The position numbers were made by a program, and so were the translations under genes. The notes below the pieces were generated by a model. That model searched no databases. It had not been told where the DNA came from and saw only the letters and a program-made list of their open reading frames with translations. Shown here piece after piece: positions 1 to 64,000 of a stretch of DNA of 64,000 nt (positions are counted from its first letter, which is position 1; each line of letters starts with the position of its first letter). This DNA comes from an uncultured delta proteobacterium (lineage in GTDB: Bacteria > Desulfobacterota > Desulfomonilia > Desulfomonilales > Desulfomonilaceae): NCBI GenBank assembly GCA_963789265.1, contig CAWBKB010000001.1, positions 2,112,001-2,176,000 of the forward strand. The letters run 5' to 3'.

Positions 1-386
1 ACTATGACATGCTTTATGCCTGTCGTGGGCAATATCTCCCTGACGTAACCGTAATTGGTATCATGACAAATGATCGTGCGAGCCCCGGAATCTTTGACCA
101 TGTACGCGACTTCATGGGAGGTGTAGATGGGAGAGACCAGAACGACTACGGCCCCGATCTTTTGTGCGGCAAGGAATGCGATCACAAACTGCACCGAGTT
201 GGATAGATAAATGAGTATGCGGTCCCCCTTTTCAATCTCCAGTCCAGCCAGTCCTGTAGCAAAACGATCGATCTTGTCTTTAAGATCCCGGTACGAGAAT
301 TTGTCGCCGAGGAAAATAATTGCCGTGCGATCGGGGTACTTGGCGCAGGCCTCCTCGAACCGAGTGAAAGTGTACTCTTCCTGCAA
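1..386 (-). CDS. AMP-binding long-chain acyl-CoA ligase, N-terminal part (runs off window start)
   Basis: Manual translation (not in ORF track): TTG after GAGGAG gives MQEEYTFTRFEEACAKYPDRTAIIFLGDKFSYRDLKDKIDRFATGLAGLEIEKGDRILIYLSNSVQFVIAFLAAQKIGAVVVLVSPIYTSHE, a typical ANL-family N-terminus; alternative in-frame ATG at 404. Confidence 0.85.
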   Translation of the reverse strand, partial: MQEEYTFTRFEEACAKYPDRTAIIFLGDKFSYRDLKDKIDRFATGLAGLEIEKGDRILIYLSNSVQFVIAFLAAQKIGAVVVLVSPIYTSHEVAYMVKDSGARTIICHDTNYGYVREILPTTGIKHVI

Positions 387-400
387 AGAACTCCTCCTCG

Positions 401-1147
401 TCATGTCCCGAAGTATGCCGATTTCACGTCAGGATTGCCCATCAATTCTTCTTTTGTTCCTTCAACTACAGAAGCCCCGTTTTCCAGGATGTACCCATAG
501 TCGATGATTGGCATAATGGGCCTTGCGTACTGCTCTGAGACTATTATGGATGTGCCGCGTTGGTCTCTGATTTCTTTAATGGCTTTGGCCAACAAATATT
601 GAATGGCAGGGCTTAGCCCCAGGAGAGGCTCATCGAGAAGCAAGAGCTTCGGTTGTGCCATCAGGGATCTACCGATCGCGAGCATCTGCTGTTCCCCTCC
701 GCTGAGGAATCCGCCAAGACGACCCGTCAAACGTTTGAGTGGAGAAAAAACGGTGAACACATAGTCGAGAGTTTCTTTGGCCTGTTGCCTGGTTGCCAGG
801 TAGGCGCCTATTTTGAGATTTTCCAAGACCGTAGCCTCAGGAAAGATCCGGCGTCGCTCGGGGCAAAGGATAATACCCGCGCGAGCACGTGCCGAAGGCT
901 TGCTGAACATTACCGACTTACCCTGGAACACAATTTGGCCGCGAATGGTGATCCTTTCGCCACCCGCCATCTCTTCCTTTCGCTGGATATCCTGCATGAT
1001 GCCCGAAAGGGTGTACATCAACGTAGACTTGCCGGCACTGTTGGCCCCGAATACTCCAACTATCTGATTCTGTTCGCAGCGCAGGCTGACGTTGTTCAGC
1101 GCAAGCATATTCTCGTAAAAGACCATCAGCCCCTGGGCTTCAAACAT
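401..1147 (-). CDS. livF: Branched-chain amino acid-type ABC transporter ATP-binding protein (LivF-like)
   Basis: Walker A GANSAGKS, LSGGEQQM signature, LLLLDEP Walker B. Confidence 0.9.
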   Translation of the reverse strand: MFEAQGLMVFYENMLALNNVSLRCEQNQIVGVFGANSAGKSTLMYTLSGIMQDIQRKEEMAGGERITIRGQIVFQGKSVMFSKPSARARAGIILCPERRRIFPEATVLENLKIGAYLATRQQAKETLDYVFTVFSPLKRLTGRLGGFLSGGEQQMLAIGRSLMAQPKLLLLDEPLLGLSPAIQYLLAKAIKEIRDQRGTSIIVSEQYARPIMPIIDYGYILENGASVVEGTKEELMGNPDVKSAYFGT

Positions 1148-1943
1148 AACTGAACACCTCCTCCGATCCGAAGTAAGCCTCCTTGACTTCCTTGTATTCC
1201 ATTACTTCCTCGGAGGTGCCGTCCGCGATTTTGCAGCCGAAATTCAAAACGACGATTCGTTTGGCCAATCGAAACAGCTCGCGCAGTCGGTGTTCCACCA
1301 TAACCAGGGTTATGCCTTCCATCTGTAGCTTTTCTATGAGTGGCACCATGCTCGCCATCTCACTCATGCTCAAACCGGAGAGCGCCTCGTCGCAGATGAT
1401 GACTTCAGGTCTTAGCGCCAGGCAGCGGGCCAACTCTAGCCGTTTAAGGTACCCGGTGGGCAAAGAAGATGCGACCTTGTAGGGGATGTAGGAATCCCTT
1501 TCAAAGCCTATCTCTTCAAGAATGTCTACGGCCACCGTGTCGCGGCTGCCCATTTTTCCTCCGCCCCTCCATCCACCGGTACGGCGGGCGCGTGGAGAAA
1601 AGAGAGGCACTATGAGATTCTTGAACGCAGGTAAGGTGTAATAAGGCCGCATAACCTGGAAAGTTCGCGTGAGCCCCAGGTCGGCGATTTTGCTCGGACG
1701 CCAGTTGGTTATGTCGGTTTCCTTGAATAGAACTGTGCCTGTGTCGGCTCGGATAAAGCCCGTGATTGTGTTGACCAGCGTCGTTTTGCCGGAGCCGTTG
1801 GGGCCGATAATTCCCACAATGTCGCCTCTATTCACTTCAAGGCTCACTCCGGAAAGCGCCAGGACACCGCCGAATTTCTTGCTCACGTTATCAACGACAA
1901 GCAACGGCTTTGTTCTCGCCGCTTGGTCCGCGCCAGCAGACAT
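1140..1943 (-). CDS. livG: ABC transporter ATP-binding protein (LivG-like)
   Basis: GPNGSGKTT Walker A, RTFQ, VEH motifs; start at ATG 1943 after GAGGAG. Confidence 0.9.
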   Translation of the reverse strand: MSAGADQAARTKPLLVVDNVSKKFGGVLALSGVSLEVNRGDIVGIIGPNGSGKTTLVNTITGFIRADTGTVLFKETDITNWRPSKIADLGLTRTFQVMRPYYTLPAFKNLIVPLFSPRARRTGGWRGGGKMGSRDTVAVDILEEIGFERDSYIPYKVASSLPTGYLKRLELARCLALRPEVIICDEALSGLSMSEMASMVPLIEKLQMEGITLVMVEHRLRELFRLAKRIVVLNFGCKIADGTSEEVMEYKEVKEAYFGSEEVFSYV

Positions 1944-1973
1944 GCCTATACTCCTCACGCCGATTCGAGGTCC

Positions 1974-2079
1974 GTAGCAGCAGACACAAAGTCTGCCCTC
2001 TTGCGGGCACCCACGAGAGGTGTCCCCACAATGGGTTCCCGTTTGGGTGCCACTGCTGGGCAAGCCAGCAGTGGCACTC
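1974..2079. repeat. Two REP-like palindromic repeats between livM and livG
   Basis: 1974-2029 is near-identical to the reverse complement of 16413-16468; 2045-2079 (GGGTGCCACTGCTGGGCAAGCCAGCAGTGGCAC) recurs at 35560-35630. Confidence 0.75.
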
Positions 2080-2167
2080 GCAACTCAAATCATGATTACC
2101 CTCAAGAACTGTTCCAAGCCCAGGCCCCGTCAGCAGGCTATTGCCTTTTTCAGCGTTTCGCCTGCCG

Positions 2168-3189
2168 CTACACTTCAACCCATCTCTCGAACTGTTCATA
2201 TTTCCGTGTCGCGTAGTTCATGATCCCTTCACTCTTGAATACGATGAACAGCGTTAGAATGATGGCATAGACCGCAATACGCAACGTGCCGAAATCACGC
2301 AACAATTCAGAAATGGGAACGAGAATGAGGCTACCGACCACCGGGCCGATAAGCGTCCCGCCTCCTCCAACAACTGTTGCAGCAATCGGAATGATCGAAA
2401 AATCCAGAGCGAATTGGGAGATACCGGCCCACATATAAATGTGCGCGAGACACGCTCCGCCGAAGCAGCCCAGTGCTGATGCGATATACACACCGATCGC
2501 CTTGTAGGTGATGATGTCTATCCCAGATGCCTTTACTGCCTGGTCATTGTCCTTGACCCCCCGAAATACCAGCCCGATATCCTCTTCCACAAGTCGCCGC
2601 AGAACAAAGACGAATATCAAGACACTCCCTATCAGAAGGTACCGTTCAACCCATGCATTCGGCAAGCCGTCAACCCCGATTATGCCGTCAGTGCCTCCGA
2701 AGATGTCCAGTGCTTCGATAACCCGGGCCGCCAGTAACGGATACATGAGACTCACGATCGCGAAATAGACGCCCCGCAGCGGCAGACACGGCAACAGCAG
2801 CACGGTGCAAACGGCTGCACCGCATACGGTTGCCAGAGGTATGGTGAACACCGGTGAAAGACCCAGATTCACATTAAGAAGCGCTGCAATGTAGGCTCCC
2901 ACCCCAACATAAAATCCGCCACCCAGCGAAACCAACCCGACGTAGTTGGCAAGAAAATCGAAACTGATGGCCAGGAGAGGTCCACGCACACTATGGAGAA
3001 CACTCTTTGCCAGTAGGGGAAATTGTGCAGCAAAAGCGGGGCAGCGGCTAGGCCGACGATGAAGAGCAGCCGAGGTGCCAACAAATAACTCATCTCTCGC
3101 CAAGAGGAGACAGCATAAACCCCGTCACACCGCACCTTTATTCCGCGGTCAATCCGCTCCTTGCGGCCGCTTGTCTTGTCCACAACCAT
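2168..3189 (-). CDS. livM: LivM-like ABC permease (frameshift near 2985)
   Basis: N-terminus in ORF 2869..3189, remainder (GLVSLGG, TM helices, VGGGGT) in ORF 2168..3103. Confidence 0.85.
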
Positions 3190-4056
3190 TTAGACTCTCT
3201 CCTCCAACTCTTTTTGACGACCGAAAAGTCCGCTGGGTCTTAATATCAGGGATATGATAATGGCGCAGAGCGCGACCACTATTTGATAGTTAGTCCCGAA
3301 GTATGACACGGTAAGAATCTGGGCGAATCCGATCAGGAAAGCGGCCAAGACCGCGCCGGTCCAACTCCCCAGCCCACCGACGATGCAAACCGCCACTGCC
3401 ATGACCAGCACATTGTAACCGGCTTCCACAACTATGTTCCCGAGCGGCAGCAAGATCAATGCAGCCGCTCCTGCCAGTACGGATCCGAGGCCCATTGCCA
3501 CCACAGCCATACGGTCGGAGTCGATCCCCAGGGTAAGAGCTGCCCGCTCGTCCTGAGCCATTCCCGTGAGGGCAAGCCCAAGCTTGGTCTTGTTGACAAA
3601 GAGCCACAGTAGCCCCACCAGCACCGCACCGCCCAGCACAACGATGATACGTTGGAAATCAACAGGTATGCCGGAGATTTGGATACTGCCCTCTATGAAG
3701 GGCCGAAGAATAAAGGTCCCACCTTTCAGGCCTCCCCAGCGCAAACCTTCTAGAATTGCCGAACCAATGGCATACGAGGCTATGATCTCGGAAATCGGCA
3801 TTCCACGCACGCGCACCAGGATCAGTTGGTACATGGCGGCACCGATGAGTCCTACAAAAAGCAGGGATAGCAGAATCGACAGCGGGTAGCTCAAATGCGC
3901 TCGATGTATAAGCAACCAAGCGATATAGCCGGTCAGCACGTACAGGGCGCCGTGAGCAAAATTAGGCAGCCGGCTCACCCCGTAGACCAGACTGAATCCA
4001 AGGGCCATCAGAGCTAGTGAGACGCTATTCACAATCCCATAGATGACTATTTCCAT
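3190..4056 (-). CDS. livH: LivH-like ABC permease
   Basis: ALGFSLVYGVSRLPNFAHG motif, multiple TM helices, RPSGLFG C-terminus. Confidence 0.92.
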   Translation of the reverse strand: MEIVIYGIVNSVSLALMALGFSLVYGVSRLPNFAHGALYVLTGYIAWLLIHRAHLSYPLSILLSLLFVGLIGAAMYQLILVRVRGMPISEIIASYAIGSAILEGLRWGGLKGGTFILRPFIEGSIQISGIPVDFQRIIVVLGGAVLVGLLWLFVNKTKLGLALTGMAQDERAALTLGIDSDRMAVVAMGLGSVLAGAAALILLPLGNIVVEAGYNVLVMAVAVCIVGGLGSWTGAVLAAFLIGFAQILTVSYFGTNYQIVVALCAIIISLILRPSGLFGRQKELEERV

Positions 4057-4176
4057 GAAAGAGCCTCAAGGCAGCAGATCACAGGAATATCACGAGATTG
4101 CCCCTGACACCTCTGCGTCAACCTGCCCGTCCGAGAGCGCCATTGGCATCGGACTGAACCAAACTGTGAATTAGAT

Positions 4177-4212
4177 TGTGGAACAGGCTAAAGGCCTGAA
4201 GCCCGTTCCACA
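4177..4212. repeat. Hairpin between substrate-binding and permease genes (terminator or mRNA stabiliser)
   Basis: TGTGGAACAGGCT...AGCCCGTTCCACA inverted repeat. Confidence 0.45.
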
Positions 4213-4240
4213 GAAGCGGATTGTCGTCCGATAGGCCGGG

Positions 4241-5519
4241 TCACTTCTTCATCCAAGGGGGCAGCAGCACTTTCCCCGTGGCAATGGACTCGGGAAATAC
4301 CACAACACGCTTTCCGGCCTGCCACTGGAAGATTGTGCCTACTGCGCCTTTTTTTGGGTCAAGACTGGGGATCACCTGATTGGTCTTGGGGTCGAAACCG
4401 ATTCGCCCGTACACTCCCATGAGATCGGTCTTCCTGAGCGCTTCGACGACCTTGTCAGAGTCGAGGGTTCCTGCTCGCTCGATAGCGTCTTTGAGCGCGT
4501 AGACCGCCATATAACTTGAGGATGTTCCGTAACCTTCCGGTTCCAATCCGTACTTCTTTTTGTAGGCGTTGACGAACTTCATGGTCCACGGCGTAGCTTT
4601 ACAGGGGACATTGCCGGCATTAACCACACTCGCCATGCAGTACTCACCCTTGCCTTCAGTAGCTTTCCAGAATCCAGGCTGTTCCGCGGCCGAAAGGATT
4701 GTTCCGAAAGGTAGTGCCGGAACTTTCAGGCCGTACCATTGCTTCAGAAGGATAGAGGATTCCGGCATATCCATCCAAATAACGATCACCTGGGCCTTCT
4801 GTTTCTTTGCCTCCAGCAGCCCCATAGAATAATCGGTGGTTCCTGTGGGGAAGACAATAGGATCGCCTAGAAACCTTCCATCCCTTTTTCGACATCACCT
4901 TCTTCAGGATGGCTCCGCCCATCCGCGCATGGGCCACATCCTGAATCATAATCATCAGGCGGTTCAGGCCGTATTGCTTGCCTATCCCTTCGAGGCAAGG
5001 CACCATCTCGCCCAAGACCATCCACTTGGCTTCTCCGGAAATCCGGAACAGATACTTATACTTCTCGGGGTTGCTCGCTATTATTGCGCTGTACTTGGGT
5101 GTGAGAGCGCCCGTAGTCAGTATTGAGATCTTTTTATGCTTCACAAGAGTAGACATGGCTGCCAAGGCCGCCTCCGAGCGAACGGGGCCGCCAACAATGA
5201 AGTCAGCTTTCTTTTCAAGGATCAGTTTCTCCACAGCAAGGAGAGCCTCGCTCACCGGCACCCCCGGCTCCAGGTCTCGAGTGTCGATGACTTCCAGCGC
5301 AAACGGCCGCTTTTCATTTCCTACCTTTACGCCGCCTGCAGCATTTATTTCTTCCACTGCAAGCTTAAAGGCCTTGTCCGCGTCCCAACCGTACAGGAAG
5401 GACATAGCCAGGGGGGCGCCGAGAACAATGGGCTTCTGCGCCCTCGCCGGTGAACACAGACAGTTCATTGCTACCCAAATAGACACCATTGCCAGCAGAA
5501 CTCGCGCCTTGAAATGCAT
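4241..5519 (-). CDS. LivJ/LivK-family periplasmic substrate-binding protein (frameshift near 4872)
   Basis: Signal peptide, AVEEINAAGG motif; removing one base in the run at 4871-4873 joins ORFs 4656..5519 and 4241..4825. Confidence 0.87.
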
Positions 5520-5858
5520 TTTTTTCTCTCCCTTCGAGGACGTTGTATCCGATCGAATTCTCGCTGAAAGGCTATGGAATAAAGAATCTTTGAATTTGAC
5601 GCCGGCTTGTTTAAAACTCGCCGTATGTTTATGAGCTGCCAGCTCGATGATTTATCATGCTAAAAAGTTGACGGAGGAATGAGGTTATGAGGACGTGGTC
5701 ATAATGCCGCGCAATCGCCCCGTACCGATCGCGGCCGTCTCACGTGTATTACAACACTCCGGGGCAACAACGACATACTCTGAACTCCAGAAGCTCACAG
5801 TATTTCTAAAAGTGCCAACCCAATCATAAGCGCCTTGCCTACCTCCGGACTGGAAGAA

Positions 5859-5873
5859 GCAAGTCTTGTGCCA
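5859..5873 (-). promoter_or_regulatory. Sigma54 (-24/-12) promoter for the transporter operon
   Basis: Minus strand reads TGGCAC-AAGAC-TTGC, exact consensus; adjacent gene is a sigma54 activator. Confidence 0.8.
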
Positions 5874-5960
5874 CGCTCAAGGCAAATGCAGCATGATCTG
5901 ATACAGTCGCTCAAACACGCCGGTTCACGTGAGGCCGGAGGACTACGAAAACGAGACCGT

Positions 5961-6000
5961 TGCAAATTTTCTTTGCAGTAAGTGGAAAGGTTCTTTCCAC
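5961..6000. promoter_or_regulatory. Tandem palindromic enhancer (UAS) candidates
   Basis: TGCAAA-N5-TTTGCA (5961-5977) and GTGGAAA-N5-TTTCCAC (5982-6000), about 90-130 bp upstream of the sigma54 promoter. Confidence 0.65.
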
Positions 6001-6022
6001 CACAGCTCCAAGGTTGACGGAA

Positions 6023-7366
6023 TCAGGACTGAACTTGGTATTGGTTCAGCCGTTTTCGCAAGGTGGGTCTCGAAATCCCCAGCGCCTTGGCGGTGGCTGA
6101 AATATTTCCACAGTACCTCGCAAAAGCCGTCAGAATATGTTCTCTTTGCACTTGTTCCAAGGTACGCAGTTCGGAAATATCCGGCAATTCCGTGGATGAT
6201 CCGGCGAGAGCCGCCTCTACGGCATCTGCGAAAAGAAGTGTTCCCCTCGATTCCAGGACCGCTTTCGTGAGAACGTTCTTAAGTTCTCTCACGTTGCCGG
6301 GCCAGGAATAAGATTTGAGGGTGTCCATGGCCTCTTTTTCAACTTTTGCCACCTTCGTGCAGAGGTCCCGATTGATCTTGGCCAAAAAGAATTTCACCAG
6401 TTCAGGCAGATCATCCATTCTCTCCCGGAGCGCGGGTACACGGATTGTAATAACTTTCAATCTGAAGAAAAGATCCTGGCGAAACCGTCCATGCTGCACC
6501 AGATCTTTCAGGTTCCTATTGGTTGCAGCAATAATACGTGCTTCGCATTGACGGGTTCGGTTCCCTCCCACTCTCGTAAAATCGCCATACTCCAGAAAAC
6601 GCAGGAACTTGGCCTGCAAAGGCAGAGGGAGTTCCCCCACTTCGTCGAAAAACAGGGTACCGGAACTGGCCAATTCCACCCTTCCCTTCTTTGATTCGAC
6701 AGCTCCTGTGAACGCTCCTTTCTTGTAGCCGAACAGTTCGGATTCAAAGAGACTTTCTACAAGGGTGGTGCAATCTATCGTAACAAAAGGCAGGTCCTTC
6801 CACAACGAAGATTCGTGTACTACCCGTGCCAGGAGTTCTTTGCCTGTGCCTGTTTCTCCTTCGATCAGGACTGTGGCACGGTTGCACGACAGTAGTCCAA
6901 TGAATTTGAATATAGAACGCATAGCCTTAGTGTTGCCTACGATACGTTTCCTCAGAATCCGGCCCTGGTCTTCATTCGTCAGAGACGGACATGAGAGGGA
7001 GGCTTTGGAAATGCGCATACTCTTGGTTATCGAACGATCCAACTCGCTAACACTCAACGGTTTCTGGATATAATCGTATGCACCGTATCGCATGGCTTCT
7101 ATGGCGCCTTCCATATCATGATACGCTGTTATCATTATTACTTTCTGATCCGGGCAGGTCTCCACAATGCGTCGAAGTATCTCGAGACCTGAAACGTCAG
7201 GTAATCGAATATCCAGAATGACAACTTGGGGATTATAGTCCAGGCAAGCTTTAAAGCCGCCATTCCCTGTGTCGGCGGTCCTCACGGCCAAGCCTTTTTC
7301 TTGGAGGTACATTTCCAATGACTCTTGGATAGAAGCGTCATCGTCTATGACAAGCACTCTGTTCAT
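6023..7366 (-). CDS. Sigma54-dependent response regulator (NtrC/AtoC family)
   Basis: Receiver (VIDDD, ILDIRLPD), GETGTGKE, GAFTGA, WPGNVREL, Fis-type HTH. Confidence 0.95.
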   Translation of the reverse strand: MNRVLVIDDDASIQESLEMYLQEKGLAVRTADTGNGGFKACLDYNPQVVILDIRLPDVSGLEILRRIVETCPDQKVIMITAYHDMEGAIEAMRYGAYDYIQKPLSVSELDRSITKSMRISKASLSCPSLTNEDQGRILRKRIVGNTKAMRSIFKFIGLLSCNRATVLIEGETGTGKELLARVVHESSLWKDLPFVTIDCTTLVESLFESELFGYKKGAFTGAVESKKGRVELASSGTLFFDEVGELPLPLQAKFLRFLEYGDFTRVGGNRTRQCEARIIAATNRNLKDLVQHGRFRQDLFFRLKVITIRVPALRERMDDLPELVKFFLAKINRDLCTKVAKVEKEAMDTLKSYSWPGNVRELKNVLTKAVLESRGTLLFADAVEAALAGSSTELPDISELRTLEQVQREHILTAFARYCGNISATAKALGISRPTLRKRLNQYQVQS

Positions 7367-8961
7367 ACCCTCCATGGCAACCTCATGACAAAAGTCGCGC
7401 CCGGCCCTTCGCGACCGAGCACCTCAACATTTCCTTCGTGGGCATCCACGATTCTCTTCACATTGCTAAGCCCCAAACCACTGCCCTGAGCCTTGGTCGT
7501 GTAGAACGGATCGAACAGACGTGAAATACCGGCAGGATCGACGCCTGGCCCGCTGTCGCTTACGCCGAGTTCCAGATATTGGATTCCGCCGATACGAATT
7601 GTCTTTGCGAACACAATTATGCGACTACCCTCTTCGGTGACGTCAACCGCATTTAGTATCAGATTCAGCAAAGCCTGCTGGAGCTTTTTCGCATCCAATT
7701 TGCACGATGGCAGAGATCGGGCGTAGCGCTGGACTATTTTCAGACGCTTCTCCGCGGTCTTTGGTTCCACTAGATCTACGCATCCCTGCACAAGCTCACG
7801 CACATCCACAAATCCTAGTTCGATGTCGACCGGTCGAGAAAGATCCAGCAGTTGTCTAAGGATATTTTCAACTCTGGACACCTCCCGAACGGTAATGTCC
7901 AGACGCCGCCGATCAAACCCGTCCAGGTGTAGCTTTTCGCTCAAAATTTGCAGATTCATGTTTATAGAAGAAAGTGGATTTCTGATCTCGTGGGAAAGTG
8001 ACGCTGCCAGATGGCCCACGTAGGCTAACCGCTCGTTTTCGCGGACTTTGCGCTCCATGGCCACGCGTTCGCTGATATCCCTGCACACGCCGATGGTTAC
8101 CGTCCCCTGGCCGAGATCAACCGTCTTCGCTCTGATTTCCGTCGCCCCTCTTTCGGGATCGCATCCGAGACGAGTGTATTCAATAGTGCTTCCTGTGAGC
8201 TTGCCGGCCGGTGCATCGACGTACGTGCCGCCCAGACGTTTGCGCGATTCGGGGGCCACAAATTGCAAAAACGGCTGACCCACGGCTTCAACCAGCGTGG
8301 TCCCGTGCATACGGCAAAACGCCTGATTCGCAAACACTATCCGGCCGTTTTGGATGACGAAATATCCGTCGTTAATCTCTTCCACCAGGGTCTTATATCT
8401 TCGCTCACTTTCGGCAAGTTCTGCTGTACGGCTGCTTACTTCCTGCTCAAGATTCTGAGCGTAATGCCTAATCGAAAGCTCGTGCATGTGCTGAAAATGG
8501 TCGGAAAAACGATGTATGGTGTACGAAAGACAGGCGTTTATGGCTTCGATGGACTGTGCCAGTAACTTCCGACGCCTTTCCGCCAAGAGCTTTCTTGTGG
8601 CAATACTTCTGAATAACTCAAATGCCTTCTGAACATCCGACAGGGGAAATCCGGCTGCCAAGCGCTTGTCAGTAATGTAGTCTATGAAACGCTGCATGCG
8701 GATGAGTCGGTCGTAAGATAGGAACTCTAAATCCGCCATGAAGGCTTCGGTCACTGTCCCTACAAGCTCTTCTCGGGGGCGCGCGGCATAGAACACGGAC
8801 AGCGTCGAAAGAGTGTCTACCCATTCTTCAATTATTGGGGCTGTCTCTCTCTTGAGCCATCGGAGCAAAGATATGGGAGTCGAAGTACGAAATGGAACTT
8901 GTGGATGGTTCTCTTCTTCGTTTCTTGAGCCGCCGCTTGTTGTAATTGTCAAATCCGGCAT
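7363..8961 (-). CDS. PAS-domain histidine kinase with RsbRD_N-like N-terminal domain
   Basis: SHEIRNPL H-box, NLILNA N-box, DSGPG, GSGLGL; PAS after ESERRYKTLVE; start uncertain (8961 or 9009). Confidence 0.9.
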   Translation of the reverse strand: MPDLTITTSGGSRNEEENHPQVPFRTSTPISLLRWLKRETAPIIEEWVDTLSTLSVFYAARPREELVGTVTEAFMADLEFLSYDRLIRMQRFIDYITDKRLAAGFPLSDVQKAFELFRSIATRKLLAERRRKLLAQSIEAINACLSYTIHRFSDHFQHMHELSIRHYAQNLEQEVSSRTAELAESERRYKTLVEEINDGYFVIQNGRIVFANQAFCRMHGTTLVEAVGQPFLQFVAPESRKRLGGTYVDAPAGKLTGSTIEYTRLGCDPERGATEIRAKTVDLGQGTVTIGVCRDISERVAMERKVRENERLAYVGHLAASLSHEIRNPLSSINMNLQILSEKLHLDGFDRRRLDITVREVSRVENILRQLLDLSRPVDIELGFVDVRELVQGCVDLVEPKTAEKRLKIVQRYARSLPSCKLDAKKLQQALLNLILNAVDVTEEGSRIIVFAKTIRIGGIQYLELGVSDSGPGVDPAGISRLFDPFYTTKAQGSGLGLSNVKRIVDAHEGNVEVLGREGPGATFVMRLPWRV

Positions 8962-9198
8962 CACGATCTTTGTCAAGCCATGAATACGCAGGATGACGCT
9001 TGAGGCCAAGCATTTAACGAGGTAGGTGGAACATTGGAATTGAGAAAGCCCTGATGAGAACGCGAGTGCGGGCCTCCGTTCTCGACCGCGAAGGGGGCAT
9101 CCCGCTACACGCCGTGCCCTCTACCTCCAAGGTTCCCAGATCAAGCCAGACGGACTTGGGCTAGACTATACATCATCTTTTGTAGTTATCCAAGAGTC

Positions 9199-9379
9199 GG
9201 CAGTGTCCCAATTTTGGACACCATCAGCCATTTTCACAACTAATCACCCAAGACCCCAATGCGGGCAGTAGCGCCGGCGTCTCTGCCGGTGGCTCATAAA
9301 CTACCGGCACGGAGGCCGGTCCTACTGGATTCCGGCGGACACCGGAATGATGATCAACACACTGAATTAGGACACTACC
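9199..9379. mobile_element. 181-bp MITE with 8-bp target duplication and REP-like cargo
   Basis: TIRs GGCAGTGTCCCAATT / GGTAGTGTCCTAATT (revcomp), flanked by CAAGAGTC at 9191-9198 and 9380-9387. Confidence 0.75.
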
Positions 9380-9394
9380 CAAGAGTCGGCGGGT

Positions 9395-10585
9395 TCATTG
9401 CGTCGCGCAGACAGCAGTGCTCAAGTATTCTCTGCCAAATGGAGACATGGACCTCAGAAACTCGATTATTCCCGGAAGTTCTTGAATGACATACTCTATT
9501 TCGTCTTCAGTGTTGTACCTGGAGAGAGAAAAACGTATCGATCCGTGCACAGACGTGAAAGGAACGCCCATTGCTCTCAACACGTGGGAAGGTTCAAGCG
9601 ACCCGGATGTACAGGCCGATCCGGACGAAGCGCAGATCCCTTTATCGTCCATCCTCATTAGGATGGCTTCCCCTTCGACGAATTCGAAGCCTACGTTCAA
9701 TGTGTTCGGGAGACGGGATTCCACGCCGCCGTTAACTCGGGCTGCCGTGATGGCCGACAACAGACCTTCCTGCAAACGATCTCTTAGTTTCTTTACTCGG
9801 GAATTCTCTTCATCAAAATTCTTCAGTGCAAGTCGCGCGGCCTCTCCAAGGCCCACTATTCCCGGCACATTTTCCGTCCCGCCACGCCTGTCCGACTCCT
9901 GATGGCCTCCTATGACGAACGGCGAAAAACGGGTCCCTTTCTTGATGTATAGAGCGCCTATTCCTTTGGGGGCATGTAGCTTGTGGCCGGAGAGTGACAA
10001 AAAATTAATATATGACGATCCGAGCCGCATGGGAATCTTCCCTACAGCCTGTACTGCATCGGTGTGCATCAACGATCCATGTTCGTGCGCTATCTCCGCG
10101 ATCTCGCGAACCGGAAAAATTACTCCGGTTTCATTATTCGCCCACATCACGGAGACCACTGCGGTTTGATCGGTGATCTTTGCCCGGACCTCATCCATGT
10201 CCAGTATTCCATTTTTATCTACGGACAGCCATCGTATAGTGTAACCTTTGGTACGACCAAGATGCTTGCAAAGATTGAGTACCGCCGGATGCTCCACCCT
10301 GGTGGTTACAATTTCTCTGCGTTCCGGCATTGTTGCCAGGGCGCTCAGAATCGCAGTAGAATCCGACTCAGTCCCTCCGGAAGTGAAAATCACCTCCTGT
10401 GGGGACGCACCCAACAATTCAGCGAGTGCCTCCCTTGCCTTTACCACGTCGCGAGCCACATCTCCTCCGAAGGAGTGCATGCTCGACGGGTTTCCGTAGC
10501 GTTCCGTCAGGAAGAGACGAACAGCTTCGAAGACTTCCGGAGCCACCATGGTAGTAGCATTGTTATCCAGGTAGACTGTTTTCAT
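9395..10585 (-). CDS. nifS: Cysteine desulfurase NifS
   Basis: YLDNNATT, SGHK PLP lysine, SSGSACTS catalytic Cys. Confidence 0.95.
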   Translation of the reverse strand: MKTVYLDNNATTMVAPEVFEAVRLFLTERYGNPSSMHSFGGDVARDVVKAREALAELLGASPQEVIFTSGGTESDSTAILSALATMPERREIVTTRVEHPAVLNLCKHLGRTKGYTIRWLSVDKNGILDMDEVRAKITDQTAVVSVMWANNETGVIFPVREIAEIAHEHGSLMHTDAVQAVGKIPMRLGSSYINFLSLSGHKLHAPKGIGALYIKKGTRFSPFVIGGHQESDRRGGTENVPGIVGLGEAARLALKNFDEENSRVKKLRDRLQEGLLSAITAARVNGGVESRLPNTLNVGFEFVEGEAILMRMDDKGICASSGSACTSGSLEPSHVLRAMGVPFTSVHGSIRFSLSRYNTEDEIEYVIQELPGIIEFLRSMSPFGREYLSTAVCATQ

Positions 10586-11430
10586 CCCGCCACCTCCTCA
10601 ACATAGAGATCAGGATGCACCAGTTCTTTCAGTTTGGATTCGATGCCGCCTTTTGTTAATGCTGAACTGGGGCAAGATGTACAAATGCCCCTCAGTGCCA
10701 CGACAACCCGATTCCCTTCCAGATCGATCAGCTCCACGTCGCCGCCATCCTGTTGAAGCATAGGGCGAATCTCTTTTTCCATAACTTCCTGAATTTTGGC
10801 GATCTTCTGAATGTTCGTCATTCGCTGTCGAGGCCGGCCATCAGTCGTCTCTTCCTGTTTGAGCTCTCCCCTCACTTCTGCTATGATTTCGGCGATTCTC
10901 TCCTGGCACTGCCCGCATCCGCCGCCGGCCTTGGTGTAATTTGTCACCTCTTCAACCGTAGAAAGATTATTTGCCCTGATCTCTCGCTTAATTTGCTCGT
11001 CCGTAACGCCGAAGCACTGGCACACCAGTTCGCCTTCTACTTCTCCTTCGAGTGCCGGCTCTTTGCGATAACAGGCCACGGCGGCATGGAACGCGTCACG
11101 CCCCATCACTGAACAGTGCATCTTCTGCTGAGGCAACCCGCCGAGATAGTCTGCAATATCCTGGTTCGTTATTTTCATTGCCTCGTCTACAGTTTTCCCT
11201 TTGACCATTTCAGTCAGCGCACTGCTGGATGCGATTGCGCTCCCGCATCCGAAGGTCTGGAATCGTACGTCAACTATCTTATCGGTCTCCGGGTCTATCT
11301 TCAGGAAAAGTTTCAACGCGTCCCCGCAGGCAATGGAACCCACCTCTCCAACGGCGCTCGCGTCCTCCAGCACTCCCACGTTTCTTGGGTTGAAGAAATG
11401 ATCTTTCAGTTTTTCGCTATATTCCCACAT
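10582..11430 (-). CDS. nifU: Fe-S scaffold NifU (IscU + BFD-like 2Fe-2S + Nfu domains)
   Basis: ACGD, TFGCGSA, KMHCS, CQC...GGGCGQC, C-terminal CTSC. Confidence 0.95.
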   Translation of the reverse strand: MWEYSEKLKDHFFNPRNVGVLEDASAVGEVGSIACGDALKLFLKIDPETDKIVDVRFQTFGCGSAIASSSALTEMVKGKTVDEAMKITNQDIADYLGGLPQQKMHCSVMGRDAFHAAVACYRKEPALEGEVEGELVCQCFGVTDEQIKREIRANNLSTVEEVTNYTKAGGGCGQCQERIAEIIAEVRGELKQEETTDGRPRQRMTNIQKIAKIQEVMEKEIRPMLQQDGGDVELIDLEGNRVVVALRGICTSCPSSALTKGGIESKLKELVHPDLYVEEVAG

Positions 11431-11820
11431 AGGACACCTCTTCCCTTCTCGCTAATCGTAACCGCCCCCCCCCCCAAAAAAATATCAAATCACCCCTGTC
11501 ACTGCAAGAATCAGGGTTTTGAACCTATCTACACTTTAGATGTCTCAGAGACCAGCGAGGTTCTGAATTATTGCACAGGTGGCGTGTCGAGCCATAAATT
11601 GCGTACAAAGGTTCTTGAACGCCGGGAGCGGCTATGTTATGAAAATGTCTTTCGTCGAGCCAAACCGTGGAAGAAGTAGTTCTCTCGAATTCATCGAAAA
11701 GCCTTGCGGTACGGTAGGCAAGATTAATACTTTTCGACCCCTTTGCAAGGAGATGGACGAGCGGGCCGGGTATTCAGCCGCATTTCGGTGCCGGGTGCCC
11801 GGATGTATGAATGGAGTCGA

Positions 11821-12609
11821 ATGGTGACCTTGAAGTTCAAAAAGATTTGCAAGTTTTGTGCGCCCGCTGTTTCTATGTTGCCATTGTTGGCAGCTTGCGC
11901 GATGAAGGCCCCCGCCGCGCCGGCTCATCTCGACAGTCTCATTAATGGGATTGAAAGAAAAGCCTACGTGGTGAACCAATTCCGTGCCAAGTTCGTCAAG
12001 ACACGCCACAGTGCCGTCTTCAACCGAGATCTTAGCGTTAAAGGCGACATTGTTTTTCAGAAACCCAACAGATTTTGGCTGGCCATGTCGGGAGACGTGA
12101 ACGTTGACATTCTTTCCGATGGGAAGGTCATTGCCGTGGTACACGATCACTCCGATAAGGAAGTGTACCACGTGGAAGGCGACCGCGACTTGTCCAAGTT
12201 CGCCGATCCGTTGGTGCTGATCATGCAAGGGATCGGAGAAGGGGCCTTACGAAGATTTGCTGTAGTGAAGAACCTGCGCGAAGGCAATGCAAATGTGCTC
12301 GATGTCGAGCCGAACAACGATAGTAACTTTGAACGGATAAAAGACATCTGGCTGAGTTTCTCGGACTTTGGAGAGATGAACAAGGTGTTTATTTTGTTCA
12401 AGAACGGCGACCGAGATGAAACCGTTTTCCAGTCCTGGGCCCTCCTGGTGCGCGATGATCCCGAAATCCTTAAGCTTAACAAGCGCCTGGAAGATATTGC
12501 CGCGCGACCGGCCCAAACTCGACCCAAGGACCGAGCGGGAAATGCACTTGCTGAAATGAAAGATCAGGACGTACCGCAGGTCGGTCAGGCCGGGACTGCA
12601 AAACAATAA
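11821..12609 (+). CDS. LolA-like outer-membrane lipoprotein carrier family protein, predicted lipoprotein
   Basis: FRAKFVK...GDIVFQKPNRF...ILSDGK pattern of LolA fold; lipobox LAAC. Confidence 0.7.
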   Translation: MVTLKFKKICKFCAPAVSMLPLLAACAMKAPAAPAHLDSLINGIERKAYVVNQFRAKFVKTRHSAVFNRDLSVKGDIVFQKPNRFWLAMSGDVNVDILSDGKVIAVVHDHSDKEVYHVEGDRDLSKFADPLVLIMQGIGEGALRRFAVVKNLREGNANVLDVEPNNDSNFERIKDIWLSFSDFGEMNKVFILFKNGDRDETVFQSWALLVRDDPEILKLNKRLEDIAARPAQTRPKDRAGNALAEMKDQDVPQVGQAGTAKQ

Positions 12610-12931
12610 CCCTTCCCAATGATGTAACTTTCAAGCTTGTGACAGAGCAAGGTGTGGTGGGCCGGCGCCAATTTGGCGGCTCCCTTTCAAAAGGCCTGAT
12701 ACTAATTCGCATTCAAAATCCCCCCTCCCCCCATAGGCGTTAAAATAAGAAGGCACTCCGATTTTGTGAGCCCTAGACGGGCTCAATGACAGTAGCCCGG
12801 CAATTCATTGCCGGGTGACCCATGAGCAATGATTCAGTTCTTCGTCTCCGAAGGGCGCTCGAAGGATGAATCCTTCGAGCGCCCTTCGGAGACGAAGAAG
12901 GATCTCTCGGCCGTTCATTCCCGGCGATAAA

Positions 12932-14607
12932 GAAACTGTCTCAAAAGTCGATTTTGGGCTCGCGATTCTCAACCGATTCTACTAATGAGATGTGAAAAGA
13001 GAATCGGAGAGGGAAAGGATTATGCCGCAAATCAGAGCCGACTACAAGCAGGTGTTTCTGCTTCCGCCCGCTATAGATGACTGGATAGGGCCTGATCATC
13101 CAGCGCGCTTCATAGGAGACTTTGTGGATTCCTTGGATTTGGAGGTGCTGGGTTTTCGAGTTCCGAATGGCGAAACGGGCCGTCCTCCCTATAGTACCGA
13201 TCTTTTGTTGAAGGCATGGCTCTACGGCTATTTCAGCAGAATCAGGTCATCGCGCAAGCTTGAGAAGGCATGCATGGAGAACATGGGATTGATTTGGCTG
13301 ACGGGTATGAATGCAGCGGATCATAATACCCTGTGGCGATTCTGGAGGGACAACAAGAAGGTTTTCAAGGGAATATTCAAACAATCGGTTCAAGTGGCAG
13401 TCAAAGCCGAGTTGATAGGTATGGCGGTTCATGCATTGGATGGAACCAAGATCCCTGTCGGATCATCTCGGGAGAAGTTCAAGAACCAAGATCAGTTGGA
13501 GCGGATGCTTGAGAATTTGGACAAGTGCGTTGCCGACGTCATGACGGAGACAGAGAGGTGCGAGCAAGAGGAGGGTGGCGAATGGCGTCTTCCCGAAGCC
13601 CTGCAGGACGAGTTGAAACGCAAGGAGCGGATACAGAAGGCCTTGCAGGAATTGGATAAGACTGACAAGAAGGTCGTCCATCCCTGCGAGCCGGATGCCC
13701 GGTACATGAAGAACCGGCGGTCTACTGAGCCCTCTTACAATGCTCAAGCGGTGGCAGACCAACAAAGCGGCATGATTGTGGCTGAGGAAGTGGTCGACGA
13801 AGGCAATGACAATGGGCAGCTTGTTCCCATGCTGGATCGAGTTCAGGAAAATTTGGGCGCAACCGCAGAGGAAACCGTGGCGGACGCAGGATACTTCGCA
13901 TCGGCTCAAATCGCGTTGGCCGAAGAGAAGGAGTACGAGGTCTTGGTCGCCAAGTCGTCGGGAGAGTCCGCTGCGGAAAAAGGCGCTCAATGGGACCCTT
14001 ATCACGCTTCCCAGTTCGTCTACGACCAAGAGCGAGACGTCTGTATTTGTCCGCAAGGCGCATCGCTGAACTTTCTTCAGAAGAAAGTCACAGGAAAAAA
14101 CGGAAACGAGATCCGGCGGTATCGATGCCGGGACTACTTGACGTGTCCTGAACGGTGGAAGTGCAGCAAGAGCAAGAATGGCCGTCTCATAGACATTAAC
14201 ATCTATCGTGACGCAGTTGAGCGCCACCGCAAGAAACGGGAGGTCCCGGAAAGCAAGACGCTACTCCGAGCCCGCAAGGTGATCATTGAGCCGGTCTTTG
14301 CATGGATAAAGAGCCACTTGGACTTTAGACGGTGGACCGTGTCCGGATTATCCAATGCGAGGGCTCAATGGTCTTTGATGTGCGCCACCTTGAATCTCAA
14401 GAAGCTCTACAGCCATTGGCTGACGGGGCGTCTGGTGCTAACCGCGGCCTAAGACATCAGGACGGAGAGTGACTCATGGCTGCCTGAGGCATACTCATAG
14501 CCGGCCCCGGCTCGTCGGAGACAAGGGAGGCCAAGGTGCGAGATTAACCGCACCCTACCACCCCGAGAGTCGTCATCGTGCCACTACAACCGTTTTGAGA
14601 CACTCTC
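12932..14607 (+). mobile_element. IS1182-family insertion sequence
   Basis: Terminal inverted repeats GAAACTGTCTCAAAA / TTTTGAGACACTCTC bracket the transposase. Confidence 0.88.
13022..14452 (+). CDS. IS1182-family DDE transposase
   Basis: DUF772-like N-terminus (GRPPY, SSRKLEKAC), LDGTK, YNAQ, ADAGY, IEPVFAWIK. Confidence 0.92.
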   Translation: MPQIRADYKQVFLLPPAIDDWIGPDHPARFIGDFVDSLDLEVLGFRVPNGETGRPPYSTDLLLKAWLYGYFSRIRSSRKLEKACMENMGLIWLTGMNAADHNTLWRFWRDNKKVFKGIFKQSVQVAVKAELIGMAVHALDGTKIPVGSSREKFKNQDQLERMLENLDKCVADVMTETERCEQEEGGEWRLPEALQDELKRKERIQKALQELDKTDKKVVHPCEPDARYMKNRRSTEPSYNAQAVADQQSGMIVAEEVVDEGNDNGQLVPMLDRVQENLGATAEETVADAGYFASAQIALAEEKEYEVLVAKSSGESAAEKGAQWDPYHASQFVYDQERDVCICPQGASLNFLQKKVTGKNGNEIRRYRCRDYLTCPERWKCSKSKNGRLIDINIYRDAVERHRKKREVPESKTLLRARKVIIEPVFAWIKSHLDFRRWTVSGLSNARAQWSLMCATLNLKKLYSHWLTGRLVLTAA

Positions 14608-14821
14608 TTTATCGCCGGGCTACTATGGTGCCGTCCCTCCGGGACGAAGAGGACTTGGAGCCTATTTTAACGCCTGTGGGGTTAGAGGGATTTCATTTCA
14701 ACTTTGAACGCGAATTCCTATGAAAACTTCCTTTATCGACCAGCAGTCCCGCGTTCCCGCGCAGGGCGTCGTCATCAGGTCATTTGCCACATCGGTCACA
14801 ACTCGTGAGAATCGCAGTATA

Positions 14822-15055
14822 TTACTTCCTACTCACGCGTATCTTGTCCGGAAAATAGAGCAGATCCGTCTCCATTTGTACGAATCTCCACGATTCACCC
14901 GCAAAGCACGCAAATTCCCATCCAAAATCGACGGGGCGGGCCCAAACCCCCTGTCGGGGGACCTTCAAATCTCCCTCAGGGAAAACGTCGCCCTTCCGGA
15001 AGAATCGGGCCTCCCATTTGATACCGTTGACAGTATAATAGCGGCTTGCGATCAC
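14822..15055 (-). CDS. Small hypothetical protein
   Basis: GTG start after GAGGA; same orientation as neighbours; no recognised motif. Confidence 0.45.
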   Translation of the reverse strand: MIASRYYTVNGIKWEARFFRKGDVFPEGDLKVPRQGVWARPVDFGWEFACFAGESWRFVQMETDLLYFPDKIRVSRK

Positions 15056-15136
15056 GGACGTTCCTCATAATGCTTTGATGCCAAATTCACGTTATGACAT
15101 TATCTTAGCAAGAAAACGAGCAGCCTGCGATGGGCC

Positions 15137-15352
15137 TCAAGGCCCGTCCCAACCGGGGGCAATCCCGACATGACTCCGACTGTTGCGGGAGGACTTTCGG
15201 CGGATTGCAACATATATCATTACAGGCGATGCAACAATAAGAGACAGGATGGCAACAAGTGCCGTCAAGCTCAGGACTGGAATCATTGCCACAAGGAATC
15301 CGATCGTTCTCGCCTTCGCTATCGTACGGGCTCGTCGATTTGCTCGTCCCAT
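15137..15352 (-). CDS. Small membrane protein
   Basis: Basic N-terminus and long hydrophobic stretch, starts 12 nt after the upstream stop. Confidence 0.5.
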   Translation of the reverse strand: MGRANRRARTIAKARTIGFLVAMIPVLSLTALVAILSLIVASPVMIYVAIRRKSSRNSRSHVGIAPGWDGP

Positions 15353-15363
15353 GTTCCTGGCCC

Positions 15364-15714
15364 TCAACGTCGAGATGCATCGACCATGACTTGGTACCCG
15401 TCTTTGGTCCTCAAGACCCCCACAAGGTGTCCCGCAGGTGTAAGGTTTCCCCAAAATCGATGACCGCTACCGTGGCTTGCAAAGACCTTGGCTCCGTTGA
15501 CCGTCCCCGTAAAATGGTACGTGTCTTTCTGGCCCAAGGGACTGTATACACGCGCTACGCCCGTGACGCGGTTACCATTTTGGTTTATTGTCGCCTGGAT
15601 GAGGGAGCCCATGACTCGGCCTTCCCAATTGCCCGAAAAGTTCGCCCCCGCCACCGCGGCCGAAAAACATAACAGGATTAGTATCGTAGTTAAGGCAACC
15701 AACTGCCTAACCAT
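15364..15714 (-). CDS. Secreted beta-rich hypothetical protein
   Basis: AGGAG RBS, signal peptide, FSGNWEG...VTG pattern. Confidence 0.75.
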   Translation of the reverse strand: MVRQLVALTTILILLCFSAAVAGANFSGNWEGRVMGSLIQATINQNGNRVTGVARVYSPLGQKDTYHFTGTVNGAKVFASHGSGHRFWGNLTPAGHLVGVLRTKDGYQVMVDASRR

Positions 15715-15912
15715 TTGATCTCCTTTCAGTAAACTCTACAGATGAGCGCTCCGGACCTGGCTCAAAGGAGCCTGCTGAGCCAGGTGGATTGCACCAAAAG
15801 GGATTTTTCAGATTATGAATCAATAGGTTCCCTATGCCCACTCTTTGTTCCCTGATTGATGGCACCGGTGAAAGTGAGCCTGTCTAAAAGCACTCTGCGG
15901 CAAGTTTTTCCC

Positions 15913-16302
15913 TCAGGGGACATCCAACCGAATGGTCCCGGTGAACCACCGCACACATTGCCGCGCAAGGCGGACCGCGAAACGTGAATCACCCACTACT
16001 AAGGCACCGAATCGTCCGTCTTTGACCCTCACAATAAACAGTCCCCCGGTAAATTCTTTTCCCTCGTTCGCCCGCTCGATCTTAATGGTGCATTTGCTCA
16101 TCAGGACCACGCATTCCGGATCCAGTTCCTCCAGCGCCAAAAGGACACTCTGGGCAATTCCGAGCAAGAGGTGCCGATCAGGCCTGGGCAGTCCTTCATC
16201 GAGGTATATTTCAGGAGGTTGGTTCTCTTCCACCCGGATCGCCAGTTCTGCGTCCAGTGAAAAAAGAGGCAGCGAAGGCAACGGATCAATCAATATCCGC
16301 AT
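15913..16302 (-). CDS. Hypothetical protein
   Basis: 129-aa ORF co-oriented with the rlmB operon. Confidence 0.6.
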   Translation of the reverse strand: MRILIDPLPSLPLFSLDAELAIRVEENQPPEIYLDEGLPRPDRHLLLGIAQSVLLALEELDPECVVLMSKCTIKIERANEGKEFTGGLFIVRVKDGRFGALVVGDSRFAVRLARQCVRWFTGTIRLDVP

Positions 16303-16340
16303 GAGACTTTGCCCAGACTAAGCGTGATTCCGAAAAACTA

Positions 16341-16551
16341 GGCACACTGGTGCCTAAATTCGGTCTCGTATTCTGGTACCATTATGCATTCCCGAGCACA
16401 CGGGAATCCCTTGTAGGGGCACCTCTAGTGGGTGCCCGCAAGAGGGCAGACACAAGGTCTGCCCCTACGCGTCCCCGAAGGAAGTCCAGGGTGACGGTGT
16501 CGGATTAGTTTGCAAGCGCACACCGCATTGCCGGAAAGAAGATACTGTACT
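16341..16551. mobile_element. Degenerate AGTAC-ended MITE with REP-like cargo
   Basis: Ends resemble 28255..28405 and 35527..35669; flanked by CTA/TAG; contains GTAG...CTAC repeat 16413-16468. Confidence 0.45.
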
Positions 16552-16594
16552 TAGGAAATCGAGTACTAAGCACCGATTTATCGAGAAAAACAAC

Positions 16595-17356
16595 TCAACG
16601 GCCGACCCTCATCCGCTGACGAAGCGCTTCTGCCAAAAGAATAGCCGTGGCTTGTGAAACGTTAAGGGAGCTAATTGCGCCCGTCATCGGAATGGAAACC
16701 ATAGCGTCGCATTTCTCACGTACGAGACGCCGAGTGCCTTTTCCCTCGGAGCCCAGCACAAATGCAAGCCTTCCTGTCAGGTCGGTTGTGAAACATACCG
16801 CCTGTGCTCCCGAATCCGTTCCGTATACCCAACATCCTGATTCTTTGAGCTGTTCTATCGCTCGTACTAGGTTGACCACCTTGGCCACCGGCACATGGGC
16901 GGCGGCTCCGGCAGATGTTTTCTCCACGGCGGGCGTAACCGCTACGGAACGATCTTTGCTCAGGATTACCGCAGCAGCGCCAAGGCATTCGGCGCTGCGC
17001 AAGATGCTTCCCAGATTCGCGGGATCTTGGATTGCGTCCAGAACGAGTATAGGGCGCTGCTCGCCGGCTAACGTTGAAACGATGTGCGAGAATTCGACAT
17101 ACGGAAAGGGGCCCACCCGAGCGGCAAGTCCCTGATGATTAGGGGAACCGGTTATGGAGAGCAACTCGTTGCCGGAGACTCTTGCCAAGGGAATCTGTGA
17201 AGCTTCAAGTTGCGCGGTCAGATTCCACCGAGGAGACGGATCCCTCGCCAGATATATCTCTTGAATTTGCCTTCGGCCAGCCTTCAGCGTTTCTACGACA
17301 GGATGGACGCCATAAATCACCGTACGGCCCGGCCTAGCAGGTTGCTTCCTCTTCAA
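16595..17356 (-). CDS. rlmB: 23S rRNA (Gm2251) 2'-O-methyltransferase RlmB
   Basis: [35 protein letters not shown] SpoU motifs. Confidence 0.92.
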
Positions 17357-17598
17357 TCCGATTTCTTGTCCACGACCAGACTGTCTTTCTCATCAATTTC
17401 ATCCGGAGCGGGTAGTCGGCCCCCGACTTTCCCTTTTGCAATCTCACGGAGCGCCATGACCACTTCTCTGTTGTCTCTTTCATGAACCAACAGTGGAGCG
17501 CCTCTCTTCAACTCCTTAGTTCGCTTGGAGGCAAGAATAACCAAAGCGAATCGATTCTCCACCTTTTCCAGACAATCTTCAACAGTGACTCGTGCCAT
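17353..17598 (-). CDS. rpoZ: RNA polymerase omega subunit
   Basis: [20 protein letters not shown]...ALREIA. Confidence 0.96.
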
Positions 17599-17613
17599 TT
17601 TTGATATCTCTCA

Positions 17614-18525
17614 TCATTCAATGTTTTGGGTCTGTTCTCTGATTTTTTCCAGCTCTGCCTTGATGTTTACCACATAGGATGCCACATTCGTCGAAGCGGA
17701 CTTGGAGCCCAGAGTGTTAACCTCCCTGTGGAGTTCTTGCAGGAGGAAATCCAATTTTCGTCCGAGCGGCGATCCTTCGGCACCAAAGACAAGGAACTGG
17801 TGCACGTGGCTCTCCAGGCGAGTAAGTTCCTCGGTAACGTCGGAGCGATCGGCTATGATGGCCACCTCTTGCAAAATGCGATCTCGATCTAGTTCCAGCC
17901 CGCCGATCAGTTCCTGCACCCTCTTCTCAAGTTTTTCCTTCGCCGCCAAAGTAACCTGATTCACCATCGGCCTGATGCTTCCGACCATGTCACGAATAGC
18001 AATTAGTCTGGCCTCGATATCTCTCCAAAGAGCAGTCCCCTCTACCTTCCTCATCTCGTCCAAAGCGGAAAGCGCCTGGCGCAAGCTGCGCTCCACCATC
18101 GGCCATTCCTGCTCGATCCCCTCTTCCCTTTCCAGCGGGACGATTATTTCCTTGAGGGTCAATATCTCTGAAAGGCTTATTTCACCGGATAGCCCGAACT
18201 TTTTTTTCAACTGCAACAGGCATTTATAATAGCCCTCCGCGAGGGGCTGATCCACCATCACGTCCATCAGACCGCCCTTGCCCCCTGTCCTATTGATAAC
18301 GACATCGAACTTGCCCCGTTCCACACTTTGAGCAACAATCTTGCGGATCTCGGGTTCAAAGCAATTATAGATTCTGGGGACTCTCAAAGAGATGTCCAAG
18401 AAGCGATGATTAACGGACCTAACTTCGGTAGCGATCTCCACCTCGCCGGCAGCATCCCTGCCCCGACCGAAGCCGGTCATGCTCCTCACCGAGCCGTTTG
18501 TGACGCTTGTTCCGCCAGCCTGCAT
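17614..18525 (-). CDS. yicC: YicC/YloC family endoribonuclease
   Basis: SMTGFG, EVRSVNHRFLD, GRKLDFLLQELHREVNTLGSK, IREQTQNIE; start uncertain. Confidence 0.93.
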   Translation of the reverse strand: MQAGGTSVTNGSVRSMTGFGRGRDAAGEVEIATEVRSVNHRFLDISLRVPRIYNCFEPEIRKIVAQSVERGKFDVVINRTGGKGGLMDVMVDQPLAEGYYKCLLQLKKKFGLSGEISLSEILTLKEIIVPLEREEGIEQEWPMVERSLRQALSALDEMRKVEGTALWRDIEARLIAIRDMVGSIRPMVNQVTLAAKEKLEKRVQELIGGLELDRDRILQEVAIIADRSDVTEELTRLESHVHQFLVFGAEGSPLGRKLDFLLQELHREVNTLGSKSASTNVASYVVNIKAELEKIREQTQNIE

Positions 18526-19032
18526 TTGTAACTTTCTCTGAGTCCGTTGAGGATTGCTATTAATTCCGAATCCGCGTAATCGGGATATGTCCATTCGAGT
18601 GGGCGATACGAGCCTGCCCGGAAAACCAGAGTTAGGTCTGCAAAAATCCCCTGCCCCAGGTAGATTCTGTGGGCATTATTCTTGCCGGTTGCGAGGACGA
18701 AATTCCCCAGCGTCAACAACCCGGGATCGAGATTGAACCTTCTCTTGCCCTCAATGGTATAGGCTTCTTCTATACTGTTAGTCAAGCACTTGATTCTGAC
18801 CAGTTCGTCCCGCTCCGCGAGATCGAGGAAGGACCAGAGCCATCTCAGGATGCCCGACCCCAATTCATCGTCGTAGTAAGAGGTATAATTAAACGCCAGA
18901 GGTCCTATCTCCGCGTCTACGGGGCCTAACTCCTGCACGAGCAACGATTTTGCAACATCCAGCACTTGTCGGTCCGGAAGAAAGTACGCTGACGATGACC
19001 CTGGCTGGTTCAGGGATACTGGGTAGACTCAA
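18486..19032 (-). CDS. DUF4416-family protein (frameshift near 18978)
   Basis: YTSYYDDELG, NLDPG, LATGKNNAHRIYLGQGIFADLTL, WTYPDY; N-terminus LSLPSIPEPARVIVSVL in another frame. Confidence 0.8.
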
Positions 19033-19149
19033 GGCACATCCTTGAACAAATTAGGGCTTATGCGCGGTTCGAGTCGTGAGGCCGTAAAGCGAAGCAATGA
19101 AGCCTCCGGGCCGAATTGGTGGGCACACTAAACGACCGCTGTGACGATA

Positions 19150-19830
19150 TCAATCAACATGCTTGTGGTTATTCTCCCCCGCTTCGAAGTCGATCCCCTC
19201 AAGCATTGCCTTTGGAACGGACTTGGGCATGGTCTCAAAAACTATGGGGGACTGCTCCCGGCGTCGCCGGATAACCTTCAACGGCTTCTGTATAGGGGCC
19301 GGAGCTACCGCTTCTGCATCAACTTTAGGGGTCCGCGCTCGCGGCATTTTCCGCGTTGAGACCACTCTGACAACCGGCACAGCACGCGGCTCTTGGGCGG
19401 GTGGGGCTTCTACCCGGGTTTCCGTCACCACCACAGGTGCAGGCTCTTCGACCGACTCCGGTTCTTCTACGATTTCGATCTGGCGCGACCTTAGAACAAG
19501 TATTTTGGGTACTCTTCCTTCAAGTCTCACTTTCTTGTTGGCTAGTCGGGGAATCTTGCGATTTGAAAGAGCGTCAAAACACACATGCGTTACCTTCTCG
19601 GATGTTTCGGATTCAAGCCTCTCTTCGGTCAGAGCCGCATCGTTCTCTGTGGCTCTTTGAGGGGCCGAGTTCTGCGAAATATACCACTCGCGGCCAACCT
19701 CTCGCATAAGCGACGGCGTTCGCGATTCGTATCCGAATGTCTTCTTTCCCGAAATGGGATCACCAAGATTTTCTCGGGGCAGTCCAATGCCTGCTCTGAG
19801 CATTTCTGCCCGCTCCTTGCCCCTTTTCAT
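19150..19830 (-). CDS. Hypothetical protein, Pro/Glu/Val-rich, likely partly disordered
   Basis: 226-aa ORF downstream of an AT-rich promoter-like region. Confidence 0.6.
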   Translation of the reverse strand: MKRGKERAEMLRAGIGLPRENLGDPISGKKTFGYESRTPSLMREVGREWYISQNSAPQRATENDAALTEERLESETSEKVTHVCFDALSNRKIPRLANKKVRLEGRVPKILVLRSRQIEIVEEPESVEEPAPVVVTETRVEAPPAQEPRAVPVVRVVSTRKMPRARTPKVDAEAVAPAPIQKPLKVIRRRREQSPIVFETMPKSVPKAMLEGIDFEAGENNHKHVD

Positions 19831-20248
19831 TTATTGCATCCTTTTGTTCGTATTTTTTTACTTCCGATTTAATCATAACGCATACTATATTTTTTTTCAA
19901 CAATTGCAGGGGCAATTCTCTTGTTTTTCTTGCGGAAACGCCTTTCAATATGAAGTTGACCTGTCCGGCTGTCAGAACGCATTATGCGGATCCTTGGGGC
20001 CTGCAAAGCCATTATGATCAACCGACGAAGTAATGTCGAATTGTATGTTGGGCCTCCGCTAGCAGCTAGATTCTAATTTATCAGAATGCCGCTTCGTTTT
20101 CCCCCTATGTTAGCCGGTTGACCGGAGGGACATACATTTCTTCGCTTGTGAGCCAAGTAATTCGAGATCGGTTTGTCTTTTCGAGATGAAAAAGAATATT
20201 ATCGCGCGGTCCGCGTTGCGCGAGCCTCTGCCCCCCGACTGCTTCTAC

Positions 20249-20623
20249 CTAAATTTTTCTGATCTTTTCCTCTTCTTCTTCGGAGGTTTTGCAATCAATG
20301 CAATGGGTAGTGACGGGCCTTGCTTCAAGCCGCTTGAAATCTATCGGTTCTCCACAAACCTCGCAAAACCCGAACGTGCCGTCCTCGATTTTCTCCAGGG
20401 TATTTCTTATCTTGTTGATCAGCTTGCGTTCCCTATCACGGATACGCAACTCGAAATTCCTATCCGATTCCATGGACGCTCGATCCGTAGGATCAGGAAA
20501 AGACTCCTTGCCTTCGGCCTCTGTCATCTCATCTACGGTTCTTCCTGCTCCCTTCACGAGTTCGTCCAATTGCTTCTGAAGTATTCCCTGGAAGTATTCC
20601 AGGTCTTCTTTTTTCAACTTCAT
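20249..20623 (-). CDS. dksA: RNA polymerase-binding protein DksA
   Basis: PDPTDRAS coiled-coil tip, CEVC...CIDC zinc finger. Confidence 0.93.
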
Positions 20624-20779
20624 GACTGTCCTCCATCAACGCTTTCCATCACGGTAGGCGGCGATACTCGATCTGCTATAAGCCTATATTCTTCTAAACG
20701 TCCCCAACCCGGCCGGGAAGTCTTGACGATTCATATTGGTTATTCTCTACGCATCAGCCTCACTCACCTTGCGGCTCGC

Positions 20780-21781
20780 TTAAGGAGCAAAACGAACCTG
20801 TCCTCGCCCGAGAAGGTCGTGCAGGTGGATGATGCCTGTCAGTCGATTCTCTTCGTCCAGGACGGCGAGCCCGGTAATCAATTTCTCCTCCATGATCTCC
20901 AATGCCTCCGCGGCTGTTCTATCGTGTCGTATTGTCAGAGGATCGCAGGTCATCAGATCGCGTGCTCGGCATTCATAAATCCCTGCCCCCTTCTCAAGGG
21001 CTCGACGCAGGTCTCCATCTGTGATAATGCCCAATAAACGATCTCCCGCCGCCACCAGAGTAAAGCCCAAATTTTGCATACTGATGCTTAAAAGTATCTC
21101 ACTTAAGGAGGCCCCTTCACTCACCTCCGGAATCGCGAATCGATCCAGCATAATATCCCTGACTTTGAGACTCAACCTCTCGCCGAGGCTTCCGGCAGGG
21201 TGATGTCTCAAGAAATCTTCTCTGCGAAAATCCTTCCGAACCATCAGTGCAACGGCAAGAGCATCACCGAGAGACAGGGTCGCGGTGGTGCTTGCGGTGG
21301 GGGCCATGTTCAGCGGGCAAGCCTCACGCGGTACTCTACAATCCAGCACTAAGTCCGCCATGCGGGCCAATGTCGACGAAGTCCTGCCGGTAATTGCGAT
21401 AATTCGCGTTCCTCTTTTTCTAATGGTGGCCGCCAGGGACGTTATTTCAGCCGTCTCGCCACTGTTGGAAATTGCCAGCAAGGCATCATCTCGTCCCACG
21501 ATCCCGACGTCGCCATGAAGGCCTTCCAGCGGATGAAGAAAAATGGCAGGTGATCCCGTGCTGGTTAGAGTGGCGGATATCTTACGCCCTACTATGCCCG
21601 ATTTGCCTACTCCGGTGATGATAATCCTGCCACGCAGTGAGTAGAGCATATCCACACAGTCATCGAATCTCTCATCTAATCGGCCCATTACCGATCGGAT
21701 GCCCTCAATTTCCACCTCAAGGACCTGGCGGGCAATCTCAACAGCCCGGCCTTTGAGGTCACAAATTCCTGGAGATTGCAT
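20780..21781 (-). CDS. kdsD: KpsF/GutQ family arabinose-5-phosphate isomerase
   Basis: GVGKSG, HGDVG, ISNSGET, APTASTT, HPAGSLG, two CBS domains. Confidence 0.92.
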   Translation of the reverse strand: MQSPGICDLKGRAVEIARQVLEVEIEGIRSVMGRLDERFDDCVDMLYSLRGRIIITGVGKSGIVGRKISATLTSTGSPAIFLHPLEGLHGDVGIVGRDDALLAISNSGETAEITSLAATIRKRGTRIIAITGRTSSTLARMADLVLDCRVPREACPLNMAPTASTTATLSLGDALAVALMVRKDFRREDFLRHHPAGSLGERLSLKVRDIMLDRFAIPEVSEGASLSEILLSISMQNLGFTLVAAGDRLLGIITDGDLRRALEKGAGIYECRARDLMTCDPLTIRHDRTAAEALEIMEEKLITGLAVLDEENRLTGIIHLHDLLGRGQVRFAP

Positions 21782-23114
21782 CGGCCACCATTTCTACTAC
21801 CAGCCTTACTTCTTCTTCGTCTTGCCCTTCCGCCATTACCCGGCACAGAAGCTGAGTCCCGGAATAGCGCACAAGTAGCCGGCCCCGGTTTTTTCTCAGC
21901 CGCTCACCGGCTTCCTCCATAACTCGGCGAATTTCGGGGATTCCCTCCAGATCTCTCTTAACTCCGACCTCAACATTCTTCAAGATCTGAGGATAGAGCT
22001 TAACCCTTGCCGCCAACTCCGACAAAGGTTTGCCCGTCTCAATCATGACCCTCATCACTTGAAGAGCCGACAAGATTCCGTCACCGGAGGTGTTGTGATC
22101 CAAAAATATGAGATGTCCCGACTGTTCACCTCCAAAATTAAACCCCTCAGCCCTCATGCGTTCGACCACGTAACGGTCCCCCACAGGGGTCCGAACGACT
22201 GACGCACCCAATTCCTCCAAAGCGACGTCAAGCCCGACATTGCTCATGACTGTGGCCGCAACCGTGTTTCGTTTCAGATTCCGTCTTTTCATCATGTCCC
22301 AAGCGACAATGCCCATGATCTGATCGCCGTTTACCACGTTTCCCTTTTCGTCGGCGAAGATTACGCGGTCAGCGTCGCCGTCCAGAGCCACTCCTAATTG
22401 GGCCCCCGTCCGTCGCACCTCCCGGCAAACCGTCTCAGGGTGCAGAGAGCCGCACCGATCATTGATGTTATGTCCGTCAGGATGGATTCCAAGTGCCGTG
22501 ACGTCGGCGCCCAGTTCTTCGAAAACCAAAGGAGCAGCTCTGTAGGCAGCCCCGTTTGCGCAATCCAAGACTATGCGAAAACCATCGAGGGTCAAGCTTC
22601 GTGGAAAGGTATTCTTGAGAAAGACCACGTATCGTCCCAGGGCACCCTCAATGCGCGTAACTTTTCCAATGTTCTCGGCGGTGGGGCGAATCTTGTAGAT
22701 GTCGTCAGAACAGATCAAGCGCTCGATTTCCTCTTCAAGGTCATCAGACAGTTTAAACCCGTCCCCTGAAAAGAATTTAATTCCGTTGTCCTGGAAAGGA
22801 TTATGCGAAGCTGAAATTACCGCGCCCGCCGCGCATCTCATGTTAGTGGTGAGGAACGCGATTCCCGGTGTCGGCATGGGGCCAACGAGCAGAACATCTA
22901 CGCCCATCGAGCAGATACCCGAAGCAAGTGCCGTCTCCAACATGTAGCACGACAACCGGGTATCCTTACCCACCAGTATTTTGTGCCTTTTTCCAGGCTG
23001 ATTCAGTGTGGTAAAAGCCAAGGCCCGCCCCAGGCTGAGGGCGGTCTCGGCTGTCATTGGTTCAAGATTGGCCACTCCTCTTACGCCGTCTGTGCCGAAA
23101 ATTTTCTTTGCCAT
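21759..23114 (-). CDS. glmM: Phosphoglucosamine mutase
   Basis: FGTDGVRG, ISASHNP, DGDADR, GGEQSGH. Confidence 0.96.
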   Translation of the reverse strand: MAKKIFGTDGVRGVANLEPMTAETALSLGRALAFTTLNQPGKRHKILVGKDTRLSCYMLETALASGICSMGVDVLLVGPMPTPGIAFLTTNMRCAAGAVISASHNPFQDNGIKFFSGDGFKLSDDLEEEIERLICSDDIYKIRPTAENIGKVTRIEGALGRYVVFLKNTFPRSLTLDGFRIVLDCANGAAYRAAPLVFEELGADVTALGIHPDGHNINDRCGSLHPETVCREVRRTGAQLGVALDGDADRVIFADEKGNVVNGDQIMGIVAWDMMKRRNLKRNTVAATVMSNVGLDVALEELGASVVRTPVGDRYVVERMRAEGFNFGGEQSGHLIFLDHNTSGDGILSALQVMRVMIETGKPLSELAARVKLYPQILKNVEVGVKRDLEGIPEIRRVMEEAGERLRKNRGRLLVRYSGTQLLCRVMAEGQDEEEVRLVVEMVADAISRNL

Positions 23115-23474
23115 ACTAGTTACCCGGCGTTATCTTTAGTCGGCATTTGCTGCGGAAGTATTTCTCGCCGTTTTGTCGTCAAAAACCTTAATGAAACTTA
23201 TAAAATATCACGGGCTACCAGTGTTCACAAGTCTTTTTGCTGAAGGTCGGCAATCCTTCAGTCTTGTGGGGCAGTCCCCCGAGGCGCGGGACTGCCTGCC
23301 GGGGAAACCCCAGTTCAGTGGCGGGCTAGAAAGCCCACCCCACGAAGCAATCCGCAACTTCCGGCTGTAACTGAATGCTTACGAAGGGCACTAATCCCTC
23401 AATCATGGGCGGCAGAAGATGGTCATTACGAGGCAAACCATTTGGTTCGAGAAAGCATACGAGTAACGTCCCTG

Positions 23475-25736
23475 TCACCGCAGCCGGTTGAGGATCTCCT
23501 TGAATCCGGGGAGATCCCTAATCGATTGGAAGACGGCATCGTTGGCCATTTTATCAGCATCACGATATCCTTTTCGAACCGCCAGATCGAGATAGTGCAA
23601 AGAATCAGCCGTATTGCCTGCAAGCGAATACATTCCCGCAAGATTATAATAAAGCTTCGGATCTCCAGGCTCTGCCTGAATGGCTTTGAGCATCCAAGCG
23701 ATTCCCTCGGAGGCCCGGCCGGACATGGCCAAAGCCAATCCGTACTGGCCCATAAGGAATGACGAGCCTGGGCTCTTTTGCAAGCCAAGCTTGAGCACTT
23801 TCAGGGCGTCTTGAACTTTTCCTTCCTCAAGGTAAATTCCGGCCAAATTGCCGCGGGCTTCCGGCATGTTATCATTTTGGTTCACAAGCTTACGGTAGAT
23901 TGAAACAGCCTCAGCTTTGGACCCGGCTTGGTAACAGGCTGTAGCCAGGGAAAACATCATCTTTGGATCATTCCCCGAAAGCTCAACCGCGCGGCGGTAT
24001 TCCTTGAGCGCCTTGTCATAAGATCCGTCGTCCAATAGGTAACCTCCGAGAAGTTTGTGAACTTCCGGATTGTCCTCCATCCTGGAGGCGGCCCTTTCCA
24101 GAGCTATCCGGGCCTCTTTCTTCTTACCGGCCCATTTCAGAGTCTTAGCAAGATTCATGTCTTTGGTGACGAAGAAATCTGCATCAAGGGATCTCATAGC
24201 CTTGTCGTAGAGCGCTTGTCGGTCTGATGAGGTCAGCTCCCGAGAAGGGTGCGCCAGGCCCATTTCCACTATCTTGTCGAAGAGCATCTCGGCCAGCCAT
24301 TGGTGAACGCCAATCGTTAGATGAACGTGATCCCACAAGCTCTCGTTACCTGGAATGCCGGACTTGTCTCCGGTATCGGAGAGTTTTCGCTCGAGCCTCG
24401 TCCGGAAAGGAACAAGTACTACCTTTTCCTCCAGGGCAACTTTGTCAAACCGGTCCTCCAGAGCTGAAATGGCCCTGAGTGGGCAGACATCCAGATCTCT
24501 GGCCTTGATGAAACTTTCTCGCGCGTCCGCGTTACGTCCAAGTCCGAGCAGGTCCTTTCCCTTCCAGTAATATGTTTCAGCATACAGCGGGTCGCGATTG
24601 ATCGCCTTCTCCAGGATAGTCAGGGATTCTTTGTACCGAGCAGTCTGGAAAAGTTTTATGGAGCGATCCAGCCAGCCTCTGTACTTGGCCTTCTCCGAAA
24701 CGGTCAGATCAGGGCTATGTTCTGACTTGAAAGGCGAGAAATCCTTGAGATTGGAAACCGGCTGAACCATGATGACCGGCACGCCCGCGTTTCGGCACAG
24801 AGCAATCGTGGCTCGCAGGTTGTAGGTGAAATGCGTCACCACAGCTTTGGAGAATGCTTCGTCCCTGTGGTACAGATCCAACCCCGCGCTACGGTCCAGA
24901 ATCGCTGTTACCTCGTCATGCAGAATCGGCTTTCCCGTCTGCCGTACCTGTGAAGTTTGCGTAGACGACCGTTGACCGACGCTGGTAGAAGCCTTTTGAG
25001 CAGCGTGGCTTCCTTGCTGGACACCAGCCCGAATGAGCAGAGGTTCGAGAATTTTTTTCAGCCCTTGATAGATGTGCAGTCGCTCCAGCAACGCCCGTAC
25101 GGTGAGCAATCTTTTTCCTTGACGAAAGAGAGTGGTATACGTTCTTCGCTCCAGAAATTCATTGTGGGCATCGGAGAGGATAATCAGATCGGGGTTGTAT
25201 TGGAGCGCTTCGCGCACGAGCGGCACAATTCGATATGATGCATAAGATATCCCTCCAGCATTGATAACCTCAAAATGCCTTCCTGGACACGATGCATTGA
25301 GCAGGTCTTGAAGCCATCGCGGAAACGCTGTCCTTCCGTCGAACGGGTGTCCATACGTAGTCGAGCCCCCAAAACAGAAGATTCTGGTTGTGTTGGGACT
25401 TTTCTTGACCGGGAATGAGGCTTTGTTAAAGAATCTGAGTTTGGCCGGGGCCGTAGACGCGATGCCGTTCTTCACCACGTATAGAGGGTGAAGCCCCGAA
25501 AACCCTACAAAAGGATCTGCTGCGGGATTGGCGGCAGACGGCACGCCGGCAATGCGCAAGGCTCCTTCGAGGACGGCAAAGAATAGAAAACAGACGACTA
25601 GTCCCATCGTCAAGTTGCGAATAAAGGAATGCCCGGCCGAGCCCTTTCCATCGGCAACCGGACGAACCTTCTCAGTTGATGCTTTGGAGCGCTTCGGCTT
25701 TCGGTTATTCTTCGCGGGCTTGCGTGAAGGGAACAT
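23475..25736 (-). CDS. Membrane-anchored SGNH/GDSL hydrolase-like protein with TPR repeats
   Basis: N-terminal TM, FCFGGSTTYG block I, DHVH block V, several TPR-like helices. Confidence 0.8.
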   Translation of the reverse strand: MFPSRKPAKNNRKPKRSKASTEKVRPVADGKGSAGHSFIRNLTMGLVVCFLFFAVLEGALRIAGVPSAANPAADPFVGFSGLHPLYVVKNGIASTAPAKLRFFNKASFPVKKSPNTTRIFCFGGSTTYGHPFDGRTAFPRWLQDLLNASCPGRHFEVINAGGISYASYRIVPLVREALQYNPDLIILSDAHNEFLERRTYTTLFRQGKRLLTVRALLERLHIYQGLKKILEPLLIRAGVQQGSHAAQKASTSVGQRSSTQTSQVRQTGKPILHDEVTAILDRSAGLDLYHRDEAFSKAVVTHFTYNLRATIALCRNAGVPVIMVQPVSNLKDFSPFKSEHSPDLTVSEKAKYRGWLDRSIKLFQTARYKESLTILEKAINRDPLYAETYYWKGKDLLGLGRNADARESFIKARDLDVCPLRAISALEDRFDKVALEEKVVLVPFRTRLERKLSDTGDKSGIPGNESLWDHVHLTIGVHQWLAEMLFDKIVEMGLAHPSRELTSSDRQALYDKAMRSLDADFFVTKDMNLAKTLKWAGKKKEARIALERAASRMEDNPEVHKLLGGYLLDDGSYDKALKEYRRAVELSGNDPKMMFSLATACYQAGSKAEAVSIYRKLVNQNDNMPEARGNLAGIYLEEGKVQDALKVLKLGLQKSPGSSFLMGQYGLALAMSGRASEGIAWMLKAIQAEPGDPKLYYNLAGMYSLAGNTADSLHYLDLAVRKGYRDADKMANDAVFQSIRDLPGFKEILNRLR

Positions 25737-25871
25737 GCCCCCTACTATAAGGCGACTTCCAGAGGAATTCCAGTGCCGATAAAGGCACCCGCCTCGTTTC
25801 TTCTTGAATTCTCCACCTATAAGAAGGTATGCTTGAAACCGGGGAAATCTGATCGAAGGAGGAGGCCCTCT

Positions 25872-26192
25872 GTGAAAACGAGGTTTATGATCGTCGCCGT
25901 GATCGTGATTCCGGCTATTCTTGTCTGCGTGTCGGCGTTCGCGCGGGACCCCATAAAATGGTCAGCCCCCATGAACCAATATCCTAATGCATGGTCCCCG
26001 ACTGCTCCACCGCCGACATATTACAACCCGTACGGGTATCAATATCCGTATGCAAACTACGGGTACGGCAACCCGAACGCATATTACGGGTACGGCGGCA
26101 ATTACGGCGCCGGATATTATCAAGGCACTTATCAGCAGCCTCAGCAAAGTGGCAACACCGGGAATCCTTACAGTTACTACTACAGGCAGTGA
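25872..26192 (+). CDS. Secreted Tyr/Gly/Asn/Gln-rich low-complexity protein
   Basis: GTG after AGGAGGAGG, signal peptide ending AFA. Confidence 0.75.
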   Translation: MKTRFMIVAVIVIPAILVCVSAFARDPIKWSAPMNQYPNAWSPTAPPPTYYNPYGYQYPYANYGYGNPNAYYGYGGNYGAGYYQGTYQQPQQSGNTGNPYSYYYRQ

Positions 26193-26390
26193 TTACGGCA
26201 ACGTAGCCGCATAAAGAAGCGCTTGGCGGATATCCTCGTCTTCAAGTTCAGGATATTCCCGGCGCAACTCGTCAAGATCATCGTAAACAGCCCCCAGCTT
26301 TGTGACAGGTCGCACGGTCAGACGCAGGCCGCGTATACAGGGCTGACCATTCATGCGAGCGGGATCCACGGTGATGCGGTCTAGTTTCAT
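26193..26390 (-). CDS. DUF433-family (antitoxin-like) protein
   Basis: RITVDPARMNGQPCIRGLRLTV...YPELEDEDIRQALLYAA. Confidence 0.85.
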   Translation of the reverse strand: MKLDRITVDPARMNGQPCIRGLRLTVRPVTKLGAVYDDLDELRREYPELEDEDIRQALLYAATLP

Positions 26391-26516
26391 TTCATCATGC
26401 CTCCGGCTGTTATGATAGCATGTTCGGGCAGTTATGCCAAAGCAGCTTTGGGATTTGAAAAGTCGCCCAGTTCGGCCTGATTCTTATCGTGAACTTCTTG
26501 TACCGAGAGGTCAGGC

Positions 26517-28224
26517 TTACCACTCCTCCAGTGCCTTCCTCACTGCCTCAACTACTTCCGAGATCTCGACCAGTATCACTTCCTTTGTCTTTCGATCTCT
26601 CAGTTCTGCCTTGCCCTGAGCAAGCGCCTTCTTCCCTATGGTAACCCTAAAGGGTATCCCTACAAGATCCGCATCTTTGAATTTGACTCCCGGCCTCTCA
26701 TCCCTGTCATCCAAAAGAGCGTCGATCGAATTATTCCACAGGTCGCTATACACACGTTCAGCGGCCTCCTCTATTTCAGGACTTTTCGCGCCCACCGGGG
26801 TAACTATCACCGTGAAGGGAGCCAGTGCCGGGGGGAAAATGATCCCGTCGTCATCATTATTTTGCTCTATTGCCGCGGCAATTGTCCTGCTCACACCAAT
26901 TCCGTAGCAACCCATGATCATTGGCTTTTCCTGGCCTTCTGCATCAAGAAACCGGGCGTTCATTGCCTCCGAGTACCTTTACCCCCAGCTTGAACACGTG
27001 ACCGACCTCTATCCCCTTGGAAAGGAGCAACTTCCCATCACATCGGGGACACGGGTCGCCTGCCGCGGCAGCCCGGAAGTCTCCGTAATGGTCCGTACGG
27101 AAGTCGGACTGAGGATTCACACCCACAAGGTGAGCATCCTTTGCGTTGGCACCGACTACCGCCGAACTCATACAGCGAATCGCATAGTCCGCAAGAATAG
27201 TCACATTTCGCAATCCCACCGGACCGGAGAATCCAAGCGGCCCTCCGGTTACGGCCTCTATCGTGCGTTCATCCGCCAAATCCAGTTCGGATGCCTTGAG
27301 AAAATTCTTCACCTTGATCTCGTTCAGATCATGATCTCCACGTACAAGGACTGCGACAGGCCCTTTATCCGATCGCAGAATCAGTGTCTTGATCAGAGTC
27401 TGAGGCTGCACACTGAGGAATCGAGAAACCTCCTCGATCGTACTCATGCCGGGTGTATCCACTTTTCTCGGTGTGGCGCCGCTTGTTGCATCGACCGCAT
27501 CGCACGGCCGTATCTCCGCTTTTTCCATATTGGCCGCGTAGTCGCAGGAGTCGCACGAGACAATGGTGTCTTCACCGGTGTTTGCCAGGACCATGAACTC
27601 ATGAGAAAAGCTTCCTCCGATGGGGCCGGAATCGGCCTCCACAGCCCGAAAGCCCAGGCCGCATCGCTCGAAAATCTTCCGATAGGCTTCCCACATGAGA
27701 CGGTAAGATTCTTCCGCCCCCTGTTCCGTCGCGTCGAATGAGTATCCGTCCTTCATCATAAATTCTCTACCGCGCATGAGTCCGAACCGCGGCCGTATTT
27801 CATCCCTGAATTTGGTCTGGATCTGGTAAAGATTCAGGGGAAGATCGCGATAAGATCGCACATCGCGGCGTACGAGATCGGTAATCACCTCCTCGTGAGT
27901 GGGACCGAGGCAACATTCGTGGTCGTGTCTATCCTTGAACCTGAGCAGCTCACTTCCGTAAAGATCCCAGCGGCCGGATTCCTTCCAAAGTTCCGCTGGT
28001 TGGACCATGGGAAGGAAGACCTCTTGGGCTCCCGCGGCATCCATCTCTTCTCGTACGATCTGTTCCAACTTCCTCAAAGACCGATATCCAAGAGGCAAGT
28101 ACGAGTATACTCCGGCAGTAAGCTTTCTGATCATCCCGGCACGCACCATCAACCTGTGGCTCACCACTTCCGCATCTGACGGGTCCTCTTTCAAGGTCGG
28201 AATCAAAAGTTTGGACATTATCAT
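26517..28224 (-). CDS. proS: Proline--tRNA ligase (frameshift near 26976)
   Basis: [28 protein letters not shown] editing domain, [21 protein letters not shown], anticodon domain. Confidence 0.95.
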
Positions 28225-28254
28225 GCGACTTTCCACCTCAACCGACGAGAATTT

Positions 28255-28405
28255 GGTACGCTTTTTCGCAAATACGGTTTCGTATTCTGTTCAATCGACG
28301 TCATTCCCGCGTACGCGGGAATCCAGGACCGGCCTCAGTGCCGGTTGTTCGCGAAACACCGGCAGGGACCGTACAATTGGCACCGTATTTATGAAACGCT
28401 GTACT
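28255..28405. mobile_element. AGTAC-ended MITE carrying a GTCATTCCCGCGTACGCGGGAATCC hairpin
   Basis: Right end CACCGTATTTATGAAACGCTGTACT identical to that at 35645-35669; imperfect inverted left end. Confidence 0.6.
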
Positions 28406-28563
28406 TAGGTAAAGCGCTCACGACTGTAACCCAAGGGGTGCTACTCTATCAAGATTGTTTTTGTTTCAGTTACTTGTCAATGCACGCGTCTTCTCGGATA
28501 CTATGTATAAGAGAATCTTCCCAATCTCCTTATGGGAAAACCGGTCCGGCAGACAATAAGAGC

Positions 28564-29522
28564 ATGTCCCCTTTGTTGAAACATGATGAGATCCTTTTGA
28601 GAGTCCGTGAAGCGGAAAAACTGTCCTCTCCGTGCAGGCTTTGTCCACGCGCGTGCGGAGTAGATCGAACTTCCGGCGAAACAGGTTATTGCGGCGCGGG
28701 TCCAGATCCGTCTGTTGCTGCCGTCCTACCCCATTTCGGGGAAGAGCCGCCCCTTACCGGGTCAGGCGGTGCGGGCACGATCTTCTTTAGCCGGTGCAAT
28801 CTTCGCTGCGTCTATTGTCAAAACCATCAGATCAGCCAGGCCGAACTCGGCTGCATCATGAGTCCGCAGGAACTGGCGCTCCGAATTCTAAACTTGGGAA
28901 ATGTGGGCTGCTCCACGATAGAGCCTGTTTCACCGACCCATCACTTGCCCGGTCTACTCAAGGCTCTCGCCATATCCGTAGACCAAGGGATGAGCCTGCC
29001 GGTGGTTTATAACACGAACGGGTATGAGTCGATCCAAACTCTGGAGTTACTGGATGGTATTGTAGACATTTATCTCCCCGATCTGAAATACGCCTCCAAC
29101 AGACAAGCGATGAAATACTCGGACGCGCCCGATTATGTGACAACGGCCCGGCTTGCAGGTACCTGGCGATGCACCGACAGGTGGGCAACCTCGTGGTTGA
29201 CCTGCAAGGCACGGCGACGAGGGGCTTGATTTTGAGGCATCTCGTCCTCCCGGGAAACCTTTCCGGGACAGAAGAAACCTTGATCTGGGTGCGCGAGAAT
29301 CTTCCGCTGACGGTAACTCTATCTCTAATGGCCCAATATTCTCCCGTGCACAATAGTGCACGCTTTCCTCCGCTCGATAGAACGATAACCGGCGAAGAAT
29401 ACGAAAGGGTTGTAGATATTGCATGGGAATTGGGCTTCGAGAACGTCTTCGTGCAGGAGATGGATTCGAGACAATCAGGGATTCCGGACTTTTCTCTTAG
29501 TCAACCCTTCAACTGGGAATAA
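28564..29522 (+). CDS. Radical SAM protein, PflX-like (frameshift near 29160)
   Basis: CRLCPRAC, CNLRCVYC CxxxCxxC, YNTNGYE, DIYLPDLKY, RHLVLPG, MAQYSP. Confidence 0.88.
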
Positions 29523-29781
29523 CCAGGACGCATGATTCGCAACTATCGGTTGCGGCCGGCAGGGACGCCGGCCCTACCAAGCAGTAGCGATGGGCCTCCG
29601 TGCCCGTCGTCTCACATGTATGAGCGCGCATTGGTATTACTCCCTGCTCGCATCTCAAGTTGACAAGCGTCAACCCCGAAGTTACTCTTGACAGGCCCCA
29701 GGCACAAGAGAACGAAATGATTATCGATACAGCCTACTCGTATGACCGTCACCCGGTCTGTTCCGAGACTAGGAGGCATTA

Positions 29782-30321
29782 ATGGACGGACGAACTTTTG
29801 AGCTGGAATTCGCAAAGTTCATACAAAGGTTCCATGAGCAGATCAAGGATGCTTTCCTTGAAGATGCGTTCCAGCGGCGTGAGATCCTGTCGCAAACACT
29901 GCTTGGGAAAGAGATGGTCGAAGAGCTCGCGGAGGGCATCGTTTCGGAATTTAAGAATAACATTGACCGCAAAACGGCAGTGGAAACTATTGCCGACCGA
30001 TACGTACAGCTTGGAATCCGATGTTGCGAGGAAGGCTTTAGTTGCTCCGCAATAGTGCGGCTACTCATTCTGTTGAAGAGACACATCTGGCTATTCTTCC
30101 AGGAGAGTAACTTTGCGGGCCAACCATTTGATGTACGGTCGATCATTGCGTTGAACAACCGAACCGCTCTGTTTTTCGACCGTGCTATCTACTTTGTTCT
30201 TGTGGGGTACGAACGATCCTCTACTGCATACTCCGGTGAGCTGGAAACCTTGTATAAATCGTTCCTGAACAAGCTTCGGCGCGATCTGGGCTTGCAGAAG
30301 GGCAACGAGGAAACATCTTGA
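29782..30321 (+). CDS. RsbRD_N-like all-helical domain protein
   Basis: AGGAGG RBS; YVQLG..R..EGF..S.IV..L.LLKRHIW pattern. Confidence 0.7.
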   Translation: MDGRTFELEFAKFIQRFHEQIKDAFLEDAFQRREILSQTLLGKEMVEELAEGIVSEFKNNIDRKTAVETIADRYVQLGIRCCEEGFSCSAIVRLLILLKRHIWLFFQESNFAGQPFDVRSIIALNNRTALFFDRAIYFVLVGYERSSTAYSGELETLYKSFLNKLRRDLGLQKGNEETS

Positions 30322-30530
30322 CTATCACGGGGATAATATGAGGTGAGGCTATTCGGCGGTCGAATCGAGAAACGCCGCGAATTTGATGACGTCCGGGCCA
30401 TTGCCGGGCGAACGAGTGTACCCGGCAGAGAGATCCTCTCCTGAGTCGATCGGGAACTCAATGAATGAAAAAAGAGGCGGCCCATTCTAATGGAGCGCGC
30501 CTCGTCAATAATTTTGAGAGGGGGGGTCTT

Positions 30531-31367
30531 TTACTGGATTACCTGAACAGTGTACCCGAACTTCTCACCATTCTCCTGACGGTATTCGACCTTGACCTTT
30601 TCGCCCACAGCGGGTCGCCGGAAAGGTATGAACTTGGTCTTCAATCCGACACGGATATTTATAACCTCAGCGGCCTCTCCTTCCCCTGTGGTCCTTATGG
30701 AGAGGCTCTTTGGAGAAGAGGCCACGACTTCTCCGTTCAAAGTCTTGTACTTTTGCTCTTCTGTCGGCGGTTGCTCTTTGGCCGCTCCTTTCCCTTCGGG
30801 TGCGGTCTTGGTTACCGGGGGCTTCACTGCCTCTTTGTGCACGGCTGCGCGCTTCTTGGCAGCAGGAACCGGCTTCGGGACTTTCGGGGGAGCAACGGCA
30901 TGTTTGCGGGGAGACCAGGCTTTCTCAGTGACATAAGCAGGGGGCTTGGTAGAACAGACGGCCTTGGGTGACGGACAGGGTGTAACTGTGCTGGTTCCTT
31001 CCCTCACGGTCCTGCAAACCGATGTGCTGGGAGGAGGCGGGGGATAGCACCTGACTGAACCCGGATGCGGGGACAGGCCGACGACCTTGGTCGCCTTCAT
31101 ATACCCATCCTCGAGAATGAAATCAACGGCCACGCGCTCGCCAATGCAAGGCCGATGGTTCGGGATGTACTTCGTCCGCCAGCCTACGTTGACCTCCGCG
31201 CATTGTCTGCCGGATTTGACAGTCATGCTGCGCCAGCCATTGTCAATGACGGTACCTTTGAAGGTGCAAATTCGGTAGGCTTTTACCGGTGGAACAGCAA
31301 AGCATAAAAGGATAAGGGCAGCCGAGATTAGCACGACTCGGGCTGAAACGAAATACTTCCCAGACAT
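30531..31367 (-). CDS. Secreted protein with two repeated OB-fold-like modules and a Pro/Lys/Ala linker
   Basis: Repeats VNVGWRTKYIPNHRPCIGERVAVDF and IRVGLKTKFIPFRRPAVGEKVKVEY; signal peptide; GAGGAGG RBS. Confidence 0.75.
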   Translation of the reverse strand: MSGKYFVSARVVLISAALILLCFAVPPVKAYRICTFKGTVIDNGWRSMTVKSGRQCAEVNVGWRTKYIPNHRPCIGERVAVDFILEDGYMKATKVVGLSPHPGSVRCYPPPPPSTSVCRTVREGTSTVTPCPSPKAVCSTKPPAYVTEKAWSPRKHAVAPPKVPKPVPAAKKRAAVHKEAVKPPVTKTAPEGKGAAKEQPPTEEQKYKTLNGEVVASSPKSLSIRTTGEGEAAEVINIRVGLKTKFIPFRRPAVGEKVKVEYRQENGEKFGYTVQVIQ

Positions 31368-31613
31368 GGGGGACCTCCTCACTGGGGGGGTAAGGGATTC
31401 GCTTTCAATCAGGACGCCTCCTCGGATAGCTCCGAGAGTCCGGTAGCTTAAAGTTGCCTTTACATAGTAGGTTACATGAAAAAAGTCAAGTAAATTACAA
31501 AGTAAATTATGTTTGATCCTAATTCTACAGAGCATTGTATAGGAAACTACCTGAAAAACCCAACCTTGTCAACCTTCACTCGATATGGTATCAACCGAAA
31601 CTGGAGATTTGAA

Positions 31614-31964
31614 ATGGGAATGTTCCGGGATTCGGGATCCCAGGAAATCGATATAATAAAGGAGATGGCCGAAGGCCTGGGAAGTCAGGGCCTTAAGCTT
31701 GAAGATCTCCTGGAAAAAGCAGGCGAAGCCCGTGAACGCGTGCGCGAAATGCTGCGCTGTCAGCAAGAATCCGTGCCCGGTTTCCGGGGTTTTGACGCCG
31801 CGGTTATTAATGATGCCATCCGCGAGTACAATGGTCTCGTGGACAAGGCTGAGGATGCGCTCAGATGGCTTCTGATTACACGGGAGGCCTGCGGTTTCAG
31901 GACCCATCGAAACGTACACACTCACTATCCGATTCCCTTGAAAATGAAGCTCCTCAAGGCATGA
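31614..31964 (+). CDS. Hypothetical helical protein
   Basis: GGAG RBS; stop overlaps next start (ATGA). Confidence 0.7.
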   Translation: MGMFRDSGSQEIDIIKEMAEGLGSQGLKLEDLLEKAGEARERVREMLRCQQESVPGFRGFDAAVINDAIREYNGLVDKAEDALRWLLITREACGFRTHRNVHTHYPIPLKMKLLKA

Positions 31965-32509
31965 GCCGCCCCTGTTTGTTCCCAATGGTCCGCTTCACGG
32001 GGATAGTGATCCTCACGGTCACTTTTCTTTATTGGGGCTTCGTCGATACTGCCGCTGCCAAAGGCAAAGCGGCTCGGAATACGATTGGGATTGTATTCTT
32101 TGCCGAACACGATTGTCCTCACTGCGAAAGTGTGGAGGACCTGTTGCAAGTGCTGAAGATCAAATATCCACTTCGGATTAAGAAATTCGACGTTGAGAAG
32201 GAGGCTGATTACAAGCTTCTCAAGCGTATTGAATCAATTCACTCGGCCGAGAAATTGTCGGTGCCGGTTATTTTGGTGGGAGAATCCATAATCATGGGCG
32301 AGGATGAAATTAACGCCAAGCTCGAGAAGACGGTACGCGCCTTGGCCCGCTCCGGAGGCTCGCCTTTCCCATACCTCGGGTCGACCCGAACCAGGCACCG
32401 ACAACCGAAATCCGTCTCTTCGCGCCGTAAATGCGACCGAGGGGGCGGGCCTCCCCAGGTGACCGACGAGTTGAGTAATCTACGGAAATTTATAGAGAAC
32501 CTATTTTAG
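31961..32509 (+). CDS. Exported glutaredoxin/thioredoxin-fold protein (CPHC)
   Basis: Signal/TM segment, DCPHC, SVPVILVG cis-Pro motif. Confidence 0.8.
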   Translation: MSRPCLFPMVRFTGIVILTVTFLYWGFVDTAAAKGKAARNTIGIVFFAEHDCPHCESVEDLLQVLKIKYPLRIKKFDVEKEADYKLLKRIESIHSAEKLSVPVILVGESIIMGEDEINAKLEKTVRALARSGGSPFPYLGSTRTRHRQPKSVSSRRKCDRGGGPPQVTDELSNLRKFIENLF

Positions 32510-32899
32510 GGAATTCCAGGCGCATCCTGTTCGGCCGCGCTCACTGCATGAGTGTAAAATCGCCTGCAATTCGCAAAACGCCGTTTTCAGTAGAAACACG
32601 AGGTCTATTGTCCATCAGTGCAAGCCATTCGAACAATCATCATTTGTCTTATCGCTCTTTGCTTAGCCGGTTCCTGCGCCTGAATGAATTCCGTTTGCCG
32701 GCGGGTGCCCGGTCAACAGACGCCCTCTCAAACATCGGCCGCGCCTGCGCCCTGTCCTCCTGGTTCGCTGTTTTGTCCACTGTTCAAGGGAAGTGAAAAA
32801 TAGAGGCTTGGCACGTTCAGGTCTTCTTTCCGGCGAGAGTAGTGGACATATTAAAAAGGGAGCGGGAATTAGAATAGAAGTTTTCTCCTCACAAAGGGG

Positions 32900-32928
32900 T
32901 TGACTATATGAGGATATATGAATATTAT
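32900..32928 (+). promoter_or_regulatory. Sigma70 promoter of the hesB-like/fmdB-like operon
   Basis: TTGACT-N17-TATTAT. Confidence 0.65.
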
Positions 32929-32973
32929 GCGTTCATACCGGTTGCCCGAGAAATTCTGTGTAAGAGGTGACGC

Positions 32974-33264
32974 ATGTTTACAATAGAGGACGAGGCTCGC
33001 AACTATTTCAAGTCGAAATTGGGCGAGAAGCAAGCTGTCCGTGTATACTTCGGCGGCTACGGTTGAGGAGGGCCCAGCATGGGCTTGGCTCTGGATGAGC
33101 CCCGTGATGGTGATTTGACTTATGAGGTTGACGATCTTACGGTTATCGTTGACCCCTTTGCCCTCAAAGTGATCAAAGAATCAGGCGGCATCAATATACG
33201 CTCGAGCGTCTTCGGACCAATGGCGGAGTTGGAGAGTTGCGCAGCCGGTGGCTGTAGCTGCTGA
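32974..33264 (+). CDS. HesB/IscA-like selenoprotein (UGA 33064-33066 = Sec)
   Basis: ATG after GAGGTG gives MFTIEDEARNYFKSKLGEKQAVRVYFGGYG-U-GGPSMGLALDEP...GGCSC; SECIS-like GGCTC-TGGAT-GAGCC at 33087-33101. Confidence 0.85.
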
Positions 33265-33280
33265 TGTGAGGGGAGTCGAT

Positions 33281-33484
33281 ATGCCGATCTACGAATTCTC
33301 TTGTAATCGTTGCGGAAACCAGTTTGAGACGCTGGTTTTTCACTCCGGCGAAGAAGAAGTACGTTGCCCTGCCTGCGGTTCCAGTGAAACGAAGAAGATT
33401 TTGTCCGCATTTTCATGCTCGTCATCGAGCAAGAGTATTGGAGCTAGATGCAGCTCATCGTCTCCCGGACATTCGTGAGGTTAG
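33281..33484 (+). CDS. FmdB-family zinc-ribbon protein, probable C-terminal Sec-Gly
   Basis: MPIYEFSCNRC...CPACGS; ends GHS-TGA-GGT-TAG followed by hairpin ACCGCG-GTG-CGCGGT (ends at 33478 if UGA is a stop). Confidence 0.8.
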
Positions 33485-33686
33485 CGACGGACCGCGGTGC
33501 GCGGTAGTCAAAAGTGGAATCGTTTAGCAATATAACATGAGCGCGAGGGCTCCGACAAAGTTTGGAGTTCTGATTCCCGAGTTCCGCCCGGTGTCCCGCA
33601 GCTCGCGGGCTCTGCCCGCAACTGCCTTTATTTCACTATCATAATCGAGGCAGAGCCTTTCGGGCAGGCATTCCCAGGCAGAGCCC

Positions 33687-33874
33687 CATAGGCGCTAACT
33701 TAACCCCGTGAAACGCGGAGTTCCCCCCTTTCGTAAAGGGGGGCCAGGGGGGATTTTGGGATAACTACTTGAAAATCCCCCTCAATCCCCCTTTAGAAAA
33801 GGGGGACTTTGATCTCCCTCGGCCTTCACGGACTTCCTGAAAAGGAACGAAATTGCCTTAAGTTAACGCCTATG
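33687..33874. mobile_element. 188-bp CAT...ATG MITE (IS4/IS231-like ends) with 11-bp target duplication
   Basis: TIRs CATAGGCGCTAACTTAA / TTAAGTTAACGCCTATG; flanks AGGCAGAGCCC / AGGCAAAGCCC. Confidence 0.75.
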
Positions 33875-34048
33875 AGGCAAAGCCCGAGAACGAGAAAAAT
33901 GGTTTCCCTGCCTGTCGTTTCCACGTGTGCGGAATGACTGGCGGGTAAAAAACTTGAATGATCATTCAGACTCGGGTTGGCCTGATCATAAGCCCCGGAA
34001 AGAAGGGAAGATTCGTCCGTCGTTCCACCTTCTGTAACTTTACCTACA

Positions 34049-35323
34049 TCAATCCCACTTGCGAACGTCTACGATCATCTTCTGATCGTCCGGCAGCTTT
34101 CCGGGATCAACAATTCTGACAACGCCCTTCAGCTTGAAAACTTCTCGAATTGTCTGCTCTATTGCAGGAACAAGTCCCTCTCGCGGCGGCTGCTTGAGCT
34201 CGACCTCGAGTGTCATAACGTCCAAATCCTGCGGCCGCTCAACCAAGAGCCTGGCTCGTGCAATTTCCGGGTGGGTGTCGACGACTTTCTGGACCTGTGA
34301 AGGATGCACGAACATCCCCTTCACCTTGGTGAGCTGATCGGCGCGGCCCATGATGCGGGTCAGGCGCGGGCCGGTCCGCCCGCACGGGCACGGGTCATCC
34401 ACGAGGCTTGAAAGGTCACCCGTCCCAAATCGCACCAGAGGGTAGATCCTGTTGTTGCAGGTCACCACAACTTCGCCTGCCTCTCCATCCGGGACGACTT
34501 GCCCTGTGTTCGGATCGCAGATCTCCACTATCACATCGTGATGGATGTGCATGCCGTTTACCTGAGGGCACTCGTACGATACACATCCCACGTCTGCGGT
34601 GCCGTAAGCCTGCCGCCCAATCAGATGGTAATCGTCCACCAACCTCTTCCGTAGCGATCCCGGCAACATTTCCGCCAAGAGGAATCCGATTTCCAGGCTG
34701 AATTCCTCTGCCACTCGGATGCCCATCTCTTCAGCCTTTTTAAAAATAGCCATAAGAAAGCTCGGCGTACCGATGTAACCGTTCACTCCGAGGTCCTTCA
34801 TAATTCCGACCTGTGCTTCTGTATTCCCGACACCGGTGGGGATGATTGTGGCACCGAGTTCCGACACCCCTTCTTCAAACATGTGTCCCGCGGGAGTCAG
34901 GTGGTACGCGAAGGTGTTGACCACCAGATCTCCGGGTCTGAACCCAGCGGCGTATAAAGCGCTTTTCCAACGCCAGTAATCGGGAACCTTTCCCACTGGA
35001 TCGTAAATGGGCCCGGGCGATTGATGTATCCTGACTAAATTGGAAGCGGAAACAGTTAGGAATCCTCCAAACGGTGGTTTCGCCTTCTGCGCACTCGAAA
35101 GATCCCTCTTTCTGGTGATGGGGATTTTCTGCAGATCATCGATGGTTCTCATATCCGAGGGGTTGACCCCCTCGGCGTCCATGGCAGTTTTCAGAGGCGT
35201 TCCCGCAGCGTAAGCGTGGGCAATCACTTGCTGGAGAAACTCTACTTGATAAGAGCGTCTCTCGTCCGCAGAAAACTTCTCCTGCGGATTTAGTATCCCG
35301 GAATTCCTATCTACTTGGCGCAT
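34049..35323 (-). CDS. Phenylacetate-CoA ligase (PaaK) family protein
   Basis: LQKIPITRK, QSPGP P-loop variant, GTPSFL, AYGTADVG, PLVRFGTGD, GRADQLTKVKGMFVHP. Confidence 0.88.
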   Translation of the reverse strand: MRQVDRNSGILNPQEKFSADERRSYQVEFLQQVIAHAYAAGTPLKTAMDAEGVNPSDMRTIDDLQKIPITRKRDLSSAQKAKPPFGGFLTVSASNLVRIHQSPGPIYDPVGKVPDYWRWKSALYAAGFRPGDLVVNTFAYHLTPAGHMFEEGVSELGATIIPTGVGNTEAQVGIMKDLGVNGYIGTPSFLMAIFKKAEEMGIRVAEEFSLEIGFLLAEMLPGSLRKRLVDDYHLIGRQAYGTADVGCVSYECPQVNGMHIHHDVIVEICDPNTGQVVPDGEAGEVVVTCNNRIYPLVRFGTGDLSSLVDDPCPCGRTGPRLTRIMGRADQLTKVKGMFVHPSQVQKVVDTHPEIARARLLVERPQDLDVMTLEVELKQPPREGLVPAIEQTIREVFKLKGVVRIVDPGKLPDDQKMIVDVRKWD

Positions 35324-35405
35324 GCCGTCCTCCTTGGATTCGTTGGAGACTGCGATAAAGATTTCTTGAGCAGAGAAACACGCACACTTGCATGGAGCCA
35401 CAGAT

Positions 35406-35485
35406 TGTCATTGCGAGCGGAGCGAAGCAATCTTCTTCACTGACAGAGCTCAGATTGCTTCGTCGCTTCACTCCTCGCAATGACA
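35406..35485. repeat. GTCATTGCGAG...CTCGCAATGAC palindromic repeat
   Basis: Second copy at 44913-44988. Confidence 0.75.
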
Positions 35486-35526
35486 AAGGACCTGCGATTC
35501 TCAGCGTAAGTAAACGCTTAACCTTA

Positions 35527-35669
<143 letters not shown>

Positions 35670-35769
35670 GAGGCAGACAGGGCGCGCCGTGCCCGAAGGG
35701 GCTCGAAATCAGCGGCGGTCATGGGCCGCCCTACCCGCTCTAAATAAAAAGGTTAAATCGCACCTTACT

Positions 35770-37398
35770 TCAAAAAATGCTCGGCTCCCTGAATTCTCCG
35801 AAGACCTGTCTGAAAACGTCCGCCATTTCGCCAACCGTGCAATAGGCTTCGCAACAGTCAACGAGCGCGGGCATTACGTTCTCCTTTCCTCGTGCAACAC
35901 TCTCGAGTGCCTTCAGCGTCCGTGAAACCTCCGAGCTGCTGCGTTCCGACTTCATGCGCTTAAGGCTGTCGATCTGCTTCAATTGGGTTTGCGGGTCGTA
36001 TTCATGGAGTTCCACGTCCGGCTCGGCTTCATCAACGTATTTGTTCACCCCGATCTTTATGTACTCCCCTGTCTTGATCCCCCGTTCCCAATCGTACGCC
36101 TGTTGCGAGACCAGTTTCTGCACGAATCCGCTCGATACCGCTTCTATCATCCCGCCGACATCCTGAATTTTCCTCCGCTCCTGTTCTATTTTGTCTTCCA
36201 TCTGTTTGGTGAGGGTCTCGACAAAATAGGAGCCGGCCAGAGGATCTACGGTGTCGCGCAGCCCGATTTCATCCATGAGCAATTCGCAGGTTCGTAGCGA
36301 CAAGAGCGCGGCCCTCGGGGTGGGAATCGTGAAAGCCTCGTCAAAAGAGCAGAGAGCCGTGGTCTGAGCTCCTGCCAGAGCGGCCGCGAGCGCATAATAC
36401 GAACTGCGTATGATGTTGTTTTCCGGCTGAGCTTTGGTCAGTCCGAATCCGCCTCCGCCGAAAAGTCCTCTCAGATGCATGGATTGCGGCCTTTTCGCGC
36501 CGTATTTCTCCTTTAGGTTCTTGGCCCATAGCTTGCGCGCAGCTCTGAACTTCGCCACCTGCTCCCAGATGTTGCCGAATATGTTGAAATTAAAGGTGAT
36601 TCCTCGTGCCACGTCGTCCACGGAGAGGCCGCGAGACAGCGCTTCATCGATATAGGTGTCGGCTATCTCTAAGGCAAATCCGATCTCCTGGGCTGGATTG
36701 GCTCCGGATTCTCGAATATGATAACCGCAAACCGAGACCGGATTGCACCGCGGAAGAGTGGTAATGGAATACTCTATAGTGTCACCAATGAGACGCACCG
36801 CGTCTTCAACCGGGTAGATCCAAGCGCCGCGGCCTATCATTTCCTTAAGGATGTCATTTTGGGGGGTTGCACTGATGCGGGTGACATCGAATCCTCGTTT
36901 CTCGGCCATTGCTTGATACATTGCCAGCATGACGCAAGCGACCGCGTTTATTGTCAACCCGGATCCGATTGTGTCCAGTTGAATGTCCGCGAAGGCGACT
37001 TCGAAGTCTCGCAGGGTGTCCACAGCCATACCTACCCGCCCAACTTCGCCGTCTACTATGGGATTGTCCGAGTCGTATCCCATCTGGGTGGGCAGATCAA
37101 AGGCCACATTAAGTCCGGTCTGGCCGTGCGAAATCAGGAGCTTGAACCGCTCGTTCGTCTCGCTGGGGGTGCCGAATCCTGAATATTGGCGGGTTGTCCA
37201 AGCGCGAGAGCGGTAACCTTCAGGGTGAATTCCTCTGGTAAAAGGGTATTCCCCGGGGTCCGCAAGATCTTGATCGTAATCGAAGCCAATCTCTTCGAGA
37301 TCTTCCGGGCAATATTTGGTTTTCACTTTGATCCCCGACTGGAGGATCACGTCTTCAATGCCATCCTTGTTATTCTTTATGTATTTGGCTACACCCAT
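35770..37398 (-). CDS. B12-dependent acyl-CoA mutase, large (substrate-binding) subunit, methylmalonyl-CoA mutase family
   Basis: PGEYPFTRGIH, WTTRQYSGFG, AFDLPTQMGYDSD, QNDILKE, GYHIRESGA, DPLAGSYFVE; no B12-binding domain. Confidence 0.92.
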   Translation of the reverse strand: MGVAKYIKNNKDGIEDVILQSGIKVKTKYCPEDLEEIGFDYDQDLADPGEYPFTRGIHPEGYRSRAWTTRQYSGFGTPSETNERFKLLISHGQTGLNVAFDLPTQMGYDSDNPIVDGEVGRVGMAVDTLRDFEVAFADIQLDTIGSGLTINAVACVMLAMYQAMAEKRGFDVTRISATPQNDILKEMIGRGAWIYPVEDAVRLIGDTIEYSITTLPRCNPVSVCGYHIRESGANPAQEIGFALEIADTYIDEALSRGLSVDDVARGITFNFNIFGNIWEQVAKFRAARKLWAKNLKEKYGAKRPQSMHLRGLFGGGGFGLTKAQPENNIIRSSYYALAAALAGAQTTALCSFDEAFTIPTPRAALLSLRTCELLMDEIGLRDTVDPLAGSYFVETLTKQMEDKIEQERRKIQDVGGMIEAVSSGFVQKLVSQQAYDWERGIKTGEYIKIGVNKYVDEAEPDVELHEYDPQTQLKQIDSLKRMKSERSSSEVSRTLKALESVARGKENVMPALVDCCEAYCTVGEMADVFRQVFGEFREPSIF

Positions 37399-37686
37399 GA
37401 TTGCCTTCCTGTGTGGGAAATGTGCTCGCTGGATCCCTGAGCGCTGCGTTTCACAAACATAGCGTCGTTTGCAGAGTAGGACCGGCATCTTGCCGGTTAG
37501 CAGCAAGAGCGATTGATCGGCAAGATACCCGCCTTATTGCGGGCTGCCGCAACGTGGTAGAGTCGCCAATCTTCAAGTTCTCTCTAGACCCGTGGTAGGG
37601 CGGGCCATGCCCGCCCGCGCCCGACATTAGCCGCGGCCACGGGCCGCCCTACCTGCTCCAGATCCGGCGCCAAAGTAACCGAGAGC

Positions 37687-38883
37687 CTAAATGACGCCGT
37701 CGGCCCTCATAGCAGCCAGTTCATTTGCACTCATGCCCAACTCAGTTCCATAAACGGCTTCATTGTGCTCGCCGAAGCGAGGGGGAAATGTGAGCGTCCG
37801 ATGATTCGCCTCAAGGAACGGTCCGGACACAGGTGGAGGGGCCAGAGTGAGTTCGAAGCCGGACTTTTCATCTCTGGCCTTTATCAACTTGCCGCAAACC
37901 AGAGGGTCCCGGGCCACATCCGTTACTGTGTTGATTTTGGAGGCAGCGACGCCGATACTGTTCATCAATCCCAAAAGGGTGTTTGTGTTCATTTTGCAGG
38001 TGGTTTCAGAGATCATCTTGTTTATTTTGTCCACATCAGCGATTCGGCCCGCATTCTTCCTGTACGAATCCTTGGCAAGCGACGAGAACTCGGGCAGGGA
38101 CGAGAACGCCTGGAACTGTTTGTCATTACCTACCGCAATATAGACATAGCCGTCGGAAGTGGGATACACCGACACAGGAGCAAAGAATTCGTGGGTGTTC
38201 CCTCGTCGGGAGATCTTTTTGCCAAACGAACAGGTCATAGTGATAGGCACCGTCAGCCAAGAAGGTAGGTACTTTCGAACATGGAGATGTCGACTCGACT
38301 TCCTTTGCCTGTCATGGCTTTGACGAAAAGCGCCTTCATGATAAGGCCGTAGGCATGCTCGCTCGTTCCCATGTCGGGCAGCGGGATTCCAACCACCTGC
38401 GGAGTGCCTCCGGCCTCGCCCGTCAACTCCATGAGTCCGCCACGGGCTTGAAGGATCGGATCGGTACGCGACCTCATTGCTATCAGGACCGAACCCCGTG
38501 ATTCCGAGCCAGATCAGGTCTTCCTTGACCGACCTCAACGTTTCGTAGTCTATGCCCAGTTTGGTGTAATTCCTCGGGAGTTGATTCGTGGCAAAGATGT
38601 CGACTTTCAATTCGCGTATAAGCCGTGCCAATATCTCCTTGCCTCTGGGTTCGGCCAAATTAAGGGTGATGGCTTCCTTTCCCGCGTTTATGGCCATAAA
38701 ATAACTATTCATCCGCTCCTCTCCATCAAGGAACGGCTCCCCGACGAGCCTGTTAGGGTCGCCATAGATAGGGTGCTCAACCCGGATTACGCGGCAACCA
38801 TCTATTGCCAGCCGGTAGGTGAGATAAGGTAGGACTGTGGCTTGTTCCAGGGATAGCATCCTGATGTTCCCGAAGAGATCCAT
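37687..38883 (-). CDS. CaiB/BaiF class III CoA-transferase (frameshifts near 38465 and 38270)
   Basis: LEQATVLP, RVIRVEHP..GDPNR, NAGKEAITLNL, GITGFG; middle part in ORF 38253..38477; PPRFGEHN C-terminus. Confidence 0.87.
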   Translation of the reverse strand: MDLFGNIRMLSLEQATVLPYLTYRLAIDGCRVIRVEHPIYGDPNRLVGEPFLDGEERMNSYFMAINAGKEAITLNLAEPRGKEILARLIRELKVDIFATNQLPRNYTKLGIDYETLRSVKEDLIWLGITGFGPDSNEVAYRSDPSSPWRTHGVDGRGRRHSAGGWNPAARHGNERACLRPYHEGAFRQSHDRQRKSSRHLHVRKYLPSWLTVPITMTCSFGKKISRRGNTHEFFAPVSVYPTSDGYVYIAVGNDKQFQAFSSLPEFSSLAKDSYRKNAGRIADVDKINKMISETTCKMNTNTLLGLMNSIGVAASKINTVTDVARDPLVCGKLIKARDEKSGFELTLAPPPVSGPFLEANHRTLTFPPRFGEHNEAVYGTELGMSANELAAMRADGVI

Positions 38884-38915
38884 CTGCCTGCTCTCCTTCC
38901 GTTGGGACAATGATG

Positions 38916-39007
38916 TTGACAGTGATTTTCCGAGTGCCTATGATGGGTTGGCTGAAAGGACAGCAATCCTTTGTAACCAGTTAATCCGATAAGAACAGTC
39001 GTGTCAA
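38916..39007. promoter_or_regulatory. Face-to-face sigma70 promoters for the two divergent catabolic operons
   Basis: Plus TTGACA-N17-TATGAT (38916-38944); minus TTGACA-N17-TTAACT (39007-38979). Confidence 0.6.
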
Positions 39008-39106
39008 GCTCATTGCAGAGTCTCGAACAACTTCCGTGAGAACGCTTTACGTGCCGTCAGTTACCGATCCCATGCCCTCTTGAAACCGGACATTCGAGGA
39101 GCACCA

Positions 39107-40130
39107 ATGCGCCTGCCTTCTTTCGCCTACCATGCGCCGCACAGCCTGGATCAAGCATTGAAAATCAAGGGGGAACTTGGCACGCAGGCCGCGTTTCTTG
39201 CCGGCGGCACCGATCTTATAGTGAATCTTAAACATCGGCTTTCTTCCCCCTCAGCCCTCGTCAGTTTACGGAATATCAAAGAGATCAAAGGGATCGAAGT
39301 CAAACCCGATGCCGTGATCGTAAAGGCGGCAACCTCCCTGATAGAGATAAAAAGCAATGAGGCTGTTCGCACTCACTTCCCTATCCTCGTGAAGGCCGTA
39401 GAATCCATAGGTGCGCTGGGGATCCAGGGTTTTCGAGGCACGATAGGGGGAAATCTTTGTCTGCAACCTCGCTGTATCCTCTATAACCAGTCGCTCTTCT
39501 GGCGGACCGGCAAAACAAAATGCCACCGAACAGGAGGCAAAGAGTGTCTTGCCCTTCAGGGCTCCGAATCGTGCAACTCCATCTGCTCGGGCGACACTGT
39601 CCCGGTGCTGGCGGCCTTGTCCGCGCAACTTTCTATCGCAGGGAGCGGCGGCCAAAGGACGGACCCGGTGGCGGATTTCTTCACGAACAAGGGAGAAAGT
39701 CCTTTTAATCTTGCTCCGGATGAGATTGTAACCGCGATACGAATACCCATCCCGTGGGCGCCGATGTCCTGGTCCTATCAGCGTCTTAGTCTCAGGTCCG
39801 CAGTTGATTTTCCTCTCGTCAACGCGGCCGCAGCGGCGATAATTGACAAGGGAAGAGTTGAAAGCTTCCGGCTAGTACTTTCCGCTCTAGGCCCGGGACC
39901 TCTGGGTACTCAAAGAAGCTGAAGCCATTGTGAGAGGGAGAAAACCGGATAACGCAATGGTCCATGAAGCAGGCGAGATCGCTCGGCGAACCGCAGAAGG
40001 CGTGGTTGTTGAGAATGCTGTAACTTCCAAAGCCTACAGAGTCAAGATGGCCGCGGTTATGGCTAGGCGGGCCGTAGAAGAGGCGCTAGCTCTTGGTTCA
40101 TCTCAGTCCGCGGTAATTGAGGGTCAATAA
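39107..40130 (+). CDS. Xanthine-oxidase-family FAD subunit with HcrB-type [4Fe-4S] insert (frameshift near 39900)
   Basis: AGGTDL, TIGGNLC, RCILYNQSLFWR...C..C..C insert; C-terminus in ORF 39930..40130. Confidence 0.88.
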
Positions 40131-40621
40131 TGAAGAAACAGCTCGTTACTATGACCGTCAACGGCAATGAAATCGAGATTGCCGTGACCCCCAACAGCAC
40201 GCTGCTGGAAGTTCTTCGCGACGAGCTTGGCTTCACGGGCGTCAAGGAAGGTTGTTCCGAAGGCGTGTGCGGAGCGTGTACCGTTCTCCTGGACGGAGCG
40301 CCGGTAAGGTCGTGCCTCACACTGGCCCTTGAAGCCGAAGGCACGTCCATCACCACTATTGAGGGACTCGCTTCTGATGGGAGGCTCCACCCTGTTCAGC
40401 AGGCATTCATAGATCACGGGGCTGTCCAGTGCGGATTCTGCACTCCGGGTATGATACTCTCGTCCAAAGCGTTGCTGGATAGGAGCCCTCATCCCACGGA
40501 TGAAGAGATCAAGACTGCTCTGGCCGGCAATTTTTGCCGATGCACGGGGTACAAAAAGACTCTTGAGGCAGTTCGGTCCGTGGCGAGACAAAATACCACA
40601 GAGACGGGCGAGAAAGGTTAA
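40130..40621 (+). CDS. Xanthine-oxidase-family 2x[2Fe-2S] subunit
   Basis: GCSEGVCGAC, QCGFCTPG, CRCTGY. Confidence 0.95.
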   Translation: MKKQLVTMTVNGNEIEIAVTPNSTLLEVLRDELGFTGVKEGCSEGVCGACTVLLDGAPVRSCLTLALEAEGTSITTIEGLASDGRLHPVQQAFIDHGAVQCGFCTPGMILSSKALLDRSPHPTDEEIKTALAGNFCRCTGYKKTLEAVRSVARQNTTETGEKG

Positions 40622-40633
40622 CCAACACAGTGT

Positions 40634-40667
40634 CAGTAGGACCGTCCCGCGCGGAACGGTCCTACTG
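40634..40667. repeat. GTAG-type REP-like hairpin
   Basis: CAGTAGGACCGT...ACGGTCCTACTG. Confidence 0.6.
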
Positions 40668-40760
40668 TGGCAATGGAGCCACGTCGATCACCAGGAAAAT
40701 GCCGCCGAGTTTGAAAAGTGAATTACTTGGTCCCATCTGAACCAGTCGGAGGCGAAGACA

Positions 40761-43094
40761 TTGCCTGAGTACAGTCTCATCGGGAAAAGCATCCCCCGCG
40801 TTGACTCTCTGCCCAAGGTTACAGGCGAGGCGATTTTCACGGCGGACTTGAGCCTTCCCAAGATGCTAGTGGGTAAGATACTGCGCAGCCCTTATCCCCA
40901 TGCCCGAATCCTTGACGTTGACACGTCAAAGGCTCGGCAGCTTCGTGGGGTTCAGGCGGTGGTAACGGGCAAGGATACCGCAGGGGAAAAGTGGGGCGTA
41001 TTCAGGTACACGTGGGACCAGCAACTGCTCTGCGTAGACAAGGTCCGATACGTTGGAGACGAGGTCGCGGCCGTTGCCGCCGTTGATGAGGATACGGCCC
41101 TGGAGGCGCTCAGCCTTATCCAGGTCGATTACGAAGAATTGCCCGCAGTTTTTGACTGTCATTCCGCGTTAGCCCCGGACGCGGCTTTGCTTCACGACGA
41201 ATATGCGCATAACGTTAACGTCGCTGTTAACATTGATGTCGGTAACGTGGATGCGGCATTCAAAGGATGCGCATTGATTCGCGAGGACACCTTTGTAGCG
41301 GAAGAAGACTCGTACTTCATGATCGAACCTTACGCGGTGGTGGCAAGTTATCACGCAGACGGTTCGATTGAAGTCTGGATGCCGAACGCGTCTCCGCACA
41401 CCAAAGCCAAAGCATTATCGAATGCGCTACAATTGCCCCTTTCAAAGGTAAACGTTCGTAAGATCACAATCGGCGGTGCTTTTGGGGGTCGATCCGACGT
41501 TTTTCCTGCGGAATTCATTACCTGCCTCCTCAGCATAAAGGCTCAAAGGCCGGTCAAGCTGGTTTACTCCCGTGAAGAGAACTCCATTGCCACCCGCATG
41601 GGTCATGCAATGATTACCACCATCAAGACCGGCGTGGACAAAGATGGGAAGGTCCTGGCAAGAGACATCGTTTCATATCTGGATGGCGGGGCATATTCGA
41701 GTACCGGTCCCATCGCAACTTCGGTCCCGTTCCTATGCCACGAGCAGACGTACCGTATGGACAATGTCCGATTCCGCGGGTATCGCATCTACACGAACAA
41801 GCCGGTCAGAGGAATGATCCGTATTCACGGCAGATCGTTTGCATGCGGGATTGACACGCAACTGGACATGATTGCCGAGCAATTGGAGATCGACCCGGTG
41901 ACGATCCGGCTCCGTAATGCACGGCGACCGGGCGAAACGACTCCCACCGGTTCGTACGTGGCGAGCTGCGGTCTCGTGGAGTGCATAGAAAAGACAGCGG
42001 CCGAGAGCAAATTCATTGAGAAATTCCGCAATCCTGCTCCTAACCGCGGAATCGGCATGGGTCTGAATTCGGTGCAAACCGGATTCCCCTTGGGGATTCG
42101 CGGCGGTTCCCAGGCGTTCATAAAGTTTCATGAAGATGGTGGGGCCACTGTGATTTCAGGGGTCGTGGACAACGGTCAGGGAAACGACAACATGCTGGTT
42201 CAGATCGCTGCCGAGGAGCTTGGGCTTCCGCTTGAAGATATCCGGCTCATATCCGCGGACACGGAAGTCACCCCAACTGATGCAGGCTCGTATTCCATGA
42301 TTTCCACGTTTGGCGGAGGGAACGCGGTAAAGACGGCAGCAGCAGATGCCAGGACTCAGCTCTTCGCGGTAGCCTCGGACATGCTGGAGGCCGATCCGGC
42401 GGATCTGGTGGCCAAGGACGGGAAAATATATGTCAAGGGCGCTCCAGGTGCAGGTCTTTCCATTGCTAAGGTCGTGCGCAGGGCGTTGATCATGGGCCGA
42501 CCGATAATGGGGCGAGGTGCATTTTCACCAAAGGTGGACCAGCGACGAGAGTGGATAACGAATCCTAAAGGTCAACTCTCGCAGGCGTTTTCGTTCGGTG
42601 CGACAGTTACAGAGGTTGAAGTGGACCCTGAAACAGGCCAGGTCAAGGCGCTTGAAGTTACGTGCGCTCAGGACTGCGGCTTCGCGTTGAACCCTCTGGT
42701 GGTAGAAGGGCAGTTTGAGGGCGGAGTGGCAATGGGAGGCCAGGGTGGAATGCTCGCCGAGGAGCATCGTTGGAGCCAGGGGCACCTATTAAATCCCACA
42801 ATGCTCGAATACAAGATCCCAATAATAAAGGACATGCCCAATATCAAGCCGATCATCGTGGAATCCATAGATCCTGCCGGGCCGTACGGGGCAAAAGAAG
42901 CCGGCATGTCCATCGCTATGTCAGCAGCCCAGGCATACTGCAACGCGGTGAGCAAAGCCCTTGGGATCTATTTTAACCATTACCCGTTGACGCCCGAGCG
43001 AATCCTCGACGCAATCGAGAACAAGAAGCCCGGCATACACACAGCTTGGGAATTCGAGCCTGCCAGACCCGTTGAAGTGGAGCGCGGGCCTTAG
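40761..43094 (+). CDS. Xanthine-oxidase-family molybdopterin subunit (HcrA-like, divergent)
   Basis: RSPYPHARI, GGAFGG, GQG, EVEVDPETG, GPYGAKEAG. Confidence 0.92.
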   Translation: MPEYSLIGKSIPRVDSLPKVTGEAIFTADLSLPKMLVGKILRSPYPHARILDVDTSKARQLRGVQAVVTGKDTAGEKWGVFRYTWDQQLLCVDKVRYVGDEVAAVAAVDEDTALEALSLIQVDYEELPAVFDCHSALAPDAALLHDEYAHNVNVAVNIDVGNVDAAFKGCALIREDTFVAEEDSYFMIEPYAVVASYHADGSIEVWMPNASPHTKAKALSNALQLPLSKVNVRKITIGGAFGGRSDVFPAEFITCLLSIKAQRPVKLVYSREENSIATRMGHAMITTIKTGVDKDGKVLARDIVSYLDGGAYSSTGPIATSVPFLCHEQTYRMDNVRFRGYRIYTNKPVRGMIRIHGRSFACGIDTQLDMIAEQLEIDPVTIRLRNARRPGETTPTGSYVASCGLVECIEKTAAESKFIEKFRNPAPNRGIGMGLNSVQTGFPLGIRGGSQAFIKFHEDGGATVISGVVDNGQGNDNMLVQIAAEELGLPLEDIRLISADTEVTPTDAGSYSMISTFGGGNAVKTAAADARTQLFAVASDMLEADPADLVAKDGKIYVKGAPGAGLSIAKVVRRALIMGRPIMGRGAFSPKVDQRREWITNPKGQLSQAFSFGATVTEVEVDPETGQVKALEVTCAQDCGFALNPLVVEGQFEGGVAMGGQGGMLAEEHRWSQGHLLNPTMLEYKIPIIKDMPNIKPIIVESIDPAGPYGAKEAGMSIAMSAAQAYCNAVSKALGIYFNHYPLTPERILDAIENKKPGIHTAWEFEPARPVEVERGP

Positions 43095-43241
43095 TTCTCG
43101 AATCCTGATATTCTTACTTTTGTTCCGGCGTGTTCAAACGACAAGTCCGAACGGTCCATTCTGCACCAAGGGCCACGAAATATTTTTGCGAGACCTCCAA
43201 TTGGCGGAGTTTTCGCGGACTAGCTGTTTGAGGAGGTTTTC

Positions 43242-44832
43242 ATGACGGTCAGCAAGTGGATCCACATGGGAACGGTTTTAAGCCAGCATGCAGTCCATTA
43301 TCCGGATAAGCTCGGGTGTCAGGACAAGAAGAAGAGCTTCACCTTCAAGGAATGGAACGAAAGGAGTTGCTGCCTCGGAAATGCCCTTACCGACATAGGA
43401 TGCGGCCACGGCGAGCGCTTTGCCGTGTTGGCTTTCAACAGGGTTGAGTGGATGGAGATTTATGCCGGTTGCGCTAAGGGGGGGCAGATCTGTGTACCGC
43501 TCATGTTCCGGCTGGCCGGACCTGAAATTGAATACATCGTCAACGATTCCAATTGCAAAGCCTTGATCGTAGAGAAGCCTTTGGTAGACACCATCGAGGG
43601 TATCAAAAGCAAACTGTCCATACCTGCCGGGAATTACATTTGCCTGGGAGAGCCCGGAGAGCCCGTACCGGAGGGCTATATCGGATACGAAGAGTGGCTT
43701 GCGACAGCATCGTCGGAAGAGCCTGAAGTTGTTGTCGGTGCAGAAGATCCCTGGACCTTTATGTATACCTCCGGGACGACCGGCAGGCCGAAAGGTGTCG
43801 TGAGGACTCACGAGAGTTATCTGGGAATGTACTATCTTGATATAGCCAATATGGGCTTGCGGCCGACAGATAAACCGCTCATGGTTATGCCCATGTGTCA
43901 CGTCAATTCGATCTATTATTCATTTCCTTATACTCTTTTGACTGCCCCGGTCTGTGTGTACAACGAATCGAGTTTCTCACCGGAAGATTTTCTCGATACA
44001 GTCGAAAAATTCCACATCACCTTCGTCTCCCTGGTACCCACCCATTACATCATGATCCTTTCCCTGCCCGATCCAATCAAGAAGAAGTACGACGTATCGA
44101 GCATGCGTCAAATGCTGATCTCATCTGCTCCGGCTCGCAGGGATACCAAGGTGGCCGTTTCTGGAATTCTTCAGGAACGCTGAACTTTGGGAAGCGTACG
44201 GGTCCACCGAAGCCGGCCTTGTAACACTGTGCCGCCCGGAGGATCAGCTTCGCAAGATGGGAACGATCGGCCAGGAGATCTTCGGAATAGACCGTATAAA
44301 AGTGATGGATGAAGATGGGAACGAAGTGCCGGACGGTCAAGTTGGCGAACTTTACGCCCGCACCCCAATAATGTTCAAGGAATACTGGAACTTGCCGGAT
44401 AAGACCAAAGAGGTCTTCCAGGGTGAATGGTTCACCGCCGGCGACATGTGTTACCGCGATCCTGACGGATTCTATGTGCTGGTTGACCGCAAGGCCAACA
44501 TGATAATCTCCGGAGGCGAAAATATCTTTCCGTCCGAAGTTGAAAACGCGGTGGGTTCCCATTCGTCCGTGAAAGATGTGGCGGTGATAGGAATTCCGCA
44601 CGAGAAATGGGGTGAAGCGGTCCATGCCGTGATCATCCTCAAGGAGGAAAAAGAGCCCACTAACGGGCTGAAAGATGAGATCAGGAGATTTGCAAAAACC
44701 AAGATAGCCGCTTACAAGGTGCCCAAAACCATTGATTTTATCGAAGATGATGAAATGCCCCGCACTGGCACAGGCAAAATCCTCCACCGTGTGCTCAGGG
44801 AAAAATACGGCAAATGGAGCGATAAGCAGTAA
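43242..44832 (+). CDS. AMP-binding acyl/aryl-CoA ligase (frameshift near 44160)
   Basis: YTSGTTGRPKG, YGSTE, WFTAGD, DRKANMIISGGENIFP, PRTGTGK. Confidence 0.9.
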
Positions 44833-44912
44833 GAATGGGGAAGAATTTGTTTGCAAGGGCAGTTCCGTAATTCGAGTACACATTCACTTACGCCGGCAAT
44901 ATTCCGGTTCCG

Positions 44913-44988
44913 GTCATTGCGAAGAGTAAAATGACGAAGCAATCCAAGCGCACAAAAGAACAGATTGCTTCGCTACGCTCGCAATGAC
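44913..44988. repeat. GTCATTGCGA...TCGCAATGAC palindromic repeat
   Basis: Same family as 35406-35485. Confidence 0.7.
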
Positions 44989-45131
44989 AATGTTCGCCGC
45001 TGTAATCGTATAGATGCCATCCGCGGTCACCCCGGGGTTGCGGCCGAGCCGAGTTTATGATAGAGAAAATGCCGCAGTGAAGGCATTTCGTAGGACATCC
45101 GAGCCTTGTCGTCCCTTCCAGGAGACCCGGA

Positions 45132-45392
45132 ATGAAGTTGGTCTTGACTCTTATCAGCCTGTTGGCCGCGGTTCCAATCTGGCTCGTTAGCACGGTTTAC
45201 GCCCAAAACGCCCAGTCGCATGATACCCCCTCATCGAAGCAGTGGATCAGCCATCAGATGAACCAACCCCCGCCCACCGGTAGCAAGCACCACATCTCTC
45301 GGGATCGTTTGGACGAAATCGAGCAGCTCTATTTTCAGGCCAAAAAGGAATCGGATGCCAAGGCTGCCGACAACCACAATGACAAGAAATAG
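45132..45392 (+). CDS. Small secreted hypothetical protein
   Basis: AGGAG RBS, signal peptide. Confidence 0.7.
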   Translation: MKLVLTLISLLAAVPIWLVSTVYAQNAQSHDTPSSKQWISHQMNQPPPTGSKHHISRDRLDEIEQLYFQAKKESDAKAADNHNDKK

Positions 45393-45486
45393 ACCAAGAG
45401 ACCTTACAATAATTGAGAGTTTTTGAGGTGGGGTCCGGGGAGGGACTTTTTGCAAAAAGTCCCTCCCCGGTTACTCTCGCAAAGGT

Positions 45487-46287
45487 TCATACGCTTTCCG
45501 ACCGCCCTCCCACCATCAGAACCCAACGGAAGAGGATATCGCCTTCCGGAAGGTGCTCGAATAAACGTGCCACCTTGGCGACACGGGCCGAATATTCAAT
45601 CCCCGGAAAGAGCCCCGCGGACATTGCCGGTACTGAAAAGAATTCACACAGGAGATCTTTCGGAAGTCGAAAATCTTCTTTCCAGAACTTGTGTCGGGGG
45701 AACATCTCCGCAAAAAAAGACTGGAATTCGGGCAAACTCACCGGCCTTCGCAGGCTGACACCCTCTTTGGCCCGGCGTTCCGCGATTTCCAGGAGGTTGT
45801 TCCCTGCGGGATCGTAAAGCCCATCCATAAACGTGAGCCCAATTTTTCCGTCCTTCTTGAGAAGGTCGTGTGCGTGCCGCAGACTCTCCTGGAAATCAGG
45901 AATCAGGAATATCGAGGCACTGTAGATAATCGCATCGAACCGGCAGGTGAAATAGTCTGAAAGCTTGGCGCCATCCCCTTCTATGAGACTCAGCCGGTCC
46001 CAATCACCGATCCTTGAACGGGCCGCGTCGAGCATGGCTGGGGAAAGGTCCAGGCCCCACACTCGACATTCCGGCATGGCTTCCAAAAGCTGAAGGCAAC
46101 TCGCTCCGGTTCCACAACCCACATCGAGTATATCCGCGTCTGCTCGAAGGTTCATGCCGGCCAGCAGCGCCTCGTTCAGCCGCCGAAAAAAACCGTGCCT
46201 GTCCTCAAAAGATTGATAGTGCACTGGGCTCTGTTCGAAATTGCCTCGAACAGCGTTCTTTATCTTGGTGATTTTCCCTTGGTCCAT
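45487..46287 (-). CDS. Class I SAM-dependent methyltransferase
   Basis: ILDVGCGTG, GLDLSPAML, FDAII. Confidence 0.88.
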   Translation of the reverse strand: MDQGKITKIKNAVRGNFEQSPVHYQSFEDRHGFFRRLNEALLAGMNLRADADILDVGCGTGASCLQLLEAMPECRVWGLDLSPAMLDAARSRIGDWDRLSLIEGDGAKLSDYFTCRFDAIIYSASIFLIPDFQESLRHAHDLLKKDGKIGLTFMDGLYDPAGNNLLEIAERRAKEGVSLRRPVSLPEFQSFFAEMFPRHKFWKEDFRLPKDLLCEFFSVPAMSAGLFPGIEYSARVAKVARLFEHLPEGDILFRWVLMVGGRSESV

Positions 46288-46320
46288 GCGCGACCCTCAC
46301 CTTGTCTGTCGTTACGTTTC

Positions 46321-46989
46321 CTACTCGGATTTCGGTGCCTTAAGCATCACGTCAGTCGGCAGCATGATCATTCTCTCCATTTTTCGCCGGTAGCTGGACT
46401 CGCTGTGGTCATCACCGTGCTTCCATTGACGAAGAAGGTCCTTGGCCTGCTTCTTGTCTATTCCAAGGATATCGCGCAATTGGCCCATGGTGATGCATTG
46501 GCGTTCGTACGTATATCTTGCGAGCAGGTCCAGGGGGATCGCCTTCAATTCATCCAGCGTAGCCCTTATCCCTGAAGACTGTAAAAAGCCCTGAAGCCGC
46601 TTGTGCGGATCCGCGCCTCCTGCACCCGTGCTCGCTGTTCCCTGCAAATAGGCTGAGCTTCCGTCGATAAAATCTTGCCTCAATGGGGAGAACAGGTCTA
46701 TAACCGTAGCCCCCTGTGTGCCTATCCGAACTCCATGAGGTTTTGACCCCGGAATGACCAGCATATCGCCGCTTTGCAGTGTGACGTTTTCCTCACCGGG
46801 AAACAACAATGTGACGGACCCGTCCAGCACCATGGTGATCTGCTCGGAAACATGATCGTGAACTGTTAGAGTGGCATTCGGCGCGAGCACCCACCGTGTA
46901 ACCATGATGTTTTCACCCCAGAACATCTTCCGGGTAGTATTCTCGTTGATTCGCTGTTCAGTCACGTTTTCCCAGGATATTGTCTGCAT
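46321..46989 (-). CDS. Cupin protein with C-terminal helical/HTH-like extension
   Basis: HDHVSEQ...GDMLVIPGSKPH, DLFSPLRQDF. Confidence 0.82.
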   Translation of the reverse strand: MQTISWENVTEQRINENTTRKMFWGENIMVTRWVLAPNATLTVHDHVSEQITMVLDGSVTLLFPGEENVTLQSGDMLVIPGSKPHGVRIGTQGATVIDLFSPLRQDFIDGSSAYLQGTASTGAGGADPHKRLQGFLQSSGIRATLDELKAIPLDLLARYTYERQCITMGQLRDILGIDKKQAKDLLRQWKHGDDHSESSYRRKMERMIMLPTDVMLKAPKSE

Positions 46990-47035
46990 GGTTCGGTCTC
47001 CAGTTCCGATGCATTCATCTAAGTAAACGGCAGGA

Positions 47036-48004
47036 TTAATCCGCGTATGGACCGAGAAATCTCTCCCCGTTGAAATGAATGAGGTGCGTCGGGGACTCGG
47101 CAACCCAAACTTCCGTTTCCCAGGAGATGTCGTCGAGGTATTTCATCATGCTTCGACGATCAAGAAAAGCCGTCACGTAGACCAGGCCAACGTTCGATCC
47201 TTTGAACAACTCTTTCACCTCCTGCCGGCGCTTTGGGTTTACAGGACCATGACTCGTGACAGCCTCAATCAGTACAAGCCACTTTTTCTCCGCATAATAA
47301 ACCACAATATCAGGCATCTTGCCATGTTCTTCTATTTTGCCCCCCAGAGCTTCAAGTGCATCAAAATCGAAATATGCCCACTTCGCCTCTGTGTCACCGA
47401 CGTAAATTACTTGACCCCCAGGTGTGAATAACGGGCTGAAATCATCTATGATTTTCTTGACGAGAACGTTGTGGCTCCCTGGCGAAAGCCTGATCTCATG
47501 GCCATTCATTAGGCGTACAGGTATGCGGCGCATATCTCGCTCACGTGCATAGAGCCTTTTCAAAGTTGCGACTGTGCGCAAATACCCGCGTAAGGACTTA
47601 ATCCATATCGGCTTTCCAAATTCGTGCAAAAGTTTCAAAGCGGAGGGCTCGATCTGGTAGACTGTCTTTCCACTGTTGGTAGGTCTCGAAGGTTTATCGG
47701 GATTACGAACAATCAATCCTGCCTGCACGAATTGATGCACTGTCTGCCGACGGACAGTTTCCCTCGTGTTTGGTGCGTATCGCTTTGCATAGTGCTTGTC
47801 GAAGAACTCCATCATGGGTGTGATGCCCATCAATGGGTTGCGTGCGTCCTCCCACTTGTCGTCGGGTTTGAGGTCAATCAGCCAAAGAAGAGTGAGGGCA
47901 GAGCGCTCATTTAGCTGCTGCCGCGGAAATCCGAGGTCCTTCAAGATTTTCAGAGCTTGCTCAATTTTGAGTTCGGCTTTTCCTGCGTTTGGTTTTTTAG
48001 CCAC
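47036..48004 (-). CDS. BsuBI/PstI-family type II restriction endonuclease
   Basis: YAPNTRETVRRQTVHQF, HGKMPDIV, IEAVTSHGP, WETEVW, HFNGERFLGPY. Confidence 0.92.
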   Translation of the reverse strand: MAKKPNAGKAELKIEQALKILKDLGFPRQQLNERSALTLLWLIDLKPDDKWEDARNPLMGITPMMEFFDKHYAKRYAPNTRETVRRQTVHQFVQAGLIVRNPDKPSRPTNSGKTVYQIEPSALKLLHEFGKPIWIKSLRGYLRTVATLKRLYARERDMRRIPVRLMNGHEIRLSPGSHNVLVKKIIDDFSPLFTPGGQVIYVGDTEAKWAYFDFDALEALGGKIEEHGKMPDIVVYYAEKKWLVLIEAVTSHGPVNPKRRQEVKELFKGSNVGLVYVTAFLDRRSMMKYLDDISWETEVWVAESPTHLIHFNGERFLGPYAD

Positions 48005-49518
48005 CGTTCCCGCATTCCTTTTCCATGATTGTATCTATGAGGTCCTGGTCCGGCATTTGATGTTTAACATGGGCACCAAGCCGCATGAGTTGCTCGCGAG
48101 AAGGGTAGCGCATCTTTCTGAGGTCTGTAGCATTGACCTGGGTATGTCCACTAAACAGCCTGAACAGTCGATCGAAGAGCGAAGAATTGAGATATAAAGC
48201 CAAGCCCTTGGACAAGTTTTCTGATATCCCCTTTCCGTGCGCATGGAAGTAATTAAGATGGTTTTCAAATCCGACGAGTGGGCTCGCAATCCTATGGGGA
48301 TCTGTACACCGCGGCTACCACGTGTCGCCGTTCCTCTTTCGCCGAAAATCGTTTTGTAAGCACATAATACCCGGATACCACCATCAAGTCATTCGTCCGA
48401 TCCGCCAGCACAATCGCATTCAGTTTCTTGTCCGATTTCAAGGGCCATTGCACAAAACCTTGAAGAAAGTGGTGGGCGTATATTAGCGGTACTGTCCCTT
48501 CATCGGGTAGGATGCGTAAATATTCATGGGCTCGAAAATCCACGACACGTCCTGTGGATACCTCTAGCCGAAGCTCGTCGAGAGATGTCGTAAAAGCCTG
48601 CATCTCGTCGATCACTAAGTCGTCGGCACTATCCGCTACAATGTGGATGAAAGCATCAGGATCCCCTGGAAACACTACGTGTTCGTAGGGCACGGACCGA
48701 GCTGCTGCGGTGTCGAAATTAATGCCCTCTGATGATGATATTCTAACACGATCCGGTTTCCGCGGGTCCCGAACCGCATGATAGATGATGTTTTCCTGGA
48801 GCACATCATCGTCTCCAAAGGCTTTCTTGCGAGACTCAAAGACGTGAATAGCCTTCAGACGCATCATGTCGAGCAGATCAAGACGAAACCTGCGAAAATA
48901 GGGGCCATTGCAAAAACTTCGAGGCGTAATTGCGACTAACTCTCCGCCAGGCTTCAACATGTGGGCCGTTAACCAAACAAACGCGGCATAAAGATTTGAT
49001 ACTTCGAACCCCGCCGAATTGAGCAATTTACGCGTAGCAGATTTCCCGTTTATCTTTTTGTAGGGTGGATTCATAATGGCGTGGGTAAAACGTTCCTCAT
49101 CGAGAGCGAACAGGTGTCCGCCAGTTTGCTCTATGGCCGCGGCTATGTAATCCTCTACTCGTATCTCACCCCGGAATGGAATACCCGCGTCTTTGCAAGT
49201 TTTCTCGCATCGTTCCATCGTCCTCTTTAAGGCAGGCAGAATGTGTCTGTCATTCTCGTAAGCAACTACTTCGATCGCCAGGGATTTCCCGCGTCTCGAC
49301 ACCAATGCGTCGACGCATGAGGCAAAAAGCACCCCTGCTCCGGCCCCTGGATCTAGAATCCTAACCTTTTCATCTACAAGCTCGAATAACGATGCCATGA
49401 ACCGCGCAATCGAAACGGGCGTCAAGAACTGCCCGATAGTCGATCGCGCACGACGCGACGTCCTGTCATTCAACGATTTGCGAACGTGATCCAATGTGTC
49501 TAGGAATTGAAGCGCCAT
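47997..49518 (-). CDS. N6-adenine DNA methyltransferase, BsuBI/PstI (Eco57I-like) type (frameshift near 48303)
   Basis: GQFLTP, LDPGAGAG, NPPY, STGRVVDFR; GFENHLNYFH...GHTQVNATDLR after the shift. Confidence 0.9.
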
Positions 49519-49959
49519 ATTATGTCTGACGTAATCGAGGTCATTTACGTTCCGGTCTTTTCAGGCCTACCACTGGTTGAGTTCGATAGCAACCCTTGCA
49601 GAAACGACAGGCCCACAGCCTGTTGGAGTCGGCCATTTGGATTCGCCCCTGCTCATCTTCTACGAAGATCACTGTCACCAAATCGTCCTCGTTCCCAGGC
49701 CAGGCCGCACAACAGCACGCGGGTTGGGCGGTTGCACATCATCTAGCCGGGCCCTTATGGCAGCGGTGGAGCAAATAGCGCGTGCCGGGATTACTAGGCG
49801 GAGTCCGGTCACCAGAAGAAAGGCATTAAATACACTGTGCTTCTTTCCTTTCATTACTCTGCTTCCGGATGTCAGACCGAGGAGTCTGGTGGAGGCTGCG
49901 GAGGGACTAAAGTTAACTCCTAAGCCACTTAATCACGAGGAGATGATCTGCCCTAGAGC

Positions 49960-52650
49960 CTAAATTTCGTAAAAGGCTTCGGCCAAATCTAGTTGCTCGA
50001 GTTCCGTCATTTGTGAATCAAGTTGCTTGGATCTGTCCTCGAATAAGCTAAATGACGGAACGATGGCTTCCTCCTTGATATCCGTAGAGACTTTCGAGAG
50101 GATTTCCAAATTTCTTTCTCGCTCCGTATAATAGACTATAAGATCCTCAAGAAATCTGTCCGTAGCAGCCAAATACTTCGAACGTTCCTCGGTGAATTTG
50201 TCGGCACATACTGTCAACTCGTTGAAAAAAGAATTAAGTGCAGATGATATGACATGAAACACATTGTTCTTGATATTTGTAAACCATATATCAAGAAAAG
50301 CTTCTTCGAAAAGTGGTTTAAATTGATCGATAAAGCTCCAGTCCTCAATCTTTTTGCTCTTGACCAACTCATGGAGTGTTTTCCGCGTATCCTCATCATA
50401 CTCGCTGCGGCTCTGTTCAATCCTGGACTTCGTATTGTCGGTAGCCATTCCTATGCCCCACGTCAGAATCATCGTGATCAAATTTATTGCTACGCCCAGT
50501 CCGACCGTTACGGGCAGCGTCTGATTAAGATTGGTCGATGAATAGTAATACAACAAATAGCCTACAGATCCGACAACAAAACCGGCAATTGTGTATCCCG
50601 TTAGCCGCCGGAATCGCGATCGTCTCATCAGGCGAATATTGGCTTCCAACCTTTGCTTTCTGTCGGAGAGCAACAAATTTTTTGCATCTCCAAGAGTGCG
50701 TAACAATGATGATGAGGCTTCTTCGAAGGCATCTATGGCCTTTTGAACATTCTCGTATAATCGAGACTTTTCCTTTGAATCTAGCTCGTCATTCCAGTTG
50801 CGCACGAGCAGACGCACCTGTTCATGTAGGTCTTTGCCCGCCAGGTCTTTTATTCGTGTGCGTAAGGTGGACAATCTTTCGAATTGATCATTGAGTAACC
50901 CCTCTAATTCTTGCCGCTTTTCGTTGTATCCAAAGAAAATTGCCGATATGGTTTGTTTCTTCCAGTTATTTATTGCTGCATCTGCTAGATGCACCTGCTC
51001 AAGTTTGTCGATGGCTTGAACAATGCCGACTTGTTGCGCTAACTCCCTGGCATTAATGGCTAATATCGCGGTTTTATAGACTTGAACCGATTTGAAGAAC
51101 CCATTAAGCATTTCCGAGATCTGCTCCGACGACTCCTCTATCAGCTCATGAGCTTGACCTAGGATTGATCTATTATTAACTGCTTCTGCGAGCAGTCCCG
51201 TCGAGTCCATCAAATGAGATGCCTTCCTATGCAATTCTTCGGCTGCCGCTTTCGTAGTCTCTTCCGCAGAGAGCCGGTCCCGCTCTGGAATACGTGTTTC
51301 CAGGTCTGCTACGAGAGCGCCTCCGCCTATTGACATATTCGAGCCACTAATCTCTATTTGTTCCCAGTTCTTAGACATGCTTATTTCATCCGCTATGCCG
51401 TGGATCCTTTCTGATAGGGCCTTAGAAAATCGCGATTTTAGGGATCTGCACAAAGTTTCGGCTTTGCTTTCGGCCCAATACTTCAGATCTTGTTGAATCG
51501 AAGTCAAAGAATTGGTCACGATCTCAAGTCTCGTGGCTTGAGTCGGGAGGTTTCCAAATGGGGAAATGTTGCTTGTCCATTCAGAAAGTTTATTGCGGAC
51601 CTGGTTCAGCCGGTGGCGCTGCTCCAACCAACTCTCGGTTAACCTATTGTTTGCAATCAGCACAGTCTCCTGATAATTTTGATGATTCTCTTGAGCGGTG
51701 GATAGTAGCCCCCTGAGAGAGTGAATCTTCTTCTCCAAATAGCTCTCATAGAATTCCTTGATATTTTTGGCACTCCTTAGAAAATAAGCTATCTTGTGGA
51801 TGTGCAGGTCATTCGGAGAGTTCTTAAGCCTCGAATCAGCAATGAGTGACATCAACGAATCCACACGAAAGTCGTGGAGATTGTCGATAAGAAAGACCTC
51901 GTTCCGCAAAATTGATTTGCCTGGAACCGAGGCGGCCAATCTGGATATGAACTCTGCAATGAATTGATCAGCCCGTTTCTGGTCGAAATTGGCCTCTTCG
52001 AGTGGCGCATTCCTGTCCCTCTTAAATTCATCTGCCCGTGTTATCAGGAACTTGATCTGGATGAAGGGGAGATCAGCATGGGCTTTACGCAATGTTGGCA
52101 GATCAGTAGAATCGAGAGTAACGGCAGCCGAGAACACGTAGATTATCCAATCACATATAGGAAGGAAGTCGCGGACCATTTCTTCTAAGACCAAAGGGTC
52201 GCCTGATCCAGGAGTATCAACGAGGACCACTTCTTTAAGAAGGGCGCTTTCAACTAAAGACGAGCCAACTTCAAGTTCACCTCGACGGTGCATTCCGATC
52301 AAGCTCTGAGAATTGCATGGGTGTGTTATTAAAGTTACTGCTTTGTCGGTTGGATGCAGGCCTGTCAGGCGTGCAACGGAAGAGCCACTTTGGTTTAGGA
52401 GGGAGTTTATGGTACTAGACTTTCCAGAGGAAAAGTGCCCCAGCAAACCAACGTAGGTAAGAGCACTATCCTTTGTAGAGTATTGTTCCAGACTGCGCTT
52501 TAGCCTACGTAATTCGAGGAGCCTCTCATGACATTCCGCGTTCGACGAAACATCGAAGGAATGTTCCGCTTCGGGGGCTGTTAGGTTATTTTCGAGGCGG
52601 ACTAGGCTGTGCAAAAGACTCTTGCAGATCACATCGTGCCCTTTTTGCAT
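49960..52650 (-). CDS. Dynamin-like GTPase with C-terminal transmembrane hairpin (about 896 aa)
   Basis: G1 GHFSSGKS, G3 DTPG, G4 TRAD, long helical stalk, two TM helices; ATG 52650 after GGGGAG; AT-richer than flanks. Confidence 0.8.
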   Translation of the reverse strand: MQKGHDVICKSLLHSLVRLENNLTAPEAEHSFDVSSNAECHERLLELRRLKRSLEQYSTKDSALTYVGLLGHFSSGKSSTINSLLNQSGSSVARLTGLHPTDKAVTLITHPCNSQSLIGMHRRGELEVGSSLVESALLKEVVLVDTPGSGDPLVLEEMVRDFLPICDWIIYVFSAAVTLDSTDLPTLRKAHADLPFIQIKFLITRADEFKRDRNAPLEEANFDQKRADQFIAEFISRLAASVPGKSILRNEVFLIDNLHDFRVDSLMSLIADSRLKNSPNDLHIHKIAYFLRSAKNIKEFYESYLEKKIHSLRGLLSTAQENHQNYQETVLIANNRLTESWLEQRHRLNQVRNKLSEWTSNISPFGNLPTQATRLEIVTNSLTSIQQDLKYWAESKAETLCRSLKSRFSKALSERIHGIADEISMSKNWEQIEISGSNMSIGGGALVADLETRIPERDRLSAEETTKAAAEELHRKASHLMDSTGLLAEAVNNRSILGQAHELIEESSEQISEMLNGFFKSVQVYKTAILAINARELAQQVGIVQAIDKLEQVHLADAAINNWKKQTISAIFFGYNEKRQELEGLLNDQFERLSTLRTRIKDLAGKDLHEQVRLLVRNWNDELDSKEKSRLYENVQKAIDAFEEASSSLLRTLGDAKNLLLSDRKQRLEANIRLMRRSRFRRLTGYTIAGFVVGSVGYLLYYYSSTNLNQTLPVTVGLGVAINLITMILTWGIGMATDNTKSRIEQSRSEYDEDTRKTLHELVKSKKIEDWSFIDQFKPLFEEAFLDIWFTNIKNNVFHVISSALNSFFNELTVCADKFTEERSKYLAATDRFLEDLIVYYTERERNLEILSKVSTDIKEEAIVPSFSLFEDRSKQLDSQMTELEQLDLAEAFYEI

Positions 52651-52714
52651 ACGAGACTCCCCTTTTTTGAATTCCAGGCAGAGGCATTCATTGCTTCGCT
52701 TCGTCGCCAACTTC

Positions 52715-52865
52715 CTGGACCAGACTCTTAGCTCCCTATTCCCGTTCGGTCCAGCTATTGGTGCAGAAATCGTCGTCTTCATTTCCATATGTCCAAAAAT
52801 AAGTTGAACTGTGCGGATGTCGAGAGTTGCTCCAGGAGAGCGTCGCGAAAGGATACCGGAAGTTC
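52715..52865 (-). pseudogene. Degraded 3' end of a tyrosine recombinase (integron-integrase-like)
   Basis: Frame-hopping translation FRYPFAT/LLE/DIRTVQLIFGHMEMKTT...GAKSL resembles RHSFATHLL..GYDIRTVQELLGH.DV.TT...GV.SP. Confidence 0.55.
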
Positions 52866-53046
52866 TCGATATAGGACTTTGTGTCCAGCCAGTGTGCAAA
52901 GCCCAATAACGCCCCCAAGAGATCAAACATGTCGGCTACAAGCGCATAATTATACACCTGCATACGGAACGTCAAGGGACCTTTTTGATTTTATTGGAAA
53001 ACATTGTTGGTGCCGTGCGAACGCCGGTAAAACCAGGGAACCGACG

Positions 53047-53355
53047 CTAAGTTTCTTCCACAAAAACCACTCTCACAACTTCCGAAAGAACTCGCACGCT
53101 ATGTTTGTGCTCCCTCCAGGAAGGGATGAGGACTCGGTCTCTCGAGTTATATACAAGTCGTTCATTTTCAAAAGTTATTTCGAGTTGGCCCTCAAGGATA
53201 TACCCGATATAGCCTTTTTCGCACCACGGGGGTTCCAGTTCTCCTCTGCATTCAAGCAGACGCAATCTCATGTCGCCATGCTTTATTACTTTGTGGCGAC
53301 CGTTGGCCATAGGCGTCTGCCACGGAACAGACACGAAGTTTATCATGTAATTCAT
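53047..53355 (-). CDS. Small cupin-like protein (paralog of 55505..55813)
   Basis: WCEKGYIGYILEGQLEITFENERLVYN; AGGAG RBS. Confidence 0.8.
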   Translation of the reverse strand: MNYMINFVSVPWQTPMANGRHKVIKHGDMRLRLLECRGELEPPWCEKGYIGYILEGQLEITFENERLVYNSRDRVLIPSWREHKHSVRVLSEVVRVVFVEET

Positions 53356-53427
53356 GCGTTAGCTCCTTTACATGAAAACTTCGTACCGATAGTTGCCCAC
53401 CACCTACCCGACCTCGGTTCTCAACTT

Positions 53428-53778
53428 CTACAATTCAGGAGCGCTGGATGGAACAAGACAAACGAAAGTTAACCGTTCCTTGCCGGTATTTCGGATTTGA
53501 TGTTCTTCATTGCGGGGTATAAACACGACGTTGCCGGCTTTGACAGGGTTCCATTGCCCGTTGCCGTAAAGCTCGCCCTCACCCGAATGGATGAACATCT
53601 CATGCTCCCATTCATGTGAATGCTTCGGCGTGTTCCCTCCCGCAGCAACTTCAAAGACCCGCATGCAAAAATTATTCGCCTTGTCTTTCTTGCCGATGAC
53701 AACTCGAGCTGCTATGCCTTTTGCTTCGGCACTTTCAAAGACAGTCGGTTCAACTTCGGCATAAGCCGTAATCTTCAT
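53428..53778 (-). CDS. Cupin domain protein
   Basis: HSHEWEHE, IPRNEEHQ; GAGGAGG RBS. Confidence 0.88.
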   Translation of the reverse strand: MKITAYAEVEPTVFESAEAKGIAARVVIGKKDKANNFCMRVFEVAAGGNTPKHSHEWEHEMFIHSGEGELYGNGQWNPVKAGNVVFIPRNEEHQIRNTGKERLTFVCLVPSSAPEL

Positions 53779-53819
53779 AAGATCCTCCTCGAATGTTGCC
53801 CATGATTCGGAAATCTGGC

Positions 53820-53834
53820 GCAAGGACAGTGCCA
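53820..53834 (-). promoter_or_regulatory. Sigma54 promoter upstream of cupin gene
   Basis: TGGCAC-TGTCC-TTGC about 40 bp upstream of the ATG. Confidence 0.65.
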
Positions 53835-53911
53835 ATCGACTTCGGCACCCCTTGATCCGCATCCTCGGGAAAAGTTCTGCAATTGGAGTTTCACGACGAT
53901 CTAGTTTGTTG

Positions 53912-54613
53912 CTAGCACCGACATGCCGGCGGAGACGGGGCTTGCCAATATTCAATAAATTCTCGGACCTCTTTTTTGGTTTCGATGATGCCGAAATGGC
54001 CTTCGAGAAGAAGATCGGCCTTCAAGTTGAGGAGTCTTGCCAACGAAGCCAGATACTGTTCTTCATCAGACAGGAATTCCGAATGGATCGGACCGCTGAT
54101 GTCTTGCCCGAAAAGGACAAGTTGACCGTCAAGGTCTGTAGTATACACGACCGAACCTGGAGAATGACCCGGGCAGTGAATGGCTGTCACCGTACCGCTA
54201 CCGACAGTAAGGGTCGATATTTGGCCCTGCAACTTGATATCGACGACAAACGGTTCGAGGTGTGCTCCACACCGGGCGGCCCCAGTAACACGGTCGTCGC
54301 CCGATTCGAGATAAATCGCATCCAACTCATGAGCCACGATTCGGCAGCCGTATTCGTCTCTCACGGCCTTGGCCCCACCGGCATGATCGAAGTGACAGTG
54401 AGTCAGCAGAAGGTATTCGAGTTGCACATCTGGTTCCAGGCATTCGGCAATGTTTTTTCTCAATTGCTGGTGATCTCGCCCACTTCCGGCATCAATTAAG
54501 GCTGCTTTGTCCCCGAAACGTACGAGGTAGGCGCCGGCGTCCGTGGGATCGGTCAGTCCCCTTCCACCAACTTGCCAGAGATTGTTCTCGATTCTTATTT
54601 TCACTCCAGTCAC
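53912..54613 (-). CDS. MBL-fold metallo-hydrolase
   Basis: THCHFDH, PGHSPG, GQD, EGH. Confidence 0.9.
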   Translation of the reverse strand: MTGVKIRIENNLWQVGGRGLTDPTDAGAYLVRFGDKAALIDAGSGRDHQQLRKNIAECLEPDVQLEYLLLTHCHFDHAGGAKAVRDEYGCRIVAHELDAIYLESGDDRVTGAARCGAHLEPFVVDIKLQGQISTLTVGSGTVTAIHCPGHSPGSVVYTTDLDGQLVLFGQDISGPIHSEFLSDEEQYLASLARLLNLKADLLLEGHFGIIETKKEVREFIEYWQAPSPPACRC

Positions 54614-54912
54614 CTATTTGTACTGTGCAAAGGTTAATCGGCTCACTTTAATCTTCATCCCGACCATCTGACAATCCTCGGCGTCACTTCACGTCCTCCA
54701 CCGTTTCGGATGATTGATAGGAAGGATGTGCGTTTCTTCGTGTTGTTGCCGAATAATCGGGGTTAAGTATACTTATTATAGTCGTGGCAGGTACAGCACG
54801 CAAGTAACACAGCATGGAGTGGGCTTCATTTGAGCGAGATGAAACCAACTAAAGCTGGTGCATTCACCGGCAGTGCCTGGTAACCAGAACTCCGAAAAAC
54901 GTTCAGGAACAT

Positions 54913-55131
54913 CTACGCGTACATCAAGCGACCCTTGGGCTCCGGGATGGGGCGACCTAATTCTTGGGCTGTTTCTATCCACTCCTCAATGATTGTTTGT
55001 ACGTTGGATATTGCTTCTTGATACGTAGCCCCGTCCGCAGCACAGCCCTCCAACTCCGGGACTTCCGCAACAAAAGCCTGATCCTCATCACTCCAGTATA
55101 TGATAACCTCGTAGCGATAATTAGCGGCCAT
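54913..55131 (-). CDS. hicB: HicB-family antitoxin
   Basis: YEVIIYWSDEDQAFVAEVPELEGC...GRPIPEPKG. Confidence 0.9.
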   Translation of the reverse strand: MAANYRYEVIIYWSDEDQAFVAEVPELEGCAADGATYQEAISNVQTIIEEWIETAQELGRPIPEPKGRLMYA

Positions 55132-55392
55132 CGTGTTCTTGACCTCTAACGCGGTAGTTAATGATTGCATGTCACACTTGCTTGACCTGGTACGATTTGG
55201 CCCTTCCGCCACTTTTGGGCTGCAGATTCAGTATCTCCTTCACCCCCTCTTTTTTGTGAAAATGTTATGACTTCCGCGGATTCGTTCCTGAAACCCAAGA
55301 GCACGGAGTAATGCTCGTATTCCTTCGAAACGTATATTTGCATCGAAGGAGCCACGAAGCATGCTGCCAAGGAGCTTCTCATGCTCACTCAC
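55121..55392 (-). pseudogene. hicA: HicA-family toxin pseudogene
   Basis: ANIRF...GFQERIRGSHNIF then frameshift in A-run near 55252, ILNLQPK...AKSYQVKQV followed by premature TGA at 55172-55174. Confidence 0.78.
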
Positions 55393-55504
55393 GAAAGTGT
55401 TCCTTGCCTGAATTCGCCGAAGAAATACGCCCATCCTGACGGTTCAGCACAATCTTTCGCCATCTTAAGAACTCAGTTTTTCCCTTGCGTCCATTCGCAA
55501 ATAT

Positions 55505-55813
55505 CTAGAGGTCTTCTACAAAAATCACCCTCACCACTTCAGAAAGCACCCGCCCGCTATGTTTATGCTCCTTCCCGGAAGGGATAAAGATCCCGTCTCC
55601 CGGATTGTATACGAGCCGTTCGTTTTCGAATGTTATTTCTAGTTGGCCTTCAAGGACATAGCCGATATGGCCTTTTTCGCACCAGTGAGGTTCCAGATCT
55701 CTCGCGTATTCAACCAGACGCAATTGCTTGTCGCCATGCTTCATAACCTTGTGGCGAACACTTTTCATAGGCGTTTCCCAGGGAATAGACGCGAAGTCAA
55801 CTTTGTAACTCAT
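55505..55813 (-). CDS. Small cupin-like protein
   Basis: HWCEKGHIGYVLEG...GKEHK; GGAGG RBS. Confidence 0.82.
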   Translation of the reverse strand: MSYKVDFASIPWETPMKSVRHKVMKHGDKQLRLVEYARDLEPHWCEKGHIGYVLEGQLEITFENERLVYNPGDGIFIPSGKEHKHSGRVLSEVVRVIFVEDL

Positions 55814-55971
55814 GGATTCGGCCCTCCCAGTACGGTTTGCTCCGCGTTCTCATGCTCCGGGAATGCATGCCCGGAAGCTTCACCTGCTAGGTGAACTCCA
55901 CCCGGTGCATTCGCGGGGAAAGTCTCCGAAAATGGATTACCGAGCAGAGCCTGACAACTGGGGAAAACGGC

Positions 55972-56259
55972 CTAATTGGAGGCTGCATCGTTCAGTTGTC
56001 TGTATCGGCCTTTGTTGTCTATTCCCAGCGGCTTTGCTTGAAAACCTTTCACTCCTGTCTCTACACTGGAAGCTTCCGTGTCTACAGTGCTCTTCACTCG
56101 ATGTAAAAAGAAAAAGACCGTGTTGTGGGCCTTCATCAAAATGTTGGTGCCCAACAACGAATCGATACGACTGAAGATCGGAGCGCCACCTACATTGACG
56201 ACCCCGCCAATAAGAATGATCGCCAGGACGATAACGATGACGGCAACAAATGTACGCAT
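55972..56259 (-). CDS. Membrane-anchored hypothetical protein
   Basis: AGGAGG RBS, N-terminal TM. Confidence 0.7.
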   Translation of the reverse strand: MRTFVAVIVIVLAIILIGGVVNVGGAPIFSRIDSLLGTNILMKAHNTVFFFLHRVKSTVDTEASSVETGVKGFQAKPLGIDNKGRYRQLNDAASN

Positions 56260-56312
56260 GATTTACCCTCCTTTTGCGATGGAGCTAATCTGGTACTCCT
56301 TACTCTTGCAGG

Positions 56313-56813
56313 CTATTTCTCCCAATCCTCCAGATCGACACGACTTGGATCAATTATGGTGACTTTGGAATTTCGTAAAGCGAGCCATTTCCCACATTTC
56401 TTGCACTGAATTTTCACTCCGGTCTTCTTGATGATTTTTTCCACCGGGATGCGGCAATCATCGCAGACGATTTCGGCGCTCTCAAGAGAATCCAGCACGT
56501 ACGCTTCCCAGATCTGCCCGCTGGAAGATTCGATTTCCAAAAGTCTCTTTACGGCCTCCACCATTGCAGCCGCATCTGAAGCCGAGAAGCTGTCCAGGGC
56601 GGAGGTGGACTCGATAGTTCCTACCAGTTTCCTGTAATCGTGAGCAGACCTTTCGCGCACCTTTGACCTTACACGAACGGAAGGCTTTTTTCGCGGCCAT
56701 TGAACGTTGATCGTGTGGGAGCGGACAAAACCTTTCAATTTCTCGGGATAGGTCTTGCAGTACCATACTGCAAAGATGACTACCCAGATCATGATGCCGA
56801 TAAGGATCTCCAT
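56313..56813 (-). CDS. Membrane protein with C-terminal zinc ribbon
   Basis: N-terminal TM, CDDC...CKKC; starts right after coaE stop. Confidence 0.72.
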   Translation of the reverse strand: MEILIGIMIWVVIFAVWYCKTYPEKLKGFVRSHTINVQWPRKKPSVRVRSKVRERSAHDYRKLVGTIESTSALDSFSASDAAAMVEAVKRLLEIESSSGQIWEAYVLDSLESAEIVCDDCRIPVEKIIKKTGVKIQCKKCGKWLALRNSKVTIIDPSRVDLEDWEK

Positions 56814-56814
56814 T

Positions 56815-57453
56815 TCAATTAGTTCCTGAGCATCGGCCGGTTGCAACCTTCGAGTCGGCGAGAAGCTTAAGCTCCGCTATAAGACCCTCCACCTGGCGAC
56901 GAGTGTCCTCCAACGAGCTGCCGTTATCCACAAGCCGATCCGCACGCTTCTTCTTCTCCTCGATGGGCATTTGAGCATCAAGTCGGGCACGGGCGTCTTC
57001 AAGGGACATTCCATCGCGACTTACCAGCCGCTCTTCCTGCACAGGCCGCGGGGCATACACCACTATAACCAGATCGCAAAATCGCTCCCATCCGCTTTCG
57101 TATAGTAGAGGAACGTCTACGACCGCAATTGGGCGACCTTGACGTTCCAGGTCTCTCAATCTTCGGTTCTGTCCCTCTGCTACTCTGGGATGGATAATGG
57201 ATTCTAGTATCTTTCGTTTCGATCGGTCAGAAAAGACTTGTCGAGCCATAGCCTCCCGGTCAAGCTTGCCCTCGGCGTCCAGGAGATCTTCCCCAAAGGC
57301 CCGACGAATTTCAGCCAGGCCCGAGGAGCCCGGTTCAACAGCTTCTCTCGCCAGTTCGTCCGCGGAAATGACAGGAATGCCGGCCTCCCTGAACATCGTG
57401 CTAACCGTACTCTTACCCGACGCAATGCCTCCAGTCAATCCAACAACCAGCAT
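56815..57453 (-). CDS. coaE: Dephospho-CoA kinase
   Basis: GLTGGIASGKS, LESIIHP, DVPLLYE. Confidence 0.95.
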   Translation of the reverse strand: MLVVGLTGGIASGKSTVSTMFREAGIPVISADELAREAVEPGSSGLAEIRRAFGEDLLDAEGKLDREAMARQVFSDRSKRKILESIIHPRVAEGQNRRLRDLERQGRPIAVVDVPLLYESGWERFCDLVIVVYAPRPVQEERLVSRDGMSLEDARARLDAQMPIEEKKKRADRLVDNGSSLEDTRRQVEGLIAELKLLADSKVATGRCSGTN

Positions 57454-57705
57454 TTCAAGCGCTCACCTGTAAATTGGAAATAAGCGGAATATGACCGTCT
57501 TGCGTGCTAATGTCCACCGGCTTATTGCCGGTCGCGGCAAAATATACTGAAAACCCGGGAGAATTTGTGCCAAGGCCACCCTTCCCCAACTTCTCGGACA
57601 AAGGGTGAGAAACGACAAGAATCCCTTCGCGCGTCTCCCGCGGATGTGAGATGGAAGACTGATGTTCTTTTCGAAACGAACATCGAAGGGCCAAAACATT
57701 GGCCT

Positions 57706-58257
57706 CTATTCCTTTTTCTTCAGCTCCTCCCATGCAGCGTCAACGGCGCGGTCGATCTTCTTGCCTGTTTTTTCCATCACATCCCGGAAAACGCTCCACT
57801 GGTCCTTTACGGCCTTGGCCATCCTTGCAGTCTGCTCTTCGAACAATTTGACCTGTTCCTCGCCTAGCCGACCCGTTGCCTCCCACTGTTTGTCCAGCAC
57901 TTCCCTGGCCTGGTTTACGCAGAGATTGAAAGTGTCCTGAGTCACGTTGCTAATAGTCTTCAGCCTCGCCGTGAGTTCACTGAAGAAGCTATCCCATTCC
58001 AGTTTCTTTTCCTGCTGCAGAAGATCCCAAGATTGCTTTAGCCTTTCCGCGGCACGTTCAATGTCATCAGACGCCATTTTGCCGGACTGTTTCATGGTCT
58101 TTGCGGCCTGGTCCACGGCTGCGATGAACTCCTGCCTGGACGCTCCCCAACTCTTGCGAAGTAGGGATCGGGCCTCGCCGAGCATGAACATCCCGACGGT
58201 TCCAAGATTGTCCATTAGCTCTGTGATTGCATCCTTGATATTGCTTTTTTCCTCCAT
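57706..58257 (-). CDS. Helical repeat hypothetical protein (phasin/apolipoprotein-like)
   Basis: GGAGG RBS; amphipathic helical composition. Confidence 0.7.
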   Translation of the reverse strand: MEEKSNIKDAITELMDNLGTVGMFMLGEARSLLRKSWGASRQEFIAAVDQAAKTMKQSGKMASDDIERAAERLKQSWDLLQQEKKLEWDSFFSELTARLKTISNVTQDTFNLCVNQAREVLDKQWEATGRLGEEQVKLFEEQTARMAKAVKDQWSVFRDVMEKTGKKIDRAVDAAWEELKKKE

Positions 58258-58515
58258 GGTCCCCTCCACTCTTGCCTCAAAGATATGGACATCCATATTG
58301 GTACGGTAACAGTTCATTAAGATGTCGTCAACACGGTTCGCGGGATTGTTCTTTCATGAAAGCCCCGTCGTGAGGTATTATATGCCTATCGTAACAACCC
58401 GTGGAGTACTCCCAAGGCAAAACCTCGGCGTCTTGTCTGCCTCTCTGCAACGTCATGCGTACGCCGAGTCAGTTTGCCTTCAATCTAGCCAACGGAACAG
58501 GCAGGACAAAACGCT

Positions 58516-58854
58516 ATGGACGGGAAAAATCCGAAGGAAGCGCAGGCGGCCGGGGAGCCCGATCGATTGAGTACAGAAGACCAAGTGCAGAAGGATTCTC
58601 TTTCGCAACTGGAAGAGGAGCGCATACCCTGGGCAGAAATCATCAGCGAACCCGAACAGGGACCGTACGCGACAAGTGAAGAAAATCCAACCACCCGGGA
58701 AGGTCACCGTGTCAACATCTCGTTTGGCTACGGCTTTTTTTCGCGGATCTACAACATGCTTGCCGAAAGCAATCCGCATGGCCCCATGGAAGGCCCTCCG
58801 CTGGCCGTCCTTGCCCTGATTCTGCTTGCATTTATCCTATGGATGTCAACATGA
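58516..58854 (+). CDS. Acidic protein with C-terminal TM anchor
   Basis: Stop overlaps next start (ATGA). Confidence 0.6.
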   Translation: MDGKNPKEAQAAGEPDRLSTEDQVQKDSLSQLEEERIPWAEIISEPEQGPYATSEENPTTREGHRVNISFGYGFFSRIYNMLAESNPHGPMEGPPLAVLALILLAFILWMST

Positions 58855-59729
58855 GAGGGGTCGGATTGGAGAACCATACCACGGTTGTCATCCCCGCCTT
58901 TAATGAGGAAGACACCATAAGGGAGGTGGTGCTGGGAGTCAGGAAAAGTCTGCCGCACGCCAGTATCCTGGTGATTGACGACGGCTCCTCTGACTCAACA
59001 GCCTCGATAGCTCGAGAAGCCGGCGCGGAGGTGATCTCTCATCCTCTTAACAAGGGGAACGGGGCTGCCATCAAGACCGCATTGCGTACCATTGACGGCG
59101 GCCTGGTCGCGGTGCTTGACGGCGACGGCCAGCATGATCCTGAAGATTTACCGGCTCTCCTGAATGGACTGAACAATTACGATCTCGTGGTTGGGGCACG
59201 CTCCTTCACCTCGGATGAAGGATCCGTTTTCAGGAATTGCGGCAACTTCATACTGCGCAAGCTTGCCTCGTTTCTTGCGGAACAGGACATTCCGGACCTG
59301 ACTTCCGGATTCCGCGCCTTTCGGCACCATATCGCGGCGAAATTCCTGCATATCTACCCGAATGGCTATTCTTTCCCCTCCACTAGCACACTGAGTTTTA
59401 TAACTGCCGGTTATAATGTGGCTTTCATGCCGATTAGAGCCCGTCGGCGCCCGGCCCATACAGACAGCAAACTCCATCCGTTCCGGGACGGCTTCAGGTT
59501 CATCATGTTCATCCTTCGAATTATAACTATGTCAAATCCCAATAAGATCTTCTTCCCTACCGGCCTGGCCATGGTACTCGCCGGCATCGTCCTTACTATC
59601 CGAAACCTCATCCTTTTTGCCCAATTCTCGGGAGGCACGGTTCTATTCCTGGCCGGGGGTATGAACATTATTTTTTTCGGCCTCATTTTGGACCAGTTCG
59701 CGTTGCTCCGGCTTCAGGATCACGACTAG
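58851..59729 (+). CDS. Glycosyltransferase family 2 (DPM1-like)
   Basis: VVIPAFNEE, IDDGSSD, DGDGQH, DLTSGFR, C-terminal TMs. Confidence 0.92.
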   Translation: MRGVGLENHTTVVIPAFNEEDTIREVVLGVRKSLPHASILVIDDGSSDSTASIAREAGAEVISHPLNKGNGAAIKTALRTIDGGLVAVLDGDGQHDPEDLPALLNGLNNYDLVVGARSFTSDEGSVFRNCGNFILRKLASFLAEQDIPDLTSGFRAFRHHIAAKFLHIYPNGYSFPSTSTLSFITAGYNVAFMPIRARRRPAHTDSKLHPFRDGFRFIMFILRIITMSNPNKIFFPTGLAMVLAGIVLTIRNLILFAQFSGGTVLFLAGGMNIIFFGLILDQFALLRLQDHD

Positions 59730-59751
59730 AAACTCGGGCAGGGTCCTCCAG

Positions 59752-61638
59752 ATGTGCGGAATTTGCGGCATATTTCTACTCGATCCCGGCGATGTGGTGG
59801 CACGTCCGCTGCTCGAACGCATGAACCGTACCATGAATCACCGGGGACCTGATGACGAGGGTTACTACGTGTCGGGACCCGTCGGTTTGGGAATGCGGAG
59901 ACTCAGTATCATCGATCTCGATGGTGGGCGCCAACCGGTGGCAAATGAAGACGAGACGATATCGATCGTATTTAATGGGGAGATCTACAACTACCCGGAA
60001 TTGCGATCGGAACTTCTCGCCAAAGGGCATCGTTTTCGCACTCGCTCGGACACGGAAGTTATAGTCCATCTTTATGAAGAATTGGGGGAGGATTGTGTTT
60101 CTCGTCTGAACGGCATGTTTGCTTTTGCTCTCTGGGATTCGCGCTTCCCCCGCCTCTTCCTCGCCCGGGATCGTCTTGGAATCAAACCTCTGTTCTACTC
60201 GTACGAACCAGGCCGGGCATTTTATTTCGCCAGCGAAATCAAGGCGATTTTAACGACACCCGTCAGCAGACAGCCTGATTATCAGGCGTTGTACGACTAT
60301 CTCTCGCTGATGTACGTGCCCACACCTGCGACCGCCTTCGCTGCGATCAGAAAGCTTCCTCCCGCCTGTGTTATGTCATGTTCGCCCGACTGGTTGGAGA
60401 TCCGAGAATATTGGGACATTCCACTCCCGCGGATCGGTGAAGAGGAATCGACGAAAAATGATTATGAAGAAGAGATTCTCGACCTTGTCGAAACCGCAAT
60501 TCGCCGGCAGATGATATCTGACGTTCCCCTTGGGGCGCTCTTGAGCGGTGGCCTGGATTCTACAACCGTGGCTGCGGTGATGGCTCGCAAGCTCCAGATT
60601 CCTTTCCGGACATTTACCATCGGTTTCGACCGAAGATCGTACGACGAATCGACCGAGGCCAGGCTGGTTGCAACAACACTTGGAACAAATCACCTGGAAG
60701 AAAAAGTCACTCCGGCGATGATCGAGTCCATTCCGGATCTTCTCAACTCGTTCGATGAGCCGTTCGCGGATTATTCGGCTATCCCGACCTTCCTGGTCGC
60801 GGAGATCGCCGCACGTTATGTCAAGGTGGTGCTTACCGGTGACGGTGGGGACGAGGTGTTCGCAGGGTATCCAACTCACGTGGCATACCGAGTCAGCCGA
60901 ATTTTTACCATGATCCCACGATGGTTCCGGGAAAAGCTGATCAAGCCGCTGGTCATGGCCTTGCCCGCTTCCATGGAGAGAATAAGCTTCGATTACAAGG
61001 CCAAGAGATTCGTTTCCGGAGCCGATCTTCCGCTGGAGCGGGGCCATTTCTGGTGGAAAGTAATCTTCAGCGAAGAAGATAAGAACGATCTTTGCAATCG
61101 CGACTGGCTGCAAATGGGGTTGAGAGATAGTTTCGAAGTATTCGACCGACATTTCCGCAAAACACGGCATGCGGATCCGCTTAATCGTTTGCTGTATGTG
61201 GACGCCAAGACCTTTTTGCTCGATGACAATCTGGCTAAGGTCGATCGGATGACAATGGCCAATTCTCTTGAGGCCCGAGTGCCGCTCTTGGACCACGAGC
61301 TGGTGGAACGAGTGGCCCTGATCCCTCCGCGAATCAAATCCAAAGGCCTCCAGACAAAGCGACTCTTACGCAGAGCCGTGCGAAACCTATTGCCGCCTCA
61401 AATTCGTAAAGGCAAGAAGAAGGGGTTCACACCTCCCCTTCCCTTCTGGATCAGGGACGAACTCAAGCAACTTCTTGAAGAATTCTTTGCCGCGGACAGA
61501 TTGAGGGCGACCGGTATGTTGAACGAAAACTACTGCCGGCAATTACTGGACGACCACATACGGGGGAGAAAAGATAACAACAGACAGATCTGGACCATCC
61601 TGGGACTAGTCTGCTGGCTGGAAAAGTATGGAAGTTGA
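59752..61638 (+). CDS. asnB: Asparagine synthase (glutamine-hydrolysing) family amidotransferase
   Basis: MCGI, HRGPD, FNGEIYN, LSGGLDS, EARVPLLD. Confidence 0.93.
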   Translation: MCGICGIFLLDPGDVVARPLLERMNRTMNHRGPDDEGYYVSGPVGLGMRRLSIIDLDGGRQPVANEDETISIVFNGEIYNYPELRSELLAKGHRFRTRSDTEVIVHLYEELGEDCVSRLNGMFAFALWDSRFPRLFLARDRLGIKPLFYSYEPGRAFYFASEIKAILTTPVSRQPDYQALYDYLSLMYVPTPATAFAAIRKLPPACVMSCSPDWLEIREYWDIPLPRIGEEESTKNDYEEEILDLVETAIRRQMISDVPLGALLSGGLDSTTVAAVMARKLQIPFRTFTIGFDRRSYDESTEARLVATTLGTNHLEEKVTPAMIESIPDLLNSFDEPFADYSAIPTFLVAEIAARYVKVVLTGDGGDEVFAGYPTHVAYRVSRIFTMIPRWFREKLIKPLVMALPASMERISFDYKAKRFVSGADLPLERGHFWWKVIFSEEDKNDLCNRDWLQMGLRDSFEVFDRHFRKTRHADPLNRLLYVDAKTFLLDDNLAKVDRMTMANSLEARVPLLDHELVERVALIPPRIKSKGLQTKRLLRRAVRNLLPPQIRKGKKKGFTPPLPFWIRDELKQLLEEFFAADRLRATGMLNENYCRQLLDDHIRGRKDNNRQIWTILGLVCWLEKYGS

Positions 61639-62255
61639 ACAGCAATAGTTGACCGCAGGTCACGTAGAAACCGCGGAGAATTCCGTTTTTTGCCGGATGT
61701 CTATCTGATGGAGCGTGACAGTTTCCGGCTTGTGACCGTTCTGTGGCATGTGGTGAGCCTCACGGAACGCGGGTGAACCGCATTGCTCAGCCCGGTGAGA
61801 CAGGCAGGATGCCTGTCCCACTATTTTTTGTTAATTTTGCGTTAGCAGGCATAGAAATTCCTTGCAAAACAATGTTTGCCTTAATATAGAGTTGATCAGG
61901 CTACAATGTTTCAAATGCGCAATTCATTCAAAACAGCCGTGTGAACTTTTATCGGTCTGAGACGGAGGCTATCCTGGTTTGGGGGTATAAGACGAGCCTC
62001 AAATTTCGGCAAAGGAGCACCCTTGGTCGCGCTCCTATAGTCCACAACTTGGGCCGCGTATAGAACCTTCGGTTCAATCTGACGGGAGTTTCCGCCGAGG
62101 GGCTAAACAAAGTTTTTTTGGCCACGGTATCAATTGTGGACGATTACAAGATGGTGATCCTCAGCAAGCCTGCATAAGGGAATTAGGGTTTCGCTACGCC
62201 CGAGAGAATTCACACAAAACTAACATTTCTTTTACTACCAGGAAAGGAGGAGAAA

Positions 62256-63686
62256 GTGGATTCGGAGGATCAAAAACCAACGACAGACTACTGCGAGACC
62301 AAGGTCTGTGCTGATGAAGCCCCTCTGGTGCCCACTCGCATGGGGTGGAAAGAGCTATACCTGAAAGAGGATTGGTGGGCCATTTGGCTGGGGTTGGGCA
62401 TCGTCTTGGTGGCCTTCTTCTTTTTCGCCGGCGGTTCTTCTATCAGGTGGATCGCCATAGCCCCCGGCAAATGGTCACATTTCGGCGAGTTGGGGAGCCA
62501 TTTTGCCAGTCACATCCTGCAATACGTGGCCCAGTTCATCCTGTGGACGGTGATCTTCAGCATCAGTCTGAAGGCACTGGGGTTCAAGCTGTCCGAATTC
62601 TTACCGGCCTTCATCTTCATTTACGTGGTCTCGATCATCATTTTTATGATCGGCGCCTGGGATCAGGCCCACTATTACAACCTGGAGCCGCCGCTAGTGG
62701 CTCTGATATTGGGCATGCTGATTTCTAACTTGATCGGCTTGCCGAAGTGGATGGACTCCGGCTTCCGGGTGGAATATTACATCAAAACCGGGATCGTCTT
62801 GTTGGGAGCGACATTGCCCTTCACCCTGATCGTCTGGGCCGGTCCGGTGGCGATTGTGCAGGCGTCCATCGTTTCAATCGCTACCTTTTTGGTCATCTAT
62901 TTTGTGGGCAAGAGGTTTGGGCTGGATCGACGGTTGTGCGCCACTCTGGGGGCCGGTGGAGCCGTGTGCGGCGTCTCGGGCTCCATCGCCATCGCCGGGG
63001 CGGTTGGAGCCAAGAAGGAGCATGCGCCCATAGCCATCACAATGGTGATCTTATGGGCCATTGTCATGATCTTTTTCCTTCCCCTGGTTTCCAGGGCCTT
63101 GCGCTTGTCGACCGGCGTTGCCGGGGCCTGGATCGGAACGTCGGAATTCGCGGACGCCGCCGGTTTTGCTGCGGCTCAAGCTTATGGAAACCTGGCCGGC
63201 GCCGTTCATGGTATAACCGGGACCCCGGATGCGGCGGTATGGGGATTCACCCTGATGAAGGTTGTAGGCCGCGACATCTGGATCGGCATTTGGGCGTTCG
63301 TGTTGGCGCTTATCGCCACCACCCGGTGGGAAGTCAAGGAAGGGGAGAAACCTCGAGCCGCCGAGATCTGGTGGCGCTTCCCCAAGTTTGTCCTGGGCTT
63401 TGCCCTGGCATCTATCATCATGACCGTAATAGCCAGCCATTTTTCCTTCGCCGACTACAACAAAATCGTTAAACCTCTGCTGGTTGACCCCATCACGACT
63501 TTGCGGACTTGGGCCTTCATTTTCTGCTTCTTCAGCATTGGACTCACTACCCGCTTCCGAGAACTCGCCGCCACCGGCTCTAAACCTTTCTGGGCCTTCA
63601 CCAGTGGCGTCGCAGTCAACGTGGTTCTCGGATTTATACTGTCGGCAATGGTATTTGCGGCCTACTGGACCAGTTTGTCCCATTAA
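62256..63686 (+). CDS. Putative sulfate exporter (YeiH/PSE) family transporter
   Basis: EYYIKTGIVLLG, GAVCGVSG, RFPKFVLGF, many TMs; AGGAGG RBS. Confidence 0.88.
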   Translation: MDSEDQKPTTDYCETKVCADEAPLVPTRMGWKELYLKEDWWAIWLGLGIVLVAFFFFAGGSSIRWIAIAPGKWSHFGELGSHFASHILQYVAQFILWTVIFSISLKALGFKLSEFLPAFIFIYVVSIIIFMIGAWDQAHYYNLEPPLVALILGMLISNLIGLPKWMDSGFRVEYYIKTGIVLLGATLPFTLIVWAGPVAIVQASIVSIATFLVIYFVGKRFGLDRRLCATLGAGGAVCGVSGSIAIAGAVGAKKEHAPIAITMVILWAIVMIFFLPLVSRALRLSTGVAGAWIGTSEFADAAGFAAAQAYGNLAGAVHGITGTPDAAVWGFTLMKVVGRDIWIGIWAFVLALIATTRWEVKEGEKPRAAEIWWRFPKFVLGFALASIIMTVIASHFSFADYNKIVKPLLVDPITTLRTWAFIFCFFSIGLTTRFRELAATGSKPFWAFTSGVAVNVVLGFILSAMVFAAYWTSLSH

Positions 63687-63696
63687 AATCTTGTCT

Positions 63697-63737
63697 CGGA
63701 CCCGGCCCCTCGGATTTGAGAGGGGCCCGGGTTTCGC
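63697..63737 (+). terminator. GC-rich hairpin after the transporter gene
   Basis: GGCCCCTC...GAGGGGCC stem; weak U-tract. Confidence 0.4.
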
Positions 63738-63802
63738 TCCAGTAAGTTCCTGTTCGCAGCCATCAGGCAGAAGACAGTGCAGAGACTGAACCAGGAGGCC
63801 TT

Positions 63803-64000
63803 ATGCAACGCTCTGAACAAAAACCGCAGTGCCTTCAGTGCAGGCATTTTCGGAATTCCCCGGAGTATTTGGAATCCGTGTTCAAGGGGCTCACCACATT
63901 GAGTTCCGGGTACGCCTCGGTCAGGTGTGAAGACGGTATATGCCTGTTGAATGACCGGTATCTTGCTGCCAACCGAAGCTGCGATCAATTCGAGCCGCAT
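63803..64000 (+). CDS. Small Cys-rich protein (partial, runs off window end)
   Basis: Manual translation: ATG after AGGAGG gives MQRSEQKPQCLQCRHFRNSPEYLESVFKGLTTLSSGYASVRCEDGICLLNDRYLAANRSCDQFEPH. Confidence 0.7.
   Translation, partial: MQRSEQKPQCLQCRHFRNSPEYLESVFKGLTTLSSGYASVRCEDGICLLNDRYLAANRSCDQFEPH

Follow-up and report, generated by a model that had tools for sequence, protein, structure and literature searches.

A five-gene cassette between two CoA-ligase genes in a Desulfomonilaceae genome and its likely place in a scattered anaerobic indoleacetate pathway

Genes of the locus

The locus occupies a part of the window, a stretch of 64,000 nucleotides from an uncultured member of the Desulfomonilaceae (contig CAWBKB010000001.1). 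It contains seven divergently arranged genes (Table 1), whose strands and families, as determined by profile searches and open reading frames, match those given in an earlier sequence-only reading. Its statement that a hydantoinase and a mutase small subunit are absent locally also holds, as neither is among the open reading frames of the region.

Table 1. Features of the locus (window positions) and of other contigs (contig:position)
Feature	Position	Strand	Remarks
PaaK-like CoA ligase	34049-35323	-	424 aa from the ATG used; longest ORF start at 35401; TIGR02155 203 bits
B12 acyl-CoA mutase large subunit, IaaH family	35770-37398	-	542 aa, without B12 domain
Family III CoA-transferase, IaaL type	37687-38883	-	PF02515; three +1 insertions
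FAD subunit	39107-40130	+	TIGR03195 best family, under cut-off; +1 insertion near 39903
2x[2Fe-2S] subunit	40130-40621	+	PF00111, PF01799
Xanthine-oxidase-family Mo subunit, Hcr-related clade	40761-43094	+	TIGR03194 668 bits, cut-off 995
FadD-like CoA ligase	43242-44832	+	+1 insertion near 44156; same strand, 3' of the Mo genes
PaaK-type ligase beside hydantoinase	C5:198013-199324
IaaCE-like hydantoinase pair	C5:193664-197517
IaaK-like trimer	C1:918189-922311
Mutase small subunit, IaaG clade, beside icmF	C1:2504833-2505255
GGG-motif dehydrogenase with ETF	C6:382947-386186
Kat-like beta-transaminase and linked saccharopine-dehydrogenase-like gene	C8:32851-35499
Intact FAD gene of the second trimer copy	C1:59521-60576
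Canonical MCM-type gene	C1:332297

Both CoA ligases had been counted in the cluster, but they lie outside the cassette, since in two relatives, G016 and G033, they stand divergently side by side with no cassette between them, and neither is an IaaB orthologue. Orthologues of the PaaK-like ligase (65–78%) occur in all five genomes searched, while those of the FadD-like ligase (79–83%) lie apart from the iaa operons of G016 and G033. The PaaK-like product falls short of the TIGR02155 cut-off for PaaK phenylacetate-CoA ligase, scoring 203 bits against 646. The FadD-like ligase is 31% identical to IaaB and is not the genome's best IaaB match, and a PDB search with it pointed to no substrate. The remaining genes form a five-gene cassette inserted between two older CoA-ligase genes. 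Among 18 fetched loci of the window type, the mutase adjoins the transferase in all and the Mo module lies beside them in 15, so the grouping of these genes is beyond chance. The PaaK-like ligase is beside the mutase in only nine.

The mutase is 55% identical to Aromatoleum IaaH and is the best IaaH match in the genome, compared with 42–46% identity to plasmid MCM/HCM-type proteins. IaaH references were taken from the iaa loci of A. buckelii, A. anaerobium, and isolate FeB_8 rather than strain EbN1. Trees (FastTree and LG+G4) unite the mutase and IaaH with support of 99 (FastTree, 101 rows) and 100/99 (IQ-TREE, 26 rows), and MCM and HCM fall outside. The window clade is the sister of IaaH and is not nested within it, hence its substrate could differ from that of IaaH. 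A set of pocket motifs derived in the present analysis (IGRG[AT]W, NFNIFGN, GGGG, and LCS[FY]DEA) is common to the mutase and IaaH and is not found in MCM or HcmA. The Tyr, Gln, and Arg residues of dicarboxyl-CoA mutases are retained, with a Gly-rich loop in place of HxQT. An ordinary MCM or 2-hydroxyisobutyryl-CoA mutase was rejected, as the HxQT and LHTN motifs are missing and the protein does not group with MCM or HcmA; a canonical MCM-type gene is present elsewhere in the genome. Of the genome's proteins, the transferase matches IaaL best and has motifs in common with it; its intact orthologue is 38% identical to IaaL. The mutase and transferase are therefore members of the IaaH and IaaL families, which bears out the link to indoleacetate degradation drawn previously, and the sequence predicts a (2-aminophenyl)succinyl-CoA mutase.

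Comparison with intact relatives revealed five single-base insertions in total, disrupting the transferase (~38261, 38267, and 38462, with ~65 residues out of frame), the FAD gene (~39903), and the FadD-like ligase (~44156). Short-read comparison covered sites 39904, 38463, and 44158. The extra base at 39904 is absent from short-read contigs of runs X1 and X2, which may derive from the near-identical second copy, and those at 38463 and 44158 are absent from short-read contigs of X3, a ~92% relative. The frameshifts are likely assembly errors. They had gone unremarked in the sequence-only reading, as had the loss of the catalytic Glu in the Mo subunit and the duplication of the trimer in the genome.

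The molybdoenzyme trimer

All three subunits of the Mo trimer score under the curated cut-offs, with 668 against 995 for TIGR03194, 217 against 405 for TIGR03195 (intact orthologue), and 193 against 258 for TIGR03193. Together with the loss of the catalytic Glu, this excludes identity with HcrABC. IaaIJK was also rejected, as the Mo subunit is 34% identical to IaaK, falls in a separate clade, and has Met716 in place of the catalytic Glu. The enzyme is nevertheless Hcr-like rather than IaaIJK-like, as had been suggested, according to alignment with 1rm6, the tree, and a structural model. Subunits of the trimer group with Hcr-type proteins, and the Mo subunit tree carries long-branch warnings. 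The alignment-based model of the Mo subunit reaches a pLDDT of 90 and a TM of 0.91 to 1rm6, which informs on the fold and not on active-site geometry; a single-sequence fold reached a pLDDT of 36.

In addition to Met716 at the catalytic position, the Mo subunit has Asn209 where other rows show Gln. The catalytic position holds Met in 31/31 family rows, Met or Leu in 23/23 further rows, and Leu or Ile in another 120/120, compared with Glu in all 35 non-family rows with letters there. Every family member examined thus has Met, Leu, or Ile in place of the catalytic Glu, a change that could mean loss of catalysis. A clade consistently without a residue regarded as essential is of interest to the molybdoenzyme field. 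An extra 4Fe-4S loop has been described in the HcrB-type FAD subunit (PMC11760930). Its four cysteines are found in the window protein and likewise in each of the other 23 motif rows. As E. coli PaoB also carries a 4Fe-4S loop, this feature alone is insufficient to prove a reductase.

A second copy of the trimer, with an intact FAD gene, ends an operon encoding a flavin oxidoreductase, a hydantoinase, a ligase, and a dehydrogenase. This looks suited to be another lactam-opening operon. The TIGR03194 matches of three Rhodocyclales genomes include no Glu-less trimer, and a literature search, mostly without subscription papers, returned nothing on a Glu-less Hcr-like family or the present locus. 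The trimer is an undescribed enzyme family within a variant of a known pathway. An Hcr-like 2-aminobenzoyl-CoA reductase has reportedly been proposed in Ferroglobus.

Co-occurrence was assessed in a phylum sample of 401 genomes with author-chosen thresholds, two to four candidates scored per genome, and related genomes that are not independent. The mutase is present in 88 of these, genomes of 1.5–1.9 Mb included. Of 69 genomes with the Mo family, 68 also have the mutase (~15 expected by chance), and the genes lie within 20 kb of each other in 21 of those 68; conversely, 20 of the 88 mutase genomes have no Mo match. An aminotransferase match is absent in 25 of the 69 Mo genomes, and the Mo gene is ≤10 kb from the aminotransferase in 30 of the 44 carrying both. 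The top Atlas cluster of this linked aminotransferase is 3-aminobutyryl-CoA aminotransferase (0.99). Some operons are accompanied by a YqeB-type maturation gene, and some modules are followed by a gene that we take, from its sequence start, to be TrpB2-like. Beta-oxidation genes were not consistently linked to Mo modules in the loci examined.

A probable scattered indoleacetate pathway and its alternatives

IaaG-, IaaCE-, IaaF+ETF-, and IaaK-like genes were found outside the window in the same genome, on contigs C1, C5, and C6 rather than in one operon. Of the two options in the sequence-only reading, the new aryl-succinyl/malonyl-CoA route is unsupported as a self-contained pathway, because the genes missing from the locus are these. 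The small subunit beside icmF nests with IaaG (SH-aLRT 92) and the dehydrogenase, which carries the GGG motif, nests with IaaF (99). The hydantoinase pair is 56% and 71% identical to IaaCE, grouping with IaaE at 70.6% identity with support of 100. The genome search found no orthologue of IaaB (best 40%) or of the IaaA thiolase (best 30%); a PaaK-type ligase lies beside the hydantoinase where the IaaB orthologue is missing. These two absences count against the indoleacetate reading at activation and beta-oxidation.

Relatives with the same cassette have the same scattered copies, while others hold one full operon of a type predicted earlier in sulfate reducers. In the family sample, the 21 genomes with a window-type mutase contain the icmF-side small subunit in 20 cases, the dehydrogenase in 21, the IaaK-like gene in 20, and an IaaE-like gene at ≥85% in 19, three being partial or split. 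In the eight full-operon genomes the scattered small subunit and IaaE-like gene occur once each, and the dehydrogenase and IaaK-like gene not at all. Full operons often bear another hydantoinase clade, only 30–36% identical to IaaCE. Desulfatiglans anilini, for which PMC8360864 names a predicted iaa operon with ETF, has in its proteome table a cluster of matching layout and protein lengths, in line with the indoleacetate reading.

The cassette likely supplies (probability about 0.55) the middle and final steps of an anaerobic indoleacetate pathway whose genes are scattered over the genome, with a Glu-less molybdoenzyme as candidate reductase. The steps from activation through decarboxylation are probably performed by the scattered and window genes together, judging from orthology. 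Activation of indoleacetate would fall to the PaaK-type ligase next to the hydantoinase, followed by hydroxylation by the IaaK-like trimer and ring opening by the IaaCE pair; the hydroxylation step is already accounted for by this separate IaaK orthologue. The IaaL-type transferase and the mutase, together with the small subunit encoded beside icmF, would convert (2-aminophenyl)succinyl-CoA to (2-aminobenzyl)malonyl-CoA, and the GGG-motif dehydrogenase with ETF would decarboxylate the product. For sulfate reducers such a pathway has been predicted before, and the mutase and transferase are ordinary components of it; the breadth of its occurrence suggests a larger role of tryptophan-derived carbon in anoxic sediments and digesters.

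The Mo trimer would take low-potential electrons via its 4Fe-4S/FAD arm and reduce an ortho-amino aryl-CoA formed further down the route, with 2-aminobenzoyl-CoA as the most likely substrate. Ammonia may be expelled from 2-aminobenzoyl-CoA to give benzoyl-CoA. Otherwise, the ring may be converted to an imine/enamine, from which the saccharopine-dehydrogenase-like enzyme and the Kat-like transaminase would form a 2-oxo ring-CoA. From gene context, the trimer is tentatively assigned as a reductase acting on 2-aminobenzoyl-CoA or on a similar ortho-amino aryl-CoA. A still more tentative reading is that it is specifically the 2-aminobenzoyl-CoA reductase of strictly anaerobic aromatic degraders, would represent a catalytic type new to the xanthine oxidase family, and forms a nitrogen-stripping module with the Kat-type transaminase and the saccharopine-dehydrogenase-like protein as imine reductase. 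If true, this module may feed the benzoyl-CoA pathway below its costliest step in about one sixth of the phylum-sample genomes. An anaerobic 2-aminobenzoyl-CoA reductase is described only as an activity in a review passage (PMC4539516). The trimer is a candidate enzyme by which strict anaerobes may deaminate 2-aminobenzoyl-CoA, the indoleacetate end product.

Alternatively, the trimer may act on an earlier or side metabolite instead of 2-aminobenzoyl-CoA, such as 2-aminocinnamoyl-CoA or quinolinones from its ring closure. This is unlikely, although the second-copy operon seems fit for reducing and opening a lactam, for instance a quinolinone, dihydro-2-oxoquinoline is reported as an anaerobic intermediate in a passage of PMC5677008, and beta-oxidation genes lack a consistent link. 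However, the substrate of the second operon is itself conjectural, and the link to a beta-amino-acyl-CoA transaminase is explained less directly. Slightly less probable still is an indoleacetate role for the mutase and transferase with the trimer as an upstream oxidoreductase, for example converting indoleacetaldehyde, formed from tryptamine by the class III aminotransferase, to indoleacetate. The tight linkage of the trimer to the aminotransferase and saccharopine-dehydrogenase-like gene fits this, as does the presumed TrpB2-like gene after some modules. Against it stand the resemblance of the aminotransferase to an acyl-CoA beta-transaminase, the grouping of the trimer subunits with Hcr-type proteins, and the absence of the Glu base, which aldehyde oxidation in this family needs according to a passage of PMC13653126.

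It is improbable that the anaerobe clade as a whole acts on some other aryl- or heteroaryl-succinyl-CoA that does not derive from indoleacetate. The sister position of the mutase at 55%, a transferase just 38% identical to IaaL, the second hydantoinase clade of many operons, and a frequency of 88/401 that is high for a single substrate would all suit such a role. The D. anilini proteome also does so, several proteins of the cluster in this species being made alike on aniline, 4-aminobenzoate, benzoate, and phenol. Nonetheless, the genome encodes a hydantoinase truly related to IaaCE together with orthologues of IaaF, G, H, K, and L, and ETF-containing operons were assigned to indoleacetate (PMC8360864). 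D. anilini also carries a Mo-family member, WP_028323006.1. By length and mass this family is represented by H567DRAFT_01700, for which the one table row found gives two peptides on benzoate and none on aniline or 4-aminobenzoate, the table including no ortho-amino substrate. A 4-aminobenzoyl-CoA reductase was rejected on this detection in benzoate-grown cells alone, and because the induced large subunits of D. anilini are other proteins (307- and 183-aa entries).

An inactive or cofactor-free Mo subunit, with the trimer serving as an electron-transfer or binding module, is quite improbable. Changes affect the Glu, the Gln of TQxP, and the motifs MRGxG and SSR, but family members as distant as 49% identity strongly conserve the changed residues. 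The fold and the GGAFGG and GQG loops are also retained, and a YqeB-type maturation gene accompanies some operons. In many window-type loci the FadD-like ligase gene lies 3' of the Mo genes in the same orientation, which would favour a self-contained new pathway of all seven genes for an aromatic acid. Such a pathway is nevertheless very improbable, since both ligases flank an empty site in G016 and G033, the cassette parts come from iaa operons, and the small subunit required by the mutase is encoded at another site.

Comparison with known systems

The window shares an IaaH-family mutase and an IaaL-family transferase with the Aromatoleum iaa operon (PMC8360864), and relatives of IaaC, E, F, G, and K are present elsewhere in the genome. 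It differs in that orthologues of IaaB and IaaA were not found in the genome, the genes are split over at least five places, ETF is present, and a Glu-less Mo trimer is added. The predicted strict-anaerobe operons with a dedicated ETF, from D. anilini and others (PMC8360864), have a mutase of the same clade and share the transferase, ETF, GGG dehydrogenase, and PaaK-type ligase. Here, however, only the mutase, transferase, and second Mo trimer are still together, inserted between two ligases, while the small subunit gene has been relocated to a site next to icmF.

Thauera aromatica HcrABC (PDB 1rm6) is the closest solved enzyme in sequence and fold (37%, TM 0.91). It has three subunits and a 4Fe-4S cysteine loop in the FAD subunit like the window trimer, which in contrast has other, altered Mo-site motifs and is linked to iaa genes and a transaminase. 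The linked transaminase is likened by its Atlas cluster to Kat, the 3-aminobutyryl-CoA aminotransferase (PMC3149608), and is also a class III, GSA-mutase-like protein. A Kat homologue at 60% with no assigned role has been noted in an aromatic-degrading sulfate reducer (PMC3149608). Unlike Kat, the linked gene is found in the context of iaa genes and the Mo trimer rather than lysine fermentation.

Gene content and assembly of the window

All seven genes proposed by the sequence-only reading were found by family profile matches, with strands and families as stated: a PaaK-like ligase, mutase and class III CoA-transferase on the reverse strand and FAD, FeS and Mo subunits with a FadD-like ligase on the forward strand. 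The mutase's close homologues carry the source label Desulfomonilaceae. The source assembly comprises 6.06 Mb in 9 contigs. Compared with intact relatives, three window genes contain single-base insertions, which are likely assembly errors, since splits of this kind affect numerous further genes of this assembly. The extra base is absent at 38463, 39904 and 44158, the positions covered, in contigs of three runs from one study. Two further insertions lie near 38261-38267.

Intergenic repeats at 33685-33875 and 35406-35485 recur at high copy number in the genome or in sequencing runs. A small ORF at 32976-33265, which we take to resemble a HesB-like selenoprotein, encodes GG-Y-G-TGA-GG via an in-frame TGA and is followed by a small zinc-ribbon ORF. 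A BsuBI/PstI-type restriction endonuclease and methyltransferase occupy 47036-52926 together with the ORF after them, which is low in GC, encodes 988 aa and contains a GTPase-like motif.

Relationship to anaerobic indoleacetate degradation

The proposed link of the mutase and transferase to the indoleacetate (iaa) pathway was upheld. Compared with three named iaa loci, retrieved with an iaaF primer from PMC8360864, the mutase is the genome's best match to IaaH (55% identity) and the transferase its best match to IaaL (38% for an intact orthologue). The mutase shares IGRG[AT]W, NFNIFGN, a Gly-rich loop replacing HxQT and LCS[FY]DEA with IaaH. Trees place the two in a single clade that excludes the MCM and HcmA references (FastTree 99, 101 rows; IQ-TREE 100/99, 26-row subset), within which the window mutase's group is sister to IaaH. 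A divergent mutase at G000:C1:116294-120449 (G000, the source genome), in which TFSGSC replaces HxQT, is neither MCM nor IaaH and is encoded with epimerase-like, carboxyltransferase and small-subunit genes.

Synteny was compared at 20 loci around best mutase matches from 61 relatives. At 18 of these, a mutase 82-95% identical to the window's adjoins the transferase, with divergent FAD/FeS/Mo genes beside them at 15 or more (two of these cut short by a contig edge) and a PaaK-like gene present at no fewer than nine. The other two loci, and six fetched later, place a 67-71% identical mutase within a long operon ordered transferase, EtfB, EtfA, acyl-CoA dehydrogenase, GntR, small and large mutase subunits, hydantoinase A and B, PaaK-type ligase and two FAD/FeS/Mo sets, the second 63-66% identical to the window's. 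Parts of this operon recur in most of the 80 metagenome loci kept out of 433 confirmed matches. Predicted iaa operons with ETF are ascribed to strict anaerobes including D. anilini (PMC8360864), and the D. anilini proteome table holds such a cluster with matching lengths, a 542-aa mutase among them (PMC7500099).

The hydantoinase, mutase small subunit and further iaa parts absent from the window have relatives elsewhere in the genome. Each scattered copy is found in 19 to 21 of 21 family genomes with a window-type mutase and in 0 or 1 of the 8 full-operon genomes of the family sample. The IaaG-clade subunit has the same position beside icmF in many family genomes, and possibly shares icmF's MeaB-like chaperone domain. 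No orthologue of the ligase IaaB or thiolase IaaA was found in the source genome, which counts against full iaa membership. Judged from orthology, the source genome probably encodes the iaa steps (probability about 0.8).

Features of the source genome (G000) outside the window
Feature	Location	Details
IaaC and IaaE relatives with PaaK-type ligase	contig C5	56% and 71% identity
GGG-motif dehydrogenase with ETF	contig C6	
IaaK-clade trimer	C1:918-922 kb	placed by tree
IaaG-clade B12-binding small subunit	C1:2504833-2505255 (L147:6833-7255)	directly upstream of icmF
Second lactam-opening operon (L148)	G000:C1:48713-63700	flavin oxidoreductase, hydantoinase A/B, ligase, dehydrogenase, NCS1-like permease, Mo trimer copy at end
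Saccharopine-dehydrogenase-like gene and Kat-like class III aminotransferase (L149)	G000:C8:32851-35499	

Two indolepyruvate oxidoreductase-like genes and a dienoyl-CoA hydratase-like gene, all below cut-off, fit a route fed by tryptophan and the presence of a benzoyl-CoA pathway. The gene just downstream of several modules (L048:11211-12590; loci L257, L265 and L266) is presumably TrpB2-like, and in D. anilini the cluster borders trpBA; a connection with indole or tryptophan may be hinted at here.

Flanking ligases and the second trimer copy

Membership of the two ligases in the cluster was not borne out. In operon-type genomes, orthologues of the two lie well away from the iaa genes; in the relative G016 they are direct divergent neighbours, with flanks as in the window, and in G033 an unrelated ORF separates them. 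This adjacency without the mutase, transferase and trimer shows that these genes (35770-43094) were inserted between resident ligase genes. The FadD-like ligase could have been recruited afterwards.

The Mo trimer copies share 97.6-99.4% DNA identity. The left edge of the second is bridged by a short-read contig, and in the relative G005 both genes lie on one contig in unchanged orientation. The L148 hydantoinase A and B are 43% and 34% identical to IaaC and IaaE, and its AGG-motif dehydrogenase is sister to the IaaF clade. G005 alone, of five genomes from the same genus, has a close L148-type hydantoinase. This operon might handle a quinolinone.

The molybdoenzyme trimer and its possible role

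The Hcr-like character first read from sequence was confirmed: the trimer is nearest to HcrABC in sequence and fold, while scoring under all three Hcr cut-offs. Assignment of the Mo subunit as IaaK was rejected (34% identity; separate clade in a FastTree tree that carries long-branch warnings). In the FAD subunit, the four cysteines of the HcrB 4Fe-4S loop described in PMC11760930 are retained. An active-site glutamate, called essential in PMC13653126, is replaced by Met716 in the Mo subunit. This position is Met in 31/31 family rows, Met or Leu in another 23/23 rows, and either Leu or Ile in all 120 database homologues, with Glu retained in 35/35 other Mo proteins that have letters at that column. 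E713, three residues before, is conserved as in HcrA. The genome has four further Hcr-like Mo sets (L150, L151, L152, L153), one adjoining a 63% paralogue of the FadD-like ligase; the glutamate is kept in L150, L151 and L153, the three with aligned large subunits.

The favoured role of the trimer, argued from context and with odds somewhat below even, is reduction of 2-aminobenzoyl-CoA or a close ortho-amino aryl-CoA. Several points speak for it: another enzyme already accounts for hydroxylation; the electron wiring resembles that of Hcr; the residue that would serve as base in a hydroxylase has been lost; 2-aminobenzoyl-CoA carries its amino group in the beta position relative to the thioester, as a Kat-type enzyme would require once the ring is reduced; and a second lactam-opening operon has recruited the same trimer. 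A 2-aminobenzoyl-CoA reductase activity is named in Azoarcus without a gene in the portion of PMC4539516 available. In the proteome table row found, the D. anilini family member, whose length of 759 aa and mass of 82.176 kDa match H567DRAFT_01700, shows up only weakly in cells grown on benzoate and is not seen with aniline or 4-aminobenzoate. On these two substrates, induction of other Hcr-like proteins reaches about 100-fold. A para-amino role for this protein was rejected on this pattern, which also limits the reductase idea.

Co-occurrence was scored in 401 genomes of the phylum, with author-chosen thresholds, few candidates per genome and related genomes that are not independent. The Mo gene was found in 69, the mutase in 88 and the class III aminotransferase in 52. 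Mo carriers have the mutase in 68 of 69 cases, 21 with both within 20 kb, and the aminotransferase lies within 10 kb of the Mo gene in 30 of the 44 genomes with both. An IaaH-family mutase is present in 48/52 aminotransferase carriers. The aminotransferase travels with the saccharopine-dehydrogenase-like gene, and the Atlas cluster it matches best is 3-aminobutyryl-CoA aminotransferase. PMC3149608 describes this enzyme together with a sulfate-reducer homologue to which no role is assigned.

Neither the Mo clade lacking the glutamate nor its transaminase module was found in the literature searched, which did not extend to two central iaa papers or their supplementary material. The iaa pathway itself is already known and its form in anaerobes already predicted, and the split gene layout is a variant of this pathway.
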